NCBI GenBank assembly: GCA_034506315.1
Contig: JAPDPT010000003.1
Coordinates: 10,878 to 74,877 of the forward strand
Direction: 5' to 3'
Source of the DNA: Candidatus Zhuqueibacterota bacterium
GTDB taxonomy: Bacteria > Zhuqueibacterota > Zhuqueibacteria > Oleimicrobiales > Geothermoviventaceae
Length of the DNA stretch: 64,000 bases
Shown: positions 1 through 64,000 of the stretch, piece by piece
Numbering within the stretch: the stretch's first letter is position 1
How the letters are laid out: each line of letters opens with the position of its first letter
Made by a program: the position numbers and the translations under genes
Notes under the pieces: generated by a model
Told to the model about the DNA's origin: nothing
The model's database searches: none
What the model saw: the letters and a program-made list of their open reading frames with translations, nothing else

Positions 1-60
1 CAGACACCGATCCGCAACTGGCTTGTCTCGGGGGGCTTTTCCGGGACAAATCCCGATTCC

Positions 61-3000
61 ATGCTCGACGCACGGTACTTTCCCGAGGAGCCGGGCCTGG
101 TGCCGGTCCCGGGCGAAGCGGCTCCCGCCGGTGCTTCGCCCTGGCAACTGGTGCAAGCAGACGAGCGCGGCGTTGTGGACCTGCGGCGGGTTCCCTTGCC
201 CCGACACCAGTCCGCGGTCGCGTACGCCGTCTCTTACGTCTACCACCCGACGGCCACTGAGGCTTTGTTGCTCGTAGGCAGTGACGACGGCGTGGCGGTG
301 TGGCTCAACGGTGTGCGCGTGCTCCGGCGCCCCGTGTACCGCGGGCTCGGTCTGGACCAGGACCGGGTACCGGTGCGACTGGAGCAGGGCTGGAACCACC
401 TCGTCGTAAAGGTCTTCAACGGCAGCGGTGGCTTCGGCTACGCCGTCCGCTTGGTGGATGCTTCGGGAAAGGACCTGCCAGAGCTTGTGTCCGTAGCGGA
501 GCCGCCCGCTGCACTTGCAGCGGGAAAGCCCGCGGCACCGGTGGCTCTAATAAAGGCAGAGCTGACCCCAGTTGCTTCCTACCTCGCCGGAAAACCCCGC
601 GTGCGGCTGAACGTTGCCGTGGAGCTGGCAACACTTCTTCCGGCCTTCGAACCGGGCGAGGTGTCCCTGGTGGTCGCAGGTCAGAAAGTTCAGACCCGTC
701 CCCTTAAGGCCCAGCTGCGCAACGCGGTGACCTTCGACCTGGCTCACGATAATGTGCGTCGGCTTCTGGGCTCTGGCGACAAGCTCGTGCTCGAGGCTAC
801 CGTAGGCGGTCGCAAAGCGGAACGAGTTTTCACCGTACAGCCCCTCGAATTCCTGACCGATCTGTTCGCGCAACCTGACCTGCCGAGCCCGTTGCGCTCA
901 TGCGGTGAGCGCATGACCAAGGTGCGGGAGAATCTCCGCTGGGCCCAGGTTTTTTCGAAAGGCTTCCAGGCGCCGTCCGGCGAGTTCTGGAGGGATCTCT
1001 CCCTCGCCCTCCTGGATGGCGATCTGGCGCGCTTCCGCTCGATGCTGGACGAGCAGGCCAAGCGCTACGCGCCTTTGGCCAAAGAGCTCAAGCAGAACAC
1101 GATCCATCTGGTGGGCAACGCCCATATCGATATGGCCTGGCTGTGGCGCTACGATCCGGAGACGATTGAGGTGTGCCGCAGCACGTTCGCCTCGGCTCTG
1201 AACTTCGCCAAAGAGTACCCTGACTTCGTCTACGTGCAGAGTCAGGCCCAGGCCTACTGGTGGATGGAGCAACGCTACCCAGAGCTCTTCGAAGAGATCC
1301 GCCGCGCCTACCAGCAGGGCCACTGGGTGCCCGTCGGCGGCATGTGGGTCGAGCCCGATCTGAACCTGCCCTCGGGCGAAGCCCTCGCCAGGCAGATCCT
1401 GTACGGAAAGCGGTATTTTCTGCAGAAGCTGGGTGCAGATGTCGTGGTCGGGTATAATCCGGACACCTTCGGCTATTGCTGGACGCTGCCGCAGCTCTAC
1501 CGGAAGGCCGGATTCAAGTATTTCGTGACGCAAAAGCTGCGCTGGAACGACACCAATCCCTGGGAACACGACGCCTTCTGGTGGGAGGCCCCGGACGGCT
1601 CGCGTGTCCTGGCCCTGATCCCGTACGGCTATACGCACGACGCGGATCCGGACGCCATGGCGCAGGAGTTCGTGCGGTTCCAGGGCATCACGGGTCTCAA
1701 AGATCACCTCGTGCTCTACGGTGTGGGAAACCACGGAGGAGGGCCAACCCGGCAGAACCTGGCTCGCATCCGCTACGCGCAGGGACTGGATGTCTATCCC
1801 GTGGTCCGGCATGACGACATCCAGACGGTGATGGAAAAGATCGAGCAGGATCCGGCCGCGCGCTCTCTCCCCGTGATCCGGGATGAGCTCTATTTGGAAT
1901 ACCACCGCGGCACCTACACCACCCAGGCCTCCATCAAGAAGCGCAACCGTCGCTCCGAGATCCTGATGGAGGAAGCGGAGAAGCTGGCCGTAGTTTCCGG
2001 CATACCCTATCCGAGCGATGAACTCTGGGAGTGCTGGCGACGGGTGCTTCTCAATCAGTTCCACGACATTCTGCCGGGCTCCGCTATCCCGGCAGCGTAC
2101 GAGGACGCGCACAGGGATTACGACTTCGTGGAGCAGTCCGGTAAGGCCATCGTTGCCAGAGGTCTGGCCGCTTTGGCCGCAAAGGTGAACACGCAAGGCT
2201 CGGGCACACCGGTTCTGGTTTTCAATCCTCTATCGTGGACTCGTACCGACATCGTGGTTCTGGACGATCCTCGGCTGGTTCAGGCCGGCAGGGTGGTCGA
2301 CGGCGCCGGCAAGCCAGTGCTGAGCCAGGTGGTCGGCAAGAAGCTCTATTTTCTGGCGGAGGACGTACCCGCTCTGGGCTACAAGGTCTTCTGGGTTCGA
2401 TCAGGCGGTCCTCTGGCGGCCCGGACGGGACTTTCTGTAGGACCGACCACTCTGGAAAACCGCAAGATTCGCGTTGAAATCAACCCCCGCAACGGCAACT
2501 TGAAGAGGGTCTTCGACAAAGCCGCGGGCCGGGAGGTCCTGAGCCCAGGGGCGGAGGGGAACGTCTTGCAGGCCTTTGGGGATCTCCCCGATCAGTACGA
2601 TGCGTGGAACATCGGCTACACGGGGGAGAAGTGGCTGGTGGAGGATGTGGAGAAAATCGAGATCGTGGATCGCGGCCCCCTGCGGGCGAGCATCCGCGTG
2701 GTCCGCAAGTGGCGCGATTCGCGTTTTGAACAGCTCTATGTGCTCTACGCCCACTCGCCGCGGCTGGATATCGAGACGCGGGCCGATTGGCACGCCGAAC
2801 ACGTCCTCCTGAAAGCCCTGTTCCCGGTGAACGTCCAGACCGACGCGGTTATCTATGAGATCCCCTACGGCACGATCGCTCGTACCAACCGTCCCAAGAC
2901 GTCCGTGGAGAAGGCGAAGCACGAGGTCCCCGGCCACAAGTTTGTGGATATGTCCGACGGACGGTGGGGTGTAGCGCTTCTCAACGACTGCAAGTACGGC

Positions 3001-3516
3001 TTTGACGCCCGTAACGACAGCCTCCGGATCACGCTCCTTCGCTCGCCGCGCACGCCTGTGCCCATCGACGCCGGGCCCGACTACGTGCCGCCCCTTGCGG
3101 ACCAGGGGTCGCACGAGTTCACTTATTCCCTCTATCCGCACCGTGGCGGGTATGTGGATGGCGGCGTCGCCCGTGCCGGCTACGAACTGAACTACCCCAT
3201 GTTGGTCTGGGCGACGGACGCCCACACGGGTGATCTACCTCCTTCCTTCGGCTTCGTGGAGGAGCTTCCCGAAAACGTGTTCCTGACCGCCGTCAAGAAG
3301 GCCGAGGACGCCCATCACTGGATTTTGCGGATGTACGAGCTGGCCGGTCGCCACACCACGTTCTCCCTGCGCTGGCACCTGCCGTTCGCCGCGGCGTGGG
3401 AGGCCGATCTGATGGAACACGCCCGTGTGAAGCTCCCGCAGGAAGGGGAGGCAGTGGTCGTCGCGATGAATCCGTACGAAATCAAGACGATTCTTCTGGA
3501 ACGGGCTCAGAGGTAG
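61..3516 (+). CDS. alpha-mannosidase, glycoside hydrolase family 38; may be 5'-truncated by the window edge (reading frame open from nt 1)
   Basis: 1151-aa ORF with GH38 core motifs HLVGNAHIDMAWLW, GGMWVEPD and YNPDTFGY. A ~330-aa N-terminal extension with a PA14-like beta-sandwich stretch precedes the catalytic core. Confidence 0.85.
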   Translation: MLDARYFPEEPGLVPVPGEAAPAGASPWQLVQADERGVVDLRRVPLPRHQSAVAYAVSYVYHPTATEALLLVGSDDGVAVWLNGVRVLRRPVYRGLGLDQDRVPVRLEQGWNHLVVKVFNGSGGFGYAVRLVDASGKDLPELVSVAEPPAALAAGKPAAPVALIKAELTPVASYLAGKPRVRLNVAVELATLLPAFEPGEVSLVVAGQKVQTRPLKAQLRNAVTFDLAHDNVRRLLGSGDKLVLEATVGGRKAERVFTVQPLEFLTDLFAQPDLPSPLRSCGERMTKVRENLRWAQVFSKGFQAPSGEFWRDLSLALLDGDLARFRSMLDEQAKRYAPLAKELKQNTIHLVGNAHIDMAWLWRYDPETIEVCRSTFASALNFAKEYPDFVYVQSQAQAYWWMEQRYPELFEEIRRAYQQGHWVPVGGMWVEPDLNLPSGEALARQILYGKRYFLQKLGADVVVGYNPDTFGYCWTLPQLYRKAGFKYFVTQKLRWNDTNPWEHDAFWWEAPDGSRVLALIPYGYTHDADPDAMAQEFVRFQGITGLKDHLVLYGVGNHGGGPTRQNLARIRYAQGLDVYPVVRHDDIQTVMEKIEQDPAARSLPVIRDELYLEYHRGTYTTQASIKKRNRRSEILMEEAEKLAVVSGIPYPSDELWECWRRVLLNQFHDILPGSAIPAAYEDAHRDYDFVEQSGKAIVARGLAALAAKVNTQGSGTPVLVFNPLSWTRTDIVVLDDPRLVQAGRVVDGAGKPVLSQVVGKKLYFLAEDVPALGYKVFWVRSGGPLAARTGLSVGPTTLENRKIRVEINPRNGNLKRVFDKAAGREVLSPGAEGNVLQAFGDLPDQYDAWNIGYTGEKWLVEDVEKIEIVDRGPLRASIRVVRKWRDSRFEQLYVLYAHSPRLDIETRADWHAEHVLLKALFPVNVQTDAVIYEIPYGTIARTNRPKTSVEKAKHEVPGHKFVDMSDGRWGVALLNDCKYGFDARNDSLRITLLRSPRTPVPIDAGPDYVPPLADQGSHEFTYSLYPHRGGYVDGGVARAGYELNYPMLVWATDAHTGDLPPSFGFVEELPENVFLTAVKKAEDAHHWILRMYELAGRHTTFSLRWHLPFAAAWEADLMEHARVKLPQEGEAVVVAMNPYEIKTILLERAQR

Positions 3517-3605
3517 ACCCGGGATCTTTCGCACCCGAACGTGGACAGATCCTGGGAAGGTAGGAAAGGGTCAGGAAGCAGAAGCCGAGGGGAAGGGAGA
3601 CCGCG

Positions 3606-4850
3606 GTGAGCGGTGCCGGGGCGGTGGAGACCATCGAAGTCAGGCCTTTGCGCAGGGGGCCTGTGTACGAGGAAGCGTGGCGAGCAACGGAAGGCAAGCG
3701 CTTCTCGGCGGGGATCTGGTGCCTCATCTGGCCGCTGGGGGATCGCTTCGGCCGCGAAGTGAACCCGGAGTTCGTACGGCCGGAGGTGGCGCTGGAATTC
3801 CTGTACCGCATCGGGGTGAAGGGGGTGAGCTTTCACTACCCACGGGAGTTCGGCCCGGTCAATGAGGCTGTTTGGCGCGATCTCCTCCAGGAGCGGGGGA
3901 TGGCGGTCACCTCGATCGCGGCGGATGTATTCAGCAGCTCCGTTTTCCGGTTCGGGGGACCCTCCAGTCACGTGGAGGAGGTCCGCGAACTGGCGACGCG
4001 GCTGAAGATCGAGGCGCAGCAGCTGTGCGTGAAATACGGTTGTGCTTTTCAGACGGACTGGGCCGGGCGGGACGGGTTTGAGGGCTACTTTCTCTACGAG
4101 CCGGAAACGCAATGGGAGTGGACGCGGACGCACTACGCGCGCCTTCTGCGAGCCGTCGAGGGACGAGCCGGCATCGCCATCGAGTTCAAGCCCTACGACG
4201 CGCCCGAACACGCCGTCATCAAGACGGCGGAAGAGGCGCTGATGATGTGCGAAGAGGTCGAGCGGACCATCCGCGACGAAATCGTGGCTGAAGTTCGGAG
4301 AGAGCTCGGAGCGGACGTGCCCACCCAGCGTTTTGCGGAAGAGGTGGCTCGCCGCTGGCAGCCCTACGAACATCGCATGGGCGTGAACATCGAGGACGCC
4401 CATGTCTACCTGGCCGGGCGTAAAGTGAGTGAGGCACTCCGCAAGTGTTTGCGGCAAGGCCGCCTCTTCCTCCGGCACGAGAACGACTCCGAGGGACGGC
4501 TGGACAATGATCTCCTGTTCGGGAGCGTTCACTTCTGGGATGCCCTCGAGTGCTCGTTGCTGCTCCGGGAACATGGCTGGGATGGCGTGCACGAGCCGGA
4601 CATTTTCCCCCAGCGTGACGACCCCCTCAAGGCCTACGTGGCTTCGCTCAACGCCATCAGTTTCTTCGACGCCCTGGCTCAGAAGCTACTCGAGGGCGAG
4701 GGGCCGGATCGTCTGGAAGCCCTGCGGTCCAGCAAGAGGGCCAGCGAGCTTTATGATCTTCTGCAGAGGGTCCTCGCGGGCGGCGTGGATTACCCACGCA
4801 TCGACCCGGAACTTGTGGATCGGTTCCGAACGGAGATAGCGAGCTCATAG
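3606..4850 (+). CDS. xylose-isomerase-family (XylA-like) TIM-barrel sugar isomerase
   Basis: 414-aa ORF with a GTG start. WAGRDGFEGY resembles the XylA WGGREGYE motif; IEFKPYDAPEH resembles XylA EPKPxEP; an FHYP stretch resembles the XylA FHD segment. It lies directly downstream of the mannosidase. Confidence 0.5.
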   Translation: MSGAGAVETIEVRPLRRGPVYEEAWRATEGKRFSAGIWCLIWPLGDRFGREVNPEFVRPEVALEFLYRIGVKGVSFHYPREFGPVNEAVWRDLLQERGMAVTSIAADVFSSSVFRFGGPSSHVEEVRELATRLKIEAQQLCVKYGCAFQTDWAGRDGFEGYFLYEPETQWEWTRTHYARLLRAVEGRAGIAIEFKPYDAPEHAVIKTAEEALMMCEEVERTIRDEIVAEVRRELGADVPTQRFAEEVARRWQPYEHRMGVNIEDAHVYLAGRKVSEALRKCLRQGRLFLRHENDSEGRLDNDLLFGSVHFWDALECSLLLREHGWDGVHEPDIFPQRDDPLKAYVASLNAISFFDALAQKLLEGEGPDRLEALRSSKRASELYDLLQRVLAGGVDYPRIDPELVDRFRTEIASS

Positions 4851-4885
4851 GCAAGGAGAGGGAAACCGGAGGAGAGAGTTAGCAC

Positions 4886-6622
4886 ATGAGGCACGCGTCG
4901 CTGCACCTTGTAGGGGTGGGACTGCTCGGTCTGGCGCTCTTGGGTTGTGAAGAGTTCACGTCGCCGTTTACGGTCGGGCGGGTGGGGAACGCCCGGATCA
5001 CGCTCGGCGAGTTTCGAGACCATTACCGGGTGGGCCGGGATCCCGAGGCTCTGCGCGCCGTCTCAATGGACGCGCGCCGCACTCACCTGGAGCGGATGCT
5101 CGAGGCCCGGATGAAGTACCTCGAGGCAAAGCGCCTCGGGCTGGATCAGGATTCGGCCTATGTGGCTCGGTACCGCGAAGTCCGGGATCGAGCCGTGATG
5201 GAAGAGATGATGCGCGAGAAGATTCTCTACCGTTTGATCCCGGCCTCAGAGGTGCGGCGCTGGTACAAGTATTCCGGCACAGCCGTCAAGGTAAAAAGCA
5301 TCTCGATCTACGTGCGGGAAGGAATGCGGCCACGGGAGCTTCTGGCCAAGGGAAGCCAGGCCTGGCAGGTGTACACGAGGCTGAAGCGGGGGGAGCCCTT
5401 CGACAGCCTGGTGGTCGCTTTCAGTGAGGATCCCGCCGAGCGGGACAGTGGAGGCAATCCTCGCTGGATCCGCTGGGGGTTTCATGACCCGCGCCTCTGC
5501 CTGGAGCTCTTCAAGCTGGAGAAGGGGGAGTTCAGTCGGCCGATCCGCACCCCGGAGGGTTACCGGGTGTTCCAGGTTGTGGAGAAGAACGTCGTGGAGA
5601 CCCTTCCCCTGCGACTCATCCGTTTTGAGGTGCTTTCGCAGATACGGAACACGGACCCTTATCGGCGACGGGTCGATGCTGAGCTCGAGAAATTCATCAC
5701 GAGCGTAATGGGACAGTATCGCTACGCGGAAAATGCGTTCGCCTGGAACTACCTCTCGGGGGTGATGAAGATCCGCAAAGCTGCGCTCATTTCGGGCCAG
5801 GTGAGCGGAGAAAGCGATCAGTTCGAGATGATCCCCCAGGCCCACTACCACTACGCCTTGTGCCGGTGGAAGGGAGATAGCTTGACCATTGGCGAAGTGA
5901 TCGATTACGTGCGCAAGAACAGCGCCCGGACGATGCCGGATTTCACCGATGAGAGGACGCGCCGATCGTGGATCGAAGGGATCGCCCGGCGCAAGCTCCT
6001 GACGCAGCACGCCTATGAGCTGGGCTACGACCGGCATCCGGACGTACAGGAACAGCTGCGAAACTACGAGCTGCGGGTCCTCCCCACGGTGCTGGACAAC
6101 CGCCTTGTCCGTCAGAAAGCGGAGGTGACCGAGGAGCAGGCGCGGCGTTTCTTCGAGGCGCATCGGAATGAGTTCAAGATCCCTGCTTCGAGGCTGGTCC
6201 GAGAGATTCTGATCGGCAACTACGATCTGGCCGAGGAGATAGCACGGCGCGCCAAGGGCGGCGAGGATTTCCTCCAGCTCGCTCGAAAGTACAACGAACG
6301 GCAGTCCACGAAGAATCAAGATGGGCTGCTGGGTTGGGTGACGGAAGGGGCTTTCGGCGAGCTGGGCACCAGGGCCGTGCAGATGAGCAAAGGGGAAATC
6401 TCCAACCCCATCCCCGTCGGCAACAAGTGGTCTGTCATCCGGATCGAGGACGAGCGCGCGGAGCGCCTGAAGACGTACGAGGAGGCGCGAACGCAGGTCA
6501 TGGAACGCGCCCGGAGCGAACAGCAGCTCCAGCTGGCGCGCGAGCTTTCGGCAAATCTCCGCAAGTCCTACAGGCCGGTGGTATACGAGAGGGCACTGGC
6601 GCGGGCCTTCCCGCTGCCGTAG
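4886..6622 (+). CDS. SurA/PrsA-like peptidyl-prolyl cis-trans isomerase (PpiC/parvulin domain), lipoprotein
   Basis: Lipoprotein signal with Cys (LLGLALLGC) and an AGGAG RBS. The C-terminal parvulin domain reads PASRLVREILIG...DGLLGWVTEGAFGELG...NKWSVIRIEDER. Confidence 0.7.
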   Translation: MRHASLHLVGVGLLGLALLGCEEFTSPFTVGRVGNARITLGEFRDHYRVGRDPEALRAVSMDARRTHLERMLEARMKYLEAKRLGLDQDSAYVARYREVRDRAVMEEMMREKILYRLIPASEVRRWYKYSGTAVKVKSISIYVREGMRPRELLAKGSQAWQVYTRLKRGEPFDSLVVAFSEDPAERDSGGNPRWIRWGFHDPRLCLELFKLEKGEFSRPIRTPEGYRVFQVVEKNVVETLPLRLIRFEVLSQIRNTDPYRRRVDAELEKFITSVMGQYRYAENAFAWNYLSGVMKIRKAALISGQVSGESDQFEMIPQAHYHYALCRWKGDSLTIGEVIDYVRKNSARTMPDFTDERTRRSWIEGIARRKLLTQHAYELGYDRHPDVQEQLRNYELRVLPTVLDNRLVRQKAEVTEEQARRFFEAHRNEFKIPASRLVREILIGNYDLAEEIARRAKGGEDFLQLARKYNERQSTKNQDGLLGWVTEGAFGELGTRAVQMSKGEISNPIPVGNKWSVIRIEDERAERLKTYEEARTQVMERARSEQQLQLARELSANLRKSYRPVVYERALARAFPLP

Positions 6623-6668
6623 AAAACGGGGCGGGAGCGAGCGTCTGGAGGTCCCAGGCTCCCGGGGG

Positions 6669-8195
6669 CTATTGCTCCCCCCTCTCTTGCACCTTGCGGA
6701 ATTCGAGGACGTCGATCGCGGCTTCCTGGGCGTCGGGGTTGAGTGCACCAGCCCAACCCCGCCACAGGGTCAGGTGGGCAGCGCTAAACGTGTTCACCTC
6801 CCCTGTGGTAGGATCGACGGGTACCCATCCAGGTTCTTCCCCGAGATAGGCTTCCACCCAGTTGTGCTGCCCGAAACGTCCCCCCACGTAGAGAAGGCCG
6901 CCGGCAAGGCGTGCCGGGATACCAAGGGCGCGCAGGAGCGCCACGGCCAGGTAGGACTGAGGGCCGCAGTCCCCTCGCCGAGTGCGCAAGCAAGTGAGCG
7001 CATCGCTTCCGGTGATCTCATACCGGATATGGCTGTGGATCCACGCGCAAACGCGCTGGACTGCCTCAAGCGGGTGAGTGGCTCCGTTACGAAGCGAATC
7101 GGCTAAGGCGCGGATCTCCGGGTGGTCGCTCGGAGCCTGGATTTCGGGCTGGAGCCACGCCGCGTACGCCTCCTGTTCTTCGGCACGGAGCCAGCGTCCG
7201 GGGTGGCGGTTTCGGACCATTCGCACGGCGAAGACGCCGTCGTAGCAGGCGCGCTTATCCACAACCTTGCACTGACCCTCGAAGTCCTGCCAGGGCGTGT
7301 CCTCGGTTGGCTCTCCCAGCGCCAAGATTTCGAATTTCGCCTGAATCCTCAGAAACTCCAGGCGCTTCCAATCCCCTACGTCCGTGTAGGTTCGGATGTA
7401 CAGGCGGTCGATCAGGTGACTGTAAAGGCGATCGAGGTCGAGGCTTCCCTGGGGCTGCGATGGAGTCCAGGAAGAATCGTAAAGGGCCTCCGCATATTGG
7501 GCTGGTACCGCCCATCGGAGAAGGAAGCCGTCTTCCGGACGCACCCAGAAGCTCATTCGCAACCCGGAGTCCGTAATGGCTTCCAGCTTGTGACAGGTGA
7601 CGGCCTTCCCGCCCGGCAGGGAAACTGTGTCCTGACCGGCTTTGGCCATTCGGAGATGGAAGGTTTGCGGATATTGCACCAGAATCTGGGGGACAAGAAA
7701 GGGATACCGGGCTGAGTCAACGTGGAGTTGATGAAAATGCCATAAGAGGAGCTGGTAGTGGTCCAGGCAGAAGTTGTTGTCCAGGAGGAAGGTCCCTTTC
7801 TCCAGGCCGAGAGCGATTTTCTTTTCGCCGAGCCCTGCCGCGCGGATCACGGCAAAAGCGCTGTCCCGTCGGAAAGCCACCTCAATCGTCGCCTGTTCCT
7901 GCTGCTGGGCGTAGACGGTGAGGTGGTAGTACAGAGGGAGCAAGCTGACCTTGTGGCTGGCCAGGGCCCCGCGCAGGGTGACCTCGACCGCTTGTCCCGC
8001 TTGCTTCAACCGGAAGGCGATGGACGAGCGGGTGACGAAGGAATCCGCGATCACTTTCGTTTGGTAGGAAGCAGACCCAATGTCCTCGCCCAACATGCGG
8101 ATACGGTAGCGGACCGTCGGCTCCCCGGCCCGTGCGTGGAGACAAAGGGAGAGGGAAAGGGCGAGGAGGACGTTGCCGGTAGAGTAAGCCCTCAT
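6669..8195 (-). CDS. transglutaminase-like cysteine protease domain protein (secreted)
   Basis: Signal peptide MRAYSTGNVLLALSLSLCLHA. The transglutaminase core reads RRGDCGPQSYLAVALLRALGIPARL...HNWVEAYL...WVPVDPT. Start set at an internal ATG with a GAGGTG RBS. Confidence 0.7.
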   Translation of the reverse strand: MRAYSTGNVLLALSLSLCLHARAGEPTVRYRIRMLGEDIGSASYQTKVIADSFVTRSSIAFRLKQAGQAVEVTLRGALASHKVSLLPLYYHLTVYAQQQEQATIEVAFRRDSAFAVIRAAGLGEKKIALGLEKGTFLLDNNFCLDHYQLLLWHFHQLHVDSARYPFLVPQILVQYPQTFHLRMAKAGQDTVSLPGGKAVTCHKLEAITDSGLRMSFWVRPEDGFLLRWAVPAQYAEALYDSSWTPSQPQGSLDLDRLYSHLIDRLYIRTYTDVGDWKRLEFLRIQAKFEILALGEPTEDTPWQDFEGQCKVVDKRACYDGVFAVRMVRNRHPGRWLRAEEQEAYAAWLQPEIQAPSDHPEIRALADSLRNGATHPLEAVQRVCAWIHSHIRYEITGSDALTCLRTRRGDCGPQSYLAVALLRALGIPARLAGGLLYVGGRFGQHNWVEAYLGEEPGWVPVDPTTGEVNTFSAAHLTLWRGWAGALNPDAQEAAIDVLEFRKVQERGEQ

Positions 8196-8468
8196 TTCGC
8201 ACCTCGACCAAGCGGTGAGCTGCTGACACGGTAGGCTACCCGCAAATCTACCGATTGCTCCGTTCAGTTTCAAGCCGAGCAGTGCCAGGACAGTCGGGGG
8301 CCCTTTCCTCCAGCTGCCTGAGGGGGCACGGTGAGCGAGTTATCGGAAGGTTGACGGCCGGTTTACGAGAATCGTTTGCGGGGGCCGGTCGCAGCGGGCG
8401 AGCGGATCGGCACGGCGGAGCGGACTCTGTCGGCCGGGAAGGTCCAGCTACCGGAGGGGAAAAACGCC

Positions 8469-8497
8469 TTGACAATCAAGGGGGATTCTTTTAATTT
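8469..8497 (+). promoter_or_regulatory. putative sigma-70-type promoter for gcvPB
   Basis: TTGACA is followed after 15-17 nt by an A/T-rich TTTAAT/TAATTT box, about 90 nt upstream of the gcvPB ATG (RBS GAGAGG). Confidence 0.25.
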
Positions 8498-8582
8498 GGC
8501 CGTTGATTTTTCGTGGATTCCGCCTTGTTTCGACGCGGGGGCGAAACCGTCTGGCGGCGGGCTCCAAGGCCGAGAGGTGACG

Positions 8583-10043
8583 ATGTCGGGTCGGCAGCTG
8601 GAACCTTTGATTTTCGAGATTTCGCGACCGGGCAAGTGCGGTGTGAAGCTTCCAGAGGTGGATGTCCCCCACGCCGACGTTGAGGATCTACTCCCCGCCG
8701 ATGCCCTCCGCGCCCGTCCCGCTGGGCTGCCGGAGGTAAGCGAGCCTGAAGTCGTCCGCCATTTTGTCCGCCTCTCTGCGCTCAACTACCACTTGGACAA
8801 GGGGCTTTATCCCCTGGGCTCCTGTACGATGAAATACAATCCTAAGATCAACGAGGCCATGGCTCGACTTCCGGGCTTTGCGCATCTGCACCCCTTCCAG
8901 CCGTCGCAGACGGTCCAGGGCGCCCTGCAGCTTATGGCCGAACTGGGCGCGTATCTCTGCGAGATCGCGGGAATGGCAGGTGTTACCCTCCAGCCGGCAG
9001 CGGGAGCGCAGGGAGAGCTTACCGGCCTGATGATGATCCGGGCCTACCACGAGCGTCAGGGCAAGCCGCGGCGGTTCGTACTCATTCCGGATTCCGCCCA
9101 CGGGACCAACCCGGCCAGCGTGACCATTTCGGGATACGAAGCCATTCAGATACGATCCAACGAGAACGGGCGGGTGGATCTGGAGGATCTGCGCGCGAAG
9201 GCGAACGAGGAGACAGCGGCGTTGATGCTCACGAATCCTAACACGCTTGGGATTTTTGAGGTGGACGCGGACGCCATTCGCCAGATCCTCGACTCCGTGG
9301 GCGCCTTGTTTTACATGGACGGCGCCAACCTGAACGCTCTTCTGGGCATCGTGCGACCCGGGGATCTTGGGGTCGATGTGGTGCACTTCAATCTCCACAA
9401 GACCTTCTCCACTCCCCACGGGGGTGGGGGACCGGGAGCCGGGCCTGTGGGCGTGTCGGAGCGGTTGCTTCCTTTCCTACCGAAGCCTGTGGTACGGAAA
9501 GATGGCGATGGCTACCGCTTCGATTGGGAGCGACCCGATTCCATCGGCCGTGTCCTGGCCTTCTGGGGGCACTTCCTGGTCATGGTACGGGCTTACACGT
9601 ACATCCGGATGCTGGGACCGGAAGGCCTTCGGGCAGTCAGCGAGGCCGCCGTCTTGAACGCGAACTATCTGCTGGCCCGCCTGCGGCAAGTCTACGACCT
9701 CCCCTACGCGGAACGACCCATGCACGAGTTTGTGCTGTCCGGCGACCGGCAGAAGACAAAAGGCGTACGTACCCTGGACATTGCTAAGCGTCTTCTGGAC
9801 CTTGGCCTACACGCGCCGACCGTTTACTTCCCCCTCATTGTGCACGAGGCCCTGATGATCGAGCCGACCGAGACGGAGTCCAAGTCCTCGCTGGATGCCT
9901 TCGCCGAGGCGATGCTCCAGATCGCCAGGGAGGCAGAGGAATCCCCCGAGCTTCTCAGGTCGGCGCCGACAACGACCCCTGTCGGCCGCTTAGACGAAGC
10001 GAAGGCCTCGCGCGAGCTCAACGTACGCTACGTGCGCGCTTAG
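8583..10043 (+). CDS. gcvPB: glycine dehydrogenase (decarboxylating) subunit 2
   Basis: Strong family match through [38 protein letters not shown] and [16 protein letters not shown] (PLP-lysine region). Start set at the internal ATG ([12 protein letters not shown]) preceded by an RBS. Confidence 0.9.
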
Positions 10044-10092
10044 CGCAGGGCCGCTTTCGCGTTGCAGGAAAGGGCAAGCCAGAAAGGACCGG

Positions 10093-11076
10093 ATGGACGA
10101 TCTGAGTAGCCAGGAAGGGAAGAAGTTCCGCGTCCTCGTGGTCGACGACGTGCCGGTGAACGTCCAGCTCCTGCGAACCCACCTGGAAGCGGCGGGTTAC
10201 GAGGTCTTGGAGGCAGGCGACGGGTTGCAGGCTCTCGATGTGGTGCGGCGGGAAAGCCCGGACCTCGTCCTCCTGGACGTGATGATGCCCAATATGAACG
10301 GCTTCGAGGTCTGCGAGCAGATCAAGAGCGATCCAGCCACTCAGTTTATCCCCGTGGTAATGGTTACGGCCCTGAACGAGGCCACCGATCGGATTCGGGG
10401 TATTGAGGCCGGGGCAGACGACTTCATCTCCAAGCCGTTCAACAAACACGAGCTTCTGGCAAGGGTTCGCTCCCTCCTCCGGATGAAGAAACTCCACGAC
10501 GAGCTCGAAGAGAAACTGCGGGAGCTGGAAGAGGCGCGGGAGCGCCTTCAAGAACTGGCCGTGACGGACGGCCTCACCGGCCTCTACAACTACCGCTACT
10601 TCCGGGAGCGTCTCCAGAGCGAGGTGGACCGGGCCGAACGCTATCAGCTCGACCTATCCCTCGTGATGATAGACCTCGATTACTTCAAGCATTACAACGA
10701 TTGCAACGGGCATCCCGCCGGGGACGAAGTTCTGCGCACCCTTGGCGAGCTGTTGCGGGGCAACGTGCGCCGACCCGATGTGGCGGCCCGCTACGGGGGG
10801 GAGGAATTTGCCCTCATTCTGGTGGAGACCAGTGGCCCTAACGCGGTCGTCGTGGCGGAGAAACTGCGGCGCCTGGTGGAGGAATACCCGTTTCCCTTCC
10901 GGGAGCGCCAACCGGGTGCCCGACTCACCATCAGCGCCGGAGTCGCTGCCTATCCGGAGGACGGGACAACCGTCGAAACCCTGATCGCGGCAGCAGATGC
11001 GTACCTCTACCAGGCCAAGCAAAGGGGGAGGAACTGTGTGGTTTCGCGAGGGGCCGTACCGGAACAGATTGGTTGA
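10093..11076 (+). CDS. response regulator with GGDEF diguanylate cyclase output (PleD/WspR-like)
   Basis: REC domain (VLVVDDVPVN...LVLLDVMMPNMNGF), a coiled-coil linker, and a GGDEF domain with an intact GGEEF motif. An RxxD I-site (RRPD) sits 5 aa upstream. Confidence 0.85.
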   Translation: MDDLSSQEGKKFRVLVVDDVPVNVQLLRTHLEAAGYEVLEAGDGLQALDVVRRESPDLVLLDVMMPNMNGFEVCEQIKSDPATQFIPVVMVTALNEATDRIRGIEAGADDFISKPFNKHELLARVRSLLRMKKLHDELEEKLRELEEARERLQELAVTDGLTGLYNYRYFRERLQSEVDRAERYQLDLSLVMIDLDYFKHYNDCNGHPAGDEVLRTLGELLRGNVRRPDVAARYGGEEFALILVETSGPNAVVVAEKLRRLVEEYPFPFRERQPGARLTISAGVAAYPEDGTTVETLIAAADAYLYQAKQRGRNCVVSRGAVPEQIG

Positions 11077-11192
11077 GGCCGATTCCCGCCTGGGGCGCCT
11101 GGCTCCTGGAGAACGACGGGAGCTCAGGACGCGTGGGGAAAGATCAACGGAGCCTGGGGAGGCCAGCTCGTAACTCCGGAGGCGAGCCGAAC

Positions 11193-12674
11193 ATGAGGCA
11201 CGAGGTGGCCGGATCCTCCGTCTTCCGGAGGATTTTCGCCTGGGTCCTGCTGGGCGCCCTTGTCCCGCTCAGTCTTCTGGCTCTCTACGCCAGCAGGCGG
11301 GGGAATATGGCGGGATGGGAGCTATGGCCATTCTATCTGGGAGCCACGCTTACCGCTGCCGTCATTGCTTTCCTTGTCGCCCGGAGCCTGGTGGTGCCGC
11401 TGAAGGAACTGGAACGCGGAGCCCGGGAGATCGCCCGCGGGCAGTTCCAGCACCGAATCCCCGTGCGTTCCGACGACGAGTTTGGCAAGCTGGCGCGCCT
11501 CTTCAACTACATGACCACCGAGCTGCAGCGTCTGAACGACCTGAACATCAGCCGAATCATCACGGAGAGAAACAAGAACGAGGCCATGCTGCGCCACCTG
11601 GCCGATGGGGTGATTGTTACGGATCTGCACGGAAACATCATGGCCATCGGTGCCGAGCTGGAGCGCCGGCTGGGGGTGCGCGCGGAGGAGGTTCGCGGCA
11701 AGCCGCTGGCCGAGCTGTGGAACAACCGCCGGTTGCTGCGGCTGATCCAGAGGGTGGCGCGAGCTCCCAAGGTGCGAAGTCTCTCCACGGAGATCGTCGA
11801 TCGCTGTGGCCAGGAGTGGGGTCTACGGACGTTCGAGTGCAAGGCGGCCCCTGTCCTTACGGCTGAGAACGAGAAGATCGGAGTGGTGACGATTGTGCGC
11901 GATGTGACGCGCGAGCGCGAGGCCGATCGCCTCAAGACGGAGCTGGTGTCGATGGTGGCCCACGAGCTCCGCTCGCCCCTTACCTCCATCCGCGGGTTCT
12001 CGGAGCTGCTCCTCCATGCTGATGCGGACCGGGAACAGATCCAGCAGTACGCGGCTGTGATCCACGAAGAGACGGTGCGCCTGACCGAACTCGTGAACAA
12101 GTTCCTGGACATCTCCCGCCTGGAAAGCGGGCGGCTCGAGCCGCGCTGGGAGCCCGTCGACCTGGCCGAGGTGGTCACAACCGTCCTGGCCAATCACTCC
12201 ACTCTCGCCGAGGCAAAGGAGATCCAGGTCCACTGGGAGCACCGGGACAATCTGCCGCGGATCGAGGGGGATAAGCAAATGCTCACGCAGGTCGTATTGA
12301 ACCTGTACAGCAACGCCGTCAAATACAGCCCACCCGGTCGCCAGATCTGGCTGGATGTGCGGCGCCAGGGGCGGGAGATGGTCCTCACCGTGCAGGACGA
12401 AGGGGTGGGCATTCCCAAGAAGGACCTTCCCCACATCTTCCGTAAGTTTTACCGAGGCTCGAACGTAAGTTTGGCAGAAGATGGTTCACAGGGTTCAGGG
12501 CTGGGACTGGCGCTCGTGGCCCGGATCGTCGAGCTGCATCGCGGAAGAATCCTCGTCAGGAGCTCTGAGGGCAAGGGGACGATCTTCCGGATCTATTTCC
12601 CCCTCGAGAGAACGGGCGATGGGGAGGAGGTAGCTCCCTCCCTGAGCAGCTCGGAGAGCAGCAATGGCGGATAA
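11193..12674 (+). CDS. membrane sensor histidine kinase (2TM-HAMP-PAS-HisKA-HATPase)
   Basis: Two TM helices, a HAMP linker, the H-box HELRSPLTSIRGFSELL and G-boxes GSGLGLALV. Start chosen at an ATG with a GGAGG RBS rather than the longest ORF at 11073. Confidence 0.8.
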   Translation: MRHEVAGSSVFRRIFAWVLLGALVPLSLLALYASRRGNMAGWELWPFYLGATLTAAVIAFLVARSLVVPLKELERGAREIARGQFQHRIPVRSDDEFGKLARLFNYMTTELQRLNDLNISRIITERNKNEAMLRHLADGVIVTDLHGNIMAIGAELERRLGVRAEEVRGKPLAELWNNRRLLRLIQRVARAPKVRSLSTEIVDRCGQEWGLRTFECKAAPVLTAENEKIGVVTIVRDVTREREADRLKTELVSMVAHELRSPLTSIRGFSELLLHADADREQIQQYAAVIHEETVRLTELVNKFLDISRLESGRLEPRWEPVDLAEVVTTVLANHSTLAEAKEIQVHWEHRDNLPRIEGDKQMLTQVVLNLYSNAVKYSPPGRQIWLDVRRQGREMVLTVQDEGVGIPKKDLPHIFRKFYRGSNVSLAEDGSQGSGLGLALVARIVELHRGRILVRSSEGKGTIFRIYFPLERTGDGEEVAPSLSSSESSNGG

Positions 12675-13326
12675 GGGATATGTCCTCCTGGTGGACGACG
12701 ATGCCAACATGGCGTTGATCGCCCAACGGGTTTTCACACGCGCCGGCTTCCGCTTCGCCAGCGTGGAGACGGGGCAGGACGCCTTCGAGTTCCTGCGCCG
12801 AGAGCGGCCGGATCTGGTGATGCTCGACTACATGCTGCCGGACATGAATGGGGAGGAGTTCCTGCGCGAGTACCAAAAACTGGGCCCCGACCGGCCGCCC
12901 GTAGTGATGCTCACCTGCCGGGCGGACAAGAACGATCGAATCGAGGAATACTTCCAGCTCGGCCTTTCGGCTTTCCTGGTGAAGCCCTTTGGGAATCGCG
13001 AGCTGGTGGCCGTGGCGGAGAACCTAATACAGCGCGCCCGCCTGGAGCGCCGTGAGCGCGTGCAAGGGGCTGGCCCCGGCGGAGACCAGTCCCTACCTCG
13101 CGAGGTCGTGAAGGACCTGATCCTCACCGTCCAGTCCCTCGAGGCCCTCGCCTACAGCCTCCTGAGCGGCGGGGACGGGGAGCTGATGGAGCGGCAAAGG
13201 GTTACCGTAGGGGCCATCTACAATGGCTGTCGACGCCTGGAGAAGGCCCTTCGCGAGCTCGTCGAGAGAGCGGAACCCCATCTGCAGGCCACAACGCGCA
13301 CGGAGGACATGGAGCCCCGCAGATGA
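12664..13326 (+). CDS. CheY-like response regulator with uncharacterised C-terminal domain
   Basis: REC motifs VLLVDDDANMA and LVMLDYMLPDMNG with Lys (LVKPF). Overlaps the upstream kinase by 11 nt. Confidence 0.75.
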   Translation: MADKGYVLLVDDDANMALIAQRVFTRAGFRFASVETGQDAFEFLRRERPDLVMLDYMLPDMNGEEFLREYQKLGPDRPPVVMLTCRADKNDRIEEYFQLGLSAFLVKPFGNRELVAVAENLIQRARLERRERVQGAGPGGDQSLPREVVKDLILTVQSLEALAYSLLSGGDGELMERQRVTVGAIYNGCRRLEKALRELVERAEPHLQATTRTEDMEPRR

Positions 13327-14909
13327 GGTGGCTTCGGATCCTTGTGGTCGATCCCGCTCCCGAGCAAGCCCGGCGGACGAGGGAGATCCTTGAGCGCAAC
13401 TTTCCAGGCGCCCGCGTCGACTTCTGCCAAGAGACCCAGGAGGCCCTGAGACGCGCTAAAGAGCGCAGTTTTCACCTCATCCTCGCAGACCACAACCCAC
13501 CCCAGGTCGACGTCCTTCCCCTGTTGAGCCAATTGCGCGAAGGGAAGAGTCCCCCGTCGCTGATCGCCGTCTTCCGAGAGAGTCTGTCCGATGGGGTCTC
13601 CCAAGCCAGGGAGCTTGGCGCTTCGGAGTGCCTGGTGCGGGGCCCGGAGTTCGACGTGGTGTTGCCTCATGTGGTCCGACGCGTGCTGGAAGTCGCTTCC
13701 CTCGAAAAGCAGCTGGAAGATTGGCAGCATCGGTATGGGGAGCTCCTCCAGCACGTGAGCGACGCCGTGTTTTTCCTGGATCTCAAGGGGAGGCTGATCG
13801 CGTGGAACCGGCCCGGCCAGGAGCTCTTGGGGCTAAGCCCTGAGGATCTTGAGGGCCGCTCGTACGGAGATTTCCTTTCCGAGGCCAGCCGACAAGCCTT
13901 GCTTGGCCGGATCCGCGCGGCGCGGCGGCGGAGGTTTCGCCTGGAGCGCTTCGAAGCCGAGCTCCTGCGTCCCGGTGGGGGCTCGGTGCCGGTGGAGATC
14001 AACGCCTGGCCCATTCTGCGCAAGGGCCGGGTTGCAGGCTATCAGGCCTACGTCAAGGAAATTGGCGAGAAGAAGGCGGCGCTGGAGAGGGAGCGTGAAC
14101 TCCGCCGCCAGCTGCAGGCCACCGTCGAAGCTCTGGAGCGCAAGACGATCGAGCTGGAAGAAAGCCAGCGCCTGCAATCCCAGTTCATCAGCAACGTGAG
14201 CCACGAGTTCCGCACCCCCCTCAATGGGATAATGGGCTACGCCGAGCTCCTGCGCGACGGTTTCTACGGGGACGTCACCCAAGAGCAGCGTGAGGTGCTG
14301 CGGAACATCATTTCCTGCGGCCAACACCTGCTGGAGCTCGTGAACGAGATTCTGGATCTGGCCAAGATTCAATCGCACCAGCTGAAGCTTCTCCTGGAAC
14401 CTTGCACTCCCCGGGATGTCATCGAGCCGGTGGCCGGAACGATTCGGCCTCTGGTGCAGGAAAAGGGGCTTGAGCTGCGCATCGGTCCGTGCGAGGAGCG
14501 CCCGCTCATCCTCTGCGACCTGCAGCGCGTGTACCAGGTTCTCCTGAACCTTGCGGGTAACGCCGTGAAGTTCACCGAGCGCGGCTATGTGGAGTTGGGA
14601 GCCATCCCTCGCGACCATTACGTCGAGTTCTACGTGAAGGATACGGGAAGCGGTATTCCGAAGGACAAGCAGGAGGTCATCTTCCGCCAGTTCGTGCAGC
14701 TTGACGGCTCAATTTCGCGCAGGCAGGGTGGGCTGGGGATCGGATTGAGCCTTTCCAAGCAGCTCGTCGAGCTTCACGGTGGGGAGATCGGCGTCGAGAG
14801 CCAAGAAGGTGTGGGTAGCCGCTTCTACTTTACGATTCCGGTCTACGGCGAAGATCTGCCAGGGTCGGTGGACGGGGCGGGCGCCCTGCTTCAAGTCTCC
14901 GATCGGTAG
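13323..14909 (+). CDS. sensor histidine kinase with N-terminal degenerate receiver-like domain and PAS
   Basis: H-box SNVSHEFRTPLNGIMGYAELL and HATPase G-boxes (DTGSGIP, GLGIGLSL). The N-terminal REC-like fold has VVDPAP instead of the DD pair but keeps the LILAD Asp. ATGA start/stop overlap with the upstream gene. Confidence 0.8.
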   Translation: MRWLRILVVDPAPEQARRTREILERNFPGARVDFCQETQEALRRAKERSFHLILADHNPPQVDVLPLLSQLREGKSPPSLIAVFRESLSDGVSQARELGASECLVRGPEFDVVLPHVVRRVLEVASLEKQLEDWQHRYGELLQHVSDAVFFLDLKGRLIAWNRPGQELLGLSPEDLEGRSYGDFLSEASRQALLGRIRAARRRRFRLERFEAELLRPGGGSVPVEINAWPILRKGRVAGYQAYVKEIGEKKAALERERELRRQLQATVEALERKTIELEESQRLQSQFISNVSHEFRTPLNGIMGYAELLRDGFYGDVTQEQREVLRNIISCGQHLLELVNEILDLAKIQSHQLKLLLEPCTPRDVIEPVAGTIRPLVQEKGLELRIGPCEERPLILCDLQRVYQVLLNLAGNAVKFTERGYVELGAIPRDHYVEFYVKDTGSGIPKDKQEVIFRQFVQLDGSISRRQGGLGIGLSLSKQLVELHGGEIGVESQEGVGSRFYFTIPVYGEDLPGSVDGAGALLQVSDR

Positions 14910-14928
14910 CCCGGTGCGTGAGGGATAG

Positions 14929-16929
14929 ATGCCCGAGAATACTCAACAGCGGCAGATCTCGAGTCCCGAGAGGGTGTGGCCGGATAGCTTCCCCGGACCG
15001 GCGTCGGAGGCACTGGCGGCCGAGAGGCAGGCGGGTCGCGGGCTCGTCCTTGTGGTGGACGATGACCCGGATGTCCGGGAGATTCTCCGCAAGACCCTGG
15101 CCACGGCCGGCTATAAGGTGATGCAGGCGTCCGATGGCCAGAGCGCCCTGGACCAGATCGTTGCAGCCTCGCCCGAGGTGATCATCCTCGACGAAATGAT
15201 GCCCGGGATGAGCGGTACCGAGCTCCTCCATGAGCTGCAAGAGCGCGGCTTTCTGGACGAGGAGGGGGCGGTGGTGATCGTCCTGACGGCGCGGGATGAA
15301 GCGGTGGTCGACAAAGCCCGGTACCTGGAATTGGGCGTTGCGGCGGTCCTCCACAAGCCGTTCGGCCATCGGGAGATTCGCATCATCGTGGACAATCTGC
15401 TCACGATCCGCCGCATGTCGCAGGAGGTGGGCCGGCTACACGCCTGGGCGAGGAGCTCCGAGCGACGCTACCGCGCGTTGATCGAGAGCGCGACCGACTG
15501 GGTATTTACCCTGGACACCGCGGGGCTGCTGGTTTTCGTCAATGCCTCTTTCGAGAGGATCACAGGGTTTGGGCGGGAGGAGTGGATCGGCAGGCCCCTG
15601 GCGGATCTGATGATCGCTCCGGATCGCGGGACGTGTCGGCAGGCCGTGCGGCGCTGCCTAAGAGGCGAGGCGCAATTGTTCGAGGCTCGCCTTGGACGCG
15701 TGGACGGTCGGGTTGCGTACCTTTCCTTCCACCTGAGTCCTTTGCGTGAGGGGGAGGAGGTGATCGGGGTTGTAGGGGTGGCGCGCGACACAACGGATCG
15801 GCGACGCCTCGAGGATCAGGTGCGGGAACTCAGCGACTTCACGCAGACCATCCTGCACAGCCTGGGCTCGGGCCTGTTGACCCTTGACGAAGAGCGCCGC
15901 ATCACGTTTGCCAACGAGATGGCCGGGGAGATCCTGGGATGGCCGTCGGCGGAGTTGCTTGGTCGCTCGATCGACGATGTGTTCGCCTCGCTCGGTCAGC
16001 AGATGGTGCCCGGGGATCTGTTGCGCCACGGGGGATCCCTGGCCAGCCGAGAGGTCACGTACGTTCGCCCCGACGGGAAGCGCATCTACATCGGATACAC
16101 GATCACCTGCCGCAGGCAGGAAGGGGATCGGCGGGTAGCAGGTGTGCTGACGTTTCGGGACATCACCGACGTCAAAGAGATGCAGGCCCAGGTGTTGCGA
16201 ATGGATCGCCTGGCTTCCCTGGGCGTTCTCGCTTCCGGAATTGCCCACGAGATCCGCAACCCCCTGGCCGGCATCAAGATGATGGCGCAGTCCCTGGAGG
16301 AGGAAATCCCGCCGGACGATCCGAAAAGAGAACACCTCCGCCGCATCATCGGACAGGTGAATCGATTGGACGAGCTTATCCGGCAGTTTTTTTCCTACGC
16401 TCGTCCCCGCAAACCCGTCCGGCACCCCCACAGGCTGCCCGAGATTATCGCAGAGGTGCGCGCCCTCCTGGACAAACGGCTCCGCACCCGGGGCGTCGAG
16501 TTCCGTGAGGAATACGCCGACCCCCTTCCCGATGTCTACGTGGACTTCCACCAGATGCAGCAGGTTTTCATGAACCTCTTCTTGAACGCATTGGACGCGA
16601 TGCCTGAGGGGGGCCTTCTCATAGTCCGGGCCGAGGCGGTCCATACGGCTCTCCACGCGGTCGAGAGGCGGGGAAGAACCCGTCTCCGGCCCGTACGAGG
16701 GCTCTTTGTGCGGGTCGAAGTAGAAGATACGGGTAAGGGGATCCCCGAGGAGATTCTCGGCAGCATTTTCGACCCGTTCTTCACCACCAAATCTCAAGGC
16801 ACGGGACTCGGGCTTTCCATTGTCCATCGTATCATGGAGGAGCACGGGGGCGAGATCTCGGTGACCAGCGAGGTGGGCAAAGGGACGCGCTTCGTTCTGC
16901 TCATTCCGACTCAGGAGCTCGAGTCATGA
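14929..16929 (+). CDS. hybrid REC-PAS-PAS-HisKA-HATPase sensor kinase (NtrB-like H-box)
   Basis: N-terminal receiver (LVLVVDDDPDVRE...IILDEMMPGMSG), H-box GIAHEIRNPLAGI and G-box GTGLGLSIV. Confidence 0.85.
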   Translation: MPENTQQRQISSPERVWPDSFPGPASEALAAERQAGRGLVLVVDDDPDVREILRKTLATAGYKVMQASDGQSALDQIVAASPEVIILDEMMPGMSGTELLHELQERGFLDEEGAVVIVLTARDEAVVDKARYLELGVAAVLHKPFGHREIRIIVDNLLTIRRMSQEVGRLHAWARSSERRYRALIESATDWVFTLDTAGLLVFVNASFERITGFGREEWIGRPLADLMIAPDRGTCRQAVRRCLRGEAQLFEARLGRVDGRVAYLSFHLSPLREGEEVIGVVGVARDTTDRRRLEDQVRELSDFTQTILHSLGSGLLTLDEERRITFANEMAGEILGWPSAELLGRSIDDVFASLGQQMVPGDLLRHGGSLASREVTYVRPDGKRIYIGYTITCRRQEGDRRVAGVLTFRDITDVKEMQAQVLRMDRLASLGVLASGIAHEIRNPLAGIKMMAQSLEEEIPPDDPKREHLRRIIGQVNRLDELIRQFFSYARPRKPVRHPHRLPEIIAEVRALLDKRLRTRGVEFREEYADPLPDVYVDFHQMQQVFMNLFLNALDAMPEGGLLIVRAEAVHTALHAVERRGRTRLRPVRGLFVRVEVEDTGKGIPEEILGSIFDPFFTTKSQGTGLGLSIVHRIMEEHGGEISVTSEVGKGTRFVLLIPTQELES

Positions 16930-18287
16930 AGGGGACCATCCTCATCATTGAGGACGAGGAGGCGGTACGCTGGGCCCTGCGCGACACGCTGAAGAGGCGC
17001 GGCTACGCGGTGCGCACGGCCGAAACGGGCGAAGAGGGTCTCCGCCTGGCTCAGCAGGAAATCATGGACCTTGTGCTTCTGGATGTCCGGCTCCCGGGGA
17101 TGAGCGGCCTCGAGGTCTTGCAGCGACTCCGGGAGGAGGATCCGGACCTCCCGGTGATCATGATCACTGCCTACGAGGATGTGGATCCGGTGATCCGCGC
17201 CATGAAGCTCGGCGCGTACGACTACTTCATCAAGACCGTGGACCGGGACGTTCTTCTCCATGCCATCGAGCGCGCCCTGGAAACCAACCAACTCAAGCGC
17301 GAGGTGGCGCGCCTGAAGGCGGAGCGCCTCACCCGCGTGGAGACGGGTCTTTTGGGAGTGAGTAAGGCTATTCGCGAGGTCCGCCAGCTCATCCGCATGG
17401 TCGCGGCTACTCCTCGAACCTCGGTGCTCATTCAGGGCGAAAGCGGGACGGGCAAGGAGCTGGTGGCCGACGCGATCCACGCCCTCAGCGCACGCGCGGA
17501 CAAGCCCATGGTGAAGATCAATTGTGCCGCCATTCCCGAGAATTTGCTGGAGAGCGAGCTCTTCGGCCATGAGCGGGGTGCCTTCACAGATGCCAAGAAA
17601 GCCAAGAAGGGACTTTTCGAAATTGCCGATGGCGGCACCCTCTTCCTCGACGAAATCAGCACCATGAAGCTGTCGCTCCAGCCGAAACTCCTGCGCGTGC
17701 TGGAGACGAATGTCTTCCGGCGGGTGGGAGGTGTGACGGACGTCCGCGTGGATGTGCGCGTCATCGCCGCGACCAATCGCAATCTCTGGGATTGCGTCCG
17801 CGAGGGCCTCTTCCGGGAAGACCTGTACTATCGACTCAAGGTGATGGAGATTACCATTCCGCCGCTGCGGGAGCGGAAAGAGGACATACTGCCCTTGGCC
17901 AAGTTCTTTCTCGAAACGCTGAACCGGGAGTTCGGGAAGAGCATCGAGGGAATCTCGCACGCGGCCGAGGATCTTCTCCTGGCCTACCCGTGGCCTGGGA
18001 ATGTTCGTGAATTGCGCAACGTCATCGAGCGCGCTGCCATTCTTTGCAATAGCCGGCTGATTGAGCCCAAACACCTGCCCCTGGAACTGCGGCAGGGCGA
18101 GGCTGTGGTCCTGCCGCACAACAATGCTGGTTCCGAGGCCAACGACGATTCGCTGGAGGCTGCGGAGAAAAGACACATCCTCAAGGTACTGGAGAAGGCA
18201 GGCGGCAACAAGTCCAGGGCCGCCCGCATGTTGAACATCTCTCGGTCGACGCTGCGGGACAAGTTGCGCCAATACGGAATCCCGTAG
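16926..18287 (+). CDS. sigma-54-dependent response regulator, NtrC/AtoC family (REC-AAA+-Fis HTH)
   Basis: REC domain; Walker A GESGTGKELVADAIH; ESELFGHERGAFTDA containing the GAFTGA sigma-54 contact; C-terminal HTH (RAARMLNISRSTL). ATGA overlap with the upstream kinase. Confidence 0.9.
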   Translation: MKGTILIIEDEEAVRWALRDTLKRRGYAVRTAETGEEGLRLAQQEIMDLVLLDVRLPGMSGLEVLQRLREEDPDLPVIMITAYEDVDPVIRAMKLGAYDYFIKTVDRDVLLHAIERALETNQLKREVARLKAERLTRVETGLLGVSKAIREVRQLIRMVAATPRTSVLIQGESGTGKELVADAIHALSARADKPMVKINCAAIPENLLESELFGHERGAFTDAKKAKKGLFEIADGGTLFLDEISTMKLSLQPKLLRVLETNVFRRVGGVTDVRVDVRVIAATNRNLWDCVREGLFREDLYYRLKVMEITIPPLRERKEDILPLAKFFLETLNREFGKSIEGISHAAEDLLLAYPWPGNVRELRNVIERAAILCNSRLIEPKHLPLELRQGEAVVLPHNNAGSEANDDSLEAAEKRHILKVLEKAGGNKSRAARMLNISRSTLRDKLRQYGIP

Positions 18288-18399
18288 GAGCATCCGACCA
18301 CCCTGGCCTGAGCAGGCGATCTGTAAGTCCGGACGAGGCGAGGGTGCGGGGACGCGTGGGCGGGTGGCCATGCGTGCAGGGCGCACGTGGGAGGAACGG

Positions 18400-19137
18400 A
18401 TGATCCGCGAGCCGAGACGCTTCCGAAGTGTCATCGTTGACGACGAGTGGCTTGTACGGGCAGAGCTGGAACGGATGCTGCGCGCCTTCCCGGAGATTGA
18501 GGTGGTGGGCCAGGCAGAAAACGTCGCTCAGGCTGTTCAACTGGTACAGGAGAAGCGCCCCGATGTGATCTTCCTCGATATCCAGATGCCAGGGGAATCA
18601 GGCTTTGAACTCCTGGACAGGATCAATGTAGATTGCAAGGTGATCTTCGTGACGGCCTACGACCAGTATGCCCTCCGGGCCTTCGAGGTCAACGCTCTGG
18701 ACTATTTGCTCAAGCCCGTGACCACCGAGCGGTTAGCTAAGGCGATCCAGAGGCTTCACACGCGCACACCGGCTCCCGAGCCGCCGCGAACTGCTCTCGA
18801 CTACAACGACGTGATTTACGTGCTGGTCAGCGGCACGCCGCGCTTCGTCAAGGTCTCCCTCATCAAGTGCATCACGGCCGCAGGAAATTACTCCTACCTG
18901 CTGTACGGGGATCGACGGCCGGAGCTTGTTCCCAAGACCCTGAGCCAGTGGGAGGAGATCTTACCCAAATCGCATTTTGTCCGCATTCACCGGTCCGCGA
19001 TTGTGAATTTCGAGTACGTACGGGAGGTCAAGCGGGGGCGCAACTACAACTACCTGGTGTTCCTCCAGGGGGTGGAGAAGCCCCTCACCCTCAGCCGACG
19101 TTACGCAGCCCGCCTCAAGAAGACCCTCTTTTGGTAA
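18400..19137 (+). CDS. LytR/AlgR-family response regulator (REC + LytTR DNA-binding domain)
   Basis: REC (SVIVDDEWLVRAE...VIFLDIQMPGESGF) plus a C-terminal LytTR domain (FVRIHRSAIVNFEYV). Start set at ATG with a GGGAGG RBS; the longest ORF begins at 18364. Confidence 0.8.
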   Translation: MIREPRRFRSVIVDDEWLVRAELERMLRAFPEIEVVGQAENVAQAVQLVQEKRPDVIFLDIQMPGESGFELLDRINVDCKVIFVTAYDQYALRAFEVNALDYLLKPVTTERLAKAIQRLHTRTPAPEPPRTALDYNDVIYVLVSGTPRFVKVSLIKCITAAGNYSYLLYGDRRPELVPKTLSQWEEILPKSHFVRIHRSAIVNFEYVREVKRGRNYNYLVFLQGVEKPLTLSRRYAARLKKTLFW

Positions 19138-19190
19138 AAACCGGTCAACTCTCCGTTTTCGAGGCGAGCCTTCGGGCGGAGAAGTGGCGG

Positions 19191-22100
19191 TCACGACAGG
19201 CGCTCCTCGTGCGCCTGGAGCCGGGAGGCGATTTCGGGCCGCTTGTACCGGATCCGGATCCGCGCATGCACCCATCCGTCCTGCTCATACAGTCGGAAGG
19301 AGTGTCGGTTCCTGAACATGATTTCCAGGCGCTGGCGAATGTTCTGCAGCGAGGTGCCGTGGAGGCCCAGGTCACCGTCCGTTCCGGTCTCCTTGGGGGA
19401 GAGGAGGCGCCCCGTGTTGGACACGTCAATGGACAGGATCCCTCTTCGGTAGCGCACTACGACGGCCACCTTCAGTGGGATCGGGCCCGTCTTCATCCCG
19501 TAGCGGATGGCGTTTTCCACCAGCGGCTGGAAGGTGAAGGCGGGGATGAGGCATTGGCGGGCAGCGTCGTCGATCTCGAAGCGGACGTCGAGGGAGTCGC
19601 CGTAACGGATTTTCTCAATGTGCAGGTAGTTGTTCAGGGCGTTGAGTTCCTCCTCGAGGGAAGCGTACAGCTTGTTGAAGTTCATGAGCGTGTAGCGGAA
19701 GAACTCGGAGAGCTCGGTGATCATTTGCCAGGCGCGGTCCTTGTCGATGTGGATCATCGAACGGATGGAGTTGTGGGCGTTGAAGAGGAAGTGCGGGTTC
19801 ATCTGGTACCGCAGCAGCTTGAGCTGCGCCTCGTTGGCCAGGGCCATTGCCTTCAGGGCGTTGCGCTTCTGCTTCTGGTAGTCCATGAAGTGGTAGGCGA
19901 GGACTCCCAGAATAAGGACCAAGAGCAGGCGGAACCACCAGGTCTGCCAGAAGGGGGGCAAAATCCGAATGCGCACCGCTACCCCCTGGTCGTTCCAGCG
20001 GCCGTCGTTGTTCGCGGCCCTCACGCGGAAGGTGTACGTCCCCGGATTCAGGTTTGTATACACCGCGAAGCGGCGGTTTCCCGCCCAGATCCAATCCTGG
20101 TCGAACCCCTCCATCTTGTAGGCATATTGATTCTGCTCGCTATTGGCGTAATTCAGGGCTGCGAACTCGAACGAGAACACGGAGTGGCGGTACGAAAGGA
20201 CAAGCGTGCTGGTCTGACTGATGTGCTGCCGGAGGATGGGCTCCTTGCCCCCGACTAAGACCGGCCGGTTGAAGATGCGGAAATCCGTGATCACCACGGG
20301 CGGGACGTACGCGTTTTCGCGGATGCTGTCCGGGTGAAAGATGGTTACGCCGTTGATCCCTCCGAAGAGCATCTCGCCCCGGCGCGTACGGCAATAGGCA
20401 TTGTAATTGAACTGATCGCTTGCCAGGCCGGCCTCTCGACCGTAGTTCTTGCACTGACCCGTGCGGGGATCAAAGCGGGAGAGGCCGTTGGTTGTGCTCA
20501 ACCATAGGAAGCCGTGGTTGTCTTCTAAGATGCCGTACACGGTGTTGCTGGGAAGGCCGTCCTTTCGGGTATAATTGCGGAGCACCTGCCGGGTCGAATC
20601 GAGGCAGTAAAGCCCTGCCCCCACGGTCCCGAACCAGAGCCTGCCCCGAGAATCCTCGACGATGCAGCGCGTGTCCACGTTGCCGGTTCGGTCGCCCAGT
20701 AGGTACAGGCGGATCGCGCCGGTGCGTTTGTTCAGACACGCCACGCGGTTGTTTCCAGATCCGACCCAGATGGCTCCCTGGCGATCCTCGCAGAGGGCGA
20801 GGATATTCTCGAAGCCGGGGATGCTGTCATTAGGCAGGACGCGCTCAATCTTCTCGATGCGTGGCCCTCGCGCCCGCACAAGGTCGAGTCCACCACCGTA
20901 CGTGCCGACCCAGATGGCTCCCTCGCGATCCTCGAGTAAGGCCATTACGTGATTGGCCGAAAGGCCAGGGCGCCCCGCACGTCCGGCAGATAGGTGCGTG
21001 AATCTCGTCCGGCTGGGATCGAGGATGTTCAGCCCTCCTCCGTAGGTGCCGATCCACAGGTTCCCGTGGCGGTCCTCAAGGAGGGCCTTGATGTTGTTGA
21101 CGCTGAGGCTGTTCCTCCTCTGAGGGTGGCGCGTGTAGTAGGTGAAAAGGCCCGTAGTGCGGTCCAAGTAGTTCAGTCCGCCGTGCTCCGTGCCAAACCA
21201 GAGATTGCCTTGGCGATCTTCCAGGAGGGCGTAGACCGTCCCGTCGTTGAGGCATCTGGGATTGTTCGCTTCGGCCCGGAAGCGGTAGAAAGGCAGATCG
21301 AAACTCAGGTAGCTGACGCCGCCGCGCGTCCCAATCCAAAGGTCTCCCTTCCTGTCCTTGAACAGGGTCAGGACGGAGTTGTGGGCGAGGCTCGCGGGGT
21401 CACTTGGGTTGTGGTTGTAGCGGACGAACTGTCCCGTGCGCGGATTGAAGCGGTAGAGGCCGCTTCGGTTGCCCACCCAGAGGTTTCCGCGGCCATCGTC
21501 CAGAATCGCCCGGATGGTGGTGCTCTCCGGATCGTCGGGATCAGGGTGGTATTGGTGGAAGCGCATGGTTCGCCGGTCAAGGAGGTTGAGGCCTCCGTAG
21601 GCGGTGCCAATCCAGAGACGGCCCCGGGTGTCCACGTGCAGCGAGTAGATGGCGTTGTCGCCGATGCTGGAGGGGTCGCCATCGCGGTGGCGGAAGAAGG
21701 TCCACTGCTGGGTGCGACGGTCGAAGAGGGCAAGCCCGGCGGCGGCAGTGCCTACCCATAGGCGTCCGTCGGGGTCTTCGCAGAGCGCCAGGACTTCCCG
21801 CGTGGGCACTTCCTTGCCTACGGGAAGCGGGTAATGGGCGATTTCTCCGGTGTCGGGGTTCAAGCGGTCCAGCCCATTTTCCGTTGCCAGCCACAGGTTG
21901 CCCTCGCGGTCTTCGAGGATGGCATTCACATTCTTACCCCCGAGGCTCACGGGCGACGTGGAATCCGCGCTGAAATGCGTGAACGTCTCGGTCCCGCGAT
22001 CAAAAAGGTTCAGGCCGCCGGCTTCGGTCCCAATCCACAACCTCCCGTGGCTATCCTCAAAAATGCAGCGGACGAGGTTTGCGGAGAGGCTCCCAGGTGA

Positions 22101-22340
22101 CTCTGGGTCCCATTGAAAGACCTTGAACTCGTAGGCGTCGAATCGATTCAGTCCCTCATTGGTGCCAAACCACATGAAGCCCTGGCTGTCCTGGTAAATG
22201 CAGTTGACCTTGCTGTGGGAGAGTCCGTGTTCGACGGAGAAGTTGCGGAAATGGGGGCTTGGCTCTTGGGCGAGAAGCACGGTGCCGGAGAGGAAAGCGA
22301 TTAGCCCCGCGCCCTTCGACCAAACTCCTCGGACACGCAT
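19191..22340 (-). CDS. periplasmic beta-propeller / Y_Y_Y ligand-sensor fused to LytS-type histidine kinase (His_kinase PF06580-like + HATPase)
   Basis: Signal peptide, then about 13 two-component-regulator-propeller repeats (G.LWFGT..GL..FD) and a Y_Y_Y domain (GTYTFRVRAANNDGRWN). One TM follows, then the LytS-type H-region NPHFLFNAHNSIRSMI and QPLVENAIRYG. Convergent with the LytTR RR. Confidence 0.85.
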   Translation of the reverse strand: MRVRGVWSKGAGLIAFLSGTVLLAQEPSPHFRNFSVEHGLSHSKVNCIYQDSQGFMWFGTNEGLNRFDAYEFKVFQWDPESPGSLSANLVRCIFEDSHGRLWIGTEAGGLNLFDRGTETFTHFSADSTSPVSLGGKNVNAILEDREGNLWLATENGLDRLNPDTGEIAHYPLPVGKEVPTREVLALCEDPDGRLWVGTAAAGLALFDRRTQQWTFFRHRDGDPSSIGDNAIYSLHVDTRGRLWIGTAYGGLNLLDRRTMRFHQYHPDPDDPESTTIRAILDDGRGNLWVGNRSGLYRFNPRTGQFVRYNHNPSDPASLAHNSVLTLFKDRKGDLWIGTRGGVSYLSFDLPFYRFRAEANNPRCLNDGTVYALLEDRQGNLWFGTEHGGLNYLDRTTGLFTYYTRHPQRRNSLSVNNIKALLEDRHGNLWIGTYGGGLNILDPSRTRFTHLSAGRAGRPGLSANHVMALLEDREGAIWVGTYGGGLDLVRARGPRIEKIERVLPNDSIPGFENILALCEDRQGAIWVGSGNNRVACLNKRTGAIRLYLLGDRTGNVDTRCIVEDSRGRLWFGTVGAGLYCLDSTRQVLRNYTRKDGLPSNTVYGILEDNHGFLWLSTTNGLSRFDPRTGQCKNYGREAGLASDQFNYNAYCRTRRGEMLFGGINGVTIFHPDSIRENAYVPPVVITDFRIFNRPVLVGGKEPILRQHISQTSTLVLSYRHSVFSFEFAALNYANSEQNQYAYKMEGFDQDWIWAGNRRFAVYTNLNPGTYTFRVRAANNDGRWNDQGVAVRIRILPPFWQTWWFRLLLVLILGVLAYHFMDYQKQKRNALKAMALANEAQLKLLRYQMNPHFLFNAHNSIRSMIHIDKDRAWQMITELSEFFRYTLMNFNKLYASLEEELNALNNYLHIEKIRYGDSLDVRFEIDDAARQCLIPAFTFQPLVENAIRYGMKTGPIPLKVAVVVRYRRGILSIDVSNTGRLLSPKETGTDGDLGLHGTSLQNIRQRLEIMFRNRHSFRLYEQDGWVHARIRIRYKRPEIASRLQAHEERLS

Positions 22341-22729
22341 GGCAGCGACTCCATTCGGACTGGGGAAGCCCTTGACCTGGAGCCTCACGCCTTGCAAATT
22401 AGAATGTCGCGGGACTATGTCAAGGCCTTCCTTGGGGTGGTGTGCGAAGCCCACGCTCTGCAGAGGTCACCAAGAAGCCGGAGGAAGGTGCTATCTACCA
22501 CTTAAAGGCGCCCCGTGCCGCTCGCATTCCTATTTTGCCGCTCACATAATCCCCCTTGCGCGGGAGGGGGGCGGATATAATGTTAGCGCGGGTAGGAGGC
22601 TGGGAGTGCGGAATTCACGCACGAGCGGGGGCAAAAATACCGCAGAGGATCAGCAGCGATCATACCAGGATAAGGGGCAGGAGGATGAGAGGTAGCGTTC
22701 GGAAGATCGGCAGGATTGGAGAGGCCACG

Positions 22730-25624
22730 ATGAGCCGGAGGGTCGGGCCGCGAGCCTTCACGCTGCTGGCATGGTTCCTCGCAGGGGGCATCGCTGCATT
22801 TCCCCTTGGAGTCGGCTTAGCTCAGAGCGTGGGGAAGATCGCCGGTACCGTACGGGACGCCCAGACGGGTGAACCCCTGCCGGGTGCCAACGTGGTGATT
22901 GTGGGGACCACCATGGGTGCCGCCGCCGACGAACAGGGCGACTATTTCATTCTGAGCGTCCCGCCCGGTCGCTACGAGGTCCGAGCCTCGATGATGGGCT
23001 ACGAGTCGGTGTCGGTGGTCGATGTGATCGTGAACGCGGGCAGAACAACCCGCGTCGATTTCCGCCTCGCCCAGAGGGTGTTAGAACTGCGCGAAGTAGT
23101 CATTCAGGCCGTCCGCCCCGATGTGGAGCGTGATAAGACATCAACCAGCGCCATCCTGCGTTTCGACGAAGTGGAGATGCTACCTGGGGTTCGGAACATT
23201 GCCGACGTCATTAACCTCACAGCCGACGTGGTGGACGGTCACTTCCGCGGCGGCCGTACAGGGGAGGAGTATTACATCCTCCAGGGACTGGGCATCGTGA
23301 ACCCTCTGGACCGCTCGGCTGCCTTCCTGCCCATCATGAGCGCGGTAGAGGAGGTGGAGGTCATCACGAGCGGATTCGGCGCGCAATACGGCAATGCCCA
23401 GTCGGGCGTGGTGAACATCTCCATGAAGGAGGGGGACCCGCGAACGTGGCGGACGCGCGTGGAGCTCCGTGCGCGCGCACCGGGGCGCAAGCACTTCGGC
23501 CCCAGCGTCTACGATCCGGCGGCCAACGTTTACCTACAACTCCTGCTACTGGATGAGACCTGGTTGCGCGGGGATCCGAGCTCCGACCTCCGCCAGCCCT
23601 ACTACGGCTCAATGGGCTCAGGCCTGACCAACTATTTCAAGGGAGACACTCTTATCCAGATGGCGGTGGCTAAGGCGCTGTGGCTGCAGAGCCGCCGCGA
23701 TATCGGGCGCGATTATGGGGAAGAGATCGACCACTCGGTAGAGGTCGCCACCGGCGGGCCCATCAACAATCGCCTGCGGATGTTTGTGGCAGCGCGCGCC
23801 AATCGCGACTGGCCGACATTCCCGACCGAGAGGCCGAACGCTGAGTATCAGGCCATGGGCAACGTGGTCGCGGACCTGGGCGGTGCGGCGACCCTGCGGG
23901 TCAGCGGGGGCCTCTCCCACCAGCGAGGAAACATCTTCCCCGGCTCGAACAGCGTCAGCGGATACCAGCGTTGGCTCTGGGATCGGATCACGGGGATCCA
24001 GCAGAGAAAGAGGGTCAATGCCCAGCTCGGCATGCGCTTCACGAAGATGTTCAGCCCGAGCGCCTACCTGGAGCTCAAGCTGAATTCCCTCTTCACCAAC
24101 AATTACCAAGGCTCGACCCCTGTGCCGAACGTGTTGCCCGATACGGTAGACGTGAACTGGGTGGTAGGGACCATCGCCTTTCCGAACAACAATTCGCCGG
24201 ACCTGTTGAACTACCAGCTGGGTTACGACAATTTCCTGGACCAGAAGACGCGTACGATCTCCCTGGAAGGTTCCTTCACCGATCAGATCACAAAGAGTCA
24301 CCTTCTGAGCGCGGGTGTTCAGGTCAACACCTATCGGATCGATGTGTCCAATTTCCTGGGCATTCGGTCCACCCGCCAATTGGAGCGCTACAAGGCCCAT
24401 CCATTTGAGGCGGCCGTCTACGTTCAGGACAAGATGGAATTCGAGGGGATGATCGCCAACGTGGGCTTGCGCTACGATCTGTGGTACGCGGGCACGGAAT
24501 ACTACACTGACCTTTACACGCCGTTCGGTGACCCGGACGCCCACGGACGCTTCGACCCGTCCAAAGGCAAGACGGAGAAGGCGCCCGTCTACATGCGATT
24601 GCAGCCACGACTCGGCATTTCCTTCCCCGTCTCGGTGGGTACGGTGTTCCATCTCAATTACGGTGCCTTCATGCAGAGGCCTGCGTTCCAGTACATCGTC
24701 TCCCGGAGGCTGGGCCAGCGCCTCAACGACCCAGTGATCCTGGGCAATCCGAAGCTGGAGCCTGAGACGACCAATAGCTACGATGTGGGAGTGGTCCAAT
24801 CTCTTGGTCAGGGCTTCACCCTGGACGTGAGCGGCTACTACAAGGACGTGAAGAATCTGGTCCAGCAGGCGAACTTTATCGATCAGAGAGCCGGCTATCA
24901 GGTGAGCTCCTATTTCAACCTCGATTACGCGGATATCCGCGGCTTCCGCATCGTGCTGAGCAAGCGGAGAGGAGCCCTCACCGGCTCGATCAACTATCAG
25001 TACGGGTACGCGACGGGTAAGAGCGCAACGGCTACGGCCGCCACGCCGATTTTCAACCGGGATACGAGCAATGTGGTCACCACCGACCTCACGAACGTGC
25101 CGACGCGGGACATCATCCTGGATTTCGATCGGACGCACAATCTGGTGGTGGCTCTTTCCTACGCCTTCGGCAGGGATTTCGGCCCCCAGGTGTTGGGTAC
25201 GCGACCGCTGGCCGACCTCAACGTCTCTGCCTACTCCACGGTCCGGAGCGGCCGGCCCTATACTTCCCCGTTCGACATTCGCCTCATCAACGTGAAGCGG
25301 GCCCCCGCCGAGTACAACACGGATCTGCGGATCACCAAGATCGTGCGCAAGTTCCTCGGTGTACAGGCCCGTTTCTACTGTGAGGTCTACAACGTCTTCA
25401 ACAACAAGATCCTGAACTACGACTATCTCTTCCAGAGGCCCACGGCGACCAACCCGAACCTGCCGCTTCAGTACTACGAGAAATACCCGATTGACGACAA
25501 GCGGAATGGCGTCCGTTACTGGTGGGACAAGGGGAGGCAGGGTCCGTTTGCGATCGACCAGTCCTTCCTGATTTACGACAATCAACCCCGCTCCTTCCAG
25601 TTCGGTGTGGTATTCGAGTTCTAA
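22730..25624 (+). CDS. TonB-dependent outer-membrane receptor, SusC/RagA-like (CarbopepD_reg + plug + barrel)
   Basis: Signal peptide, then a carboxypeptidase-regulatory-like domain (GKIAGTVRDAQTGEPLPGANVVIVGT...GRYEVRASMMGYE), a plug region and a C-terminal barrel ending FGVVFEF. Confidence 0.85.
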   Translation: MSRRVGPRAFTLLAWFLAGGIAAFPLGVGLAQSVGKIAGTVRDAQTGEPLPGANVVIVGTTMGAAADEQGDYFILSVPPGRYEVRASMMGYESVSVVDVIVNAGRTTRVDFRLAQRVLELREVVIQAVRPDVERDKTSTSAILRFDEVEMLPGVRNIADVINLTADVVDGHFRGGRTGEEYYILQGLGIVNPLDRSAAFLPIMSAVEEVEVITSGFGAQYGNAQSGVVNISMKEGDPRTWRTRVELRARAPGRKHFGPSVYDPAANVYLQLLLLDETWLRGDPSSDLRQPYYGSMGSGLTNYFKGDTLIQMAVAKALWLQSRRDIGRDYGEEIDHSVEVATGGPINNRLRMFVAARANRDWPTFPTERPNAEYQAMGNVVADLGGAATLRVSGGLSHQRGNIFPGSNSVSGYQRWLWDRITGIQQRKRVNAQLGMRFTKMFSPSAYLELKLNSLFTNNYQGSTPVPNVLPDTVDVNWVVGTIAFPNNNSPDLLNYQLGYDNFLDQKTRTISLEGSFTDQITKSHLLSAGVQVNTYRIDVSNFLGIRSTRQLERYKAHPFEAAVYVQDKMEFEGMIANVGLRYDLWYAGTEYYTDLYTPFGDPDAHGRFDPSKGKTEKAPVYMRLQPRLGISFPVSVGTVFHLNYGAFMQRPAFQYIVSRRLGQRLNDPVILGNPKLEPETTNSYDVGVVQSLGQGFTLDVSGYYKDVKNLVQQANFIDQRAGYQVSSYFNLDYADIRGFRIVLSKRRGALTGSINYQYGYATGKSATATAATPIFNRDTSNVVTTDLTNVPTRDIILDFDRTHNLVVALSYAFGRDFGPQVLGTRPLADLNVSAYSTVRSGRPYTSPFDIRLINVKRAPAEYNTDLRITKIVRKFLGVQARFYCEVYNVFNNKILNYDYLFQRPTATNPNLPLQYYEKYPIDDKRNGVRYWWDKGRQGPFAIDQSFLIYDNQPRSFQFGVVFEF

Positions 25625-25636
25625 GGAGCCTGGCCT

Positions 25637-27862
25637 ATGTGGCGGAGAAGGAATGCTGCGGTTGTGCTTGTCGGTCTGCTTGCGGGGATAGCCTCGACGG
25701 CCACCAGTCAGCAGCGGGACTGGAGGGTCCACACTCGCGGCATGCTGCATCAGACGGTTTTCAATACGGGGGAGCTCGGACGGGCCTATAGCGCCGGAGG
25801 CACCATCCAGGTCGGCATGCCCTCGATGGAATGGCCCCCCTATTCCAACATGGTGCTCGACCGTCGGAACTACCCCGGTCAGCACAATTCCTTTGGAAGC
25901 GGGATCTGGTTGGCCGGTACACGTCCCAGCGGTCGGAAGTACGCCTTTTGCGGCGCAGTTTCCAACGCCAGTGGTGATCCGGTTCCGGTGGTGGGCGTCT
26001 ACAGCATCCCCATTCGGATTGAGAGGATTGAGAATTTCCCCGTGCTGGCCACTGGGGAGCTGAATCCGAACTTCAACCCCGACGAGGCGGAGGAGATCAT
26101 CATCTCCGAGTGGGACACTCCGGTGGGCGTTCGGGTGACCCGGACAAGCCGGGCGTGGAGCTATCCTGGCTACAACAACTTCATCATCTACGAGTACGAG
26201 TTCAAGAACGTGAGCCCGGACACCATTACGGACCTTTTCATCACCTTCGCCTGTTCTTTTGCTCCGTCCATGTTCGGCTACCAGCGGAACCACGGGAATT
26301 GGACCGAAAGCGCCTTCCGGGGGCAGCCCCCGGCTGGTCTCGGCGACCATTTCGCTCGCTTCGATCTGCGCCGCTGGCTGAGCTACAACCACGAGCGAGA
26401 CGGCCTTCCCGACCCGGTCTTCTTCGAGGAGTGGTCTAAGCCAGGGGACCGCGGGGGGTTGAACTCACCCCAGGCTGTGGGGATCATGGTTCTGCACTAC
26501 GACTACGAGCACCTGGCTCGGAAGGACCAGACGAAGCAGGTTTTCCTGGCCACCACAGACAGCGCCGGCATGTGGGACGAGAACGGCAAGGCCAAGCAGC
26601 CGTTCCTCCTCCGATACGAGAACGGCAACCTTCCCGAAACGAAGATCGGAACGTGGATGGATCCAACCCTGCAGCGGAAGACGGCGATCTGGCAAGGGTC
26701 AAAAGACTCCTCCATCTTCTGCGGGCAGTTCGATCCCGAGCTCTGGCCTTACTGGAAGGGGCGCACAAAAGGGTCGGTCAACCTTTCCTGGTGGCAGCCG
26801 GTGAACCGCGCCTATGGGTTCTACCCCTACATCCTCCCGCCGGGGGAGACCATCCGCTTTGCCGTAGCGGAGGTGGTCGGGTATGGTCCGGGCGTAGCGG
26901 GCGACAGCGTTTACAAGGATCTGGGCGGGAACATCCGGGCTGGCGTGGACGCGGGCTTCTACTTCCATCCAGTGCCGAGCTGGTATAAGAAGCTCCGTTA
27001 CGACTACCTGGGAACCAAGGACTACATTGGCAGCGACTATCTCCAAACCCACCCCCTACCTTGGTACGTGACGCCTGGCGTGGTCTCGATCCGGGACGTG
27101 GCGGACCGCGCCATTCAGATCTACACGGGACGCCCGCTAATGAAGTACGACACCTTGCAGTACAAGCCGGAGGAGGCCCCGCCCAGAGGCCGCTACGACA
27201 CCGTGCCGATCCCCTTCCCGGCCCCGGCGATCCGGGTCGAGAATACCCACGCCGCCGCTAACCGGATTGTGTGGGGCCCGGAGGTGGAGAACTTCACCTG
27301 TCCGAGACTGCGAGCACCCCTGAGTCATTACCTCGTGCTGCGCGCACCGCATCCCCTGGGGCCGTGGACCGTGATCGACTCGGTCGGAATTCGCGATCCT
27401 CGGTACTTCCGGGACGGTCAGTACGCGGTCCTGGATCCTTATAGCAATTTGGGGGACAACGTTGCTTACGCCGTGGTCTCGGTGGATGAGCTGGGCGGAA
27501 GAAGCGGGATGACCAACCTGACCATCCACGAGACCCAGGCGCCACCCTCGGAAAGGCTGGGCAAGGTTTACGTGGTGCCCAATCCGCTGATCGTGACGAG
27601 CGGGCTTACGGGCTCGGACCCCGCCGGGGAGATTGGTGACCGGATCCAGTTCATGGGTCTTACCAAGCGCTGCGTAATCCGTATCTTCTCGTATACCGGA
27701 CAGCTTGTAATGACCATCCGGCATGAGCGAGAGACCTACGGCAATCCGTGGTATCAACTGAGCGTGAACAATCAGCTGATCGCCTCGGGGGTGTACTACT
27801 TCGTGGTGGAAGATCTCGACACGGGCGAGCGAGCCAGCGGCAAGTTCGTGGTGATCCACTAA
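25637..27862 (+). CDS. uncharacterised secreted protein with divergent T9SS-type C-terminal sorting domain
   Basis: Signal peptide with no lipobox and an AAGGAG RBS; no recognisable catalytic or SusD-like motifs. The last ~90 aa follow the T9SS CTD pattern (VYVVPNPLIV...IRIFSYTGQLV...ASGVYYFVVED...GKFVVIH). Confidence 0.55.
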   Translation: MWRRRNAAVVLVGLLAGIASTATSQQRDWRVHTRGMLHQTVFNTGELGRAYSAGGTIQVGMPSMEWPPYSNMVLDRRNYPGQHNSFGSGIWLAGTRPSGRKYAFCGAVSNASGDPVPVVGVYSIPIRIERIENFPVLATGELNPNFNPDEAEEIIISEWDTPVGVRVTRTSRAWSYPGYNNFIIYEYEFKNVSPDTITDLFITFACSFAPSMFGYQRNHGNWTESAFRGQPPAGLGDHFARFDLRRWLSYNHERDGLPDPVFFEEWSKPGDRGGLNSPQAVGIMVLHYDYEHLARKDQTKQVFLATTDSAGMWDENGKAKQPFLLRYENGNLPETKIGTWMDPTLQRKTAIWQGSKDSSIFCGQFDPELWPYWKGRTKGSVNLSWWQPVNRAYGFYPYILPPGETIRFAVAEVVGYGPGVAGDSVYKDLGGNIRAGVDAGFYFHPVPSWYKKLRYDYLGTKDYIGSDYLQTHPLPWYVTPGVVSIRDVADRAIQIYTGRPLMKYDTLQYKPEEAPPRGRYDTVPIPFPAPAIRVENTHAAANRIVWGPEVENFTCPRLRAPLSHYLVLRAPHPLGPWTVIDSVGIRDPRYFRDGQYAVLDPYSNLGDNVAYAVVSVDELGGRSGMTNLTIHETQAPPSERLGKVYVVPNPLIVTSGLTGSDPAGEIGDRIQFMGLTKRCVIRIFSYTGQLVMTIRHERETYGNPWYQLSVNNQLIASGVYYFVVEDLDTGERASGKFVVIH

Positions 27863-27881
27863 CGCAAACGGGCTGACGGCT

Positions 27882-28925
27882 ATGGGTGCTTCGGCGGAAA
27901 CCAAACGAGTGCTTGTGCTCATGGTTGCCCTGGGCCTGGTGGCGACGCACTCGGCCCTGGGGCAAAAGGTGGGTAGCACCTCCATGCAATTCCTAAAGGT
28001 GGTGCCGTCGGCGCGCGGTGCCGCCCTTGGCGAGGCCTACTCGGTCTGGGCAACAGGCGCAGAGGCCATCTTCTGGAACCCTGCGGGCCTGTCCAAGCTG
28101 GAGGGGATGGAGTTCACAACCACCTACGTCGATTGGCTCTTTGACGCTCAACAAGGGGCGCTGGCCATCGCCAAGTCCTTCCAGGGGATGGGGACGATTG
28201 GCCTCCAGCTACAGTACGCCGACTTCGGCGAGTTCGAGGAGACAAGCACGGCGCGACCGTACATCAACGACCCAGAGCACCCCGGATTTACCGGGCGCAC
28301 CTTCCGCCCGTTCGGCTGTGTCCTGGGGGCCACTTACGCTCGCGACCTCACCGACAAGTTCTCGGTGGGCATCGGGATGAAGTACGCGTACCAGTCCCTG
28401 TTCAGCGAACGCGAAGTGACTGCGATGGTCCGGCAGGGGGTCTACGAGCAGGTGAAGACCTGGGCGGGTGGGCTCCTTTTCGATTTCGGGATCCGCTACA
28501 ATACCGGTTACCGGACGATCCACATCGGCTCTTCGGTGCAGAACTTTGGTGCCAACGTGAAGTTTGCCAAGGAAGCTCACCCTGTACCGCTGCTTTTCCG
28601 CTTCGGCGTCGGTGCCGACCTGCTCGGCCCCCATGCGCTCCTTGTGCCAGGTGAAGGGGAACACCGTTTAGGGATGGTCTTCGACATCTTCCACCCCAAT
28701 GACTACGACCAGCAGATGCACTTGGGAGCTGAGTACGAGTTCCGGGGACTGCTTGCCCTGCGGGCAGGCTACAAGTTCAACTACGACTTTGACGGCCTCA
28801 CTCTTGGGGCCGGAATCAAGTACGCGGTGGACGGCCTGCGCGTGCGGCTCGACTGGAGCTACGGCGACATGGGAACCTATCTGGGCAACGTGCAACGGAT
28901 AAGCGTGGGATTGACTCTGCCATGA
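27882..28925 (+). CDS. PorV/PorQ-family outer-membrane beta-barrel protein (T9SS cargo shuttle family)
   Basis: After the signal peptide the family signature reads FLKVVPSARGAALGEAYSVWATGAEAIFWNPAGL (pattern FL.I.PdARs.AMGd..vA...dA...WNPA). The 347-aa size matches PorQ-like proteins. Confidence 0.7.
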   Translation: MGASAETKRVLVLMVALGLVATHSALGQKVGSTSMQFLKVVPSARGAALGEAYSVWATGAEAIFWNPAGLSKLEGMEFTTTYVDWLFDAQQGALAIAKSFQGMGTIGLQLQYADFGEFEETSTARPYINDPEHPGFTGRTFRPFGCVLGATYARDLTDKFSVGIGMKYAYQSLFSEREVTAMVRQGVYEQVKTWAGGLLFDFGIRYNTGYRTIHIGSSVQNFGANVKFAKEAHPVPLLFRFGVGADLLGPHALLVPGEGEHRLGMVFDIFHPNDYDQQMHLGAEYEFRGLLALRAGYKFNYDFDGLTLGAGIKYAVDGLRVRLDWSYGDMGTYLGNVQRISVGLTLP

Positions 28926-30424
28926 AGGGCGCAAGGATTCTTCTAAGCGTGGTCCTGGGACTGACGGCTCGCCTGGTGCTTGCCCAGGGATACGGTGGTC
29001 CTGTGAACTTCCAAGGTCTCGAGCACGTTCAGCTTCACTCCGCGGCCGCTCGGGGCATGGCGGGGGTGTACTCGCTGCGGCAACCCGACCTGGGATCGAT
29101 GTTCAACCAACCAGCCGCCTTGGGCCCGCTCACTTCCCTGGCTGTTTCGGCGGGAGGTTTGCGGCGCGCAGAGCGGCTTGAGCAGGAGCAGAACTACGCC
29201 CCGGTCCGTTACTACCCGAACCTAAGTCTCTTGCTGGAAAGCTTGTCCTTCAAGATTCCGGATCCCAATCCAGAGGTTCCGGGCTTTACACCTGCGGACA
29301 CGGTGCAGAGGCCTTACGATCGCATCGGGCCCAACTGGTCTCGCACGGATCACGGTTACAAGCCGCTGCACTTGCTCGTCGCGTCTCCGATTCTTCGGGG
29401 TGGCTTCAAACTGGTAGCTGGGTTGGGGGCCGTGACGTACGCCGATCTGGATTACTATTACCAGAACAACAACGTCCTTTCGCCTTCCATTCTCTCGCAG
29501 CGGCCTTTCCCGACGCTGCGTCCGACGGACGACAACCCGCTGGCTGTGGACTGGTACCAGACGGTGCGCTCGCGCGAGGGCGCCGTCTATGCCTATGGCG
29601 CAAGCCTCGTGGGCTGGGTGGAAAAGCTCCACTTGTCCGTTGGCGTGAGCGCGGCCGTCTTGCGCGGCACCAGCGACGATCTGGAGCGAGATCTCGGGAG
29701 GGGAAAGCTCACCTTCTTCTCCAATGCGTTCCGGGCTGACTCGGTCTACTGGTGGGTCCAGAGGACCGGTACGTCCAAGTTCCGGGGTTACGACGTGACC
29801 GTCGGCACCGCTCTCGTGGCGAAACACGTCGGCCTTGGCGTTTCCGTCAAGCCACCCTCCGAGATCCGGCGGGAATACTCGGGGAGGATCCAGACGCCTG
29901 GCGCCGGGATTCTGCGTGGAGCTGATCTCTTCGCTGGCGAGTTGGCCGCGGGCAATAGGTCCGTGGAAAAGGAGGATCGCCTCAAGCTGCCCTGGCGAGG
30001 GGCGGTAACGATGTCCCTCGCCCCCAAGCAGTGGCTGACGCTAGGCTTCGAATACGAGTTCAGACCCTATGGGTCCGCGCGCTACGTGGACCCGCAGGGG
30101 GCTGAGAGCAGGCCATGGCTTGGGAGTTCCCCGTTCCGGGCCGGCTTCGAGTGGAGCCCACGCCCCTGGCTTAGCCTGCGCGGGGGGATGCGCAATGAGG
30201 CCGAGGTTTTTGAACCGGAGGGGAATCATCTCCCGGGAGAACCGGTGGTCTACACGGCGTACTCGGCAGGTGTAGGCTTGAGGTGGGCGAACTGGCGGCT
30301 GGACTTGGCGGTCGAAAGCTGGGAGCGCAAGTACGAGGACATTTGGTCCAGCGCGATCAGCAAGAACCGGCAGCGCGTTCTGGCAGTGCTGGGCCAGCTC
30401 TCGTACGCGATGGGGGGCTGGTGA
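28922..30424 (+). CDS. second PorV/PorQ-like outer-membrane beta-barrel paralog
   Basis: ATGA overlap with the upstream gene and a signal peptide. A degenerate signature reads HSAAARGMAGVYSLRQPDLGSMFNQPAAL; the rest has beta-strand-rich alternating hydrophobic periodicity. Confidence 0.5.
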   Translation: MKGARILLSVVLGLTARLVLAQGYGGPVNFQGLEHVQLHSAAARGMAGVYSLRQPDLGSMFNQPAALGPLTSLAVSAGGLRRAERLEQEQNYAPVRYYPNLSLLLESLSFKIPDPNPEVPGFTPADTVQRPYDRIGPNWSRTDHGYKPLHLLVASPILRGGFKLVAGLGAVTYADLDYYYQNNNVLSPSILSQRPFPTLRPTDDNPLAVDWYQTVRSREGAVYAYGASLVGWVEKLHLSVGVSAAVLRGTSDDLERDLGRGKLTFFSNAFRADSVYWWVQRTGTSKFRGYDVTVGTALVAKHVGLGVSVKPPSEIRREYSGRIQTPGAGILRGADLFAGELAAGNRSVEKEDRLKLPWRGAVTMSLAPKQWLTLGFEYEFRPYGSARYVDPQGAESRPWLGSSPFRAGFEWSPRPWLSLRGGMRNEAEVFEPEGNHLPGEPVVYTAYSAGVGLRWANWRLDLAVESWERKYEDIWSSAISKNRQRVLAVLGQLSYAMGGW

Positions 30425-30492
30425 AGCATGACGTCGGTGGTAAGAGGCGCCGTCCCGCGGCGGGTCATATAACCCCAGCGTGGAGGTGAGAT

Positions 30493-32055
30493 ATGGGCAT
30501 TCGGCGAACGGTTTGGGCGCTTGTGGCTTTGATGTCTTTTGCAGGCCTGAGGGCATGGGGTCAGTCCGTAGGGGATTACCGCACGCGTGCCACCGGGGAT
30601 TGGAGTAACCCCCAGATCTGGCAACGATACAACGGGACTACGTGGGTCGCTACCGCTAATCCGCCCTCTGGGAGCGAGACGATCACGGTCCAGAGCGCGG
30701 ATTCGGTTTACGTCAACGTCCCAGTGGTGATCACCGGTCGGCTGATCAACCAGGGACGGATCGAAGGCGCGGGGAACCTTTCGGTCGGCAACGGTGGCAT
30801 TTACCAGCACGATCGGGACGGAGGGACGATCCCGACCATCATCTGGCAGGACGGTTCCACCCTGCTGATGACGGGCACTGTTTCCCAGGCGCCCGCCAAC
30901 CGAAACCAGAGCTATTACAACATGGTATTCGACACCCCCAACCAGTCTGCGAACTTCAACATGGGCCTGGATAATGTGACGATCCGAGGAAATATTCGGG
31001 TGATCAACACGGGCTACGGCCGCTGGTATCTGACCACGGCCGCGGCGATGGACACGGCGATCGTCACCGTTCTCGGCGACGTCATTGTCGAAGGCGGGGC
31101 CTTTTCTGTCCAGGGCACCGGCAATGCCCAGACTACCTTCATCGTTCACCACTACGGCAATATCGTTGTGACCGGGGGCAACTTCTCGATCAGCCGTGGC
31201 TCTCAGCCGGGCGGTACCACGACCTGGTACCTGTACGAAGGCGACTTCTCCATGTCGAACGCCACCACCCAGAGCTCTACTCAGACGCCAGGCGGTGCAC
31301 GCTTTGTTTTCGCCAAACAGGGTGTTCAACACTTGACGCTGGGCGAGGGGAACACGATTAGCTCCCTCCCCATCGAGGTGAAGGGCGGCACTGCCCTGGA
31401 TATGGGGATGAGCCGGCTGGCGGGGAGCGGGATCTTCATTCTCAACGAGGGCGCTACGCTGATGACCGGCCTACCCGGCGGAGTTGAGGAGATCTTCCAG
31501 TCGTGCACAGGGGCGATCACGCTTGCCGACGGCTCAAGCTACGGCTTCAACGGCACAAGCCATCAGATCACGAGCTCGAAGATGCCGACCGTCGTCCGGG
31601 ACTTGATCATCAACAACCCGGCCGGAGTGACCCTCTCCCAGCAGACGACCATCCTGGGCGTCCTCCGACTGATGGCCGGTGAGTTCGACAACACCATCCC
31701 CTTCGTTCTGGGGCCCGAAGGGAGGATCTCCTTCGAAGGCGGCACACTGAAAATACCGGTCGGGGTCGAACGGCAGACTGCAGAGGTCCCGACGAGCTTC
31801 TCCGTAGCCCAGAACTACCCGAATCCCTTCAATGCCTCGACGTGCATTCGCTTGGATCTCCCATCCGCCTGCAGGGTGCGGATCAGGGTAGTGAATGTCC
31901 GTGGCGAGGAAGTGGCTACGCTCTTCGACGGACGCAAACCGGCCGGCACCCACACGGTGATTTTCGAGGCGGGCGATTTGCCCTCGGGCGTTTACGTGTA
32001 CCGTGTCGAGGCTGAGGGGCAGGTGCGCGTAGGGAAGATGATTTTGCAGAAGTAG
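30493..32055 (+). CDS. secreted protein, one copy of a novel ~410-aa module plus canonical T9SS C-terminal domain
   Basis: Signal peptide. The module starts GDYRTRATGDWSNPQIWQ and its C-terminal T9SS sorting domain reads AQNYPNPFNASTCIRLDL...VYVYRVEAEGQVRVGKMILQK. Module-level paralog of the giant gene that follows. Confidence 0.8.
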   Translation: MGIRRTVWALVALMSFAGLRAWGQSVGDYRTRATGDWSNPQIWQRYNGTTWVATANPPSGSETITVQSADSVYVNVPVVITGRLINQGRIEGAGNLSVGNGGIYQHDRDGGTIPTIIWQDGSTLLMTGTVSQAPANRNQSYYNMVFDTPNQSANFNMGLDNVTIRGNIRVINTGYGRWYLTTAAAMDTAIVTVLGDVIVEGGAFSVQGTGNAQTTFIVHHYGNIVVTGGNFSISRGSQPGGTTTWYLYEGDFSMSNATTQSSTQTPGGARFVFAKQGVQHLTLGEGNTISSLPIEVKGGTALDMGMSRLAGSGIFILNEGATLMTGLPGGVEEIFQSCTGAITLADGSSYGFNGTSHQITSSKMPTVVRDLIINNPAGVTLSQQTTILGVLRLMAGEFDNTIPFVLGPEGRISFEGGTLKIPVGVERQTAEVPTSFSVAQNYPNPFNASTCIRLDLPSACRVRIRVVNVRGEEVATLFDGRKPAGTHTVIFEAGDLPSGVYVYRVEAEGQVRVGKMILQK

Positions 32056-32113
32056 GTAGGGGGAACCGACAGGCAGCGAGTCATTAAGGGTCCAAGCCGT
32101 GGAGGTGACTGTC

Positions 32114-35100
32114 ATGAAGGCAAGAGTCCCGGCGGTATGGGCGGCGCTGTCTGTGTTCTTCGGCTTCTGCGCGCTGGGTCTGGCGCAGCAAGTCGGTGAT
32201 TACCGCTCCGTAGCGAATGGCAATTGGAGCGATCCCGCCACCTGGGAGGTGTTCGACGGAACGCAATGGGTGGCAGCCACGCTGGCCCCCACGGGTGCGG
32301 AGAGTATCACGGTAGACGGCACGGACACGGTCAAGGTCGATGTGCCAGTCGAAATCCGTGGTTATCTGCGGGTGAAAGACACGGGCGTGGTCATGGTGAC
32401 CGAGACGGGTTCTCTAACCTTTGGGAACGGAGGCACATACGAGCACGCCCGCAACGGTGGTTCGGTGCCTACGGCGACCTGGCTCGAGGGCTCGACGGCC
32501 CTTTTTACAGGGATCACCACGACCGCTCCGGCCAACCGGGGTCAGGATTACTGGAATGTAGTACTCAACACTCCTGGACTAACCGCCAATCTCGACCTGA
32601 ATCTGGCCGGGAAGACGATCTCGGGGAACGTGACGGTGGTCAATACCGGCACGGGACGCTGGCGCCTGGTTGGGGGGACCAGCGGGACGGTCACCATCAT
32701 GGGTGACCTGATTGTGCAGGCCGGCCAATTTGAGACGCAGGGAACCTCGAGCTCCACACAGGTGGACGTGCACCATTACGGAAGCGTCCGGGTCACGGGC
32801 GGTGAGTTCTCGATCAGCCGGGGCTCGCAGGGCGGCGCAACGGGCACCGGCTACACCCGCTGGTACCTCCATCAGGGCGATTTCTTCATGTCCAACGCGA
32901 CCACGAGGAACTCCAACCCGTGGCGAGCGACGTTTGTGTTCGCCAAGGTGGGAGGAGTCCAAAACCTCGTGCTGGAAAACGTGACGTTTCTCGCCGGGGG
33001 CTTGCCCGTGAAAGTCGATAGCGGTGTCACTCTGAATCTGGGCACCTCCGTGCTCGGCGGCGACGGCAGCTTCGTCCTCTCGCCGGGGGCCACCCTGCGG
33101 ACGGCCCTGCCCGGCGGTCTGGACCAGGCCCTTGCGACCACTGGGAGCAAGTCCCTGAGCAAGCAGGCCAGTTACACCTTCGATGGCGTTGAGGCTCAGG
33201 TGCCTGGGGCTTTGTTGCCGGACTCCGTGGCCACCCTGACCGTAGCCAATCCCGAGGGCGTCACCTTTACGGACACGCTGTGGGCCCATCAGCTCGAGGT
33301 GAACGCCGGCTCTCTCATGAGGATCGACAGCCTCGGGGTAGTTACTGTGGACTCCGGCGGTGTGGCCGGGGCGATCTGGTGCAAGGGCGTGCTTACGGCC
33401 TCGGACACGCTGTACTTTATGTCTGGCTCCGTCTACGACCATGCCCGGGACGCCGGGAGCCTGCCCAATGGGCGGTGGGCTGAGGGCTCTACACTGTTGC
33501 TTTCGGGAACGGTGCAGAATGCCCCGTCCAACCGCAATCAGAACTTTCACCATGTGGTGTTCAACACGCCGAATTTGACCAAAAACCTCAGCATGGGCTG
33601 GGACGGGGTGACGATCGGCGGGGACATCCGTGTGGTGAGCACAGGGCTGGGCCGCTGGTACATGAGCACGGCTGCGGTGGGCGACACGGCGGTCATCACG
33701 GTCCTTGGCGACGTCATCGTCGAGAACGGCAACTTCTCGGTCCACGGTACGGGCAACGCCCAGACGGTCTTCCTTGTGCACCACTACGGGGACGTGGTGG
33801 TGACGGGCGGCAACTTCTCCATTGCGCGCGGTTCCCAGGGCAACGGGAGTGGCAAGACGATCTGGTATTTGTACGAAGGTGACTTCTGGATGTCGAATGC
33901 GACGACGCAGAATTCGAACCCGACCCCAGGGAACGCGAAGTTTGTGTTTGTTAAGCCGGGAGTGCAGCGACTGGTTCTGGGTGCGGTGAACAACATCCAG
34001 AATCTGCCGATCGAAGTGTGCCCCGGAACAACCCTGGACGTGGGCAACAGCGTGCTTGCCGGTACCGGAATCTTCGTGGTGCGGGAAGGGGCTACGCTGG
34101 CCACCGCACACACGGGCGGAGTTGCAGGATTCCTGGGAACGGTGGCTGCAAGCGGGGTAGCGCTCAGCAAGTCGGCGAACTATGTCTTCAATGGCACCGA
34201 GCCCCAGGTGACGAGCACCAGCTTGCCGGACACGGTGAGCGATCTGGTGATCAACAACCCCGCCGGCGTGGCGCTGTCTCGGGAGACGACGATCAATGGT
34301 GTGCTGCGTCTGATGAGCGGGGAGTTCGACAATACTGTTCCGTTCACGCTTGGACCCACGGGCAGAATTTCCTTCGAGGGAGGGTCACTGAAGGTGCCCT
34401 TGGTGGCCTCGGAGTACCGCTCGGTGGCCACGGGCAACTGGAGCCAGGCGTCCACGTGGGAGGCCTTCCTGTTCGGGCGCTGGATGGCCGCACCAATGGC
34501 TCCGACAGGTAGCGAGCAAATCACGATTCGCAACGCCGATACAGTACGGGTGGACATGCCCGTGGTCGTTCGTGGCTACGTCAAGATACAGGATAGCGGC
34601 GTGCTTGTGGTGGAGGGCGGTAGCCTGACCTTTGCCGACAGCAGCTATTACGAGCACGCGCGGGACGGTGGAATCCTTCCCAGCGCGGTCTGGGAGCCGG
34701 GGTCCACCCTGTTGCTCACGGGAATCGTGGAGAACGCTCCCGCCAACCGCAATCAGAACTTTCACCACGTGGTGTTCAACACGCCGAACTTGACAAAGAA
34801 TCTGAACATGGGCTGGGACGGAGTGACGATCGGCGGGGACATCCGTGTGGTGAGCACGGGGCTGGGCCGCTGGTACATGAGCACGGCTGCCGTGGGCGAT
34901 ACAGCGGTGATCACGGTCCTTGGTGATGTCGTTGTTGAGGGTGGGCACTTTTCGGTGCATGGGACGGGCAATGCCCAGACAGTGTTTTGGGTGCACCACT
35001 ATGGCGACGTGGTGGTGACCGGTGGCAACTTCTCCATTGCGCGCGGTTCCCAGGGCAACGGGAGCGGCAAGACGATCTGGTATCTGTACGAAGGTGACTT

Positions 35101-37126
35101 CTCGATGTCGAATGCCACCACCCAGAACTCAAACCCGACTCTTGGGAACGCGAAGTTCGTGTTTGCCAAGACGGGTCTGCAGCGACTGGTTCTGGGCGCG
35201 GGCAACAACATCCAGAATCTGCCGATCGAGGTGAGTTCCGGCACCACCTTGGACGTAGGCACCAGTGTGCTGGCCGGACAGGGGATGTTTGCTCTTAATG
35301 CGGGCGCAACGCTGGCGATCGCCCATCCAGCTGGCGTAGCCGGGTTCCTCGGCGCGCTCCCGGCCAACGTCGTGTCGCTAAGTGAGGCAGCCAACTTCGT
35401 GTTCAACGGGACGGAGCACCAGGTTACGAGCACCCTGATGCCCTCGGTAGTAAATGACCTGACGATTGCCAACTTGGCGGGTGTAGAGCTGTCACAAGCG
35501 ACGACCATCAATGGGGTTCTGCACCTGGTGGCGGGTGAGTTCGACAACACTGTTCCATTCGCCCTTGGACCCAACGGACGCATTTCGTACGAGGGCGGAA
35601 CCCTCAAGGTGCCGCTTGTCGCGTCCGAATACCGGTCGGTCACAACGGGGAACTGGAGCTCCGCCTCGACCTGGGAAGGTCTTGTGGGCGACCGTTGGCT
35701 GGCGGTTCCCGCGGCGCCCGTGGGCACCGAGAAGATCACCGTGCGGGGTTCGGACACGGTCAAGGTGGACGTGCCGCTGGAGTTCCGCGGCTATCTGAAG
35801 GTGGAGGAATCCGGTGTAGTTACGGTCACCACGGGCTCGCTTGCGTTCCTGGAAGGCAGCGTCTACGAACACGCGCGGGACGCCGGGATCCTGCCCTTAG
35901 CAGAGTGGCGTCCAGGCTCGACGCTGCTGATGACGGGCACGGTGCAGGACGCGCCCGCTAACCGCAACCAGAACTTCTACCATGTAGTGTTCAATACCCC
36001 CAATCTCACACGTAATCGGGACATGGGTTGGGACGACGTGACGATCGGTGGGGATATCCGCGTGATCAGCACAGGCCAGGGTCGTTGGTACTTAACCACA
36101 GCCGCCGCCAACGATACGGCGATCGTTACGCTCATGGGCGATGTGATCGTGGAGGGCGGCGCCTTCTCGGTCCAGGGTACGAGCAACGCTTTGACCACAT
36201 TCATCGTCCATCACTACGGGAATATCCGGGTAACGGGGGGCAACTTCTCGATATCGAGGGGTTCTCAGGGTAACGGAAGCGGAACCACCACCTGGTACCT
36301 CTACCAAGGTGACTTCTCGATGTCGAATGCCACGACGCAGAACTCGAACCCGACCCCTGGGAACGCGAAGTTTGTCTTCGCGAAAGCAGGGGTGCAGAAG
36401 CTGGAGCTGGGAGAAGGCAATACGATCCTGAAGCTCCCCATCGAAGTGAGACCCGGTACGACGCTGGAAGTGGGTCAGAGCGTGCTGGCGGGCAATGACA
36501 TCTTCGTACTGTCCGAAGGAGCGACGCTGGCCCTCACTCACCCCGACGGGGTAGCTGGCTTCCTGGGCAGCGTGCCCAACGAGTTGGTTACTCTTAGCCC
36601 GGCGGCTAACTTCTGGTTCCACGGGTCGCTGCGCCAGGTGACGAGCACCCGGATGCCCAACGTAGTCAATGACCTCATTATCGACAACCCCGCGGGCGTT
36701 GTTCTTTCGCAGCCGACAACGATCAACGGTGTGCTGCGCCTGGTCGCGGGTGAGTGCGATAATACCATTCCGTTCACACTCGGCCCCAACGGGAGGATCT
36801 CCTACGAGGGTGGTACCCTGAAGGTCCCGGTAGGCGTGGCTGGCCGCGACGCTGCAGTGCCTGCCCAGTTCGCACTGCATCAGAACTATCCTAACCCCTT
36901 CAACGCCAACACGACCATTCGGTACGAGCTTCCGACCACCGCGCATGTAGTCCTCAAGATTTACGATGTGACAGGGCGGGAGATTGCGGAGCTCGTCAAC
37001 GCCAAGCAAGGCCCCGGGATCTTCACCGTGACCTGGAGTGCGGACGGGTTGCCGAGCGGCATTTACTACTGTCGGATGATGGCCGGTGAATTTGTGGCGA
37101 TGCGCAAGCTGGTCTTGATGAAGTGA
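32114..37126 (+). CDS. giant secreted repeat protein (about 1670 aa): four tandem ~410-aa modules plus T9SS C-terminal domain
   Basis: ATG with a GGAGGTG RBS and a signal peptide. There are four repeats of the module [EYRSV.TGNWS..STWE ... YEHARDGG..P...W.PGSTLL.TG.V..APANRNQNF.HVVFNTPNLT.N..MGWD.VTIGGDIRV.STG.GRWY..TAA..DTA..TV.GDV.VEGG.FSV.GT.NA.T.F.VHHYG.V.VTGGNFSI.RGSQGNGSG.T.WYLY.GDFSMSNATTQNSNPT.GNAKFVFAK]. The CTD reads HQNYPNPFNANTTIRYEL...GIYYCRMMAGEFVAMRKLVLMK. Confidence 0.85.
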   Translation: MKARVPAVWAALSVFFGFCALGLAQQVGDYRSVANGNWSDPATWEVFDGTQWVAATLAPTGAESITVDGTDTVKVDVPVEIRGYLRVKDTGVVMVTETGSLTFGNGGTYEHARNGGSVPTATWLEGSTALFTGITTTAPANRGQDYWNVVLNTPGLTANLDLNLAGKTISGNVTVVNTGTGRWRLVGGTSGTVTIMGDLIVQAGQFETQGTSSSTQVDVHHYGSVRVTGGEFSISRGSQGGATGTGYTRWYLHQGDFFMSNATTRNSNPWRATFVFAKVGGVQNLVLENVTFLAGGLPVKVDSGVTLNLGTSVLGGDGSFVLSPGATLRTALPGGLDQALATTGSKSLSKQASYTFDGVEAQVPGALLPDSVATLTVANPEGVTFTDTLWAHQLEVNAGSLMRIDSLGVVTVDSGGVAGAIWCKGVLTASDTLYFMSGSVYDHARDAGSLPNGRWAEGSTLLLSGTVQNAPSNRNQNFHHVVFNTPNLTKNLSMGWDGVTIGGDIRVVSTGLGRWYMSTAAVGDTAVITVLGDVIVENGNFSVHGTGNAQTVFLVHHYGDVVVTGGNFSIARGSQGNGSGKTIWYLYEGDFWMSNATTQNSNPTPGNAKFVFVKPGVQRLVLGAVNNIQNLPIEVCPGTTLDVGNSVLAGTGIFVVREGATLATAHTGGVAGFLGTVAASGVALSKSANYVFNGTEPQVTSTSLPDTVSDLVINNPAGVALSRETTINGVLRLMSGEFDNTVPFTLGPTGRISFEGGSLKVPLVASEYRSVATGNWSQASTWEAFLFGRWMAAPMAPTGSEQITIRNADTVRVDMPVVVRGYVKIQDSGVLVVEGGSLTFADSSYYEHARDGGILPSAVWEPGSTLLLTGIVENAPANRNQNFHHVVFNTPNLTKNLNMGWDGVTIGGDIRVVSTGLGRWYMSTAAVGDTAVITVLGDVVVEGGHFSVHGTGNAQTVFWVHHYGDVVVTGGNFSIARGSQGNGSGKTIWYLYEGDFSMSNATTQNSNPTLGNAKFVFAKTGLQRLVLGAGNNIQNLPIEVSSGTTLDVGTSVLAGQGMFALNAGATLAIAHPAGVAGFLGALPANVVSLSEAANFVFNGTEHQVTSTLMPSVVNDLTIANLAGVELSQATTINGVLHLVAGEFDNTVPFALGPNGRISYEGGTLKVPLVASEYRSVTTGNWSSASTWEGLVGDRWLAVPAAPVGTEKITVRGSDTVKVDVPLEFRGYLKVEESGVVTVTTGSLAFLEGSVYEHARDAGILPLAEWRPGSTLLMTGTVQDAPANRNQNFYHVVFNTPNLTRNRDMGWDDVTIGGDIRVISTGQGRWYLTTAAANDTAIVTLMGDVIVEGGAFSVQGTSNALTTFIVHHYGNIRVTGGNFSISRGSQGNGSGTTTWYLYQGDFSMSNATTQNSNPTPGNAKFVFAKAGVQKLELGEGNTILKLPIEVRPGTTLEVGQSVLAGNDIFVLSEGATLALTHPDGVAGFLGSVPNELVTLSPAANFWFHGSLRQVTSTRMPNVVNDLIIDNPAGVVLSQPTTINGVLRLVAGECDNTIPFTLGPNGRISYEGGTLKVPVGVAGRDAAVPAQFALHQNYPNPFNANTTIRYELPTTAHVVLKIYDVTGREIAELVNAKQGPGIFTVTWSADGLPSGIYYCRMMAGEFVAMRKLVLMK
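32180..36860 (+). repeat. intragenic tandem DNA repeats, period about 1.21 kb
   Basis: One diverged copy plus three highly similar copies. For example 33523-33720 vs 34742-34940, and 33781-34080 vs 34988-35290, are about 90% identical at nucleotide level. Anchor codons (YEHARD) sit at about 32440, 33437, 34650 and 35864. Confidence 0.8.
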
Positions 37127-37149
37127 GCGAGCCGATTCCCTCCCTACAG

Positions 37150-37173
37150 GGGTAGGGCAGGGAGGGGTAGGGA
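37150..37173 (+). other. G-quadruplex-type motif GGGGTAGGGCAGGGAGGGGTAGGG
   Basis: Five G-tracts of at least 3 with 1-2-nt loops lie between the giant gene stop (37126) and its terminator. Confidence 0.3.
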
Positions 37174-37183
37174 CACGAGGCAA

Positions 37184-37218
37184 GAAGCCCGGCCTTTCAG
37201 GCCGGGCTTTTCATTTCT
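37184..37218 (+). terminator. rho-independent terminator of the repeat-protein operon
   Basis: A 10-bp GC stem AAGCCCGGCC / GGCCGGGCTT with loop TTTCA, followed by TTTCATTTCTT. Confidence 0.65.
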
Positions 37219-37506
37219 TGGCTTGGGCCAGCGTGATAGGCGGTGGGGCTTAGCCTCCGAAGCTGACTGGACAGGGGTGTCACACAGCGCGGTTCGCCAC
37301 GGGAGAGTTTTTCCGAAATTCACGCTCTCTGAGCTGCTCTGGGTGGAAAAGGTGCCACCGCAGGTCCGGTGCGGCGTGGCGAGGGGTGTACCGGGGGTTC
37401 AGGAGGTCGCCATTCGTGGAGTTATTTTGCCGCTGAAATGATTGTCGTTGCCTGGAATCCCCTCTCGGGCAATTTAATACCCGTGGGAAAGGCAACGGGG
37501 TTCTCG

Positions 37507-37902
37507 GTGCAGAAGCGCAGTTACAGGGCGGTGATCGTAGACGACGAGTGGCTCATTCGTTCCGAACTGCGGATGCTTCTGGGAAATTTCCCGGAGATCT
37601 CCGTTGTGGGCGAGGCGGCCACCGTGTACGAAGCGGCAGAAGTCATCCGCCGGACGCGTCCTGATGTCGTCTTTCTCGATATCCAGATGCCTGGTGAGTC
37701 AGGGCTCCGTCTGCTCGACATGGTGGAACGCGATTTTGAGGTGGTTTTTGTTACTGCTTATCCGCAGTACCGGGAAGAGGCCATGAAGTTTCGCCCGAAG
37801 GCCTATCTCCTCAAGCCGATCCGGGTTGGAGATCTGTCACAGGTGATCGCACAACTGGCAAAAGGCAAGGAGAGCCATGAGGATCCAGGGAGTCAAAGGT
37901 AG
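37507..37902 (+). CDS. stand-alone receiver domain protein (LytTR-type receiver lacking the LytTR output domain)
   Basis: The receiver sequence (RAVIVDDEWLIRSELRMLLGNFPEISVVGEAATVYEAAEVIRRTRPDVVFLDIQMPGESGL...) aligns nearly residue-for-residue with the receiver of the LytTR RR at 18400. Start chosen at an in-frame GTG by analogy (longest ORF begins 37369). The 3' end overlaps the next gene by 26 nt. Confidence 0.55.
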   Translation: MQKRSYRAVIVDDEWLIRSELRMLLGNFPEISVVGEAATVYEAAEVIRRTRPDVVFLDIQMPGESGLRLLDMVERDFEVVFVTAYPQYREEAMKFRPKAYLLKPIRVGDLSQVIAQLAKGKESHEDPGSQR

Positions 37903-40891
37903 CCTTGCGGTGTTGGTCGGGCTCGGGCTTCTGCCTTGCCTGGGTCTGGCCCAGGGTATCATCCGGGGCACGGTGAGAGACTCCGTCACTGCAGAACCCC
38001 TTGTGGGGGCCAACGTGTTTCTGGTGGGCACCGGCTTCGGGAGCTCCACCAACCTGGAAGGGGAGTATGTGATTCCCCGGGTTCCGGAGGGTTCGTACAC
38101 GCTGCGGGTGTCGTTTATCGGCTACAAGCGCAAGGACATCCCGGTCCGAGTGGAGGCGGGGCGCGTTCTCCGGATCGATGCGAAGCTTGCGCCCGATGTG
38201 CTCCAAGGTCAACCGGTTGTGATCACCGTGCAGGCCATCGGGCAGGCCGCGGCCATCAACCGACAGATCACGGCCAACACGATTATGAATGTAGTCTCTG
38301 AGGAACGAATCCAAGAGCTTCCGGATGCCAATGCGGCCGAGTCCCTAGGCCGCCTGCCGGGAGTGTCAATCCGGCGGTCAGGCGGTGAGGCCAATAAGAT
38401 TGTCCTGCGCGGACTGAGCGACAAGTACTCCGCGGTGATGGTGGACGGAGTCCGGATCGCTCCGACCGACGCCGACGCCCGCGGTGTGGATCTCAGCACG
38501 ATCTCGCAGGGGTCATTGGCGGGGATTGAGCTGTACAAGGCCCTTACCCCCGATAAGGACGCGGACGCGATTGCGGGCAGCGTGAACTTTGTGACCAAGC
38601 GAGCTCCGATGCCGCGCCTCTTGCGCTTGGACGGCAGGGGTTCCTACAATCATCTGAAGCGCACCTACGACCAGTACGACTGGGTCCTCCGCTACGGTCA
38701 GCGCTTCTTCGGCAACGTCTTCGGCGCGCAGCTGTCCGCCAACGTGGAGAAGCGGGACCGCAGCAAGGAGAATATGAGCCTGGAATATGACCTACGAGGC
38801 ATTGCCGGCGGCACCGATTACGAAATCACCAACTTCACCCTGAACTACACGGATGAGGTTCGCTACCGCCAGGGCATCAGCCTGCTGTTTGACCTGGACA
38901 CCCCGGACGGGGGGACCATCCGACTGAACAACATCTTTAATCGCACGGAACGGAAATTCGTGGAATACCAGCGCAACTATCCCACGACCGGCGAAGAGAT
39001 GTTCTATTCTGCCCGGGATCGGGAGCAGGAGATTCGCACACACGTGGCGTCCCTGACCGGCGACAACTACCTTTGGGGCCTCAATGCCAATTGGGGCCTC
39101 GCATACTCCCGATCCCGTTCCAGCTTCCCCTTTGATTACGAGATCGATTTCACCGAGCCCTCGACTACCGATCCGCAAGGGAATCCGTTGTCCCACATGC
39201 GTCCCGTTCCGGATTCCATTCTCCACGGTCCGCCGGAGCTCATCATCCCCTACGCCCTGAACAACTTCCGTATGGCCTACCTGTACACCGCCTATTTCCG
39301 GGGGGAAAAGGCGAATGATGTGGAGCGGACGGTGTTCTTGAACCTTTCCCGCCAGTACAGTTTGGACAGCCGTCTCTCCGGGGAGGTGAAGTTCGGTGCC
39401 AAGTATCGAGATCGGGCCCGCGACCGCTCTCGATCCGAGTTGTTTTCCCCCTACTACAACGAAGCTTTTGCGGAGTACGTCAAGAAGGATGGCCAGGTCG
39501 TCCCGAAGAACTTCGTGGGGACCCGCTTCGCGCAGCTTGAGAAGACCGGAAATATGATCCTGATGACCAATTTCCTCGACCGCCAGCCGCCCCGGCGCAA
39601 CCTGTTCGGCAAGTACAGTCTTTATCCTCTGTTCAACCGGGATGCGATCCGCCAGTGGTGGGAGCTGAATCGGAATGGTTATCAGGATCCGCAGGGCAGG
39701 AATCCGGAGTACGAGCGCAATCTGGAACCCGATGCCCTTTACTACGACATTACCGAACGCATCACTTCGGCCTATCTGATGCACACGCTGCGTTACGGCC
39801 AGAAGTTGGTGCTTATCACCGGCGTGAGAATGGAGCAGGAGAACAACGATTACCTCTCGCGGAATTCCGTCGGCACGCTGAGCGGCTTCCCTGTGCCGAC
39901 AGGGATGATTCGGGATACGACGGCCACGCACATCGAGACCGTATGGCTTCCGAACGTTCACCTCACCTACCGGCCGGCAGGCTTCGTCGGGATTCGGTTG
40001 GCCGCCTACAAGGCGCTTGCGCGGCCGGACTTCAACTACCGCCTGGCCAGTGTGGTGACAAAGGCCCGGAGCACCTTCTTCCCGGGAAACAACCTCCACG
40101 TCGGCAACACTGGTCTGAAAGCGGCGAAGGCGTGGAATTTTGAGGTGAATACGTCCTTTTACGGAAACAAGATCGGTCTTCTCTCGGTCTCTGCCTTCTA
40201 CAAAGATATCCGGGACATGTTCCATTACATCGACGGCCTTCCTTTCGTTGGGCAACGATCCCTCGACAGCCTCGGGATCAAGGTGCGGAATCCCTTCGGC
40301 AACAACGAGTTCGTCCTCTATTATCCCTACAACTCCACGAAGCCGACCGTCGTGAAAGGGATCGAGGTTGAGCATCAGACCAACCTGCGCTTTCTGCCGG
40401 GGCTTCTGAGTAATCTGGTGCTCAACTACAATTTCTCGGTCGTCCGCTCCTATACCTATATCCCCACGGTGCGAGTGGAGACGTATCAGGTCATCGTGCC
40501 TCCTTTCCCCTATCCGATTAAGCGCACGCGCTACGTCCACGAGGAAAGGAAGCAGAAGCTGGAGGGTCAGCCGGAGTTCTTCGGGAATCTTGCCGTGGGG
40601 TACGACATCGGCGGGTTCTCGATTCGGGTTTCTGTGTTCCATCAGGGCCGTTTTAACCGCACCTTCTCCTCGGACGCGCGCAGTGACCTCGTGCAAAACG
40701 CATTTACCCGCTGGGACGTGGCGGTCAAACAGCAGATCACGCCGCACGTGGCGCTGATCGTGAATCTGAACAATATCACCAACACCCGCGAGGGGACGTC
40801 GGTTCTCAACAGGGTGCAAAAATGGGATCTGCTGAATACAGATGAGATTTACGGATTCACCGCGGATGCCGGCCTCCGCTTCAGCTTTTAG
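37877..40891 (+). CDS. TonB-dependent outer-membrane receptor, SusC/RagA-like (second copy)
   Basis: AAGGAGAG RBS and a signal peptide. CarbopepD_reg domain (GIIRGTVRDSVTAEPLVGANVFLVGT...GSYTLRVSFIGYK), plug and barrel ending LRFSF. Confidence 0.85.
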   Translation: MRIQGVKGSLAVLVGLGLLPCLGLAQGIIRGTVRDSVTAEPLVGANVFLVGTGFGSSTNLEGEYVIPRVPEGSYTLRVSFIGYKRKDIPVRVEAGRVLRIDAKLAPDVLQGQPVVITVQAIGQAAAINRQITANTIMNVVSEERIQELPDANAAESLGRLPGVSIRRSGGEANKIVLRGLSDKYSAVMVDGVRIAPTDADARGVDLSTISQGSLAGIELYKALTPDKDADAIAGSVNFVTKRAPMPRLLRLDGRGSYNHLKRTYDQYDWVLRYGQRFFGNVFGAQLSANVEKRDRSKENMSLEYDLRGIAGGTDYEITNFTLNYTDEVRYRQGISLLFDLDTPDGGTIRLNNIFNRTERKFVEYQRNYPTTGEEMFYSARDREQEIRTHVASLTGDNYLWGLNANWGLAYSRSRSSFPFDYEIDFTEPSTTDPQGNPLSHMRPVPDSILHGPPELIIPYALNNFRMAYLYTAYFRGEKANDVERTVFLNLSRQYSLDSRLSGEVKFGAKYRDRARDRSRSELFSPYYNEAFAEYVKKDGQVVPKNFVGTRFAQLEKTGNMILMTNFLDRQPPRRNLFGKYSLYPLFNRDAIRQWWELNRNGYQDPQGRNPEYERNLEPDALYYDITERITSAYLMHTLRYGQKLVLITGVRMEQENNDYLSRNSVGTLSGFPVPTGMIRDTTATHIETVWLPNVHLTYRPAGFVGIRLAAYKALARPDFNYRLASVVTKARSTFFPGNNLHVGNTGLKAAKAWNFEVNTSFYGNKIGLLSVSAFYKDIRDMFHYIDGLPFVGQRSLDSLGIKVRNPFGNNEFVLYYPYNSTKPTVVKGIEVEHQTNLRFLPGLLSNLVLNYNFSVVRSYTYIPTVRVETYQVIVPPFPYPIKRTRYVHEERKQKLEGQPEFFGNLAVGYDIGGFSIRVSVFHQGRFNRTFSSDARSDLVQNAFTRWDVAVKQQITPHVALIVNLNNITNTREGTSVLNRVQKWDLLNTDEIYGFTADAGLRFSF

Positions 40892-40930
40892 GGGGGGCGT
40901 CGCGGCGGAATCGGCGTTCCGACGCCCGAT

Positions 40931-40946
40931 CGGTGGAGGAGTTGCA
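40931..40946 (+). promoter_or_regulatory. possible sigma-54 (-24/-12) promoter upstream of the beta-helix cargo gene
   Basis: cGGtggaggagTTGCA has the GG and GC dinucleotides at the exact consensus spacing (12 nt), about 36 nt upstream of the ATG. The -24 box matches only through GG. Confidence 0.2.
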
Positions 40947-40981
40947 CAGGTCGTGGAGCTTTACAGCAAAGGGAGGTCGTC

Positions 40982-42634
40982 ATGAAGAGGTGGAAGCATT
41001 GCTACGGGATGGTGGGGATGGCGCTGCTCTTCCCTGCCTGGCTTGCGGCGCAAGATGAGCTCATCATCGAGCCGCCGACCGACCCGAACACGTTCCTCAA
41101 CCGGCAGATCGAAGAGGATGTGAACCGGCCGCCGGGTCGGGTTTACGTCCTCAGGCGCAACGGCATCTACCTGTGGAATGCCTTCCTGACGAACAATGGA
41201 TGGGTGCTGCGGATCAAAGCGGAGGATGGACCAGGCCAGAAGCCCGTCATTTACCTCATCACCGACCCGGCAACGGGCACCTTCCCCACCCACTTCATCG
41301 AGATGGGTGAGGACGTGTACTTGAAAGACATCATCCTCGTCGGTTTCATTGAGTCGTTGCCGGACCAGATCGCGAACAATCCGCCGCGGCTGATCCGTTC
41401 GCGTGCGGCTGGCTTTGACCTAATTCTCGATGGGTGCATCCTGACCCAGTCGCGAGGCGAGCACATCCGACTGGAGCAGGCGACGCGGGTGGTGAAGATC
41501 ACCAACTGCATCTTTGCCAACATGGGCGACCTCGGCACCTCCAACCTCGGCGCCGGCAAGCCGATCGATTTCCGCAATGCGTCCTGCGACTCCGCAATCT
41601 TCATCAACAACACCTTTGTGAACTTCCACGACCGGGTTGTTCGCCACCGGGCCAGTGTGGCGGCGATCAACTACTTCATTTTCGACCACAATACGGTGGT
41701 CAACTCTCTGGGCTTCCACGGGACGCTGGCCCTCGGTTGGCTCGGTCGAGAATGCCGCATCACCAATAATCTGTTCGTGGATCACTTCATTGCCGGCGCG
41801 GACACCGACCGAACGCGGCAGGCGGAGTTTGAGGAACCCGGCGAGATGGACCCGCGCAACGGCTTGGGTCGGATGGCATGGGTCCTCTCTGTGCCGAACG
41901 ACACAACTCACTGGGTCGTGAAGGGCAACTACTACACCGTCAGCCCGGAGGTTCAGGCGTTCTATGACCGGCACGCAGCCGAAGGGGTCCTTGGGGAAGG
42001 TCCGCCCTTGACCCACCACATTTGCAGGAGGCTCGGGGCCGATTCGTCCATGGCGTTCATCAAGGAGGCGATCGAGCTGGCCAACCGGCCACGGCCGATG
42101 GTCAATATGGCGGAATGGTACCGGGATCCGAACGGAGGGAACAAGACCAAGAATACGCCGACCCCGAAGTGGGTCCGTGAGCTGCACGACTACGACCGAC
42201 GTCCCTGGCAGTATTTTGCCGACACGCTTGATTGCAGCTACTCCACGTCCACAGCCGCCTACACCGGAGCCGTGGGTGGCTTCCCGGCAGGCGACCTGAA
42301 CTGGTTCCCTGACAAGAAGAGCCAGTGGGAGGCCTGGGTTACGGCGGTCGAGCAGAAGGCGGAAGTCCCTGCTGAGTTCGGCCTATTGCAGAACTATCCG
42401 AACCCGTTCAACCCGACCACCAAGATCCGCTTCCGCCTGGATCGGCCGGAACAGGTCACCCTGTCGGTCTACGATCTCCAGGGCCGTCGGGTGCGCACCT
42501 TGGTGTCGGGTCGTCTGGAGGCTGGCAGCCACGAGGTGACCTTCGACGCCTCCGGTCTGCCGAGCGGCGTGTACGTCTACAAGCTGTCTGCCGGCTCTCG
42601 GGAAACCGTGCGCAAGATGGTCCTGGTGCGGTAA
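40982..42634 (+). CDS. secreted right-handed parallel beta-helix protein (candidate polysaccharide lyase/hydrolase) with T9SS C-terminal domain
   Basis: Signal peptide. Parallel beta-helix repeats (ITNCIFANMG...AIFINNTFVNFHDRVV...ITNNLFVDH). The T9SS CTD reads LQNYPNPFNPTTKIRFRL...GVYVYKLSAGSRETVRKMVLVR. Confidence 0.75.
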   Translation: MKRWKHCYGMVGMALLFPAWLAAQDELIIEPPTDPNTFLNRQIEEDVNRPPGRVYVLRRNGIYLWNAFLTNNGWVLRIKAEDGPGQKPVIYLITDPATGTFPTHFIEMGEDVYLKDIILVGFIESLPDQIANNPPRLIRSRAAGFDLILDGCILTQSRGEHIRLEQATRVVKITNCIFANMGDLGTSNLGAGKPIDFRNASCDSAIFINNTFVNFHDRVVRHRASVAAINYFIFDHNTVVNSLGFHGTLALGWLGRECRITNNLFVDHFIAGADTDRTRQAEFEEPGEMDPRNGLGRMAWVLSVPNDTTHWVVKGNYYTVSPEVQAFYDRHAAEGVLGEGPPLTHHICRRLGADSSMAFIKEAIELANRPRPMVNMAEWYRDPNGGNKTKNTPTPKWVRELHDYDRRPWQYFADTLDCSYSTSTAAYTGAVGGFPAGDLNWFPDKKSQWEAWVTAVEQKAEVPAEFGLLQNYPNPFNPTTKIRFRLDRPEQVTLSVYDLQGRRVRTLVSGRLEAGSHEVTFDASGLPSGVYVYKLSAGSRETVRKMVLVR

Positions 42635-43095
42635 AGTCAGGTTCGCCGAGACGTAGCAAGAAGGTTCCGGCGAGCCGACTTCGGGGGTGCCGCGAAGCGA
42701 GAAGATCCGGCCCCAGCCAACCCCCTTGCGAGACGGGGACCAGAGGCCGCAACCGATGGGGCCGCTGCGAGGCGGTTCCGCAGGTCTCTGGTCCCCACGC
42801 GGGGGAGGGAACGGATGGGCCCACCGGACAACCCACCCTGGAGAGGTTAACTCAGCGGGAAACTTTGCGCGTTGGAATAGGCTCCCCGGGAGGGAGCCCT
42901 TTCGGCCTGGCCCGCGAAAGGGCCAGGGGGTGTTCCATGCCCCGCCCGCAGTGGTCCAAGGGAGGGCGGGGAGAGGGCCTGTCCCTTTTGGTGAGGAAGG
43001 TTGGGGGCGAGGAACTTTCTCCTTGTCCGGTCGGGGCAAAGTCGCTATCTTGGCACGCGGAGAGAAGCGGGCAGAGAGGAATTGTGAGGGCGCCC

Positions 43096-43221
43096 ATGTC
43101 GGACGTGTGGGTGTTGTGTTGCGGACCCCTTTTCCGGGAGGGAAGGGCAACGGTTTCGCCCTTCCTGAAGGCCTGTTGTCGGTCGGCTTTGCGAGCGGGT
43201 GGTAAGGGGCCGTGTAGGTAG
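43096..43221 (+). CDS. candidate Cys-rich leader peptide (41 aa) of a cysK-cysE attenuator
   Basis: ATG preceded by GAGGG at -6. The peptide is MSDVWVLCCGPLFREGRATVSPFLKACCRSALRAGGKGPCR with 5 Cys including two tandem Cys-Cys pairs. Its stop lies 23 nt before the terminator stem. The call is inferred from arrangement only. Confidence 0.3.
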   Translation: MSDVWVLCCGPLFREGRATVSPFLKACCRSALRAGGKGPCR

Positions 43222-43243
43222 CAGGACACACGGTCAGCCATTG

Positions 43244-43281
43244 GGCCCACCCGCGGAGAAGCAGGTGGGCCTTTTCTTTTT
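43244..43281 (+). terminator. intrinsic terminator 32 nt upstream of the cysK start; alternative antiterminator pairing available
   Basis: Stem GGCCCACC(cgcggagaagca)GGTGGGCC followed by CTTTTCTTTTT. Upstream GCGGGTGG (43195-43202) is perfectly complementary to CCACCCGC (43247-43254), which overlaps the 5' arm of the stem. Confidence 0.6.
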
Positions 43282-43313
43282 CGAGGGAGGCTTGCCAAGG
43301 CGAGGGTGGAGCG

Positions 43314-44237
43314 ATGGGCAAGATTTTCGACGGGATCGAGGAGACCATTGGCCGGACGCCCCTTGTGCGTCTCCGGAGGCTCGTGCCCGATAACGGGGCG
43401 GAGGTGCTCGTGAAGCTGGAGTCCTTCAACCCCATGGCTTCGGTCAAGGACCGCATCGCCGTATCGATGGTGCGTGATGCCGTGCGACGGGGTGTGCTGA
43501 AACCGGGCGGAACTCTGATCGAACCGACTTCCGGGAATACGGGGATCGGTCTGGCCTTCGTCGCGGCTGCCCTGGGGTTCCGCTTCATTGCTACGATGCC
43601 GGAGCACATGTCTGTGGAGCGCAGGAAGCTGATGGAGGCTCTTGGGGCGGAAATCGTTCTCACCCCGGCTGAGTTGGGCATGCGGGGGGCCATCGACAAG
43701 GCGCGGGAACTACAAGCGCATATTCCCAACTCCGTGATCCTTGACCAGTTCAGCAACCCCGCCAACCCAGCCATCCACGAGGAGACCACGGGTCCCGAAA
43801 TCTGGGAGGACACCGGCGGGAAGCTGGATGCCTTTGTGGCCGGGGTAGGTACGGGTGGGACGATCACGGGCGTAGCCCGCTTTCTCAAGCCGAGGCTCCC
43901 CGGTCTGCGGATTTTCGCCGTCGAACCGGCAGGTTCGCCTGTGCTTTCCGGAGGGCAGGCCGGGAGGCACGCCATTCAGGGAATCGGTGCCGGGTTTGTG
44001 CCCGCCATTCTGGAGCGGGAGTGGATCGACGGAATCATCCGTGTACGGGATGAGGACGCCTTTGCCACCGCCAGGCGCCTGGCGCGCGAGGAGGGAATCC
44101 TGGTTGGCATCAGCTCGGGTGCCATTCTCTGGGCTGCGCTCCAGGTGGCCTCACGGGAGGAATTTGCGCACCGGCGGGTCGTGGCTCTCCTCCCTGATTC
44201 CGGCGAGCGCTATCTGTCCACCGAGTTGTTCGCGTAG
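43314..44237 (+). CDS. cysK: cysteine synthase A (O-acetylserine sulfhydrylase)
   Basis: PLP-lysine region NPMASVKDRIA and the glycine-rich loop GTGGTITG; overall CysK family match over 307 aa. Confidence 0.9.
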   Translation: MGKIFDGIEETIGRTPLVRLRRLVPDNGAEVLVKLESFNPMASVKDRIAVSMVRDAVRRGVLKPGGTLIEPTSGNTGIGLAFVAAALGFRFIATMPEHMSVERRKLMEALGAEIVLTPAELGMRGAIDKARELQAHIPNSVILDQFSNPANPAIHEETTGPEIWEDTGGKLDAFVAGVGTGGTITGVARFLKPRLPGLRIFAVEPAGSPVLSGGQAGRHAIQGIGAGFVPAILEREWIDGIIRVRDEDAFATARRLAREEGILVGISSGAILWAALQVASREEFAHRRVVALLPDSGERYLSTELFA

Positions 44238-44258
44238 TTCTTCACGGGAGGGACGGCG

Positions 44259-44909
44259 ATGATTTTCCTGGACGAGATTCGCTCCGCATTCAAATACGAC
44301 CCCGCTGCTCGGAACGTGCTGGAAGTGATCCTCGCGTACCCGGGCGTCCACGCGATCTGGCTGCATCGGATCGCCCATTTTCTTTGGCGGCTCCGGATTC
44401 CCGTGCTCCCGCGCCTGATTTCCCACTTCACTCGCTTTCTGACGGGAATCGAAATCCACCCGGGTGCAAGGATTGGACGGGGTGTCTTCATTGATCATGG
44501 GGCAGGGGTTGTGATCGGAGAGACTGCGGAGATCGGTGACGAGTGCGTCCTGTACCAGGGTGTGACCTTGGGGGGCACGAGTTTCACGAAGGGGAAACGC
44601 CATCCCACCCTTGAGGACCATGTGGTGGTCGGTGCGGGGGCGAAGATTCTGGGTAACATCCGCATCGGCCGTCACAGCCGCATCGGCGCCAATGCTGTGG
44701 TGCTGAAGTCCGTGCCGCCGCACTCGGTAGTGGTGGGGGTCCCGGGACGCATCAAGAAAGTGGCGGGCAGGGAGCCCGAGCCTCTGGAGCACGACAAGAT
44801 CCCGGATCCCATAGCGGAGGAGTTCCTGCGGGCCTACGACCGGATCGAGCAGCTTGAGCGGCTCGTGGAGGAGCTACGGCGTCAGGTGATGCGGGAAAGC
44901 GTGCCCTGA
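44259..44909 (+). CDS. cysE: serine O-acetyltransferase
   Basis: N-terminal SAT helical region plus left-handed hexapeptide repeats ([38 protein letters not shown]). Confidence 0.9.
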
Positions 44910-45060
44910 CGGATTTCGCGGCGGAGAGGAGGAGCGAGGAGGCCGCGACCGGGTCGTGCGACGGCCTTGCTTTTCGTCGCCTGCGGGGGTAAATTGCGCC
45001 CGTTGGGAAGGGCGGCCGCTGCGCTTGGCCTGGAGGTAGGTAACGACGTAGGGAGGGAAG

Positions 45061-45789
45061 ATGACCGTCAGGTGTCCCCAGTGTGGGGAATTCGGGGAAG
45101 CCGGAACAGGCTGCCCGTCCTGCGGGACGCCTCTTTCCGATCCGGACGAACCGGCGGGTTCGCTCGGGAACTCGGGTATCGGAAACCCGTGGGACCGGCG
45201 CGAGGAGATCGGTGCATTAAGGGCGTACGGGCAGACCCTGCGGTCGATTCTTCTCTCGCCAAAACTCTTTTTCGCCGCTCTCGAGGGGAGTCGCACGCTG
45301 TGGGGGCCTTTTCTCTTCGGCTTTGCCACGTCGCTGGTCGGAAGCCTTTTTAATCTCGGCTGGCAAGTGGTGTTTTTCCAACGGAACTGGCTTCTTCAAA
45401 CGCTGTTTTCCGAGTCCGGGGTTTCGATGGAAACGGCGGTTCCCGTCCTGGTGTTGATGCTCCCGTTCCTGGTCGCCGCCCAGCTATTCGTCCTTGCGGC
45501 TATCTTGCATCTCATGGTCGCCATTCTGGCGCGTGGGGGCAGGGGATTTGGGGCCACGTTCGAAGTGGTCTGCTATTCCACTGCACCAGACGTGCTGCTC
45601 ATCCTCCCTTATTGCGGCGGAATTGTGGCCATGCTCTGGGCCTTATGGGTTGCCATCGTGGGGCTGCGCGAGGTTCACCGAATTTCAGGAGCAAGCGCAG
45701 CTTTGGCGGTTCTATTGCCTCTGCTGTTCTGCGCAGGTATTTTGGTGACCGCAATTTTTCTGGCCAGTTCGGTGATCCTAGCTCCTTAG
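45061..45789 (+). CDS. Yip1-family membrane protein with N-terminal zinc-ribbon
   Basis: CPQCGEFGEAGTGCPSCGT zinc ribbon followed by a 5-TM Yip1-like region; GGGAGGGAAG RBS. Confidence 0.55.
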   Translation: MTVRCPQCGEFGEAGTGCPSCGTPLSDPDEPAGSLGNSGIGNPWDRREEIGALRAYGQTLRSILLSPKLFFAALEGSRTLWGPFLFGFATSLVGSLFNLGWQVVFFQRNWLLQTLFSESGVSMETAVPVLVLMLPFLVAAQLFVLAAILHLMVAILARGGRGFGATFEVVCYSTAPDVLLILPYCGGIVAMLWALWVAIVGLREVHRISGASAALAVLLPLLFCAGILVTAIFLASSVILAP

Positions 45790-45806
45790 CTCTCCGGGGG
45801 GAGGAC

Positions 45807-46226
45807 GTGCGGGAGGAACCGCGACCGGTGGCGCAGTCTGGGCGTGTCGGCACCAGCGGGACAGAGGGAAAGGATCATGGTCCGGGCTGGATTCTGGGCG
45901 TCTATAGCGCGCTGGCGGCCGGCATTTTGCTTCTCTCGCGGTGGGTGGATGTGCTCTCCGCAGGGCGAGCGTGGCTTTGTCCTTTCCGGGAGCTGACGGG
46001 ATGGCCCTGTCCTTTCTGCCGGGGCCTGCGTTCCGTCGACGCTCTTGCGCACGGTCACGTGTGGAAGGCATTTGGTCAGAATCCCCTCGTCTGCGCAGCG
46101 ATTCTGATCGCGCTGGTGGCGCCTCTGTTTGGGGTCGCGTTTCGACCAACCCCAGCACATGGCTATGGTCGCGTGGCAGGCCTGGTCGTCCTCGCCAATT
46201 GGATCTACCTGATTCTGTCTTCCTGA
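45807..46226 (+). CDS. DUF2752-like small membrane protein
   Basis: CPFRELTGWPCPFCRGLRSVDALAHGH matches the CxxxxxxGxxCPxCG motif of DUF2752. Start set at GTG with a GGGGGGAGG RBS (longest ORF begins 45612). Confidence 0.45.
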   Translation: MREEPRPVAQSGRVGTSGTEGKDHGPGWILGVYSALAAGILLLSRWVDVLSAGRAWLCPFRELTGWPCPFCRGLRSVDALAHGHVWKAFGQNPLVCAAILIALVAPLFGVAFRPTPAHGYGRVAGLVVLANWIYLILSS

Positions 46227-46356
46227 AGGTGGGGTCAGAGCACGACGCTTCTTGCCCCGGGGCGCGGACAGTGGGCACGTGTCTTGCACCTGAAGGGCCG
46301 TGTGGGCGATCGGGGGATGGATTTCCGACGAACCATTAGCTATAGGGACTTGGGAC

Positions 46357-47202
46357 ATGAATGGTCGCGGTGCAAGGGTAAGGGTCGGCTTGACCATCGA
46401 GCGTTACCGGGAAATCGAGCCGGCGATTATCCTCGGCTTGGTTCGGCTACTGGGACTGGAGTCTGTGGAGATCACTCGGTCGGTCTTTGGGGATCTCGAT
46501 CGCGTGGTGGCGAAGCTTGGCCGGCTGAACTGCGGGTTTCATTTGCCGATCGTCTGCGAGGACGGATGGGACTTTTCCACGAAATCGGCGAGCGAGGAGA
46601 TCGAACGCCTGGTAAGGCTAATCAATGCTCATCGGGAAGTCTTGCACCTGCGCTACGCAATAGCGCATCCTCCGGAGCCGGGGAACGGCGGCAAAATCGA
46701 TCCCGAGGCTGCGGACTTCCTTTTCGAGAACCTGCGAAAGCTGGAGTTGCCGATTTACATCGAGAACATACCGAGTCTGCCTCTGGAAGGCTATCGAGAG
46801 TTTTATAGGCAGGCCGAGAGCATTCTGGGCCGGCAGGTAGCGGGAATGTGCTACGATGGCCCCCATTATCTTCTGGCCGGCGTGGATCCGGTAGCGGTAC
46901 TGGATTCCCTGGATGGCCACGTGGGCTGTGTGCACCTGTCGGACTGTCGGGGAAGCGAGGATGACCACTTCCCGTTCGGAAAGGGCGGGGCAATGCCGAT
47001 CGAAGCGATCATTCGCAGGCTGCGGAGGAGTGACTTCCGGGGTGTGATCAACCTGGAAATCCGGCCCAGCGACTTTCGCGACATCTTCCCCACAATCCAA
47101 AGCTACCTCACGGTCTTGCGGGCCTTTCGTCCCGGAAAATACTTGGCTGCCCGGGTACGGGTGGCGCTCTTGTACCCGCTCCTGCGCCATGTCCTGGCCT
47201 GA
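46357..47202 (+). CDS. sugar phosphate isomerase/epimerase (xylose isomerase-like TIM barrel, AP-endonuclease family 2 fold)
   Basis: Family signatures GLESVEITRSVFG, GFHLPI and PIYIENIP. Start uncertain (46300 or 46357). Confidence 0.6.
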   Translation: MNGRGARVRVGLTIERYREIEPAIILGLVRLLGLESVEITRSVFGDLDRVVAKLGRLNCGFHLPIVCEDGWDFSTKSASEEIERLVRLINAHREVLHLRYAIAHPPEPGNGGKIDPEAADFLFENLRKLELPIYIENIPSLPLEGYREFYRQAESILGRQVAGMCYDGPHYLLAGVDPVAVLDSLDGHVGCVHLSDCRGSEDDHFPFGKGGAMPIEAIIRRLRRSDFRGVINLEIRPSDFRDIFPTIQSYLTVLRAFRPGKYLAARVRVALLYPLLRHVLA

Positions 47203-47443
47203 GACGGCGGAGAGGTTGGTGTGGGGGTGCCTGCAATGGGGTTACGCCTCCGGCCGGAGCACAAGGGTATGGGGTCAACGGGGTAACCTGAGCCGGGTGG
47301 AACTCCAGTTCTTAAGGCAGAGCCTATTTCGTGCCGAAATTAGAGTTGACTGTTGCGAATAAGCACGGGACCCTGTATCTTTTTGCGACAGTTCGCCGCC
47401 TCCGATCGGTGGGGCAAGAAGGGGCAAGGTAAGGGGCGCGCAC

Positions 47444-48820
47444 ATGAGCGGTCCGATGTACACCGTTCTTGTCGTGGACGACGACAAGAACATCTGCAAG
47501 ATGATCGAGATCAACCTCCAGCGCGAGAAGTGCTACGAGGTTCTCACGGCCCTCAATGGCGAATCCTGCCTGAGACAGATACGGGAAAACCAGGTCGACC
47601 TTGTGCTCTTGGACATCCAGATGCCGGGCATTGACGGCATCGAGACCCTGCGCCGGATCAAAGAGGAAGATCCGACGATCCAGGTGGTGATGATGTCCGC
47701 GCACGGGACGATCGAGCGCGCCGTCCAATCGATGAAGTTGGGGGCCTACGATTTCCTCACCAAGCCCTTCAGCTCCGACAGGCTTCTGGTCACGGTCAAA
47801 AATGCGCTCTTAGCCCGAAGCTTGAAGCGGGAAGTCGAGGAGCTGCGCTCGGAGCTCCGAGGCCGCTACCAGTTCGACAACATCATCGGCCAGAGCGGCG
47901 CAATGCAGGAGGTGAAGAAGGCGATTGCCCGCGTTCTGGATAGCAACGTCACCGTGCTGATCACCGGGGAAAGCGGCACTGGGAAGGAACTCGTAGCTCG
48001 CGCGATCCACTTCAACGGCCGGCGCAAGAACAAGCCGTTTGTGGCAGTAAACTGTTCGGCCTTGCCGGAGTCCCTGCTCGAGAGCGAGCTTTTCGGACAC
48101 GAAAAGGGCGCGTTCACGGGGGCCACCCAGCGACGGATTGGGAAGTTCGAGCAGGCCAACGGGGGGACGATCTTCCTGGACGAGATCGGTCTGATGAGCC
48201 CATCGACCCAGGCGAAGATCCTCCGCGTCCTTCAAGAGCGGGAGTTCGAGCGCGTTGGGGGGAACGAGCTGGTCCGCGTGGATGTCCGCATCATCTCCGC
48301 TACCAACCGCAATCTTGAAGAGGCGATGAAGAAGGGAGAGTTTCGGGAGGACTTGTACTATCGTATCTCGGTCTTTCCGATCCACCTTCCGCCTTTGCGG
48401 GAGCGCAAGGAAGACATTCCGCTCTTGGCAGCCCATTTCCTCAAGAAGTACTCGGAGCAGGAAGGCAAGCAGGTGGACAGCATCAGTCCGGAGGCCCTGG
48501 AGCTGATGATGGCCTACAACTGGCCCGGCAATGTCCGGGAGCTGGAAAATGCCATCGAGCGGGCCGTGGTATTGGCCACAACCAACGAGATTACTCCGAA
48601 GGAACTGCCCGCTCCCGTTCGCGCGCTGGGTGAAAAGCGCATCTACGAGGCGGACCAGACGCTGTCCAGCTGGATCGAGAAGCTGGAAGAGCAGGCCTTG
48701 CGACAGGCCCTGCTCGAGTGCGAGGGGAATATCTCGGAGACGGCCCGCCGCCTGGGAATCGGCCGGGCCACTATCTACCGCAAGGCGAAGAAATACGGCC
48801 TTCCTATCGGCAAGCAATAG
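47444..48820 (+). CDS. sigma-54-dependent Fis-family response regulator (NtrC-like)
   Basis: REC (VLVVDDDKNICK...LVLLDIQMPGIDG); GESGTGKELVARAIH; ESELFGHEKGAFTGA; C-terminal Fis HTH (TARRLGIGRATIYRK). Confidence 0.9.
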   Translation: MSGPMYTVLVVDDDKNICKMIEINLQREKCYEVLTALNGESCLRQIRENQVDLVLLDIQMPGIDGIETLRRIKEEDPTIQVVMMSAHGTIERAVQSMKLGAYDFLTKPFSSDRLLVTVKNALLARSLKREVEELRSELRGRYQFDNIIGQSGAMQEVKKAIARVLDSNVTVLITGESGTGKELVARAIHFNGRRKNKPFVAVNCSALPESLLESELFGHEKGAFTGATQRRIGKFEQANGGTIFLDEIGLMSPSTQAKILRVLQEREFERVGGNELVRVDVRIISATNRNLEEAMKKGEFREDLYYRISVFPIHLPPLRERKEDIPLLAAHFLKKYSEQEGKQVDSISPEALELMMAYNWPGNVRELENAIERAVVLATTNEITPKELPAPVRALGEKRIYEADQTLSSWIEKLEEQALRQALLECEGNISETARRLGIGRATIYRKAKKYGLPIGKQ

Positions 48821-48988
48821 GTCGGTGATCCTTCGGGGGCGAGGCAGGCTCATATGAGCAAAGTCAGCCAGGAGGGAGGGGTACTTCCTTTCGCCGGCGC
48901 GGACCAGAGACCAGGTGCGGGCGAATAGAATAGGGGCATCCCAAGGGGCCGTTATTCGAGGCGGCCGCCTCGCCCTCCCCGGGGGGCG

Positions 48989-49005
48989 ATGGAATGCTTC
49001 TTGCA
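48989..49005 (+). promoter_or_regulatory. sigma-54 (-24/-12) promoter
   Basis: TGGaatgcttcTTGCA has GG and GC at the exact consensus spacing (TGGCAC-N5-TTGCA pattern, 11/16 conserved positions including both invariant dinucleotides). It sits about 113 nt upstream of the GTG start at 49118, directly downstream of the sigma-54 activator gene. Confidence 0.45.
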
Positions 49006-49117
49006 CAGACGTACTAACCTCAGAGGGGTCCGGGAGAAGGGCGTCGGCCGAGCACGATCAGCAAGCGCATTCCCCCCAAAGAGGTCGGCGCGGCGGGACT
49101 GCGGAGGGATCATTGCG

Positions 49118-50230
49118 GTGATTCGCGGAGAGGAGATCTATCAGCTCCTCCGGAAAGTGGTCACCGGGACCTACACGGAGCGGGATCTGGTCCAGGCTGT
49201 CGACCTGTTCCAGAAGATCTCCCTCAGTTACCTGCGCTATCTGCAGGTGTACGGGCGGCGCGTCGGGGGCGACGAGCCCAACCTGGTGACCGAGCTCGAG
49301 AACGTGGCTCTGGACTGCATTGCGCCCCTTTTCCGCCGGGACCGCCAGGGCCGCTTCGTGATCCTGCGCGCCTACTTCGGGGAGGAGCTGAAGGGGTATG
49401 ATCCCGAACGCCCCCTTGAGATCCTGGCCGACTTGCGCCGGCTGGTCGTCAAGAAGACCAAGCAAGAGCTGGCCCGGATCTTCCGGGAACGCGATCCGGA
49501 GGGAGCAAGACTGCTCCGGAATATCCGGGTCGCCGTGAGATCGTCCGACGACCTCCACCTGTTTCGCGAAGGCGGGAGGGACTGGCTCTGCTGGCGAAGG
49601 TGCGCGGTGGCCGAGCTGGAGCGAGAACTTGCGGCCATCACCCAGGCGGAGGACGTGGGGGAAACGTCGGAAAGCGAGGGCCTGCGCAGGGGCCTGCCAG
49701 TGGTGCCAGAAGCGGAGCTCCGCACGCGATTTCTTGCCGTCCACCAGGCCAATGATCCCGTGCCTGTCTCTCTCCGCAAGATGCTGCAAATCGTCCAGGA
49801 ACTCCCTCAGTACCAGAATTGCATCCCCGTGGAGATGGCGGCTAAAGTCATCCGCGAGATCCACGCCCGCCTGCTTCACCACCACATTCAGCTGGGAGCC
49901 CAGCCGCGGACACCGTTCGAGCACGTGCAGAATCGGGAGATCGAGCAGGTGGTGGCCGAGATCGAGGCCCTGCTTTGGGAAAAGCTGAAGCGCTACGTCT
50001 GGCGACGCAAACTTTCTCCCCCGACCGCCGAGGCCTACCGCTACGCCCTGAAGGATGTCCTCCACGACGAACTCGATCGCTTTCAGCGTGTCAGCTACTT
50101 CCACCAGCTGAAACACTACCTGCCTGGGCTGGAGTACGCCGAGTATCGGGAGCGGCACCGAAGCGTGTTCGAGTATCTGGCGAAGGTCGGACGACGCGAG
50201 CTTGCCCGACGCCTCCGGACCCTCATTTGA
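49118..50230 (+). CDS. hypothetical protein (about 370 aa), likely sigma-54-dependent
   Basis: Start set at GTG with a GGAGGG RBS 9 nt upstream. The preceding 43 codons of the longest ORF overlap the sigma-54 promoter and look non-coding. No recognised domain; the sequence is helical with a charged C-terminal half. Confidence 0.4.
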   Translation: MIRGEEIYQLLRKVVTGTYTERDLVQAVDLFQKISLSYLRYLQVYGRRVGGDEPNLVTELENVALDCIAPLFRRDRQGRFVILRAYFGEELKGYDPERPLEILADLRRLVVKKTKQELARIFRERDPEGARLLRNIRVAVRSSDDLHLFREGGRDWLCWRRCAVAELERELAAITQAEDVGETSESEGLRRGLPVVPEAELRTRFLAVHQANDPVPVSLRKMLQIVQELPQYQNCIPVEMAAKVIREIHARLLHHHIQLGAQPRTPFEHVQNREIEQVVAEIEALLWEKLKRYVWRRKLSPPTAEAYRYALKDVLHDELDRFQRVSYFHQLKHYLPGLEYAEYRERHRSVFEYLAKVGRRELARRLRTLI

Positions 50231-50391
50231 GTCGGCCCCCAAAACCGCGGTTTCCCTCCTCTACCGAAGTCTGCGGGCACGATCGCCGTCGCACACCGTC
50301 AGGCGGACCTTTTACGAGGTGGCGCGTCGTTGTAGGTAAATAACCAGAGGGCGATTGGACGACGCGCGGCGGTCTGGCCAGGCGGTGTGCG

Positions 50392-51024
50392 ATGCCTCTG
50401 GTGTGCCAAAACCATTGTCCCGATCGGCGCGAGATCGAGTCGTTCCTCTTGCGCTTGCTGGACGGGGCCGGTGGAGATGGACCGGTTTGGCCGCATCTTC
50501 TGGCTTGTGCGCGCTGCAGCCAGCACCTGGCGCGCCTGGTTCTTTTCTACCGCTTCTTGCTGGAGGACCTCCGACAGCCCGTGCGCGAATCCGCATTGCA
50601 GGCCGCCATGCGCCTTCTTGGGCGACCCTTTTTGTTTCAGCGTCTCTGCTTCCACCGGGACTCGGGCACAGGCCCTAACGGGCGACAGCTTTTCCTGCGG
50701 AGGCCGTCGGAGAAGATGGGCGCAGCCGCGTGCGAAGAACCGTGTGCCGAACATGATCTTGTTCTGAGTTTGGTGACCTTGCCCGACGGTTCGGGCTACC
50801 TCACCTGCTGCTTTGGGGACGGTACCTGGAGGCCTGCTGCATTGCACGTGCCGGGCACTGACCTCCAGCTGGAACTCACAGGGAAGGGCCTGCTGTGTGC
50901 TCCTCCGAGCCTGATCGGAGCGCTGCCCATGGTCCGGGCGGTGCTCCTCGAGCCGCGGTCACCGGATGCAGGGCGTCTCCGTGACAAAGGGGGGAAAGCG
51001 GGAAGGCACCAGGGGCCGGTTTAG
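50392..51024 (+). CDS. zf-HC2 (anti-sigma-factor-type zinc finger) domain protein
   Basis: The N-terminus HCPDRREIESFL...HLLACARC fits the H-x3-C-x2-C zf-HC2 signature of anti-sigma factors; the rest is uncharacterised. Confidence 0.4.
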   Translation: MPLVCQNHCPDRREIESFLLRLLDGAGGDGPVWPHLLACARCSQHLARLVLFYRFLLEDLRQPVRESALQAAMRLLGRPFLFQRLCFHRDSGTGPNGRQLFLRRPSEKMGAAACEEPCAEHDLVLSLVTLPDGSGYLTCCFGDGTWRPAALHVPGTDLQLELTGKGLLCAPPSLIGALPMVRAVLLEPRSPDAGRLRDKGGKAGRHQGPV

Positions 51025-51258
51025 CTTCTTGACGAGGTCCCGATCCTCGAAATACGTCCTCCTGTAGCCCGCGTAAAGCCGCCGTTGGCTCTCGGCGGTC
51101 TCCTCAAGGACCCAGACCATACCGGGCATGGTTGGCGAGATTCGGTCTCGTGGAGGGACAGGCCGATCAGATAGAGGCGCGGCTTCCGTTTCCCATTGTG
51201 CGGGACGCGCTCAAGACGTATCTTCGTCGTGGGGATCGACGGCCATAGGAGGTGCGAG

Positions 51259-52302
51259 GTGCGTGGCGACACATTGGGCATCGCCATTTTGGGCGCGGGA
51301 AGCGTGGCGGAGAAACACGCCGAGGCACTCTCCTCCCTGCCCGGGTTTCATCTGAAGGCCGTGTGGAGGAGAAACCGCGAAAAAGGGCTCGCATTTGCCG
51401 AGCGCCACAACACGGAATTCATTGCCGAGCTGGATGAGATCCTTGCCCGTGAGGACATCCGCGTGGTGGATATTGCAGCGCCACCTGCTCTTCACCACCA
51501 GCTGGGCGAGAAGGCCGCTGCGGCCGGCAAGCACGTAATCGTGGAGAAGCCGATCGACGCGACCCTAGCCGGGGCGGATCGCCTGATTCAGGCTTGCGGA
51601 AAGGCCGGGGTTTGCCTTGCGGTGATCAGCCAGTACCGGTTTACAGACGGGGCCCAGTTCGTTCACCGGGCCATCCGCGAGGGTGCTCTCGGCGAAGTCT
51701 TCCAGGCGGATGCCTACGTCAAGTGGTACCGGCCCCAGTCGTATTACGACCAGGATGCCTGGCGCGGGACGCCCGATCTCGAAGGGGGCGGTGTCCTGAT
51801 CAATCAGGCGATCCACTTTATCGATCTTTTGCTCTGGTGGCTTGGGCCCGTTCGCCGCCTGGTGGGAAGGACACAGACCGTTTGCCACCAGATCCCGGTT
51901 GAAGATCACGCCGTGGCGATGCTCGAATTCGCCGGCGGCGCGTGGGGCGTGCTGGAGGCTTCCACCGCCACCTGGCCAGGATTTCCGGCGCGCCTGGAAT
52001 TGCACGGGACGAAGGGAAGTGCCCGCTTCGAAGGCGACGGGCTGGTGCTCTGGGAAGTGCGGGATTACCCCTGCCGTCCCCCGCTCGTGGAGGCCCGCTC
52101 CTCGGGCGCTCGAGAAGCGATGGCGATCGACGTGGAGCCCTTCCGCCGCCAGTTCCAGGACATCTACGAGGCGATTACAGAGCAGAGAAGGCCGCTGGTG
52201 GATGGGCATGAGGCGCGAAGGGCCCTGGAAGTCGTCCTGGCCATCTACCGCTCTTCGGCTCGCGGAGAAGCGGTGGTATTACCCCTTGCGACCGATCGGT
52301 AG
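51259..52302 (+). CDS. Gfo/Idh/MocA-family NAD(P)-dependent oxidoreductase
   Basis: Rossmann motif IAILGAGSVAEKH with a GTG start after AGGAGG, plus EKP and the C-terminal alpha/beta domain. Confidence 0.8.
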   Translation: MRGDTLGIAILGAGSVAEKHAEALSSLPGFHLKAVWRRNREKGLAFAERHNTEFIAELDEILAREDIRVVDIAAPPALHHQLGEKAAAAGKHVIVEKPIDATLAGADRLIQACGKAGVCLAVISQYRFTDGAQFVHRAIREGALGEVFQADAYVKWYRPQSYYDQDAWRGTPDLEGGGVLINQAIHFIDLLLWWLGPVRRLVGRTQTVCHQIPVEDHAVAMLEFAGGAWGVLEASTATWPGFPARLELHGTKGSARFEGDGLVLWEVRDYPCRPPLVEARSSGAREAMAIDVEPFRRQFQDIYEAITEQRRPLVDGHEARRALEVVLAIYRSSARGEAVVLPLATDR

Positions 52303-52311
52303 GGCCTAACG

Positions 52312-53367
52312 TCAGCTCTTGTTCTGCAGGACCCGCGGGATATTCTCTTCGAACGGGGGGAAAATCACGCCGCGCTCCGTCACGATCGCGCGGATGAGGT
52401 GCGCGGGGGTGATGTCGAACGCCGGATTGTAGACCTCCACGTCGGTAGGAGCCACCTGAATGCCAAACGGGTGGGTTACCTCGCGCCCGTCTCGCTCCTC
52501 GATGGGGATCTCCTGGCCGCTGGCAAGCCGCAGGTCAAATGTGGAGCTGGGGGCAACCACGTAAAACGGGACCCCGTGCTCCTTCGCCAGCAGGGCGAGG
52601 TTGTAGGTCCCGATCTTGTTGGCCACGTCGCCATTGCGGGCGATCCGATCGGCCCCCACCAGGACGGCGTCTACCCGCCGGCGAGCCATCACGAAAGCCG
52701 CGGTGTTGTCGCAGATGAGGGTCACGTTAAGCCCGGCCCTGCGGAGTTCCCAGGCGGTGAGTCGGGCCCCTTGCAGCAGGGGGCGCGTTTCATCCACAAA
52801 GACGTGCAGCTTTTTCCCTGCCTTCGCTGCTGCGTAGATTACCCCCACCGCTGTGCCCAGCTCGATGGTCGCCAGAGCTCCCGCGTTGCAGTGGGTGATG
52901 ACGGTGCAGACCTCGGGTAGAAGATCAGCTCCCCAGCGGGCCATCTGCTGACACGCGGCCCTTTCCTCTTCGAGGATACGGTGCGCTTCTTCTGTTAGGG
53001 CACGAAGCAGGGCGTCTCTGCCCTGAGAGGCCACTTGGCTCGCCACAGCGCGCATCCTCTCCAGAGCCCAGAAGAGATTGCGCGCCGTAGGCCTGGTGGC
53101 GGCCAGCTTCTCGAGGGTGTCCTCTACGGCCTTGAGCAGTTGCTGTGGACTTTGAGCGGCAGACCTGAGGAGGCCGATCGCCACGCCGTAGGCAGCCGCG
53201 ATGCCGATGGCCGGGGCCCCCCGCACCCTCAGGGTTCGGATGGCCTCCGCCACGGCGTCGACACTTCGCAACTCCCGATAGACGACAGCGCTGGGTAGAC
53301 GCGTTTGATCCAGGATGAGCAGAGCGTCGCCGAGCCAGTACAGGGGACGGACAGGCCGAACGTCCAT
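52312..53367 (-). CDS. mtnA: S-methyl-5-thioribose-1-phosphate isomerase (eIF-2B alpha/beta/delta-like family)
   Basis: MDVRPVRPLYWLGDALLILDQTRLP...GAPAIGIAAAYG...TRPLLQGARLTAWEL. Start set at the internal ATG; 352 aa. Confidence 0.8.
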   Translation of the reverse strand: MDVRPVRPLYWLGDALLILDQTRLPSAVVYRELRSVDAVAEAIRTLRVRGAPAIGIAAAYGVAIGLLRSAAQSPQQLLKAVEDTLEKLAATRPTARNLFWALERMRAVASQVASQGRDALLRALTEEAHRILEEERAACQQMARWGADLLPEVCTVITHCNAGALATIELGTAVGVIYAAAKAGKKLHVFVDETRPLLQGARLTAWELRRAGLNVTLICDNTAAFVMARRRVDAVLVGADRIARNGDVANKIGTYNLALLAKEHGVPFYVVAPSSTFDLRLASGQEIPIEERDGREVTHPFGIQVAPTDVEVYNPAFDITPAHLIRAIVTERGVIFPPFEENIPRVLQNKS

Positions 53368-53368
53368 C

Positions 53369-54661
53369 TCAGGAGCGCTCCTCGAGAAATTCCGCCACGA
53401 TCTCGATAATCTTCTCCGAAGCCCCCGTGTGGGTCTGCACCACGCGCAGGGCCGCAGCGGATGCCTCCTGGCGTACCTTTTCGTCGCTGAGCAGCCGGAG
53501 GAAAGCTTCCTCCGCTTCCTGGGTATGGCGGACGACGAAGGCGGCTCCCCTTTCGACCAGGAGGCAAGCGTCGGGAGAATTCTGGTATCGCGGTCCCACG
53601 ACCACTGGCAAGGCATGTGCCGCTGGTTCCAGCACCGAGTGGACGCCGGGTCCAAAGCTGCCCCCAACGTAGGCAATGTGACCCAGCGCGTAGAGATTGG
53701 CCAAAAGCCCCACGCTATCGACAACCAGCGCGTCCCAGTTTTCCGAAGGCGCTTGCCGCCACTCGGAAAGGGTTTGGCAGACGAATTTCTGGTCCCGGAA
53801 GTAGGCCCGAATCTCTCCCACCCGGTTCGCCGAAGGCTCGTGGGGGCAAACGATGGCTCGTGCCCCCAAGCGTCGCATGCAGGCTACAAGAGCCGGAAGG
53901 ATCACGTTTTCGTCGGAGGGCCAGGTGCTCCCCAAGACCACCGTCCGGCGATTGTCGGCTGGGAGTCGAGCCAGTAGGTCGCGAATCCGATCGAGCTCCT
54001 GCGCTCTGCGCACCACCTGGTCGTACCGCGTGTCGCCGCAGGTACGGGTCGGAGTATTGGGGACCAGTTCGCGGATCCTCCGTTCCTGGTCCTCGGAGAC
54101 GGCGCAGATGAGGGTGAAGGGCTGGAAAAGGAAACGGTCGAAGGCACGTTGCCACGAGCGTCCCGGGCGGCTCAATGGGCGGAGAGAGGCATCGACCAAC
54201 AATACCGGTATGCCTTGCTTGCGCAGGGCTGCTACGTGATTCGGCCAGATGTCGTGGCGGATGACGATGCCCACGCTCGGCCGCAAAAGGCTGATGAAGC
54301 GATATGCGTTGCGGGGACAGTCAAAGGGCAAATAGGAGATGAAGTCCACTCCCTTCGGGCTGCCGGCGTGCTCGTAGCCCGATGGGGAAAAGAACGTGAC
54401 GACTACGTTGAGGTGGGGCCAGCGCTCCTTAGCCAGGGCCGCAATCGGTTTCGCCTGTTCGAATTCGCCGAGCGAGGAGACGTGGATCCACAGCCTTGGC
54501 TCCCCTTTGTGATGGGCCACGTACTCCTCCAGTCTGGAGAAAAGGCCCTTGCGGCCTGCGATCCCGCGCCGGACCTTCCCGTTCGCCAAGGCCAGGAGGT
54601 GAAGGCCCACGTAGAGCAAAGGGACGACCACAACGTTGTACACCGCCATCCATTTGCTCAT
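53369..54661 (-). CDS. waaA: 3-deoxy-D-manno-octulosonic acid (Kdo) transferase
   Basis: N-terminal membrane anchor, then WIHVSSLGEFEQAKPI and the C-terminal GT-B domain. Its stop is adjacent to the mtnA start. Confidence 0.75.
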   Translation of the reverse strand: MSKWMAVYNVVVVPLLYVGLHLLALANGKVRRGIAGRKGLFSRLEEYVAHHKGEPRLWIHVSSLGEFEQAKPIAALAKERWPHLNVVVTFFSPSGYEHAGSPKGVDFISYLPFDCPRNAYRFISLLRPSVGIVIRHDIWPNHVAALRKQGIPVLLVDASLRPLSRPGRSWQRAFDRFLFQPFTLICAVSEDQERRIRELVPNTPTRTCGDTRYDQVVRRAQELDRIRDLLARLPADNRRTVVLGSTWPSDENVILPALVACMRRLGARAIVCPHEPSANRVGEIRAYFRDQKFVCQTLSEWRQAPSENWDALVVDSVGLLANLYALGHIAYVGGSFGPGVHSVLEPAAHALPVVVGPRYQNSPDACLLVERGAAFVVRHTQEAEEAFLRLLSDEKVRQEASAAALRVVQTHTGASEKIIEIVAEFLEERS

Positions 54662-54780
54662 CCCGGTCGCCCGCTGGAATTGTTCTTCGGGGAAAGGTCG
54701 TCCCCCTTCTCCCCCTCGCTTCTCACACCGCGTTCCGGTCAAAGAACACTTACCGCAGTTGTGGTCGAAACCGACACGGG

Positions 54781-55293
54781 CTAATCGCGATAGGGTTTGA
54801 GCTTAGCGTAATCTTTGCCGAGAATGACCGTTACGTCGAGAGCTCGGGTCTCATTGAGCTCAGCCAGGACCTCGGAGCTCTCGACGCCGAGCGCTGAAGC
54901 GACCTTTTGCGCGTTGTGGAGATCCATGGAGCGGCGGTCGATGACCAGCGTTTTCCGCACATTGAAATCGTGGTAGTTGCCAAAATTGACCACGTCGAAG
55001 CCCTTGTTGCGCAGATAGTCGGTCACCTCTTTGGCCAAGCCTGGCTTCCCGCAGCCATTTAGCACCTCTACCTTGAGGCTGTCTTGGCTCTCCAGAGAGG
55101 CCCGAGGGGGATTCTTGGGCGAGACGATCCGAGAGATTAGGGAGGCCACCAGGACCAGGTTGACGGCGACCAAGACCCAGATGACAGCGGTGGACAAGGT
55201 GCTACCCAGATGCTTTCTCGCTCCCGAGCCCCGAGGTCGGGGGCGGAGGACCGAGCGTTTACCGCTCCCTTTCCGGCGAACCGGCGCCATCAC
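54781..55293 (-). CDS. LytR_C (cell-envelope-related transcriptional attenuator C-terminal) domain protein
   Basis: One TM helix followed by SLKVEVLNGCGKPGLAKEVTDYLRNKGFDVVNFGN. Confidence 0.5.
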   Translation of the reverse strand: MMAPVRRKGSGKRSVLRPRPRGSGARKHLGSTLSTAVIWVLVAVNLVLVASLISRIVSPKNPPRASLESQDSLKVEVLNGCGKPGLAKEVTDYLRNKGFDVVNFGNYHDFNVRKTLVIDRRSMDLHNAQKVASALGVESSEVLAELNETRALDVTVILGKDYAKLKPYRD

Positions 55294-55482
55294 TCCCTCC
55301 TCAGCTGCTTTGCGACTTGACCCGGGTCTTTCGGGCCATCAAGGTCGTTCCCGCTCCGAACCATCTCCGGCCACAAGAAAAGCGTGCGATCGCCTCGCAC
55401 GCTGCCCACTTTTACCGTAGGATGAGCACCCCTGCATCCTCTCGGATCGTCCCTCGCCCCCAGGAGGCATCGGCCCGAAGCC

Positions 55483-55977
55483 CTATGGCTCCTCCTCAAC
55501 CATCGGGTCCAGATAGGGATCCCGCGAGTATGGGGAGAGCCCCGGATACGGATAGGGCCGAGCTACATACTGGAAGTGAAGCGTGGTGTTCTTGAACGGT
55601 CGGTACAGGACGCGAGCCCCGGATACGAACAGGTTCCTCCCCCCAGGCACAGTCCCAGGGCTCCCGAAGGGCTGATGCAACATGCCCAGCTGCAGCTGAG
55701 CCACCAACCTGGGCGAGAACTGATAGGTCATCGTATTTAGGTAAAGCCCTTGTGTATAGGTCTGGCCCCCGAAGGATGCTACAGAGAGCGTGTAGCTGTG
55801 CTGCATATGGAACTTCATCGGGTCCAGGCCCAAGAACCCCATGATGGTCCCCGGGGACGGTGTATGAGCGAGCTGCTCCCGTACGCTGACAGCCTGGCCC
55901 TGGCTCTTGAGTTGCCCTGCCGCCTGCACGGCTGTGAGCAGCACCAGAAGCGGGACCGCAATTGCTCGCCTCATCAT
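55483..55977 (-). CDS. hypothetical secreted protein
   Basis: MMRRAIAVPLLVLLTAVQAAGQ signal peptide after a GGAGG RBS; Tyr/Pro-rich mature region; no recognised domain. Confidence 0.4.
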   Translation of the reverse strand: MMRRAIAVPLLVLLTAVQAAGQLKSQGQAVSVREQLAHTPSPGTIMGFLGLDPMKFHMQHSYTLSVASFGGQTYTQGLYLNTMTYQFSPRLVAQLQLGMLHQPFGSPGTVPGGRNLFVSGARVLYRPFKNTTLHFQYVARPYPYPGLSPYSRDPYLDPMVEEEP

Positions 55978-56063
55978 CTTCACCTCCCTGGCCAGACGTC
56001 TACGAACCTCTTTGAAATAAAGCGAATTCCGCACTGAAAATCAACCCGGATTTTCGCTCAGGC

Positions 56064-56930
56064 CTACCCCTGGGTCCCCGGTACATCGACTACCATGTTG
56101 TCAATCAGGCGTGCATTGCCGATCCACACCGCAAGGGCAATCATGACTCTGCCCGTCAGCTGGCTCACTTCCTCCAGGGTGTCCGGATCGACCATGGCAA
56201 TGTAGTCGATTCGGCTTGTCGGCACGGACCGCAGCACACCTTCCATTTCGTTGCGGATCCTGCGCGGATCGCGCTCCCCCAGGCTGATGAGTTCCTTGGC
56301 CCGACATAGCGAACGGTAGAGCACAAGGGCATCCTGTCTTTCCTGCGGGCTCAGGTAGGTGTTCCGTGAGCTCATGGCCAGCCCGTCGGGCTCGCGGACG
56401 ATCGGCGCTACCACAATCTCCACGTCGAAGTTGAGGTCGCGGACCATCTGCTGGATTACGCGCGCCTGTTGCGCGTCCTTCTGGCCGAAAACGGCAAGAT
56501 GTGGTTTCACAATGTGGAAAAGCTTGCAGACCACCGTCGTAACCCCCCGAAAATGGCCGGGACGGAAGGCCCCACACAGGGGCTCCGTGAGCTTCTCGAC
56601 CTCGACGTAGGTGTAGTACGGCGGGGGGTACATCTCCTCGGCGCTCGGATGGAACACGATGTCTGTCGCTTCCTTCTCCAAGAGCCGGAGGTCCCGTTCC
56701 AGGTCGCGCGGGTACCGGTTGTAATCCTCTTGTGGGCCGAACTGTGTTGGGTTGACGAAAATGCTCACGACCACTACATCGGAATGCTGCCGAGCGATCC
56801 GCACAAGGCTCAGGTGACCCTCGTGCAGGTAGCCCATGGTGGGGACGAACCCGATCCGCTTGCCAGCCAACCGCAGGCTCTCGGCCTCGGACTGCATTTC
56901 CCGCACGCTTTCGATCACACGAATGCCCAC
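56064..56930 (-). CDS. panC: pantoate--beta-alanine ligase
   Basis: [16 protein letters not shown] (HIGH-type) and FVNPTQFGP motifs. Confidence 0.9.
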
Positions 56931-57031
56931 GTTTGACCTCGCCTTTGGGGGCTCGTTTCGGTCTCTCCGCCGACTCCTTCCTCTCGGATGAGCACCTGAC
57001 CTCCTGATCGCTCCTGTGCAAGACGGGCCGG

Positions 57032-57847
57032 TCAGTAGCTTTCCTGATCGGAGGGGAAGCTCCCCTGTCGTACATCCTCCACGTAGCGGCGACAGCTCTC
57101 GCGGATGACGGAGGCAAGCTCGGCGTAGCGCCGCACGAACTTCGGGCGGAACTTCTCGAACAGACCGAGCATGTCGTAGGTCACGAGAATTTGCCCGTCG
57201 CAGTGGGGACCGGCACCGATGCCGATCGTCGGGATGCGCACCTTCTCGGTGATGGTGCGGGCGACGGAGGACGGGATCTTCTCAAGCACGATGGCGAAAG
57301 CACCGGCCGCCTCCAGAGCGAGGGCATCGGCCAAGAGGGCCTCGCTTTCCTCCCCCGACCTTCCCCGCACACGATAGCCGCCAAAATGGTGGATCGACTG
57401 GGGGGTGAGTCCGAGGTGGCCCATGACCGGGATACCAGCGTCCACGAGCCGCCGCACGGTTTCGCAAATGGGTCGCCCGCCCTCCAGCTTGACGGCCTCC
57501 GCGCCGCCCTCTTTCATCAAACGGCCTGCATTCCGCAACGCCTCTTCTGGACTGACCTGATAACTGAGGAAAGGCATATCGGCCACCAGAAGAGCCCTCC
57601 GCACCCCACGTCGTACGGCTTGCGTATGGTACAGAATCTGTTCAAGCGTCACGGCCAGAGTGGTCTCGTGCCCCTGGATGACCATCCCGAGGGAGTCCCC
57701 CACCAGCACGACGTCGATCCCCGATGTGTCGAGGAGCTCGGCGAAAACGGCGTCATAAGCCGTAAGGGCGGCGATCTTGGGCCCCTGTCGCTTCCGCTCG
57801 ATGAGGCCCGGCACGGTCACCTTGGTCTCTGGCATCGTCGCACCCAA
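57032..57847 (-). CDS. panB: 3-methyl-2-oxobutanoate hydroxymethyltransferase
   Basis: [30 protein letters not shown]...VADMPFLSY. Confidence 0.9.
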
Positions 57848-57933
57848 TGTCGATGCTCTACCTGTCTCGAACCTTCCCTTGCGGGGGAGATCGGCCCCCG
57901 GCTGTCGGCCTTATCTTCAGGGGTCGGTGGGGG

Positions 57934-59049
57934 TCAGGTCGGCAGTCGGCGAGCGATGACACCGCCCCCGACCACCGCGTCTCCCTCGTAGAAGACGACC
58001 GATTGCCCGGGCGTAACCGCAGCCTGAGGCTCTTCGAATTCGACTTGGACGCCACCGTCGTCACCGGGGAAGATCGTGGCCCAGGACCCGCGATCCCGAT
58101 AGCGGGTCTTTACCCAGACCCGCATGGGCTCCTCGAGGGCAGGGATAGAGATCCAGTTCAGCCGGTCGGCCACCAGACCTCGGCTCAACAGGGCTTCGCG
58201 GCCACCCACCACCACCCGGTTTTCCTCGGGCCGAATGTCAACGACGTAGGCAGGCTTGCCGAGAGAGACGCCGAGGCCCCGTCGCTGGCCGATGGTGAAG
58301 TTCACATACCCCTGGTGTCGGCCGATCACGTTGCCGGCCAGATCCACGATTTCCCCCTCTGCCATCGCTCGGGAACCGAAGCGCTCGCGGAGGTAGCGCC
58401 GGTAGTCGTTATCCGGTACGAAGCAAATCTCCTGGCTATCGGCCTTGTTGGCGGTGCGCAAACCCAGTCTGCCCGCAAGTTCCCGCACCTGCCCCTTGCT
58501 GAGTTCACCCAGGGGGAGGAGGGTGTACTGAAGTTGCTCCTGCCGCAGAGCCCAGAGGGCGTAGGACTGATCCTTGGAAGGGTCGCGGGCACGTAGGAGC
58601 AGGTAGCGTCTTCGGTCCGCATCGTAGAGGATGCGGGCGTAATGGCCTGTGGCAAAATACTGTGCCCCGAGGGAGAGGGCCTTGCGCAGGAGGACCCGCC
58701 ACTTGACCTCAGAGTTGCACAGGACGCAGGGATTGGGGGTTCGGCCGTGCAGGTATTCCTCCTCGAAGCTGCGGACCACACGCGCCTCGAATTCGGCGCG
58801 GGCATCCACCACGTAATGAGGAATGCCCAATTGCTCCGCGACCGCCCGAGCGTCCCAGATGTCGTCCACGGAGCAGCAGGTGGATTCATGGCGCACATTC
58901 CCCCCCATCCGGTCGTAGTCCCAGAGCTTCAGGGTGAGGCCCACGACACGGTAACCTCGCTCCACGAGCAGAGCGGCAGCCACAGAGCTATCGACGCCGC
59001 CACTCATGGCCACGGCGATGAGGGGTCGGTCACGATTCTCCCGAAACAT
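57934..59049 (-). CDS. mnmA: tRNA-specific 2-thiouridylase
   Basis: PP-loop AVAMSGGVDSSVAA; catalytic Cys pairs. Start set at an internal ATG; overlaps iscU by 20 nt. Confidence 0.85.
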   Translation of the reverse strand: MFRENRDRPLIAVAMSGGVDSSVAAALLVERGYRVVGLTLKLWDYDRMGGNVRHESTCCSVDDIWDARAVAEQLGIPHYVVDARAEFEARVVRSFEEEYLHGRTPNPCVLCNSEVKWRVLLRKALSLGAQYFATGHYARILYDADRRRYLLLRARDPSKDQSYALWALRQEQLQYTLLPLGELSKGQVRELAGRLGLRTANKADSQEICFVPDNDYRRYLRERFGSRAMAEGEIVDLAGNVIGRHQGYVNFTIGQRRGLGVSLGKPAYVVDIRPEENRVVVGGREALLSRGLVADRLNWISIPALEEPMRVWVKTRYRDRGSWATIFPGDDGGVQVEFEEPQAAVTPGQSVVFYEGDAVVGGGVIARRLPT

Positions 59050-59491
59050 GCTCCGTTGACCCACAGTGATCCTCGGTTCGGCCGAGACATTCCTCCAGGC
59101 TCTTCCCTTGGCGTCGGCAATAATCCTCGATCGCTGCGCGCAGGGCATCGGCGGCCAAGTTCGAGCAGTGCATCTTCTGGGGAGGCAACCCGCCCAAAGC
59201 TTCGGCCACGGCCCTGTTGGAGATGCTCAGTGCCTCGCGAAGGGACTTTCCCTTCACCATCTCGGTGACCATGCTGCTTGTGGCGATGGCGGCTCCGCAG
59301 CCGAAGGTTCGGAACCTCGCCTCAACGATGCGATCGCCCTCCACGCGGATGAAGAACTGCATGACATCCCCGCACACCGGGTTGCCGACCTTACCCACCC
59401 CGTCCGCGTCTTCCAAAGTGCCCACATTGCGCGGATTTAGGAAGTGGTCAAGGACTTTCTCGTTGTAGTCAAAATGGGCCCCGCTTCCCAA
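59030..59491 (-). CDS. iscU: Fe-S cluster assembly scaffold, IscU/NifU-like
   Basis: NPRN, GNPVCGD and FGCG motifs with the three conserved Cys. Confidence 0.85.
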   Translation of the reverse strand: MGSGAHFDYNEKVLDHFLNPRNVGTLEDADGVGKVGNPVCGDVMQFFIRVEGDRIVEARFRTFGCGAAIATSSMVTEMVKGKSLREALSISNRAVAEALGGLPPQKMHCSNLAADALRAAIEDYCRRQGKSLEECLGRTEDHCGSTEHVSGES

Positions 59492-59539
59492 AGGATCCGA
59501 CCTCCTTGCCGCTCGGCTTCCCGCCGACTCTCACCACCA

Positions 59540-60697
59540 TCATACCTCCAGAGCGGACATCTGGCGAAGGCGCGCGACGATCTCAGGCAGGACCTCCACG
59601 GTGTAATCGACGTCCTCCTCTGTGTTCGAGCGGCCCAGGGAGAAACGCACCGCCGATTGGGCCAGTTCCGGCGGGACTCCCATGGCCTCCAGCACATGGG
59701 ACGGCAGGAGCGAACCGGAAGTGCACGCCGATCCGCTCGAGGCTGCGACCCCTTTCAGGTCAAGGCTGAGGAGGATGGATTCTCCTTCCGCACCCTCAAA
59801 CGACACGTTGAGGGTCCCCGGAAGCCTCTCGGTAGGATGGCCGTTCAGATGAACGCGTTCGATCCGGCGCCGGATTCCTTCCCATAGCCGATCGCGGAGG
59901 CGTGTAAGGCGATCCGCCTCTGCCTCGCGTTCAGCCAGGGCCAGCTGCACCGCCCGGGCAAACCCCACGATCCCCGCCACATTCTCCGTCCCAGCTCGGC
60001 GCTTCCGTTCGTGCTCGCCGCCGTGGAGAAGGGGGGTGAAACGAATCCCGCGGCGCACGAACAGCGCGCCTACACCTTTAGGCCCGTAGATCTTGTGGGC
60101 AGAGAAGCTGGCCAGGTCCACGTTCATCTCCCGGACATCGAACGGAATCTTGCAGAAGCTCTGCACGGCATCGGTGTGAAATAGCACACCCCGCTCTCGG
60201 CAGATCGCACCAATCCGCGCAATGGGATTGATGGTCCCCACCTCATTATTGGCGTGCATGACCGACACGAGAATAGTGTCGTCCTGGATCGCCTCGGCCA
60301 CACGCTCCGGTAGAACCATTCCCGTGCGGTCAACTGGCACATAAGTGACGCGGAAGCCCTGTTTCTCGAGAAACTTGCAGGTTTCGAGGACCGCCTTGTG
60401 TTCCACGCGCGAGGTAACAATGTGTCGCCCCTTGTCGGCCAAGGCCAGAGCAATCCCCTTGATCGCCGTGTTGTCTGCCTCCGTCCCACTGCCGGTGAAA
60501 ATCACCTCCGAAGGCTCAGCATTGATGGCCTTGGCCACGATCTCACGCGAGTCCTCGAGAGCACGACGGGCCTCGCGGCCAAAACCGTGAACGCTGGAGG
60601 CATTTCCAAACCGCTCGGCGAAATACGGGAGCATGGCTTCGAGGACTTCTTGCCTCACCGGTGTTGTGGCATTGTGGTCCAAGTAAACGCGGCGCAT
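59540..60697 (-). CDS. iscS: cysteine desulfurase, NifS/IscS family
   Basis: YLDHNATTP and SAHKIYGPKGVGALFV (PLP Lys) plus the C-terminal SSGSACTSG active-site Cys loop. Confidence 0.85.
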   Translation of the reverse strand: MRRVYLDHNATTPVRQEVLEAMLPYFAERFGNASSVHGFGREARRALEDSREIVAKAINAEPSEVIFTGSGTEADNTAIKGIALALADKGRHIVTSRVEHKAVLETCKFLEKQGFRVTYVPVDRTGMVLPERVAEAIQDDTILVSVMHANNEVGTINPIARIGAICRERGVLFHTDAVQSFCKIPFDVREMNVDLASFSAHKIYGPKGVGALFVRRGIRFTPLLHGGEHERKRRAGTENVAGIVGFARAVQLALAEREAEADRLTRLRDRLWEGIRRRIERVHLNGHPTERLPGTLNVSFEGAEGESILLSLDLKGVAASSGSACTSGSLLPSHVLEAMGVPPELAQSAVRFSLGRSNTEEDVDYTVEVLPEIVARLRQMSALEV

Positions 60698-60886
60698 TCG
60701 TCTATCCCTCCCTCGCTCCCACTCGTCGACGCTCGTCCCCCGCCGCGACAATGTTCCCGCTGCTTTTTCCGATCCAATTTAGCCAACCGGTCAGAACAAA
60801 ACAAGGGTGCGAGCTACCCCAGGCGTTGGACAGGCTGGACAGGTGTGGAAGCGAGGACTTGCTCTTCCCAGAGGCCCGACGGCCCG

Positions 60887-62296
60887 TCATTGGGCCAGGA
60901 TTCGGCCCAGGCAGAACCTCCGAGCATCGAAGCCCCCCTCTTTCGGCAGATACTCTCCCCAGTCCGTGCGTGTGTACACCGCAGGCTTGTGGCGGCCCGT
61001 AGCGAGATCCCTCAGGGCGTTGGCAAGATACTCGATCTCCTCGAGGGTGTTGTAGAGGCCGAGGCTTGCCCGCACGGCCCCAGGGACCGAGCTGCGTTCG
61101 CCCGAACTCGGAGCGAGAGGCTGAGGTTCCTGGGATAGCCCCAGTATGGCTCTCAAGTAAGGCTGGGCGCAGAAGCAGCCATTACGTACCCCGATGGCGA
61201 ACTCGTAGCTGAGCACAGCTGCCAGATGACCGTGCTCCCAGCCGGGGAGGTTGAACGCGAACACTCCCAGTCGCTCTGGCCCCGTTTCCTGGACCGGTGG
61301 GCCGTAGAGCTGGATCCCAGGCACGCTGATCAGGGTCTTCCAGGCCGCGCGGGTTAGCTCGCGCTCGAATTGCTCGACGGCGTCCATTCCCGTCGTCCGG
61401 AACCAGTCGATGGCGGCTGCCAGGGCCAACACGCCCACCACGTTGGGCGATCCAGCCTCCTCGCTCTCGGGGGCATTCGCATAGATCACCGCGCTTGGTG
61501 TCACGACCCGAACCGTCCCTCCGCCCACCTCCCAGGGCTCGTCGGCTGTCAAAAGATCCCGGCGGGCAATGAGGGCCCCCGAGCCAAACGGTGCGTACAT
61601 TTTATGGGCGGAAAAGGCGAGGAAGTCAATGGCGCTGTCCCCGTCTCCGTCGCCGACCATTCGGATCCGGCGGTGCGGCGCCAGCTGAGCGGCGTCCACA
61701 AAGACGTGAGCACCGTAGCGGTGGGCGATGCGAGCAATGTCGTGGATCGGGGTGACGACACCGGTGACGTTGGAAGCCCCAGTCACCGCTACCAGCTTTA
61801 TTCGCCCGCCCTGGTTGCGGAGCTGGTCTTCCAGGTAGTCGAACTGGGGACATCCCCAGGCGTCGAGCGGGAGACGCAGAAGTTGACCGCAGCGCCGCCA
61901 AGGCAGGTCGTTCGAATGGTGTTCCATAAGGGTGGTGAGCACTGCGGCTTCGCCGTAGACCTTGCGCAGATGCCAGGCCAGCTTGTTGATCGCTTCCGTG
62001 GTGTTCCCGACGAAGATCACCACGTACCTGTCCGGGTCGGCACCCACGAACTCGAGGACCTTTGTCCTGGCCTCCTCGTAGAGCCAGGTGGAAAGCTTGG
62101 ACTTGAATCCGCTTCCCCGGTGGACGCTGGCGTACCAGGGTAGAAAACGATGGACGGCGTCCACAACAGACTTGAGGGGTGGGGTGGAGGCCGCATTGTC
62201 CAAGTTTACGTACGGGCGTTCTCTACCCCCGAGGACGGGGACGACGGTGTCGACGCCAAGAATCTGGTCTCTCCAGGGACTGTGTCGAATGTCCAT
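60887..62296 (-). CDS. class-V aminotransferase-fold PLP enzyme, SufS/CsdA-like cysteine desulfurase
   Basis: YVNLDNAASTPP, EHHSNDLPW (compare SufS HHANIVPW) and FSAHKMYAPFGSGAL. Confidence 0.7.
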   Translation of the reverse strand: MDIRHSPWRDQILGVDTVVPVLGGRERPYVNLDNAASTPPLKSVVDAVHRFLPWYASVHRGSGFKSKLSTWLYEEARTKVLEFVGADPDRYVVIFVGNTTEAINKLAWHLRKVYGEAAVLTTLMEHHSNDLPWRRCGQLLRLPLDAWGCPQFDYLEDQLRNQGGRIKLVAVTGASNVTGVVTPIHDIARIAHRYGAHVFVDAAQLAPHRRIRMVGDGDGDSAIDFLAFSAHKMYAPFGSGALIARRDLLTADEPWEVGGGTVRVVTPSAVIYANAPESEEAGSPNVVGVLALAAAIDWFRTTGMDAVEQFERELTRAAWKTLISVPGIQLYGPPVQETGPERLGVFAFNLPGWEHGHLAAVLSYEFAIGVRNGCFCAQPYLRAILGLSQEPQPLAPSSGERSSVPGAVRASLGLYNTLEEIEYLANALRDLATGRHKPAVYTRTDWGEYLPKEGGFDARRFCLGRILAQ

Positions 62297-62512
62297 GCGA
62301 AAACTCCCAACTTCAGAACGAAGGGCCTTCGGAATCCACAAAAAAGGGCCCACGTCCCCTCCGGACGCAGGCCCTCACGATGTGTCCTGCACGCCGATAG
62401 TCTTGTCGAGTCTTAGAGCAGCAGGCGATACCTCCCTACGGTTCGAGGTGCTCCAGCACGCTTCCCCTTCACGAGCCCTTACACGCTGCAGCTGACATCG
62501 TCGACGCCGGAC

Positions 62513-63451
62513 TTATAGTGCGGCGTTCAAGCCGAACCGGTTTACGGTGCCCAGCTGTCCAAACGACGAAAGTGCGTAGTCAAGGCGATACCCTCGCCAC
62601 AGGAATCCCACGCCGACGGATACCCCTGCGAACTGATCCGCATCCATTCCCAGTTTCATTTGCCGAGCGAGCGAGCAATATCCCCAGCGCAGGAACAGGT
62701 GCGGCGTGAGGGTGAATTCGCCACCGATGGCGAACTGGTAGTCGTCATCTGGGTACTTGAAAAGTTCCACGGCGTAGAGGAGAGGCAAGTGCGCAAGTCT
62801 CTTGGACCAGCCGATCCGGTAACAGAGAGGGAGTTTATCCTTCGCCGCAAGAAATGGGGAGAGCACCTTGCCCACGTTTTGCACGGCAAATCCCACGTCC
62901 AGGTCGGGCACCGGGGTATGAAAAAGCAATCCGAAATCGGCGAGGAATGCCTGACTGCTGTACACGTCGATGTAGCTGTGCACGTACTTCAGCGTCACAC
63001 CGCCCAGGAGATTTCGGAGCAAGGGACGGGCGACCGTCTCGGAAACGACAATGGTTCCGGCGCCGAAAGTCCTCCCGGTACGCAATCCTGAGGCGTCGGT
63101 TTCCTGGAACTTGCCATAGGTCATGAAAGCCGCGCTGAACTCGCCTCGGCCGATGATCCCGAGATGATGGGAGAAAGCCACGCAGCCGGTCGCAAAGTCG
63201 AGCAGGTAATCCGCAAAGCTTGCGTGCAGCGTGCGTTCGGCGACGTCGTAGCTACCTGCAGGGTTAAAGCCTACGCCGGTGGGGTCTCCTGAGACCGCTA
63301 CAAAGGCCCCACCCATTGCCGCTGGTCGCGGTGCCCAAGGGGTTCGCAGGAACGCAAAGCCTACGGTTCCCCGCGAGCTGCCGGCAATAGCCTGCCCCAC
63401 GCTCACCGAAAGAATCAGGCCTCGGGCGAGGTACGAACACAGTCTGCGCAT
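62513..63451 (-). CDS. third PorV/PorQ-family outer-membrane protein paralog
   Basis: Signal peptide, then FLRTPWAPRPAAMGGAFVAVSGDPTGVGFNPAG, the same signature as the 27882 gene; C-terminal aromatic residue. Confidence 0.6.
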   Translation of the reverse strand: MRRLCSYLARGLILSVSVGQAIAGSSRGTVGFAFLRTPWAPRPAAMGGAFVAVSGDPTGVGFNPAGSYDVAERTLHASFADYLLDFATGCVAFSHHLGIIGRGEFSAAFMTYGKFQETDASGLRTGRTFGAGTIVVSETVARPLLRNLLGGVTLKYVHSYIDVYSSQAFLADFGLLFHTPVPDLDVGFAVQNVGKVLSPFLAAKDKLPLCYRIGWSKRLAHLPLLYAVELFKYPDDDYQFAIGGEFTLTPHLFLRWGYCSLARQMKLGMDADQFAGVSVGVGFLWRGYRLDYALSSFGQLGTVNRFGLNAAL

Positions 63452-63519
63452 CCCACTGGCCTCAGCTGACGAGAAACAAGAAAACGGACCCGGCTTCTTC
63501 GCCGCAGTCCGTCTGACCA

Positions 63520-63593
63520 GAGCCAGCTGTCGGACTCGAACCGACGACCTGCTCATTACGAGTGAGCCGCTCTACCAACTGAGCTAAGCTGGC
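63520..63593 (-). tRNA. tRNA-Thr (anticodon CGT)
   Basis: The reverse complement reads GCCAGCTTAGCTCAGTTGGTAGAGCGGCTCACTCGTAATGAGCAGGTCGTCGGTTCGAGTCCGACAGCTGGCT. It has a 7-bp acceptor stem, GTTCGAGTCC T-arm, anticodon loop CTCGTAA, and no encoded CCA. Coordinates are +/-1. Confidence 0.85.
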
Positions 63594-63818
63594 ACTTCGG
63601 CTTTTGGTTTTCACGTTCAAATTTAGTCAAGTGGCCTTTCCGTCGCAAGTGGAAAAATGGGTCCACCCTTCCCTTCCAGACTGTGACCACGCGGCAAGCC
63701 CAAACGCCTTGTTTTGTTCCTGTTTTGCCGTATATTGAGCCACGTTCCGTCGAGAGAGGTGTGCTACGCAGGGAGCGGTTTTCCGCGTGCCCCATCGGGC
63801 ATCAGGAGGTGAGGCGCG

Positions 63819-64000
63819 GTGGCCGAGGGCGGATGGTTGAAGTTTCTGGGCACCGCGGGGGCCCGTTTCGTAGTGATGAAGCAACTCCGCGCGTCCGGTG
63901 GACTGTGGGTGGAGATGAACGGCCTCCAGTTTCTGATCGACCCGGGACCCGGTACGCTGGTCAGGGCCGCGGCCAGTCGGCCGGCCCTCGACGCGAGCCG
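63819..64000 (+). CDS. MBL-fold metallo-hydrolase, 5' part only (runs off the window)
   Basis: AGGAGG then a GTG 9 nt downstream. The translation KFLGTAGARFVVMKQLRASGGLWVEMNGLQFLIDPGPG is a typical beta-lactamase-fold N-terminus. Start is +/-1. Confidence 0.45.
   Translation, partial: MAEGGWLKFLGTAGARFVVMKQLRASGGLWVEMNGLQFLIDPGPGTLVRAAASRPALDAS

Follow-up and report, generated by a model that had tools for sequence, protein, structure and literature searches.

What do two adjacent outer-membrane barrels do amid genes for secreted proteins: shuttle those proteins as a general service, anchor a particular one of them, or transport something else? The question arises at positions 27882-30424 of a 64,000-nucleotide stretch from a Candidatus Zhuqueibacterota bacterium (GCA_034506315.1 JAPDPT010000003.1:10878-74877), hereafter the window, in which two tandem genes are found on the plus strand, a 347-aa ORF at 27882-28925 (gene A, whose start NCBI places at 27909) and a 500-aa ORF at 28922-30424 (gene B). 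A first-pass annotation had taken both for PorV/PorQ-family paralogs serving the cargo genes around them, and had added a third copy at 62513-63451. T9SS cargo genes do flank the pair, and the idea that a PorV-type barrel serves the T9SS proteins of its own locus, and is no general shuttle, is supported in the case of A; it does not carry over to B or to the third gene. The comparative evidence set out below points to a reading to which we give about even credence, namely that A is a dedicated anchor for X741, a 741-residue secreted protein encoded just upstream, in a SusD-less, T9SS-assembled uptake complex, with B as a BamG-like accessory barrel.

First, the two barrels belong to different families. 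A, a 14-strand-type barrel, scores 205.6 bits against the PorV_fam model NF033709 (cutoff 90) over model positions 1-325 of 326, an identical protein is named “PorV/PorQ family protein” at NCBI, and the A profile matches PorV itself (6h3i_F) at 3e-12; some A homologs also have weak PF03349 matches. A nevertheless lies under the equivalog cutoffs of both PorV (NF033710, 76.8 vs 250 bits) and PorQ (NF033711, 90.1 vs 220 bits). As none of its 101 nearest 50%-identity cluster representatives reaches these equivalogs at E<=1e-55, and 414 clusters match its profile at E<=1e-30, A falls within a large uncharacterised branch of the PorV/PorQ family. The gene at 62513-63451 on the minus strand, here C, is likewise a genuine member (PorV_fam 124.6 bits, above the NF033709 cutoff), and its start at 63451 was rightly placed, because the longer ORF is overlapped by tRNA-Thr (63520-63593), besides which no RNA family was found in the window. 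The exact C protein is not on record; it scores 168.4 bits against the PorQ equivalog (cutoff 220) and 23.4 bits against that of PorV (cutoff 250), is 25% identical to A, and is encoded 32 kb from the A/B pair among housekeeping genes (cysteine desulfurase, mnmA, panB, kdtA). C is thus a separate PorQ-like gene that says nothing about the A/B locus.

B, by comparison, finds no match at E<=1 to NF033709, NF033710 or NF033711, and no match in a Pfam search, where the gathering score of PF03349 (29.7 bits) is not reached, although precomputed PF03349 matches exist for many of its homologs and orthologs. Nor do the two neighbors resemble each other, either by BLASTP (E=0.37) or when their families are compared profile to profile (hhalign, 18% probability). 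The AF2 model of B (pLDDT 77.5) retrieves BamG as its top Foldseek matches (9n2d_B at 1e-15, then 9hiv_F and 9hjm_F, extending to 6e-13), followed by FadL, TbuX and TodX; across these proteins E runs from 1e-15 to 1e-8, with TM scores of 0.53-0.57 normalised to the query and 0.62-0.68 normalised to the target, and PorV is missing from the top 50. BamG is also the sole PDB sequence match of the B profile (E=0.0017), and B has a faint match to the BamG equivalog NF053685 (14.8 bits, E=0.011; cutoff 250). B is therefore a FadL-fold barrel distinct from the PorV/PorQ family, and the notion of a diverged PorV/PorQ paralog is ruled out jointly by NCBIfam, Pfam, BLASTP, hhalign, the PDB profile search and Foldseek. 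HMM scores under the threshold and a FadL-type classification are the outcome that the first-pass annotation had itself named as refuting its view. The N-terminal signature FL..P.AR..A.G.A.........WNPA, which had been ascribed to both tandem genes, is recovered by regular expression in A and C and fails in B, where a shifted relative, ARGMAG...FNQPA (family consensus ...FQNPA), aligns with the N-terminal tail of BamG; we read this shifted form as the hatch/NPA motif common to the FadL superfamily at large. With B outside the family, the window holds two PorV/PorQ-family genes and not three, 32 kb apart in unrelated contexts, and the unusual density of paralogs once proposed dissolves.

Second, the pairing of A and B is nonetheless conserved. 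The junction reads CCATGAAGG, so that the TGA stop of A overlaps the ATG of B, and the ATGA overlap noticed at the outset proves to be conserved as well as real: stop and start overlap in 61 of 67 related loci, 50 times as ATGA and 11 times as TAATG, which is not chance. The pair is embedded in a larger cassette, in the order TonB-dependent transporter (TBDT), X741, A, B and CTD520, all on the plus strand. The TBDT (22730-25624) has a SusC-like layout, with Pfam CarboxypepD_reg and OMP_b-brl_3 domains and NCBIfam TonB receptor matches that include the plug, the most conserved part of the protein; its ORF opens at 22556, and the likely start is M59 at 22730, after which the signal peptide falls. 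X741 follows at 25637-27862, and beyond B lie CTD520 (30493-32055) and CTD1675 (32099-37126), before a terminator-like hairpin at 37183-37211 on the plus strand (13-bp stem with 8 GC pairs, then a T run) that probably ends the transcription unit. Upstream, a sensor histidine kinase (19191-22454, minus strand; 12 Reg_prop repeats, Y_Y_Y and a LytS-type His_kinase in Pfam) is divergent from the cassette and has orthologs upstream of it in L010, L017, L066 and L084, and a LytTR-type response regulator (18364-19137, plus strand; Pfam Response_reg and LytTR), the probable regulator of the locus, has a counterpart adjoining the cassette in L084, the closest relative.

This gene order is shared by KSB1, Calditrichia, Ignavibacteria and Rhodothermales, and is kept in about 65-70 loci from at least four lineages: the TBDT precedes X in 68 of 69 loci, A comes after X in 70 of 71, B is present in turn in 65 of 66, and CTD520 follows B in 57 of 62. 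Of 185,579 species genomes only about 150 carry the cassette, and its neighbors are the same every time; A is present at about one copy per genome. Pectin-degrading genes (GH28, GH88, Pel9A-like lyase, pectinesterase, KduI/KduD, UxaC, KdgK and Eda) flank it in all eight of the other loci with annotated flanks, and to judge from these gene neighborhoods the cassette belongs to pectin-utilisation loci; for the locus in the window, which has no recognisable pectinase of its own, the assignment is made by orthology to those other loci.

Third, which protein does A serve? X741, which the first-pass annotation left unmentioned in favor of the cargo genes, is the likely partner, rather than the ordinary cargo downstream, and the unit to which both belong is tied to a TBDT in pectin loci. 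X741 is exported by the T9SS behind a type I signal peptide, and consists of a novel N-terminal region of about 500 residues, an FN3-like domain and a PorZ-type C-terminal domain (CTD). It has no Pfam family, no SusD domain and no lipobox; homologs 70-92% identical to it are named T9SS C-terminal target or type A sorting domain proteins. Its AF2 model is poor in the N-terminal part (pLDDT 54.6), and as these 500 residues are poorly modelled, any binding or enzymatic role for them is a guess. The C-terminal 230 or so residues form tandem beta-sandwiches, from which Foldseek recovers FN3/Ig-like sandwiches only.

The CTD is where X741 departs from ordinary cargo. All 10 X-type CTDs compared, six from the cassette and four from more distant cassettes, find their best match in the C-terminal 90 or so positions of the PorZ equivalog, at 18-36 bits, a similarity that is weak in absolute terms and rests on a beta-sandwich of about 90 residues common to all T9SS CTDs. 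The generic type A model (TIGR04183, cutoff 23) scores lower than PorZ on every one of the 10, under the cutoff in seven and at 23-28 bits in three; X741 itself reaches 14.9 bits, and its orthologs 15-28. The next-best match is the PorU C-terminus in all four distant-cassette CTDs and the generic type A model in the six cassette ones, two of which list the PorU C-terminus weakly. For ordinary cargo CTDs, TIGR04183 is the best match in five of five and PorZ matches none; CTD520 scores 31-33, CTD1675 40-44 and CTD550 47-51 bits. The X profile also matches the PorZ structure (5m11_A, residues 663-757, E=0.012), and the CTD carries the motifs VVPNP, ASGVYYF and GKFVVIH. X741 as a PorZ homolog was considered and ruled out, only the CTD being shared: the match to the PorZ equivalog NF052228 is confined to positions 660-757 or thereabouts, at 25-36 bits, and the full-length cutoff of 260 bits is not reached. 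At 0.70-0.77, conservation of the X CTD equals or exceeds that of the rest of X (mean 0.69); in CTD520 the CTD is less conserved than the remainder. The only X paralog found with no TBDT, A or B beside it (L054) carries a canonical type A CTD, and it occurs in the same MAG as a cassette copy (L039).

Considering what is known of retained CTDs, these features suggest how A and X741 may work together. In P. gingivalis the CTD of PorZ is retained on PorQ and that of PorU on PorV, both uncleaved (PMC10202324). By analogy, the CTD of X741 would stay uncleaved and bound to its cognate barrel A, which would fix X741 at the cell surface next to the TBDT; X741 could then capture or process pectin fragments for TonB-driven import. 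A thus probably holds X741, a secreted surface protein, beside a TBDT sugar transporter, and X741 so placed would take over the function of the SusD lipoprotein, which is missing from these loci. The parallel with PorQ-PorZ and PorV-PorU lies in the pairing of a PorV/PorQ-family barrel with a T9SS-exported protein whose CTD is like those of PorZ and PorU, and it has its bounds: X741 resembles PorZ over its last 90 or so residues only, A scores below the PorQ and PorV equivalogs, and PorQ and PorZ take part in cargo processing for the secretion system as a whole, whereas A and X741 are encoded together with a TBDT in carbohydrate loci.

Two other known systems offer partial models. PorP/SprF barrels are encoded beside their type B cargo (PMC10202324), and, as with SprF and SprB in Flavobacterium johnsoniae, the gene for a dedicated PorV-like barrel here lies beside that of the presumed anchored protein; A, however, is in the PorV/PorQ family, the CTD of X741 is a derived type A, PorZ-like one (CHU_C is sub-threshold, at 19.5 bits vs 27), and the function of A and X741 would be nutrient uptake instead of the display of gliding adhesins. 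The likeness to SusC/SusD lies in a TBDT of about 960 residues with an N-terminal CarboxypepD_reg domain, heading a CAZyme locus that has its own sensor and regulator, and in a conserved surface protein encoded directly downstream of it. The TBDT nonetheless fails the SusC model TIGR04056 (56 vs 368 bits, matching over the N-terminal domain only), there is no SusD, the downstream X741 has a type I signal peptide and a T9SS CTD in place of a lipobox, and the cassette comes with one or two FadL-fold barrels.

Alternatively, A may be a cargo-specific shuttle that transiently takes X741, CTD520 and CTD1675 at the SprA translocon and passes them on to the PorU sortase, the role that PorV plays for general cargo. 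A is, after all, a PorV/PorQ-family barrel whose profile matches PorV, several T9SS cargo genes surround it, and PorV itself is described as a shuttle (PMC10202324). The downstream cargo, however, carries canonical type A CTDs that the general PorV should handle, and it is variable or missing in some loci, as the count for CTD520 indicates; the invariant partner is X, with a CTD like the two that are known to be retained and not processed, and the orphan X paralog that does without A has had its CTD swapped for a canonical one. We therefore regard a shuttle as unlikely. Of the cargo in question, CTD520 has no Pfam, NCBIfam or PDB match outside its CTD, and CTD1675 is built of four CTD520-like modules (BLASTP matches of 47-59% identity to CTD520 at residues 13-392, 422-768, 772-1173 and 1177-1675) followed by a single canonical CTD.

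If A is a dedicated anchor, what is B for? This is the weakest step of the proposed mechanism. BamG, a FadL-fold barrel, attaches to the back of BamA and serves as a structural adaptor for the surface protein BamH, which it holds (PMC12578637, PMC12611786). B may be a second structural adaptor, one that docks on the TBDT or holds a further surface component, with the start/stop overlap ensuring that it is made in a fixed ratio with A. The N-terminal tail of B, extended and conserved, equals that of BamG in length and aligns with BamG residues 6-86 with no net indel; the surface loops of B are conserved too. B is, on the other hand, only 13% identical to BamG and about 100 residues longer, and its gene lies in a pectin locus, where the coupling is to a PorV-family barrel and not to BamA.

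A different possibility is that A, B or both are FadL-type solute channels for hydrophobic or esterified pectin products or for other small molecules. The model of B matches the channels FadL, TodX, TbuX and CymD and shares with this PF03349 group its fold and the N-terminal hatch/NPA motif, PF03349 is found in many B homologs, and the loci encode esterases (GDSL, pectinesterase). Yet B is only 9-13% identical to FadL, TodX and TbuX, nothing in the locus context points to a hydrophobic substrate, pectin products are hydrophilic, and both the best structural and the sole sequence match of B is the non-transporting BamG, with which its tail aligns, a tail that in BamG is described as blocking the lateral opening (PMC12578637). 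Known PorV/PorQ-family proteins, moreover, bind protein CTDs and do not transport solutes, and a channel would leave unexplained why the coupling is so tight with a T9SS protein whose CTD is special. On balance a channel strikes us as improbable.

The kinship with BamG could also be taken more literally, B being a specialised BAM-type assembly factor, a BamG paralog that folds or inserts the TBDT or A and has no place in the complex once it is complete. Of the first five Foldseek matches of B, the best three are BamG chains, and the PDB sequence match and the weak NCBIfam match described above agree with this; the score, however, is a small fraction of what the equivalog demands, the extra length and the conserved loops of B are absent from BamG, and analogous TBDT/A-like cassettes manage with no B at all, so that we consider such a role very improbable. 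That A is simply the general PorV or PorQ of the organism, coincidentally adjacent to B and cargo, is scarcely credible: the T9SS cargo and the PorQ-like gene in the window do imply that a T9SS exists, but A lies far under both equivalog cutoffs, and the conserved order, overlap and constant neighbors in so few genomes speak against coincidence.

Returning to A as a dedicated anchor, does the arrangement extend beyond pectin? A-like barrels at 30-36% identity again adjoin an X-like protein. Three distant loci (L085, L088/L089 and L091) hold a TBDT, an X-like protein with a PorZ-type CTD and an A-like barrel, in that order; a further one (L092) has only an X-like CTD, a 214-aa gene and an A-like barrel; and in two more (L087 and L090) the A-like barrel adjoins the TBDT, and the contig at hand shows no X-like gene. 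Only the pectin cassettes encode B, which is missing from the non-pectin ones and is thus not needed for the principle that joins X, A and the TBDT. Tentatively, and with more doubt than conviction, we propose that the triad may represent a general, previously undescribed class of outer-membrane nutrient-uptake system in the FCB superphylum, in which a T9SS-delivered partner would be permanently held by a PorQ-like barrel through an uncleaved, PorZ-type CTD.

To our knowledge, the SusC/SusD lipoprotein systems of Bacteroidia are the only ones in which the capture of glycans at the surface is well understood. Sediments, hot springs and soils harbor KSB1, Calditrichia, Ignavibacteria and Rhodothermales as abundant degraders, and SusD is missing from many TonB-receptor loci of these lineages. 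Were the triad reading true, it would supply a T9SS-built counterpart of SusCD/utilisome complexes, to which the pectin version adds a BamG-like barrel, and would explain surface uptake complexes in these SusD-less lineages. The 414 A-like clusters would then mark such systems for different substrates, so that hundreds of proteins annotated as “PorV/PorQ family protein” would gain a function, and the principle of the retained CTD would extend from one housekeeping pair, PorZ and PorQ, to a large family of cargo-specific anchors. The distinction between PorZ-type and canonical CTDs would, in turn, become a sequence rule for predicting barrel-bound T9SS cargo. One bearer of the cassette, Roseithermus sacchariphilus MEBiC09517, is in culture and has a complete genome, with the cassette at about 1.6216-1.6309 Mb of CP030158.1, which makes the idea directly testable; CP070707.1 and OY761615.1 carry the cassette as well.

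Finally, we found no description of the cassette in the literature, the genome papers on Caldithrix and Zhuqueibacterota included; the xylan cluster Rmar_1070-1073 of Rhodothermus marinus, comprising a TonB receptor and hypothetical proteins with a CTD, may be analogous. A second TonB-dependent receptor lies beyond the hairpin in the window (37877-40891, plus strand; TIGR01782 314.6 bits, plug domain present), paired with the T9SS cargo gene CTD550 (40982-42634, plus strand; TIGR04183 46.8 bits), and the same pair adjoins the cassette in seven other loci (L007, L009, L020, L026, L031, L038 and L067).

First, the two overlapping genes here called A (27882-28925, an ORF of 347 aa) and B (28922-30424, an ORF of 500 aa) very probably encode dedicated, non-paralogous subunits of a conserved module linked to a TonB-dependent transporter (TBDT). 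The window, of 62% GC, derives from a MAG of candidate division KSB1. B is 100% identical to ONB23_01480, and NCBI lists a protein identical to A in the same MAG under the name "PorV/PorQ family protein". Their junction reads CCATGAAGG, with the TGA stop of A within the ATG of B, and this coupling is conserved: of the 67 loci compared, 50 keep the ATGA overlap and a further 11 overlap as TAATG. The first-pass annotation had described tandem, coupled PorV/PorQ paralogs; the pair is tandem and truly coupled, and the family name applies to A only. In front of A lie a TBDT (likely 22730-25624), whose N-terminal domain is CarboxypepD_reg, and a 741-aa protein, X741 (25637-27862), with a type I signal peptide; behind B follows CTD520 (30493-32055), a 520-aa T9SS type A cargo.

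Profile scores place A in the PorV/PorQ family, outside the PorV and PorQ equivalogs. It covers the whole of NF033709 PorV_fam at 205.6 bits (cutoff 90) and stays below the equivalog cutoffs (PorQ, 90 bits vs 220; PorV, 77 bits vs 250); its family profile matches the solved PorV 6h3i_F at 3e-12. At E<=1e-3 this profile reaches 11,902 clusters of 50% identity; a stricter E<=1e-30 leaves 414. With E<=1e-55 as threshold, no PorV or PorQ equivalog is matched by any of the 101 nearest full-length representatives, 50 of which reach the generic PorV_fam, and A therefore falls in a large uncharacterised branch. The third barrel gene of the window (62513-63451, minus strand), 25% identical to A, was rightly placed in the same family (PorV_fam, 124.6 bits; PorQ, 168.4 bits vs a cutoff of 220). 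Because the longer mechanical ORF, 62513-63556, runs into a tRNA-Thr (CGT; 63520-63593, minus strand), the gene must start at 63451. Its neighbours are cysteine desulfurase, mnmA, panB and kdtA genes, so it is a separate PorQ-like gene, probably general in role.

Second, the C-terminal domain (CTD) of X741 points to the possible role of A. X741 matches no Pfam family, and several of its homologs, 70-92% identical, are named T9SS CTD proteins. Its last ~100 residues (...GKVYVVPNPLIVTSG...RIQFMGLT.RC.IRIFSYTGQL...ASGVYYFVVED...GKFVVIH) show the T9SS CTD motifs plus an insertion. Among NCBIfam models, all six cassette X CTDs examined match the PorZ equivalog best, over the last ~90 positions of that model, weakly in absolute score (23-36 bits), with the generic type A model lower still (15-28 bits); the sole PDB match of the X profile is PorZ (5m11_A, residues 663-757, E=0.012). 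Five control CTDs (from CTD520, from the cargo proteins CTD550 and CTD1675, from an orphan X paralog and from the cargo protein of locus L091) all match TIGR04183 best, at 33-51 bits, and none matches PorZ. In X the CTD is no less conserved than the remainder of the protein, but in CTD520 it is less so than the passenger. The orphan paralog is the sole synteny exception: 57% identical to X741, it lies at L054:9965-12187 (MFD05942.bin.1.467, CAVTJO010000007.1) with TBDT, A and B all absent alongside, and ends in a canonical type A CTD (...KLLLLK), while the cassette copy of X in the same MAG (L039) keeps the PorZ-type CTD. The orphan has had its original CTD swapped for a canonical one. The two CTD classes correlate perfectly with barrel presence.

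In Porphyromonas gingivalis, the CTDs of PorZ and PorU are uncleaved and stay bound to PorQ and PorV, and a review puts forward that cognate PorV-like barrels shield CTDs from cleavage (PMC10202324). By analogy, T9SS would secrete X741, whose PorZ-type CTD would be kept and would hold it on barrel A beside the TBDT; X741 would then be a surface-exposed partner of the transporter, replacing SusD, with B as a structural adaptor. That A permanently holds X741 in this manner is, in our estimate from comparative evidence, about evenly balanced between right and wrong. Alternatively, A may be a dedicated shuttle that acts transiently, which we consider unlikely; the correlation of CTD class with barrel presence and the likeness of the X CTD to the uncleaved CTDs of PorZ and PorU speak against it. 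The anchoring arrangement would resemble PorQ-PorZ, PorV-PorU and the PorP/SprF-type B cargo pairs in placing a cognate PorV-like barrel next to its own cargo gene. The TBDTs of these loci have a SusC-like layout, yet they fall short of the SusC model and lack a SusD; they are not SusC, and X741 is not PorZ. We found no description of the cassette in the literature searched, including the Caldithrix and Zhuqueibacterota genome papers.

Seven more distant A-like contexts show related layouts. TBDT, an X-like protein and an A-like barrel succeed one another in L085 (X-like protein of 644 aa; beside sulfatase, dehydratase and TRAP genes), in L088/L089 (719 aa) and in L091 (760 aa; followed by a canonical cargo); L092 has an X-like C-terminus, a 214-aa gene and an A-like gene, and in the GH5/GH78 loci L087 and L090 the A-like gene adjoins a TBDT at which, or within which, the contig ends. 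The X-like CTDs match PorZ best and PorU next in four of four. In L085 and L088/L089 the X741 HMM matches N-terminal segments of the proteins too. In the Rhodothermus marinus xylan locus Rmar_1070-1073, a TonB-dependent receptor precedes hypothetical proteins, some with Por-secretion CTDs and one without (PMC6987092), and this locus may be another member of the class. No B-like gene occurs in the L085 and L087-L092 contexts, and B is therefore an add-on of the pectin subtype.

Third, the family membership of B goes no further than the FadL structural superfamily. As a PorV/PorQ paralog it is rejected: it matches neither the PorV, PorQ and PorV_fam models nor Pfam, A and B align in BLASTP at E=0.37, and hhalign of the two family alignments gives a probability of 18%. 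The AlphaFold2 model (40 homologs; pLDDT 77.5, pTM 0.77) is a beta-barrel whose best Foldseek matches are BamG of Bacteroidota BAM complexes (9n2d_B at 1e-15, 9hiv_F, 9hjm_F), followed by FadL, TbuX, TodX and CymD, with PorV absent from the top 50; BamG is also the sole PDB sequence match of the B profile, along the N-terminal tail and hatch (B 12-92 vs BamG 6-86, without net indel). The PorV/PorQ N-terminal signature once ascribed to B is matched by regular expression in A and the third copy, not in B. What B carries is a shifted form, presumably the hatch/NPA motif shared across the FadL superfamily, that aligns with this tail and hatch region of BamG. The surface loops of B are conserved and poorly modelled, and its N-terminal tail is conserved. 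That the barrels are FadL-type solute channels would suit the fold of B; we think it improbable. The back of BamA is the docking site of BamG, which in turn holds the surface lipoprotein BamH (PMC12578637, PMC12611786). B is alike in fold and its conserved tail aligns to that of BamG, which would suit the role of structural adaptor; that B instead acts as a BAM-like assembly factor seems to us quite improbable.

The cassette is widely kept. An X741 profile scan of one genome per species gave 152 relatives, and 79 loci were retained. They belong to KSB1, Calditrichia, Ignavibacteria and Rhodothermales, among the last the cultured Roseithermus sacchariphilus, and to other Bacteroidota MAGs; every genome but one has a single locus. 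By tblastn, a TBDT precedes X in 68 of the 69 loci with enough sequence, and after X come A (70/71), B (65/66) and CTD520 (57/62). This gene order is fixed across phyla, and mere coincidence is scarcely credible. Fragments also occur in MAG records titled Methanolinea tarda (L074) and Synechococcus sp. (L078), labels that almost certainly reflect binning contamination. Among the other taxon labels, several ("Cytophagia", "Chlorobiaceae", "Deferribacteres") look unreliable as well. Between KSB1 (22730-32055) and R. sacchariphilus (L024/L083; CP030158.1, about 1.6216-1.6309 Mb), identity is 74% for X741, 67% for the TBDT, 61% for A and 48% for B, a cross-phylum similarity unusual enough to suggest that the pectin locus has moved horizontally between FCB lineages or is extremely constrained.

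Pectin genes flank the cassette in all eight other loci with annotated flanks: GH28 immediately upstream of the TBDT, and GH88, Pel9A-like lyases, pectinesterase/GDSL esterases, KduI, KduD, UxaC, KdgK and Eda. In the window and its nearest relatives, by contrast, a two-component regulator stands upstream (a LytTR response regulator at 18364-19137 and, on the minus strand, a Reg_prop/Y_Y_Y/His_kinase sensor at 19191-22454) and CTD520-module proteins follow downstream, and we infer pectin as the probable substrate here from the orthologous loci. CTD1675 (32099-37126), a 1675-aa T9SS cargo, holds four CTD520-like modules in tandem (residues 13-392, 422-768, 772-1173 and 1177-1675; 47-59% identical) and a single CTD, which makes five copies of the passenger module in 6.6 kb, counting CTD520 itself. 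The module matches nothing in Pfam, NCBIfam or PDB and may therefore be a new domain that binds pectin or is catalytic.

Finally, past a strong terminator-like hairpin (37183-37211), a second TonB-dependent receptor (TIGR01782, plug present) and the 550-aa T9SS cargo CTD550, with a canonical CTD, occupy 37877-42634 with no barrel gene. At least seven further loci (L007, L009, L020, L026, L031, L038, L067) have this pair beside the cassette, another recurrent transporter/T9SS-protein pairing. Upstream of the cassette, 10093-19137 is a dense signal-transduction island with a GGDEF response regulator, a stand-alone receiver, a sigma-54 activator and three PAS histidine kinases, two with a receiver domain; a further sigma-54 activator lies at 47444-48820. 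The window opens with a GH38 alpha-mannosidase (61-3516, 1151 aa), whose gene adjoins those of a xylose-isomerase-like TIM-barrel protein and a SurA-like PPIase.

What the first reader, a model, noticed from the sequence alone, without database searches (positions are those of the whole stretch)
30493..37126. Unrecognised ~410-aa module present as a single-copy gene and as a four-copy giant gene with ~90% identical 1.2-kb DNA repeats
The module opens with a roughly 100-aa subdomain (GDYRSV.TGNWS..STWE). A roughly 300-aa core follows (YEHARDGG..P.W.PGSTLL.TG...APANRNQ..HVVFNTPNLT...MGWDGVTIGGDIRV.STG.GRWY...VHHYG.V.VTGGNFSI.RGSQGNGSG.T.WYLY.GDFSMSNATTQNSNPT.GNAKFVFAK...). I do not recognise it as any named family. 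It ends in a T9SS CTD both in the one-module paralog (30493-32055) and in the four-module gene. Modules 2-4 of the giant gene are about 90% identical at nucleotide level, indicating recent expansion. Such long direct repeats allow recombinational gain or loss of modules, giving length or antigenic variation of a surface protein. The NxT/NxS-rich motif (NATTQNSNPT) could also be a glycosylation sequon.
Basis: seen in the sequence. Interest (0 to 1): 0.75.

Follow-up and report, generated by a model that had tools for sequence, protein, structure and literature searches.

The report
Uncharacterised beta-helix surface module, pectin-linked operon
The repeated ~405-residue module is real: a widespread but unnamed beta-helix domain of secreted cell-surface proteins. 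It sits in a six-gene outer-membrane operon that in most other bacteria lies beside pectin-degrading enzymes, so it probably captures plant polysaccharide; its copies are old, not recent.

Summary
Gene A (30493-32055) carries one module and gene B (probable start 32114, end 37126) carries four. Both end in a type A T9SS sorting domain, and no Pfam, NCBIfam or PDB sequence profile recognises the module. The "~90% identical 1.2-kb repeats" claim is wrong. Modules 2-4 are 65-74% identical at nucleotide level, dS is 1.0-1.7 and dN/dS 0.13-0.25. A 76%-identical ortholog seen in three other assemblies has the same four modules. Only a ~500-nt patch between modules 2 and 3 reaches 83-92%, which looks like gene conversion.

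A and B close an operon: TonB-dependent-like transporter, 741-aa protein with a PorZ-like C-terminus, PorV/PorQ-family barrel, FadL-like barrel, A, B, terminator. This order is conserved in 45 loci across at least five phyla. In 24 of 28 long loci it lies within 10 kb of PL9-like or GH28 pectinase genes, though not in this window.

Best reading: T9SS-displayed glycan-capture proteins of a SusD-less utilisation system. A catalytic role is not excluded.

The parts
19191..22454 (-). Divergently oriented sensor kinase (Reg_prop beta-propeller repeats + Y_Y_Y + LytS-type His_kinase), the likely regulator of the operon
   Evidence: Pfam hits. Homologs lie upstream of the same operon in KSB1 relatives L005, L013, L015 and L078.
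22556..25624 (+). First operon gene: TonB-dependent-receptor-like outer-membrane protein with a CarboxypepD_reg N-terminus (1022 aa)
   Evidence: Pfam CarboxypepD_reg and OMP_b-brl_3. Partial TonB-receptor NCBIfam hits. Conserved first position in 45 loci.
25637..27862 (+). 741-aa secreted protein of unknown fold with a PorZ-like / T9SS-type C-terminal domain. It is the most conserved gene of the cluster.
   Evidence: NF052228 PorZ C-terminus E 5e-6. Profile hit to PorZ structure 5m11 residues 662-757, E 0.0015. hhalign to the type A CTD of gene A, E 0.004. Homologs are 70-92% identical and named only 'T9SS C-terminal target domain-containing protein'. The AF2 model failed.
27882..28925 (+). 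PorV/PorQ-family outer-membrane beta-barrel paralog (347 aa)
   Evidence: NF033709 PorV_fam E 1.4e-60, 205.6 bits against a cut-off of 90. It falls below the equivalog cut-offs for PorV and PorQ.
28922..30424 (+). 500-aa probable FadL/PorV-superfamily outer-membrane barrel
   Evidence: The N-terminus matches PDB outer-membrane protein 9hiv_F (3e-5) and BamG 9n2d_B (2e-3). hhalign to the PorV-like N-terminus gives E 1e-4. Faint Toluene_X hits in orthologs.
30493..32055 (+). Gene A. Signal peptide, about aa 1-24. One beta-helix module, 30571-31767. Linker. Type A T9SS CTD, 31816-32052.
32114..37126 (+). Gene B (1670 aa from ATG 32114; the ORF opens at GTG 32099). Signal peptide, four modules, type A CTD.
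32195..33271 (+). Module B1: N-terminal GNWS cap plus core (profile 1-362), fused directly to B2
   Evidence: hmmsearch with the module profile; alignment
33290..34408 (+). Module B2: core plus C-terminal part (profile 49-405), with no cap of its own
34409..35623 (+). Module B3: complete unit (profile 1-405)
35624..36838 (+). Module B4: complete unit (profile 1-405)
33494..33993 (+). Gene-conversion patch in B2; its partner in B3 is 34709-35208. Nucleotide identity is 83-95%, against 67-79% for the orthologous comparisons.
36887..37123 (+). Type A T9SS C-terminal sorting domain of B
   Evidence: Por_Secre_tail E 2.4e-7; TIGR04183 E 2.7e-10
37183..37211 (+). Strong intrinsic-terminator-like hairpin (13-bp stem, 8 G-C pairs, T tract) 57 nt after the stop of B. 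It marks the end of the operon.

Best explanation
A and B are T9SS-exported cell-surface proteins. Each passenger is one (A) or four (B) copies of an uncharacterised right-handed parallel beta-helix module with a G8-like N-terminal cap.

They are the last two genes of a six-gene outer-membrane operon:
- a TonB-dependent-like transporter;
- a 741-aa protein with a PorZ-like C-terminus;
- a PorV/PorQ-family barrel;
- a FadL-like barrel;
- A;
- B.

This operon behaves like a SusD-less polysaccharide-utilisation system assembled through the T9SS.

Proposed mechanism:
1. The beta-helix modules bind an acidic plant-type polysaccharide at the cell surface. In most lineages this is pectin (homogalacturonan or rhamnogalacturonan).
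2. B acts as a long multivalent capture rod and A as a short one.
3. The PorV/FadL-type barrels hold the CTD-bearing proteins next to the transporter.
4. Neighbouring PL9/GH28-type enzymes cut the polymer, and the transporter imports the fragments.

Shown computationally: domain composition, fold, operon structure, cross-phylum synteny, pectinase adjacency in other genomes, purifying selection, gene conversion.

Inferred: ligand, surface tethering, and cooperation with the transporter.
For: Export signals and fold:
- Sec signal peptides and type A CTDs are present.
- The AF2 model of A is confident (pLDDT 88.4) and all-beta.
- SRRP-BR binds polygalacturonic acid and RG-I through basic residues (PMC5866549).

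Operon:
- Gene gaps run from a 4-nt overlap to 68 nt. There is no internal terminator and a strong one after B.
- The same gene order occurs in 45 loci from KSB1, Calditrichia, Rhodothermales, Ignavibacteriota and Bacteroidota MAGs.

Link to glycans:
- 24 of 28 core loci with >=19 kb held carry PL9-like and/or GH28 genes within 10 kb. Their position varies, sometimes upstream and sometimes downstream. PL1, CE8 and GH88 occur as well in places.
- Distant module proteins outside the core operon also sit near GH28 or CE8 (L061, L066, L067, L071, L073).
- Distant relatives fuse the module to GH43 + F5/8, to SusE, or to CBM_4_9.
- The upstream sensor has the Reg_prop/Y_Y_Y domain type. That this is the oligosaccharide-sensing domain of Bacteroides PUL regulators is my own knowledge.

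Conservation:
- All five modules keep a common set of His, Arg, Asn, Gln, Trp and Tyr residues with few acidic ones. This fits a site for a polyanionic ligand.
- dN/dS is 0.08-0.25.

Tethering components:
- PorV_fam E 1.4e-60.
- The PorZ-like C-terminus of the 741-aa protein.
- PorV and BamG are FadL homologs, and BamG acts as an attachment platform (PMC12578637).
Against: - No pectinase gene was found among the window ORFs scanned with Pfam, and tblastn with PL9/GH28/PL1/CE8 queries hit nothing in the 64-kb window except a CTD. The closest relative L005 also lacks PL9/GH28 within 10 kb. The ligand in this organism may therefore differ.
- The synteny counts are not phylogenetically independent, and locus-wide horizontal transfer could inflate them.
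- No ligand binding was or could be tested.
- The beta-helix fold is shared by binders, enzymes and adhesins alike.
- The very high cross-phylum conservation (58-76%) is more typical of enzymes or complex subunits than of known surface glycan-binding proteins (my own knowledge).
- The key partner, the 741-aa protein, could not be modelled (pLDDT 47.9).
- The presence of T9SS core genes in this genome could not be checked.
Confidence: 0.5

Rival explanations
1. The module is itself a catalytic domain of an undescribed family on the beta-helix scaffold: a polysaccharide lyase, hydrolase, epimerase or esterase. It would act on pectin or a related polyuronate at the cell surface, and B would be a multi-catalytic enzyme.
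For: - The fold is shared with PL1/3/6/9, GH28, chondroitinase B, AlgE4 epimerase and phage depolymerases.
- About 20 polar residues are invariant, including HHYG, SRGSQ, NRNQ and two Asp, in 30 orthologs and in all five modules.
- Conservation equals that of the neighbouring GH28 (~63%) and exceeds that of PL9 (~41%) between Rhodothermus and Calditrichia.
- The operon is co-located with pectinases.
Against: - There is no sequence or profile relationship to any Pfam beta-helix enzyme family, nor to the neighbouring PL9-like and GH28 genes (hhalign E 0.32 and 0.44).
- Only two invariant acidic residues are shared by all modules. Ca-dependent pectate lyases and GH28 use three or more (my own knowledge).
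- Tandem arrays of up to 4 or more copies, and fusion C-terminal to GH43/F5-8 or next to SusE/CBM4_9, are more typical of binding modules.
Confidence: 0.2
2. A and B are adhesin or coat proteins, and the long direct repeats drive recombinational gain or loss of modules. That would give length or antigenic variation of the cell surface, unrelated to nutrient uptake.
For: - Gene-conversion patches between modules occur in two lineages.
- Copy number is 2, 3 or 4 in different lineages.
- The multi-module gene is split by apparent frameshifts in several MAGs.
Against: - Repeats are only 65-74% identical and the longest exact run is 41 nt.
- dS is 1.0-1.7 and dN/dS 0.13-0.25 between modules.
- The four-module architecture is stable between genomes only 76% identical.
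- No near-identical variant with a different copy number exists in the databases.
- The strict operon link to a transporter, and in other genomes to pectinases, argues for a nutritional role.
Confidence: 0.12
3. A and B are structural scaffolds of an outer-membrane complex, for example a canopy or docking rod that positions the neighbouring T9SS-secreted enzymes. They would have no ligand site of their own.
For: - Very high conservation of all six genes suggests many protein-protein contacts.
- Two FadL/PorV-type barrels and three CTD-bearing proteins lie in one operon.
- BamG shows that FadL-type barrels can serve as platforms for extracellular assemblies (PMC12578637).
Against: - The module occurs in thousands of proteins outside this operon, in very different architectures. 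That is hard to reconcile with a dedicated scaffold.
- The conserved residues are polar and aromatic, as expected of a ligand site.
Confidence: 0.1

Closest known systems
Bacteroidota polysaccharide utilisation loci (SusC/SusD with surface glycan-binding proteins such as SusE/F)
   Same: - An outer-membrane TonB-dependent-type transporter with a CarboxypepD_reg N-terminus, co-operonic with surface-exposed accessory proteins.
- Adjacent CAZymes in most genomes.
- A Reg_prop/Y_Y_Y sensor next to the operon.
- Distant module proteins fused to a SusE domain or CBM4_9.
   Different: - No SusD gene appears among the Pfam-annotated genes of L001, L002/L003, L004 and L078/L079, nor among the window ORFs scanned.
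- The accessory proteins carry T9SS C-terminal domains.
- PorV/PorQ- and FadL-type barrels are encoded in the operon.
- The transporter scores far below the SusC/RagA cut-off (56 against 368 bits).
PorZ-PorQ and PorV cargo handling in the type IX secretion system
   Same: - A PorV/PorQ-family barrel is encoded next to a ~740-aa protein whose C-terminus resembles the PorZ CTD.
- Type A CTD cargo genes lie in the same operon.
   Different: - The barrel is below the equivalog thresholds for both PorV and PorQ.
- Only the C-terminal ~110 residues of the 741-aa protein match PorZ.
- The genes sit with a transporter, and in other genomes with pectinases, rather than with secretion machinery.
Non-catalytic beta-helix glycan adhesins: L. 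reuteri SRRP binding region and Caldicellulosiruptor tapirins
   Same: - Cell-surface display.
- SRRP-BR binds polygalacturonic acid and RG-I (PMC5866549).
   Different: - Sequence identity is 8-13%, with no profile relationship.
- The anchoring differs: LPXTG or type IV pilus-associated there, T9SS here.
- No binding data exist for this module.
G8 domain plus beta-helix architecture (Pfam PF10162; TMEM2/CEMIP, PKHD1)
   Same: - Distant members of the module family hit the first ~45-70 positions of G8 exactly at the module's N-terminal 'WS..W' cap, with whole-protein scores above the gathering cut-off.
- In TMEM2 the G8 region is part of a continuous beta-helix (PMC10206443).
   Different: - The window proteins themselves give no G8 hit at E<=1, and only 2 of 30 orthologs do.
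- Only the start of the 124-position model is matched.
- The rest of the module has no counterpart in Pfam.
Pectate lyase / polygalacturonase beta-helix enzymes (PL1, PL9, GH28)
   Same: - The same fold class.
- Physically adjacent genes in most genomes.
   Different: No sequence or profile similarity: hhalign E 0.32 and 0.44, and no Pfam hits.

Membership tests
T9SS type A CTD cargo proteins | C-terminal Por_Secre_tail / TIGR04183 domain above the curated cut-off | tested here: met
   A: 29.2 bits against 27 (Pfam) and 31.3 against 23 (TIGR04183). B: 31.4 against 27 and 40.1 against 23. The AF2 model shows an Ig-like sandwich at 437-518 that matches T9SS CTD structures 8glk_D and 8qb1.
T9SS type A CTD cargo proteins | N-terminal Sec signal peptide | tested here: met
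   Hydrophobic N-termini read directly from the sequence. No dedicated predictor was run.
T9SS type A CTD cargo proteins | T9SS core machinery present in the genome, and secretion dependent on it | not testable with these tools
   Only a PorV/PorQ-family paralog is visible in the window. The rest of the genome is not available.
Right-handed parallel beta-helix (pectate-lyase-like fold) | Coiled three-sheet parallel beta structure, with structural matches to members | tested here: met
   [not shown]
Pfam G8 domain (PF10162) | Match to the G8 profile above the gathering score | tested here: inconclusive
   A and B give no hit at E<=1, and only 2 of 30 orthologs hit, best E 0.004. Distant family members score 25-37 bits against a cut-off of 22.9, but cover only profile positions ~1-70 of 124, at the module cap.
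PL9 / GH28 pectinases | Sequence-profile similarity to the family | tested here: not met
   hhalign of the module against the neighbouring PL9-like genes gives E 0.32 and against GH28 E 0.44. No Pfam beta-helix enzyme family hits.
Bacteroidota PUL (SusC/SusD type) | Adjacent SusC-family transporter and SusD-family lipoprotein | tested here: not met
   The transporter scores 56 bits on TIGR04056 against a cut-off of 368. No SusD family appears among the Pfam-annotated genes of the window ORFs scanned or of L001, L002/L003, L004 and L078/L079.
Bacteroidota PUL (SusC/SusD type) | Co-located carbohydrate-active enzymes | tested here: inconclusive
   Met in 24 of 28 long core loci (PL9-like and/or GH28). 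Not met in the window, L005, L020 or L048.
PorZ/PorQ-like anchor pair | PorV/PorQ-family barrel adjacent to a protein with a PorZ-type CTD | tested here: inconclusive
   The barrel is clearly in family NF033709 (E 1.4e-60). The PorZ-type CTD is supported only weakly (E 5e-6 NCBIfam, 1.5e-3 PDB profile). A physical interaction was not tested.
Recombination-driven variable surface proteins (contingency repeats) | Long near-identical repeats, and copy-number polymorphism among close relatives | tested here: not met
   Repeats are 65-74% identical, with a longest exact run of 41 nt. No >90% variant with another copy number exists. The ortholog at 76% identity keeps four modules.
Recombination-driven variable surface proteins (contingency repeats) | Evidence of recombination between the repeats | tested here: met
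   Conversion patches: B2-B3 at 83-92% against 67-79% for the orthologs. An independent patch of 91-99% occurs in L030.
Recombination-driven variable surface proteins (contingency repeats) | Diversifying selection on exposed regions | tested here: not met
   Whole-module dN/dS is 0.08-0.25. Site-wise tests were not done.

The most novel reading that the evidence does not exclude
The operon may be one instance of a general, undescribed way of building nutrient-uptake machines in the FCB phyla that lack SusD. In it, a TonB-dependent transporter is paired with a T9SS-delivered surface protein carrying a PorZ-like CTD, and with a dedicated PorV/FadL-type barrel that tethers that protein.

Support for generality: a second, paralogous triad of this kind lies next to the operon in the closest relative.

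In the pectin-linked version, the beta-helix module proteins would be the founding members of a new family. That family would be either carbohydrate-binding (SGBP-like) or a new polysaccharide-lyase-type family.
Probability: 0.3. Interest if true: 0.8.

Novelty: new variant of a known kind. Interest (0 to 1): 0.58.

Why it matters
If the reading holds, a domain present in roughly 3,000 sequence clusters would get a first functional assignment. So would a six-gene operon conserved from KSB1 to Rhodothermus. Both are currently annotated only as "T9SS sorting domain-containing" or "hypothetical".

It would also show how FCB lineages that lack SusD-type lipoproteins assemble surface glycan-capture machinery. 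They would export the accessory proteins through the T9SS and park them on PorV/FadL-type barrels beside a TonB-dependent transporter.

Rhodothermus marinus is cultivable, genetically tractable and thermophilic, and it carries the same operon next to GH28 and PL9 genes. The hypothesis is therefore directly testable.

The module may also be a new source of thermostable pectin-binding or pectin-active proteins.

Tried and rejected
- Tandem Repeats Finder found nothing, because its longest period (500) is below 1215. The repeat finder and a module HMM were used instead.
- The PDB sequence-profile search with the ortholog alignment gave only CTD hits and spurious Fab hits.
- The afdb50 fold library was unavailable.
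- AF2 of the 741-aa neighbour failed: pLDDT 47.9 from 25 sequences that were too similar.
- hhalign of the module against the neighbouring PL9-like and GH28 genes was negative.
- Pfam scans of 37 further window ORFs found no pectinase.
- Attempts to extend the contig beyond the window ends by exact-protein look-up failed.
- Five literature searches found no description of this module or operon. A sixth, on Rhodothermus pectinase gene clusters, returned nothing relevant.
- 'Recent expansion', 'assembly artefact' and 'antigenic variation' were considered and rejected on dS, orthology and dN/dS.
Full report
**1. The observation**

ORF A (30493-32055, 520 aa) and ORF B (32099-37126, 1675 aa) are the only long same-strand ORFs in the region. 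B most likely starts at ATG 32114, which is preceded by GGAGGTGA at 32100-32107. NCBI lists the identical 1670-aa protein.

Both proteins end in a type A T9SS sorting domain above the curated thresholds of Pfam PF18962 and TIGR04183. Both begin with hydrophobic signal peptides.

Direct repeats with exact 1215-nt spacing link A to three places in B. An HMM built from the five copies (alignment A4) finds one module in A and four in B.

The copies are not equivalent:
- B1 has the N-terminal "GDYRS..GNWS..W" cap and stops at profile position 362.
- B2 starts at position 49, without a cap.
- B3 and B4 are complete 405-residue units.

The claim of about 90% nucleotide identity does not hold.
- Gapped identities are 74% (B2-B3), 72% (B2-B4) and 69% (B3-B4). 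In register without gaps they are 65-69%.
- Amino-acid identity is 65-72% on the 405-aa boundaries and 68-75% on the HMM boundaries.
- Only one patch, at module offset ~300-800 between B2 and B3, reaches 83-95%.
- The longest exact run is 41 nt.

**2. Age and dynamics of the repeats**

Synonymous divergence between modules is saturated, with dS 1.0-1.7, and dN/dS is 0.13-0.25.

The closest relative is 76% identical: 1667 aa in P0390, and a 1673-aa stop-to-stop ORF in L005. It has the same four-module layout. Each of its modules is as similar as, or more similar than, the window's paralogs are to one another: 74-82% against 68-75%.

That ortholog was recovered in three other records: an NCBI MAG, a JGI metagenome and a Logan assembly. 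The expansion is therefore old, and an assembly artefact is very unlikely.

Recombination between copies does occur. In the B2-B3 patch the paralogs are 83-92% identical, while each is only 67-79% identical to its ortholog. The same paralog pair in L005 is 69-80% identical. An independent patch of 91-99% exists in the three-module protein of L030.

Module number in the second gene varies between lineages:
- Two modules in Rhodothermus and Roseithermus, among others.
- Three in most Calditrichia, Ignavibacteriota and Rhodothermales.
- Four in the window, L005, L019 and L036.

No variant more than 90% identical with a different count exists among 5.8 billion clusters. The nearest three-module forms are 68-72% identical.

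**3. What the module is**

No Pfam, NCBIfam or PDB sequence profile matches it.

An AlphaFold2 model of A was built from 30 orthologs. It is confident (pLDDT 88.4, pTM 0.74) and consists of short strands from residue 29 to 414. A disordered linker and the CTD sandwich follow.

- Autotransporter passengers.
- Phage tailspike depolymerases.
- AlgE4 epimerase.
- The L. reuteri SRRP binding region.
- Caldicellulosiruptor tapirins.
- GH28, PL6, chondroitinase B and TMEM2.

The fold class is therefore known. The family is not.

In more distant family members its "WS..W..P.G..V" start hits the beginning of the Pfam G8 model above the gathering score. The window proteins themselves do not hit it. In TMEM2 the G8 region is likewise part of a continuous beta-helix (PMC10206443).

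The family is large. A profile search of 1.84 billion representatives found 2,975 proteins at E<=1e-3 and 355 at E<=1e-30. They range up to 7,481 aa, with up to 17 matched stretches. Nearly all those examined carry T9SS CTDs.

Some members combine the module with other domains:
- GH43 plus F5/8 type C.
- SusE.
- CBM_4_9.
- CHB_HEX_C_1, fn3 or HYDIN-type Ig domains.

**4. Context**

A and B are the last genes of a tight operon. Gaps run from a 4-nt overlap to 68 nt. No internal terminator-like site of comparable strength was found, and a 13-bp G+C-rich hairpin with a T tract lies 57 nt after B.

The operon, in order:
1. A TonB-dependent-receptor-like protein with a CarboxypepD_reg N-terminus (22556-25624).
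2. A 741-aa protein with no Pfam domain. Its last ~110 residues resemble the PorZ CTD (NCBIfam E 5e-6; PDB 5m11 E 1.5e-3) and the type A CTD.
3. A PorV/PorQ-family barrel (E 1.4e-60, below both equivalog cut-offs).
4. A 500-aa protein. Its N-terminus matches FadL-type barrels, including BamG, and the PorV-like N-terminus.
5. Gene A.
6. Gene B.

A Reg_prop/Y_Y_Y/His_kinase sensor is divergently transcribed upstream.

The same six-gene order occurs in Rhodothermus marinus, Calditrichia and, by tblastn, in 45 of 75 non-redundant loci. These come from KSB1, Calditrichia, Rhodothermales, Ignavibacteriota and Bacteroidota MAGs. The 741-aa protein is the most conserved component, at 55-91% identity across the genome loci and 69-92% among its 120 best database homologs.

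**5. Functional link**

In 24 of the 28 core loci with at least 19 kb of sequence, a PL9-like pectate lyase gene and/or a GH28 polygalacturonase gene lies within 10 kb. It is sometimes upstream and sometimes downstream. In places PL1, CE8 pectinesterase and GH88 genes occur as well.

Distant module proteins that lack the core operon also sit next to GH28 or CE8 in five of eleven long loci.

The exceptions include the window itself and its closest relative. No pectinase was found among the window ORFs scanned, and tblastn with pectinase queries hit nothing in the window except a CTD. The ligand in this organism is therefore less certain than in the others.

The module shows no profile similarity to the neighbouring PL9-like or GH28 proteins.

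All five modules and 30 orthologs share a set of His, Arg, Asn, Gln, Trp and Tyr residues. These include YxHxRDGG, APxNRNQ, GRWY, HHYG, SRGSQ, WYLY and MSNATTQ. Only two Asp are invariant in all modules. Basic and aromatic residues with few acids fit a site for a polyanionic glycan, as in SRRP-BR, which binds polygalacturonate and RG-I (PMC5866549). They fit less well with Ca-dependent lyase chemistry. That last point is an inference from general knowledge.

**6. Most likely mechanism**

I favour the following, at confidence 0.5.
- A and B are exported by the T9SS and displayed at the surface.
- Their beta-helix modules bind polymeric substrate, which is pectin in most lineages.
- B provides multivalency and reach. 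By general beta-helix geometry it is roughly 8 nm per module, which is an estimate and not a measurement.
- The PorV- and FadL-type barrels tether the CTD-bearing proteins beside the transporter. This would parallel PorQ-PorZ, and BamG as a platform (PMC12578637).
- Neighbouring enzymes cut the polymer, and the transporter imports the products.

The domain content, fold, operon, synteny, pectinase adjacency, selection regime and conversion are shown computationally. The ligand, tethering and cooperation are inferred.

Rivals:
- The module is itself a new catalytic family (0.2).
- It is a pure scaffold (0.1).

**7. Comparison with known systems**

The system works like a Bacteroidota PUL but fails the membership test. 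There is no SusD, the transporter scores far below the SusC cut-off, and the accessory proteins are T9SS cargo.

It borrows T9SS anchor-type components (a PorV/PorQ family member and a PorZ-like CTD). These are operon-specific paralogs.

I found no description of the module or the operon in five targeted full-text searches.

In the closest relative a second, paralogous triad follows the operon: a transporter, a 712-aa protein that shares only the C-terminal ~115 residues with the 741-aa protein, and a PorV-like barrel. This hints that "transporter + CTD protein + PorV-type barrel" is a reusable design.

**8. Verdict**

The finding is real and of moderate to good interest, though not for the reason given.
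- The repeats are ancient and under purifying selection, with occasional gene conversion. They are not a recent 90%-identical expansion.
- The module is an unnamed family within a known fold.
- The more interesting result is the conserved, undescribed, T9SS-linked and pectinase-associated outer-membrane operon to which it belongs.

Novelty: new variant of a known kind. Interest: 0.58.

Noticed in passing
window 22556-30424; also L001-L077: Four genes upstream of the finding form a core that is conserved across phyla. They are a TonB-dependent-like protein, a 741-aa protein with a PorZ-like C-terminus, a PorV/PorQ-family barrel and a FadL-like 500-aa barrel. The 741-aa protein (55-91% identical across the loci, 69-92% among its best database homologs) has no Pfam domain and could not be modelled (pLDDT 47.9).
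   Followed up: partly
L078 15498-22114 (closest relative, JGI 3300045900); absent from the window: A second, paralogous triad follows the four-module gene: a transporter (1105 aa), a 712-aa protein and a 343-aa PorV-like barrel. The 712-aa protein shares only its C-terminal ~115 residues with the 741-aa protein. This suggests a recurring 'transporter + CTD protein + PorV-type barrel' design.
   Followed up: partly
window 37369-37902, 37877-40891 and 40982-42634: After the terminator come three genes. The first is a receiver-only response regulator (BtsR/LytR-like receiver with no LytTR domain; the ORF overlaps the next gene by 26 nt). The second is a full TonB-dependent receptor (TonB-Xanth-Caul type). 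The third is a 550-aa T9SS CTD protein with no other recognisable domain. Together they look like a second transporter/T9SS-cargo pair.
   Followed up: partly
window 19191-22454 (- strand): A sensor kinase combines Reg_prop propeller repeats and Y_Y_Y with a LytS-type His_kinase domain. This sensor-domain type is the one used by Bacteroides hybrid two-component PUL regulators. It is conserved upstream of the operon in KSB1 relatives.
   Followed up: partly
L004/L021 12273-14992; L006, L011, L017, L019 and L022 multi-module genes: In several MAGs the multi-module gene is split into two to four overlapping ORFs in different frames. This could be sequencing or assembly error in a repetitive gene, or real pseudogenisation. 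It was not resolved.
   Followed up: no
L030 249-4040: A three-module ortholog from a related lineage carries its own gene-conversion patch between modules 2 and 3, 91-99% identical at module offset 225-450. It is independent of the patch in the window.
   Followed up: yes
window 10093-18287 and 47444-48820: A dense block of signalling genes. It includes a GGDEF response regulator, three PAS/HisKA kinases (two of them with receiver domains), a stand-alone receiver and two sigma-54 activators.
   Followed up: no
window 61-3516: A GH38 alpha-mannosidase (1151 aa) is the only recognisable glycoside hydrolase found among the window ORFs scanned. No pectin-active enzyme was found.
   Followed up: no
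genes A and B (30493-37126): A has 2 and B has 11 D-[ST]-[AILVMT] motifs, the Bacteroidota general O-glycosylation motif (my own knowledge). A has 9 and B has 24 N-x-S/T sequons. Several of them, such as DTA, DTV and NAT, lie at conserved module positions.
   Followed up: no

Follow-up and report, generated by a model that had tools for sequence, protein, structure and literature searches.

Does the roughly 670-nt gap in front of cysK and cysE hold a device that senses the supply of cysteine, and if so, of what kind? The question is raised by a window of 64,000 nucleotides (the whole stretch of DNA that was analysed) from the MAG of an uncultured candidate-division KSB1 bacterium, for which an earlier note had proposed attenuation of the trp/his type with cysteine codons. 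Our in silico results support that logic, and the tests we ran that might have refuted it came out in its favour. We consider it probable, from sequence and folding, that a cysK-cysE leader of about 220 nt is a ribosome-mediated transcription attenuator that gauges how much Cys-tRNA(Cys) is available.

The cysK-cysE locus and the extent of the leader

The identities of CysK and CysE were taken from Pfam matches (PALP and Hexapep) together with source names; one source, from candidate division KSB1, gives the cysK product the name cysteine synthase A. A consensus scan places a terminator-like site at 44951-44967, 3' of cysE. Only about 43020-43313, about the last 260 nt of the gap, belongs to the leader, and the rest of the 670 nt does not. 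The 11-bp hairpin noted further upstream does exist (arms at 42735-42745 and 42786-42796). We considered assigning it to the leader but decided against this: its conservation is limited to the window and locus L082, which have the same upstream gene, and it is missing from L090 and L091. It forms an element of its own that goes with the preceding gene.

Long ORFs run over the leader on both strands (172 and 118 aa on the plus strand, 251 and 126 aa on the minus strand). We rejected them as real genes because they have no Pfam match, the strands of the gene calls disagree between close relatives, and the window and L082 differ by indels whose lengths are not multiples of three. Since gene callers put spurious genes of 150-180 aa on the leader, annotators are warned.

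Table 1 Features of the cysK-cysE leader in the window and leader ORFs of related lineages
Feature	Position	Strand	Remarks
Putative promoter	43023..43051	+	TTGTCC, 17 nt, TATCTT; tentative, low confidence
Shine-Dalgarno-like GAGGG	43086..43090	+	5 nt ahead of the mini-ORF ATG
Leader mini-ORF	43096..43221	+	ATG 43096, TAG 43219-43221; 41 codons and stop
First tandem Cys-Cys codons	43117..43122	+	TGT TGC, codons 8-9; read from the sequence
ORF-internal hairpin	43140..43166	+	GGGAAGGGC...GCCCUUCC; predicted fold, between the two Cys pairs
Second tandem Cys-Cys codons	43174..43179	+	TGT TGT, codons 27-28; 15 nt 5' of segment 2
Segment 2, antiterminator 5' strand	43186..43202	+	core GCGGGTGG at 43195-43202; predicted
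Intervening hairpin	43208..43235	+	GGCCGUGU...ACACGGUC; predicted, loop holds the stop codon
Terminator hairpin	43243..43271	+	GGGCCCACC...GGTGGGCC; from folding; 32 nt from terminator end to cysK
Segment 3, terminator 5' arm	43243-43254	+	contains CCACCCGC at 43247-43254
Segment 4, terminator 3' arm	43263-43271	+	
U-tract	43272..43281	+	TTTTCTTTTT; read from the sequence, follows the terminator hairpin
cysK	43314..44237	+	cysteine synthase A, 307 aa; PF00291 match; first gene under the proposed regulation
cysE	44259..44909	+	serine O-acetyltransferase, 216 aa; Hexapep match; second operon gene
Leader ORF of L082-L089			MRTMGCCSQIMAWNLLWACACLCCVSARRAGGLSQCS
Leader ORF of L090			...VCACVCTCACPAMYRLWRAGPQPDSG; start codon uncertain
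Leader ORF of L091			MIFRPTRACAAEACTCCSRQDRVGEVRGVT
Leader ORF of L095			MTSQPTRAYAAAACTCCDRHDRVGEVHVVT
Leader ORF of L096			VTPTRINAAVACTCCGRHCRVGEVHTVT
Leader ORF of L218			MIRAPHKMCMCCPMALFVKQQAWRCALS
Leader ORF of L219			MKNSHPNNCMCCQMCPLHGQHAWWCDLCHL
Leader ORF of L220			MKHIFIAACCCQNACFAKRAAWRCGLS

A cysteine-rich mini-ORF

The cysteine-rich mini-ORF described earlier, with its two Cys-Cys pairs and its GAGGG site, was present in full (Table 1). It encodes MSDVWVLCCGPLFREGRATVSPFLKACCRSALRAGGKGPCR (41 aa, including five Cys, or 12%) and uses four TGT codons and one TGC codon, an enrichment in codons for the very amino acid that the downstream genes cysK and cysE serve. Two CC pairs occur in none of the 517 six-frame window ORFs of 20-70 codons and a Cys content of at least 12% in two of them, and the background in long ORFs is 0.9% Cys. 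At the Cys frequency of random ORFs, the binomial probability of five or more Cys in 41 codons is 0.006. Codon choice is also skewed: the leaders of the window and its relatives hold 38 TGT and five TGC codons, against 52 TGT and 148 TGC in the genes of the window (P = 2e-5 for the three GC-rich leaders). This preference would fit selection for a wobble-read codon.

The frame of the mini-ORF is open upstream to a TTG at 42865 (118 aa), and the ATG at 43096 is therefore a putative start, chosen for its ribosome-binding site and the promoter-like motif ahead of it. The start appears plausible, as do those of the related leader ORFs with their GGAG- or GGTGA-type sites, and Shine-Dalgarno-led initiation is plausible since the cysK genes of these organisms have GGAGG-type sites. 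The candidate promoter lies below detection in a sigma-70 consensus scan (8/12 matches). Few blocks are shared by the window and L082, and this is one of them, with TTGCGC-17-TATATT as its L082 form; a TAnnTT-type motif is found 35-72 nt 5' of the short ORF's start in the eight other lineages. The predicted hairpin inside the ORF could serve as a pause hairpin or a spacer.

Terminator and antiterminator

Folding bore out the intrinsic terminator claimed for this leader, a hairpin followed by a U-run at 43243-43281. The hairpin has a predicted energy of -22.4 kcal/mol (z = -3.5; 0/200 shuffles as good), and it is absent from the consensus-scan results because its loop exceeds 8 nt. An intrinsic terminator is predicted between the leader ORF and the first gene in all nine lineages described below, that of the window among them.

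Inside the ORF, GCGGGTGG (43195-43202) matches CCACCCGC (43247-43254) perfectly as its reverse complement. The complementarity reported in the earlier note is thus confirmed, with the correction that the distance from the second Cys pair is 15 nt and not 16. In the predicted fold a helper, GCTTT (43186-43190), pairs in addition with GAAGC (43258-43262), so that segment 2 (43186-43202) and the extended segment 3 (43243-43262) would form an antiterminator that excludes the terminator. Folded on its own, the antiterminator conformer (43186-43263) reaches -37.9 kcal/mol (z = -3.4; 0/200 shuffles as good). In energy the terminated state (-41.6 kcal/mol) hardly differs from the antiterminated one (-37.9 kcal/mol). 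In the window, the duplex of segments 2 and 3 is stronger than 95% of shuffles (P about 0.05) and 98.7% of genomic windows. Folding gave no convincing candidate for a segment 1 that pairs with segment 2 in the leaders of the window, L082 or L090.

Conservation in related lineages

Eight further KSB1/Calditrichota-like lineages, whose proteins are 74-87% (CysK) or 65-68% (CysE) identical to those of the window, keep the same design despite diverged leaders. In every one of them a promoter-like motif precedes a short ORF that holds a CC, CxC or CCC run, a terminator follows, and the ORF contains a segment complementary to the 5' arm or the loop of that terminator. The related ORFs are 27-41 codons long and carry three to seven Cys, and all eight have a CC, CCC or CxCxC run (CC at codons 6-7 in L082); the peptides are otherwise unconserved in sequence.

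The spacing is constant across the nine lineages: 12-27 nt from the Cys run to segment 2, 11-19 nt from the end of segment 2 to the stop codon, 21-36 nt from there to the terminator, and 32-127 nt from the terminator to cysK or a lone cysE. With 12-27 nt between them, segment 2 would lie just outside a ribosome stalled at the Cys run. A T-run follows the terminator hairpin in 9/9 lineages, and one or two hairpins are predicted between segments 2 and 3 in every lineage.

The three clades align with one another in the functional segments alone, and alignment and covariation were therefore handled clade by clade. The exclusive pairing is kept with different sequences: GCGGGTGG/CCACCCGC in the window, a two-part pairing of 18 bp in L082, CGGGCGGG/CCCGCCCG in L090, CGGGTGGG/CCCACCCG in L091, L095 and L096, and GCGTGG(A/T)G/C(T/A)CCACGC in L218, L219 and L220, where one A-U pair is changed to U-A by compensatory substitution. 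Segments 2 and 3 form standard pairs in 94-100% of cells, versus 21-63% when they are slid by one to three columns, and in five lineages at least 98.7% of shuffles form a weaker duplex than theirs. Covariation within clades is thin: each clade supplies three sequences, and there is a single double change. The terminator GCCCACCCG...GTGGGC is conserved in six lineages, and since segment 3 (GCCCACCCG) is nearly invariant across them, some of the complementarity of segments 2 and 3 is due to common descent and did not evolve anew. A clear helix between segments 1 and 2 is found in L091, L095 and L096 and in L218, L219 and L220, giving six four-segment lineages, and consensus folding recovers this helix and the terminator in both clades tested (D-F and G-I).

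The genes upstream differ in L090 and L091, and L218 and L219 have a lone cysE, which indicates that the element follows the cysteine genes and not the neighbourhood. No terminator was found in the 136 nt of upstream sequence available for L094 (CysK 85%), and no leader in the outgroups L097 (CysK 67%) and L221 (CysE 61%). A CysK scan of genome contigs gave, among the matches listed, CysK genes of other phyla (55-63% identity), which were reused as a control set. A scan of metagenome contigs for GCCCACCCG-N(4-14)-GTGGGCYTTTT returned unrelated terminators, none adjoining cysK among the matches listed. Retention of the Cys mini-ORF in eight other lineages, and of the pairing with different bases, is what the earlier note had asked of related genomes; we regard this conservation as decisive evidence that the leader features exceed chance.

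Predicted effect of the ribosome and proposed mechanism

The ribosome was modelled by folding only the RNA ahead of it, a crude rule, with minimum-free-energy predictions that are crude as well. With the ribosome at the Cys-run codons, the antiterminator is predicted in 9/9 lineages, and 8-9 of nine segment-3 bases pair upstream, or 12-14 in lineages of the AT-rich clade. Moving the ribosome to the stop codon gives a predicted terminator in 9/9. Since any stall 5' of segment 2 gives the same fold, the specificity for cysteine rests on codon content alone.

From these features we infer a promoter, translation of the mini-ORF, ribosome stalling, coupling of transcription and translation, and a response to cysteine. 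Transcription would start near 43058, and a ribosome initiating at the ATG at 43096 would trail the RNA polymerase. When charged tRNA(Cys) is scarce, it would stall at 43117-43122 or 43174-43179 and leave segment 2 (43186-43202) free just beyond its leading edge. Free segment 2 could pair with segment 3 (43243-43262) once the latter is made, which would block the terminator hairpin and let the polymerase continue into cysK-cysE. When Cys-tRNA is plentiful, the ribosome would cross segment 2 to the stop codon (43219-43221), occupying the antiterminator strand while reading the last 11 or so codons, and on terminating would sit between segments 2 and 3. Segment 3 would then pair with segment 4 (43263-43271), and transcription would end at the U-tract (43272-43281).

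One step differs from what had been supposed. Termination is indeed predicted for a ribosome at the stop codon, but such a ribosome would not cover the antiterminator: the strand ends 16 nt before the stop, and the ribosome reaches only its 3' end (at most 2 nt of segment 2). In six related lineages, a segment 1 situated early in the ORF may also pair with segment 2; in attenuators of the trp/his type, such a helix enforces termination on a leader that is not translated. Under this model, changing the core of segment 2 from GCGGGTGG to GCCCCTGG would be expected to cause constitutive termination.

Alternative explanations

Alternative pairings are common to all attenuators, and the leader could be a switch that works independently of translation, through a riboswitch or an RNA-binding protein (TRAP, PyrR or a T-box-like element), with the Cys codons incidental. 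The untranslated leader RNA of the window is predicted to form the pairing of segments 2 and 3 before segment 4 appears and can already adopt both states, and the leaders hold further conserved hairpins. Rfam covariance models, however, gave no hit at gathering score in 42500-43450, where a search down to E <= 10 added four chance matches (E 0.2-6.9) far below that score, and no match in the leaders of the eight related and four Clostridia loci, which answers the question whether the region or its orthologues belong to a known riboswitch, T-box or leader family. The clades share no structured core beyond segments 1-4 and the Cys codons, and the intervening hairpins vary in number and sequence. 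As such a switch would also leave the conserved frame, start, Shine-Dalgarno site, stop position and Cys codons unexplained, we consider it very unlikely.

It is likewise highly improbable that Cys-tRNA is sensed with another output, namely translational attenuation or coupling by masking of the cysK Shine-Dalgarno site, or Rho-dependent polarity. The precedents are real: the only Cys uORFs to have been dissected by experiment control translation (bioRxiv 10.1101/834739), Actinobacteria have Cys leader peptides without terminators (PMC1262725), and the Clostridia loci L045 and L080 have Cys-rich uORFs with no obvious terminator. Here, a strong hairpin and U-run follow the ORF in nine of nine lineages. 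The cysK Shine-Dalgarno site lies 20-50 nt past the terminator, outside the predicted alternative pairings; the Cys codons are not complementary to it, and in the window the region in question (43300-43310) does not pair with them in the predicted folds.

Still less probable is coincidence, that is, an ordinary terminator or structured 5' UTR beside a cysteine-rich frame that is spurious, untranslated and senses nothing. A GC-rich genome is full of long spurious ORFs, and the frame of the mini-ORF stays open over 118 codons; public gene calls contradict each other here (plus strand in L001, minus strand in L082), and the duplex test confined to the window is borderline. Against this, nine lineages, AT-rich ones (43-46% GC) included, keep the in-frame start, the Cys run, segment 2 and the stop at constant spacing while the sequence around them diverges, two CC pairs occur in none of the 517 background ORFs, and the leaders show the TGT bias. 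Least probable of all is a functional Cys-rich micropeptide (metal- or redox-active, or a partner of CysK or CysE) co-transcribed ahead of a leaky terminator: Cys-rich small proteins exist and the CC...CC and CxCxC spacings recall metal-binding motifs, but beyond the Cys run conservation is confined to residues that the RNA-pairing segments encode (PTR and RVGEV in L091, L095 and L096; AWRC in L218 and L220; RAGG in the window and L082), while length and sequence otherwise drift freely and no Pfam match is found.

Implications

Transcription attenuation by way of cysteine codons thus remains our preferred reading. Among the amino acids that textbooks list as controlled by leader-peptide transcription attenuation, cysteine is conspicuously missing. 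If the reading is true, KSB1/Calditrichota-like bacteria regulate sulfur amino-acid synthesis via tRNA charging, a clue to the physiology of bacteria for which MAGs are the only source, and the leaders make up a compact family with natural variants that is suited to in-vitro dissection. As the mechanism itself is of the textbook kind, the finding is of specialist interest rather than a surprise.

The same attenuator logic is seen in an unrelated cysK leader of Oscillospiraceae (L017 and L052), and neither that family nor the KSB1/Calditrichota-like one is in Rfam. Taken with this analogue, the KSB1 leaders suggest that it would be productive to look systematically for Cys-codon uORFs with a terminator behind them. 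Interleaved Met and Cys codons (MCMCC) occur in two lineages, a hint that methionine and cysteine may be sensed jointly. On balance we favour, with somewhat less assurance than the mechanism in the window, the wider view that Cys attenuators ahead of cysK/cysE are an uncatalogued class of two convergent families, the first classical attenuators for cysteine biosynthesis, with a preference for UGU and this hint of joint sensing.

Comparison with known systems

The classical leader-peptide transcription attenuators are those of trp, his, leu, thr, ilv and pheA in E. coli and Salmonella. Like the trp and his attenuators, the KSB1 leader has a short ORF rich in codons for the end product, an intrinsic terminator directly before the first structural gene and an antiterminator strand that overlaps the 5' arm of the terminator. 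The full four-segment design (1:2, 2:3 and 3:4) is shared as well, but in six of the nine lineages; the window leader lacks a clear segment 1. It differs in its amino acid, cysteine, and in its phylum (KSB1/Calditrichota-like), shows neither sequence similarity nor an Rfam match, and its ORF runs through segment 2 to a stop 11-19 nt beyond, whereas the trp ORF stops before that segment. The Cys-specific T-box of Firmicutes (RF00230) is another terminator/antiterminator switch before cysteine genes that senses the charging of tRNA(Cys). It binds the tRNA directly and without translation, by means of a specifier loop and T-box sequence, and no T-box match was found in 42500-43450 or in the related leaders.

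The earlier note was aware of no described Cys leader of this type, but a Cys leader of this logic is not without precedent, given uORFC-8-2 (PMC8632094), Actinobacteria (PMC1262725) and the mycobacterial sORFs (bioRxiv 10.1101/834739). In the searchable literature, the only terminator-type Cys uORF we found is the first of these, a predicted ribosome-mediated attenuator ahead of cysS in Rhodobacterales (Brewer et al. 2021, PMC8632094). It too has tandem Cys codons in a uORF followed by a U-run terminator, with a proposed Cys-tRNA readout. Set against the published description of uORFC-8-2, a conserved motif of two stems (PMC8632094), the KSB1 leader lies outside it by gene context (cysK-cysE or cysE alone) and phylum: uORFC-8-2 controls a tRNA synthetase gene instead of cysK/cysE and belongs to alpha-proteobacteria, its dominant codon is UGC where that of the KSB1 leaders is UGU, and its Cys codons lie at about codons 14-15 inside stem 1 while those of KSB1 lie outside the terminator-competing stem.

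Mycobacteria have leaderless polycysteine sORFs, Ms5788A and, before the cysK1 operon of M. tuberculosis, Rv2334A (Canestrari et al. 2020, bioRxiv 10.1101/834739), in a paper of 2020 which stated that cysteine uORF attenuation had not previously been described. Their attenuation was shown at the translational level; it is relieved at low cysteine, and two consecutive Cys codons are sufficient (bioRxiv 10.1101/834739). As in KSB1, a Cys-codon uORF precedes a cysteine-metabolism operon. The mycobacterial poly-Cys tract, however, pairs with the Shine-Dalgarno site of the next gene and no intrinsic terminator is involved (bioRxiv 10.1101/834739), whereas the KSB1 ORF is Shine-Dalgarno-led, with a probable 5' UTR of ~36 nt, and has a U-run terminator and an antiterminator strand that does not include the Cys codons, which places it outside the mycobacterial type. 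In Actinobacteria, candidate leader ORFs with a Cys run were reported before cys operons or cbs (Seliverstov et al. 2005, PMC1262725); that study found neither a terminator nor a conserved hairpin and suggested that Rho is involved. The KSB1 leader shares with them the short ORF and its run of Cys codons 5' of cys genes, and differs in having a canonical terminator/antiterminator pair.

Cysteine-rich leader upstream of cysK and cysE

Sequence comparison and folding indicate that the region ahead of cysK and cysE is probably a Cys-tRNA-sensing leader-peptide transcription attenuator. The mini-ORF, GAGGG motif, tandem Cys codon pairs, complementary segments and terminator proposed in an earlier note are all present in the sequence where it had placed them. 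Among 517 background ORFs (six-frame, 20-70 codons, from the window), none contains two Cys-Cys pairs and two attain 12% Cys; long ORFs contain 0.9% Cys, and five Cys in 41 codons is improbable even with the Cys frequency of random ORFs (binomial P = 0.006).

Coordinates and sequences of features of the leader and of its counterparts
Feature	Position	Strand	Details
Mini-ORF	ATG 43096 to TAG 43219-43221	+	MSDVWVLCCGPLFREGRATVSPFLKACCRSALRAGGKGPCR; 41 residues, 5 Cys (read from sequence)
GAGGG, ribosome-binding site	43086-43090	+	5 nt ahead of ATG
Tandem Cys codons, first pair	43117-43122	+	TGT-TGC
Tandem Cys codons, second pair	43174-43179	+	TGT-TGT
Terminator hairpin	43243-43271	+	GGGCCCACC/GGTGGGCC; CCACCCGC within 5' arm; cysK start downstream at 43314
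U-tract	43272-43281	+	TTTTCTTTTT; directly 3' of terminator hairpin
Putative promoter-like motif, weak	43023-43051	+	TTGTCC-17-TATCTT; 45 nt ahead of ATG
Extended stem-loop, ~90 nt	42721-42808		core 11-bp arms 42735-42745/42786-42796
Hypothetical protein call, 149 aa	L001 (public copy of the window locus) 364-813 = window ~42756-43205	+	public gene call
Hypothetical protein call, 182 aa	L082-L087 and L089 2279-2827	-	public gene call
Leader peptide, lineage B			MRTMGCCSQIMAWNLLWACACLCCVSARRAGGLSQCS
Leader peptide, lineage C			...VCACVCTCACPAMYRLWRAGPQPDSG
Leader peptide, lineage D			MIFRPTRACAAEACTCCSRQDRVGEVRGVT
Leader peptide, lineage E			MTSQPTRAYAAAACTCCDRHDRVGEVHVVT
Leader peptide, lineage F			VTPTRINAAVACTCCGRHCRVGEVHTVT
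Leader peptide, lineage G			MIRAPHKMCMCCPMALFVKQQAWRCALS
Leader peptide, lineage H			MKNSHPNNCMCCQMCPLHGQHAWWCDLCHL
Leader peptide, lineage I			MKHIFIAACCCQNACFAKRAAWRCGLS
Cys-codon leader, Oscillospiraceae MAG loci	L017 2828-2968; L052 2832-2964		upstream of cysK

We designate the antiterminator 5' strand (43186-43202) segment 2 and the terminator 5' and 3' arms segments 3 and 4. GCGGGTGG (43195-43202) is exactly complementary to CCACCCGC (43247-43254), and the full 2:3 pairing consists of GCGGGUGG:CCACCCGC and GCUUU:GAAGC, the latter extending into the terminator loop. When both conformers were folded, the terminator (-22.4 kcal/mol, z = -3.5) and the alternative conformer 43186-43263 (-37.9 kcal/mol, z = -3.4) were each more stable than all 200 shuffles. 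A consensus terminator scan did not pick up the terminator hairpin, solely because its loop exceeds 8 nt. The two end states are almost isoenergetic (-41.6 vs -37.9 kcal/mol), as is usual in kinetically controlled attenuators.

The window CysK is identical to an NCBI protein named cysteine synthase A from a candidate division KSB1 MAG, and the gene that follows encodes serine O-acetyltransferase. On the upstream side the neighbours encode a TonB-dependent receptor and a protein bearing a T9SS sorting tail; Yip1, DUF2752 and AP-endonuclease-2 genes are found downstream. No Rfam family matches the leader region at gathering score, and relaxing to E <= 10 gave four chance matches far under threshold. 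Long ORFs overlap the leader on both strands without a Pfam match, and public gene calls there lie on opposite strands; because these calls are mutually contradictory and lack Pfam matches, they are probably spurious, and we rejected them as GC-rich noise.

Conservation in related lineages

Collection scans returned no relatives with the leader among the matches listed; protein searches with CysK and CysE, followed by contig look-ups, gave eight further lineages (B to I, the window being A). In all eight, the ~200 nt immediately ahead of the cysteine gene hold a short Cys-rich ORF followed by a hairpin and T-run terminator, and the alternative pairing recurs with it upstream of cysK or cysE. 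Lineage B (L082-L089; CysK identity 87%) keeps the window synteny, the upstream gene of C (L090; 83%) differs from that of the window, and D, E and F (L091-L093, L095 and L096; 74-76%) have a third kind. Lineages G, H and I (L218, L219 and L220) are AT-rich, one being labelled Calditrichaeota at NCBI; cysE stands alone in G and H (CysE identity 67-68%), and I has the pair cysK-cysE (65%). The leader element goes with cysK/cysE and not with the adjoining gene. L097 and L221, which are more distant, lack it. In L094 (CysK 85%), positions 1-136, all the upstream sequence there, contain neither a GCCCACCCG-type terminator nor a T-run; its attenuator either lies further upstream or has been lost. 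The L082-L089 CysK (3001-3963) is called as 320 aa, compared with 307 in the window (43314-44237), from the same start, and its C-terminal extension runs over the cysE start (3947).

Beyond the Cys run, the only conserved peptide residues are PTR and RVGEV, AWRC and RAGG, which are products of RNA-pairing segments. Because non-Cys conservation is confined to these residues, we conclude that the leader peptide as such is not under selection.

The 2:3 pairing is built from different sequences in different lineages. In L082 it is two-part and 18 bp long (UGGGCUGU:ACAGCCCA with CGGCGGG:CCCGCCG and GCC:GGC), and in L090, with the register shifted, it is CGGGCGGG:CCCGCCCG. L091, L095 and L096 share CGGGUGGG(C/U):GCCCACCCG, and L218-L220 share GCGUGG(A/U)G:C(U/A)CCACGC, which spans the inner 5' arm, loop and 3'-arm start of another terminator, GCCCCAUUGC...GCAAUGGGGC. 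In the alignments, standard pairs fill 94% (D-F) and 100% (G-I) of the helix cells, compared with 21-63% once the partner is displaced by 1-3 columns. The changes comprise one compensatory A-U to U-A and several G-C/G-U, and at three sequences per clade covariation statistics are weak; that three unrelated sequence pairs keep the same relationship is a stronger argument than covariation counts. In a duplex test pairing the final 60 nt of the ORF with the terminator 5' arm and loop, at least 98.7% of dinucleotide shuffles gave a weaker interaction than the real sequence in lineages B-F, as did 95% in the window; the test was not significant in G-I, where the arm definition used clipped the pairing. 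RNAalifold independently recovered the terminator and a 1:2 helix (anti-antiterminator, with segment 1 near the ORF 5' end) in both alignable clades, D-F and G-I, and these six lineages therefore have, as modelled, the full four-segment trp-type design. Folding gave no convincing segment 1 in the window, L082 or L090 leaders.

Ribosome position and folding

Spacing stays constant from lineage to lineage. The Cys run lies 12-27 nt from segment 2, which is just past the leading edge of a ribosome whose A site holds a Cys codon; the stop codon follows the end of segment 2 by 11-19 nt, the terminator 5' arm begins 21-36 nt after the stop codon, and the gene 32-63 nt after the terminator, with L219 an exception (127 nt). 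We folded only the RNA ahead of the ribosome, starting 12 nt beyond the A-site codon and ending just before the terminator 3' arm; folding with covered bases merely barred from pairing was discarded, as helices then spanned the ribosome. When the ribosome stands at any Cys-run codon, segment 2 pairs in all nine lineages with 8-9 of the 9 bases in the segment-3 core (12-14 in G-I). Moving the ribosome to the stop codon abolishes the 2:3 pairing and makes the terminator the fold of minimum energy, again in nine of nine. Every stall upstream of segment 2 folds alike, and Cys specificity therefore rests on codon content. The earlier note had a ribosome at the stop codon covering the antiterminator strand; in the window it would touch no more of segment 2 than the final ~2 nt. 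That segment would instead be inside the ribosome while the last ~11 codons are read, and the terminating ribosome would afterwards sit between segments 2 and 3.

Codon choice and extent of the leader

Leader ORFs of the nine lineages use 38 TGT and 5 TGC codons, whereas window genes favour TGC over TGT (148:52) and genes of the GC-rich lineages likewise prefer TGC; the TGT bias in the three GC-rich leaders is significant (P = 2e-5). One tRNA(Cys), with GCA as its anticodon, should decode both codons, UGU via wobble. Selection for slower decoding would fit this bias, which may also stem from RNA-structure constraint. Met and Cys codons are interleaved ahead of the lone cysE in L218 (2825-2911, KMCMCCPM) and L219 (167-259, NCMCCQMC), and may allow the two sulfur amino acids to be sensed together.

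A sigma-70 scan found no promoter in the window leader. The promoter-like motif at 43023-43051 belongs to the few blocks conserved between the window and L082 (TTGCGC-17-TATATT), and similar motifs precede other leaders (e.g., TTGCAA-17-TACATT in L090); it may be the leader promoter. By its position, the leader would therefore comprise only ~43020-43313 of the ~670-nt gap before cysK, the remainder lying upstream. A terminator-like hairpin in mid-gap (42964-42993, GGGCGGGGAGAGGGCCTGTCC then CTTTTGG) could end an upstream transcript before this promoter.

The 11-bp hairpin noted previously at 42735-42796 is the core of an extended stem lying about 90 nt past the T9SS-tail protein gene's stop codon. 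It is kept with compensatory changes (e.g., G-C to A-U) in L082, where the upstream gene matches that of the window, and in L083, and is absent from lineages in which another gene lies upstream. A U-run is lacking and Rfam gives no match. Its distribution marks the stem as an element separate from the leader, perhaps serving the upstream gene as a 3'-UTR, stabiliser or terminator element or else representing an unknown RNA.

Other cysteine leaders and comparison with known systems

In a side set of 78 unrelated cysK loci among the matches listed, L017 and L052, both from Oscillospiraceae MAGs, have a leader unrelated to that of the window, with a consensus-like promoter (TTGACA-17-TATGAT type) and SD. 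The ORF encodes M..IVMNTCC(C)GICACRCQRRR(V/M)P (MHIANVIVMNTCCCGICACRCQRRRVP or MSFAIVMNTCCGICACRCQRRRMP) and is followed by a terminator, GCGGCGATGCT...AGCATCGTC with a T-run, whose 5' arm GCGGCGAUGCU is complementary to ORF-internal CAGCGUCGUCGC (segment also given as CAGCGTCGTCGC). Ribosome-state folding gave the antiterminator on a stall at Cys and the terminator at the stop codon. Two Clostridia MAG loci have Cys-rich uORFs upstream of cysK (L045, about 2905-2976, MKFNSSYFRCRCCSSRFPIPYPL; L080, about 2860-2922, MWRQIPMKIRIRQRRCCRCV) with good sigma-70 promoters ahead and no obvious terminator; they may act as Cys attenuators at the level of translation. It thus seems that Cys-codon leaders ahead of cysK have originated on more than one occasion.

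The earlier note was aware of no described Cys leader of this type; we found three cysteine precedents. Candidate Cys leader peptides without terminators were proposed in Actinobacteria (PMC1262725). Mycobacteria have polycysteine leaderless sORFs that act translationally via SD masking, one preceding the M. tuberculosis cysK1 operon, and the authors stated that uORF-mediated attenuation for cysteine had not previously been described (bioRxiv 10.1101/834739). In Rhodobacterales, the predicted uORFC-8-2 motif combines tandem Cys codons with an intrinsic terminator upstream of cysS (PMC8632094). In the open-access literature, we found no paper describing a Cys leader of the terminator type ahead of cysK/cysE, nor any from KSB1 or Calditrichota. 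The window leader differs from the three precedents in gene, phylum, architecture and sequence (uORFC-8-2 being compared by its published description), and by this comparison is placed in none of their families. Comparative and structural evidence supports its interpretation as a ribosome-mediated transcription attenuator of a known kind, with the same logic as the trp/his/leu leader-peptide attenuators: the mechanism would be the textbook one, and the combination of amino acid, gene and phylum is new.
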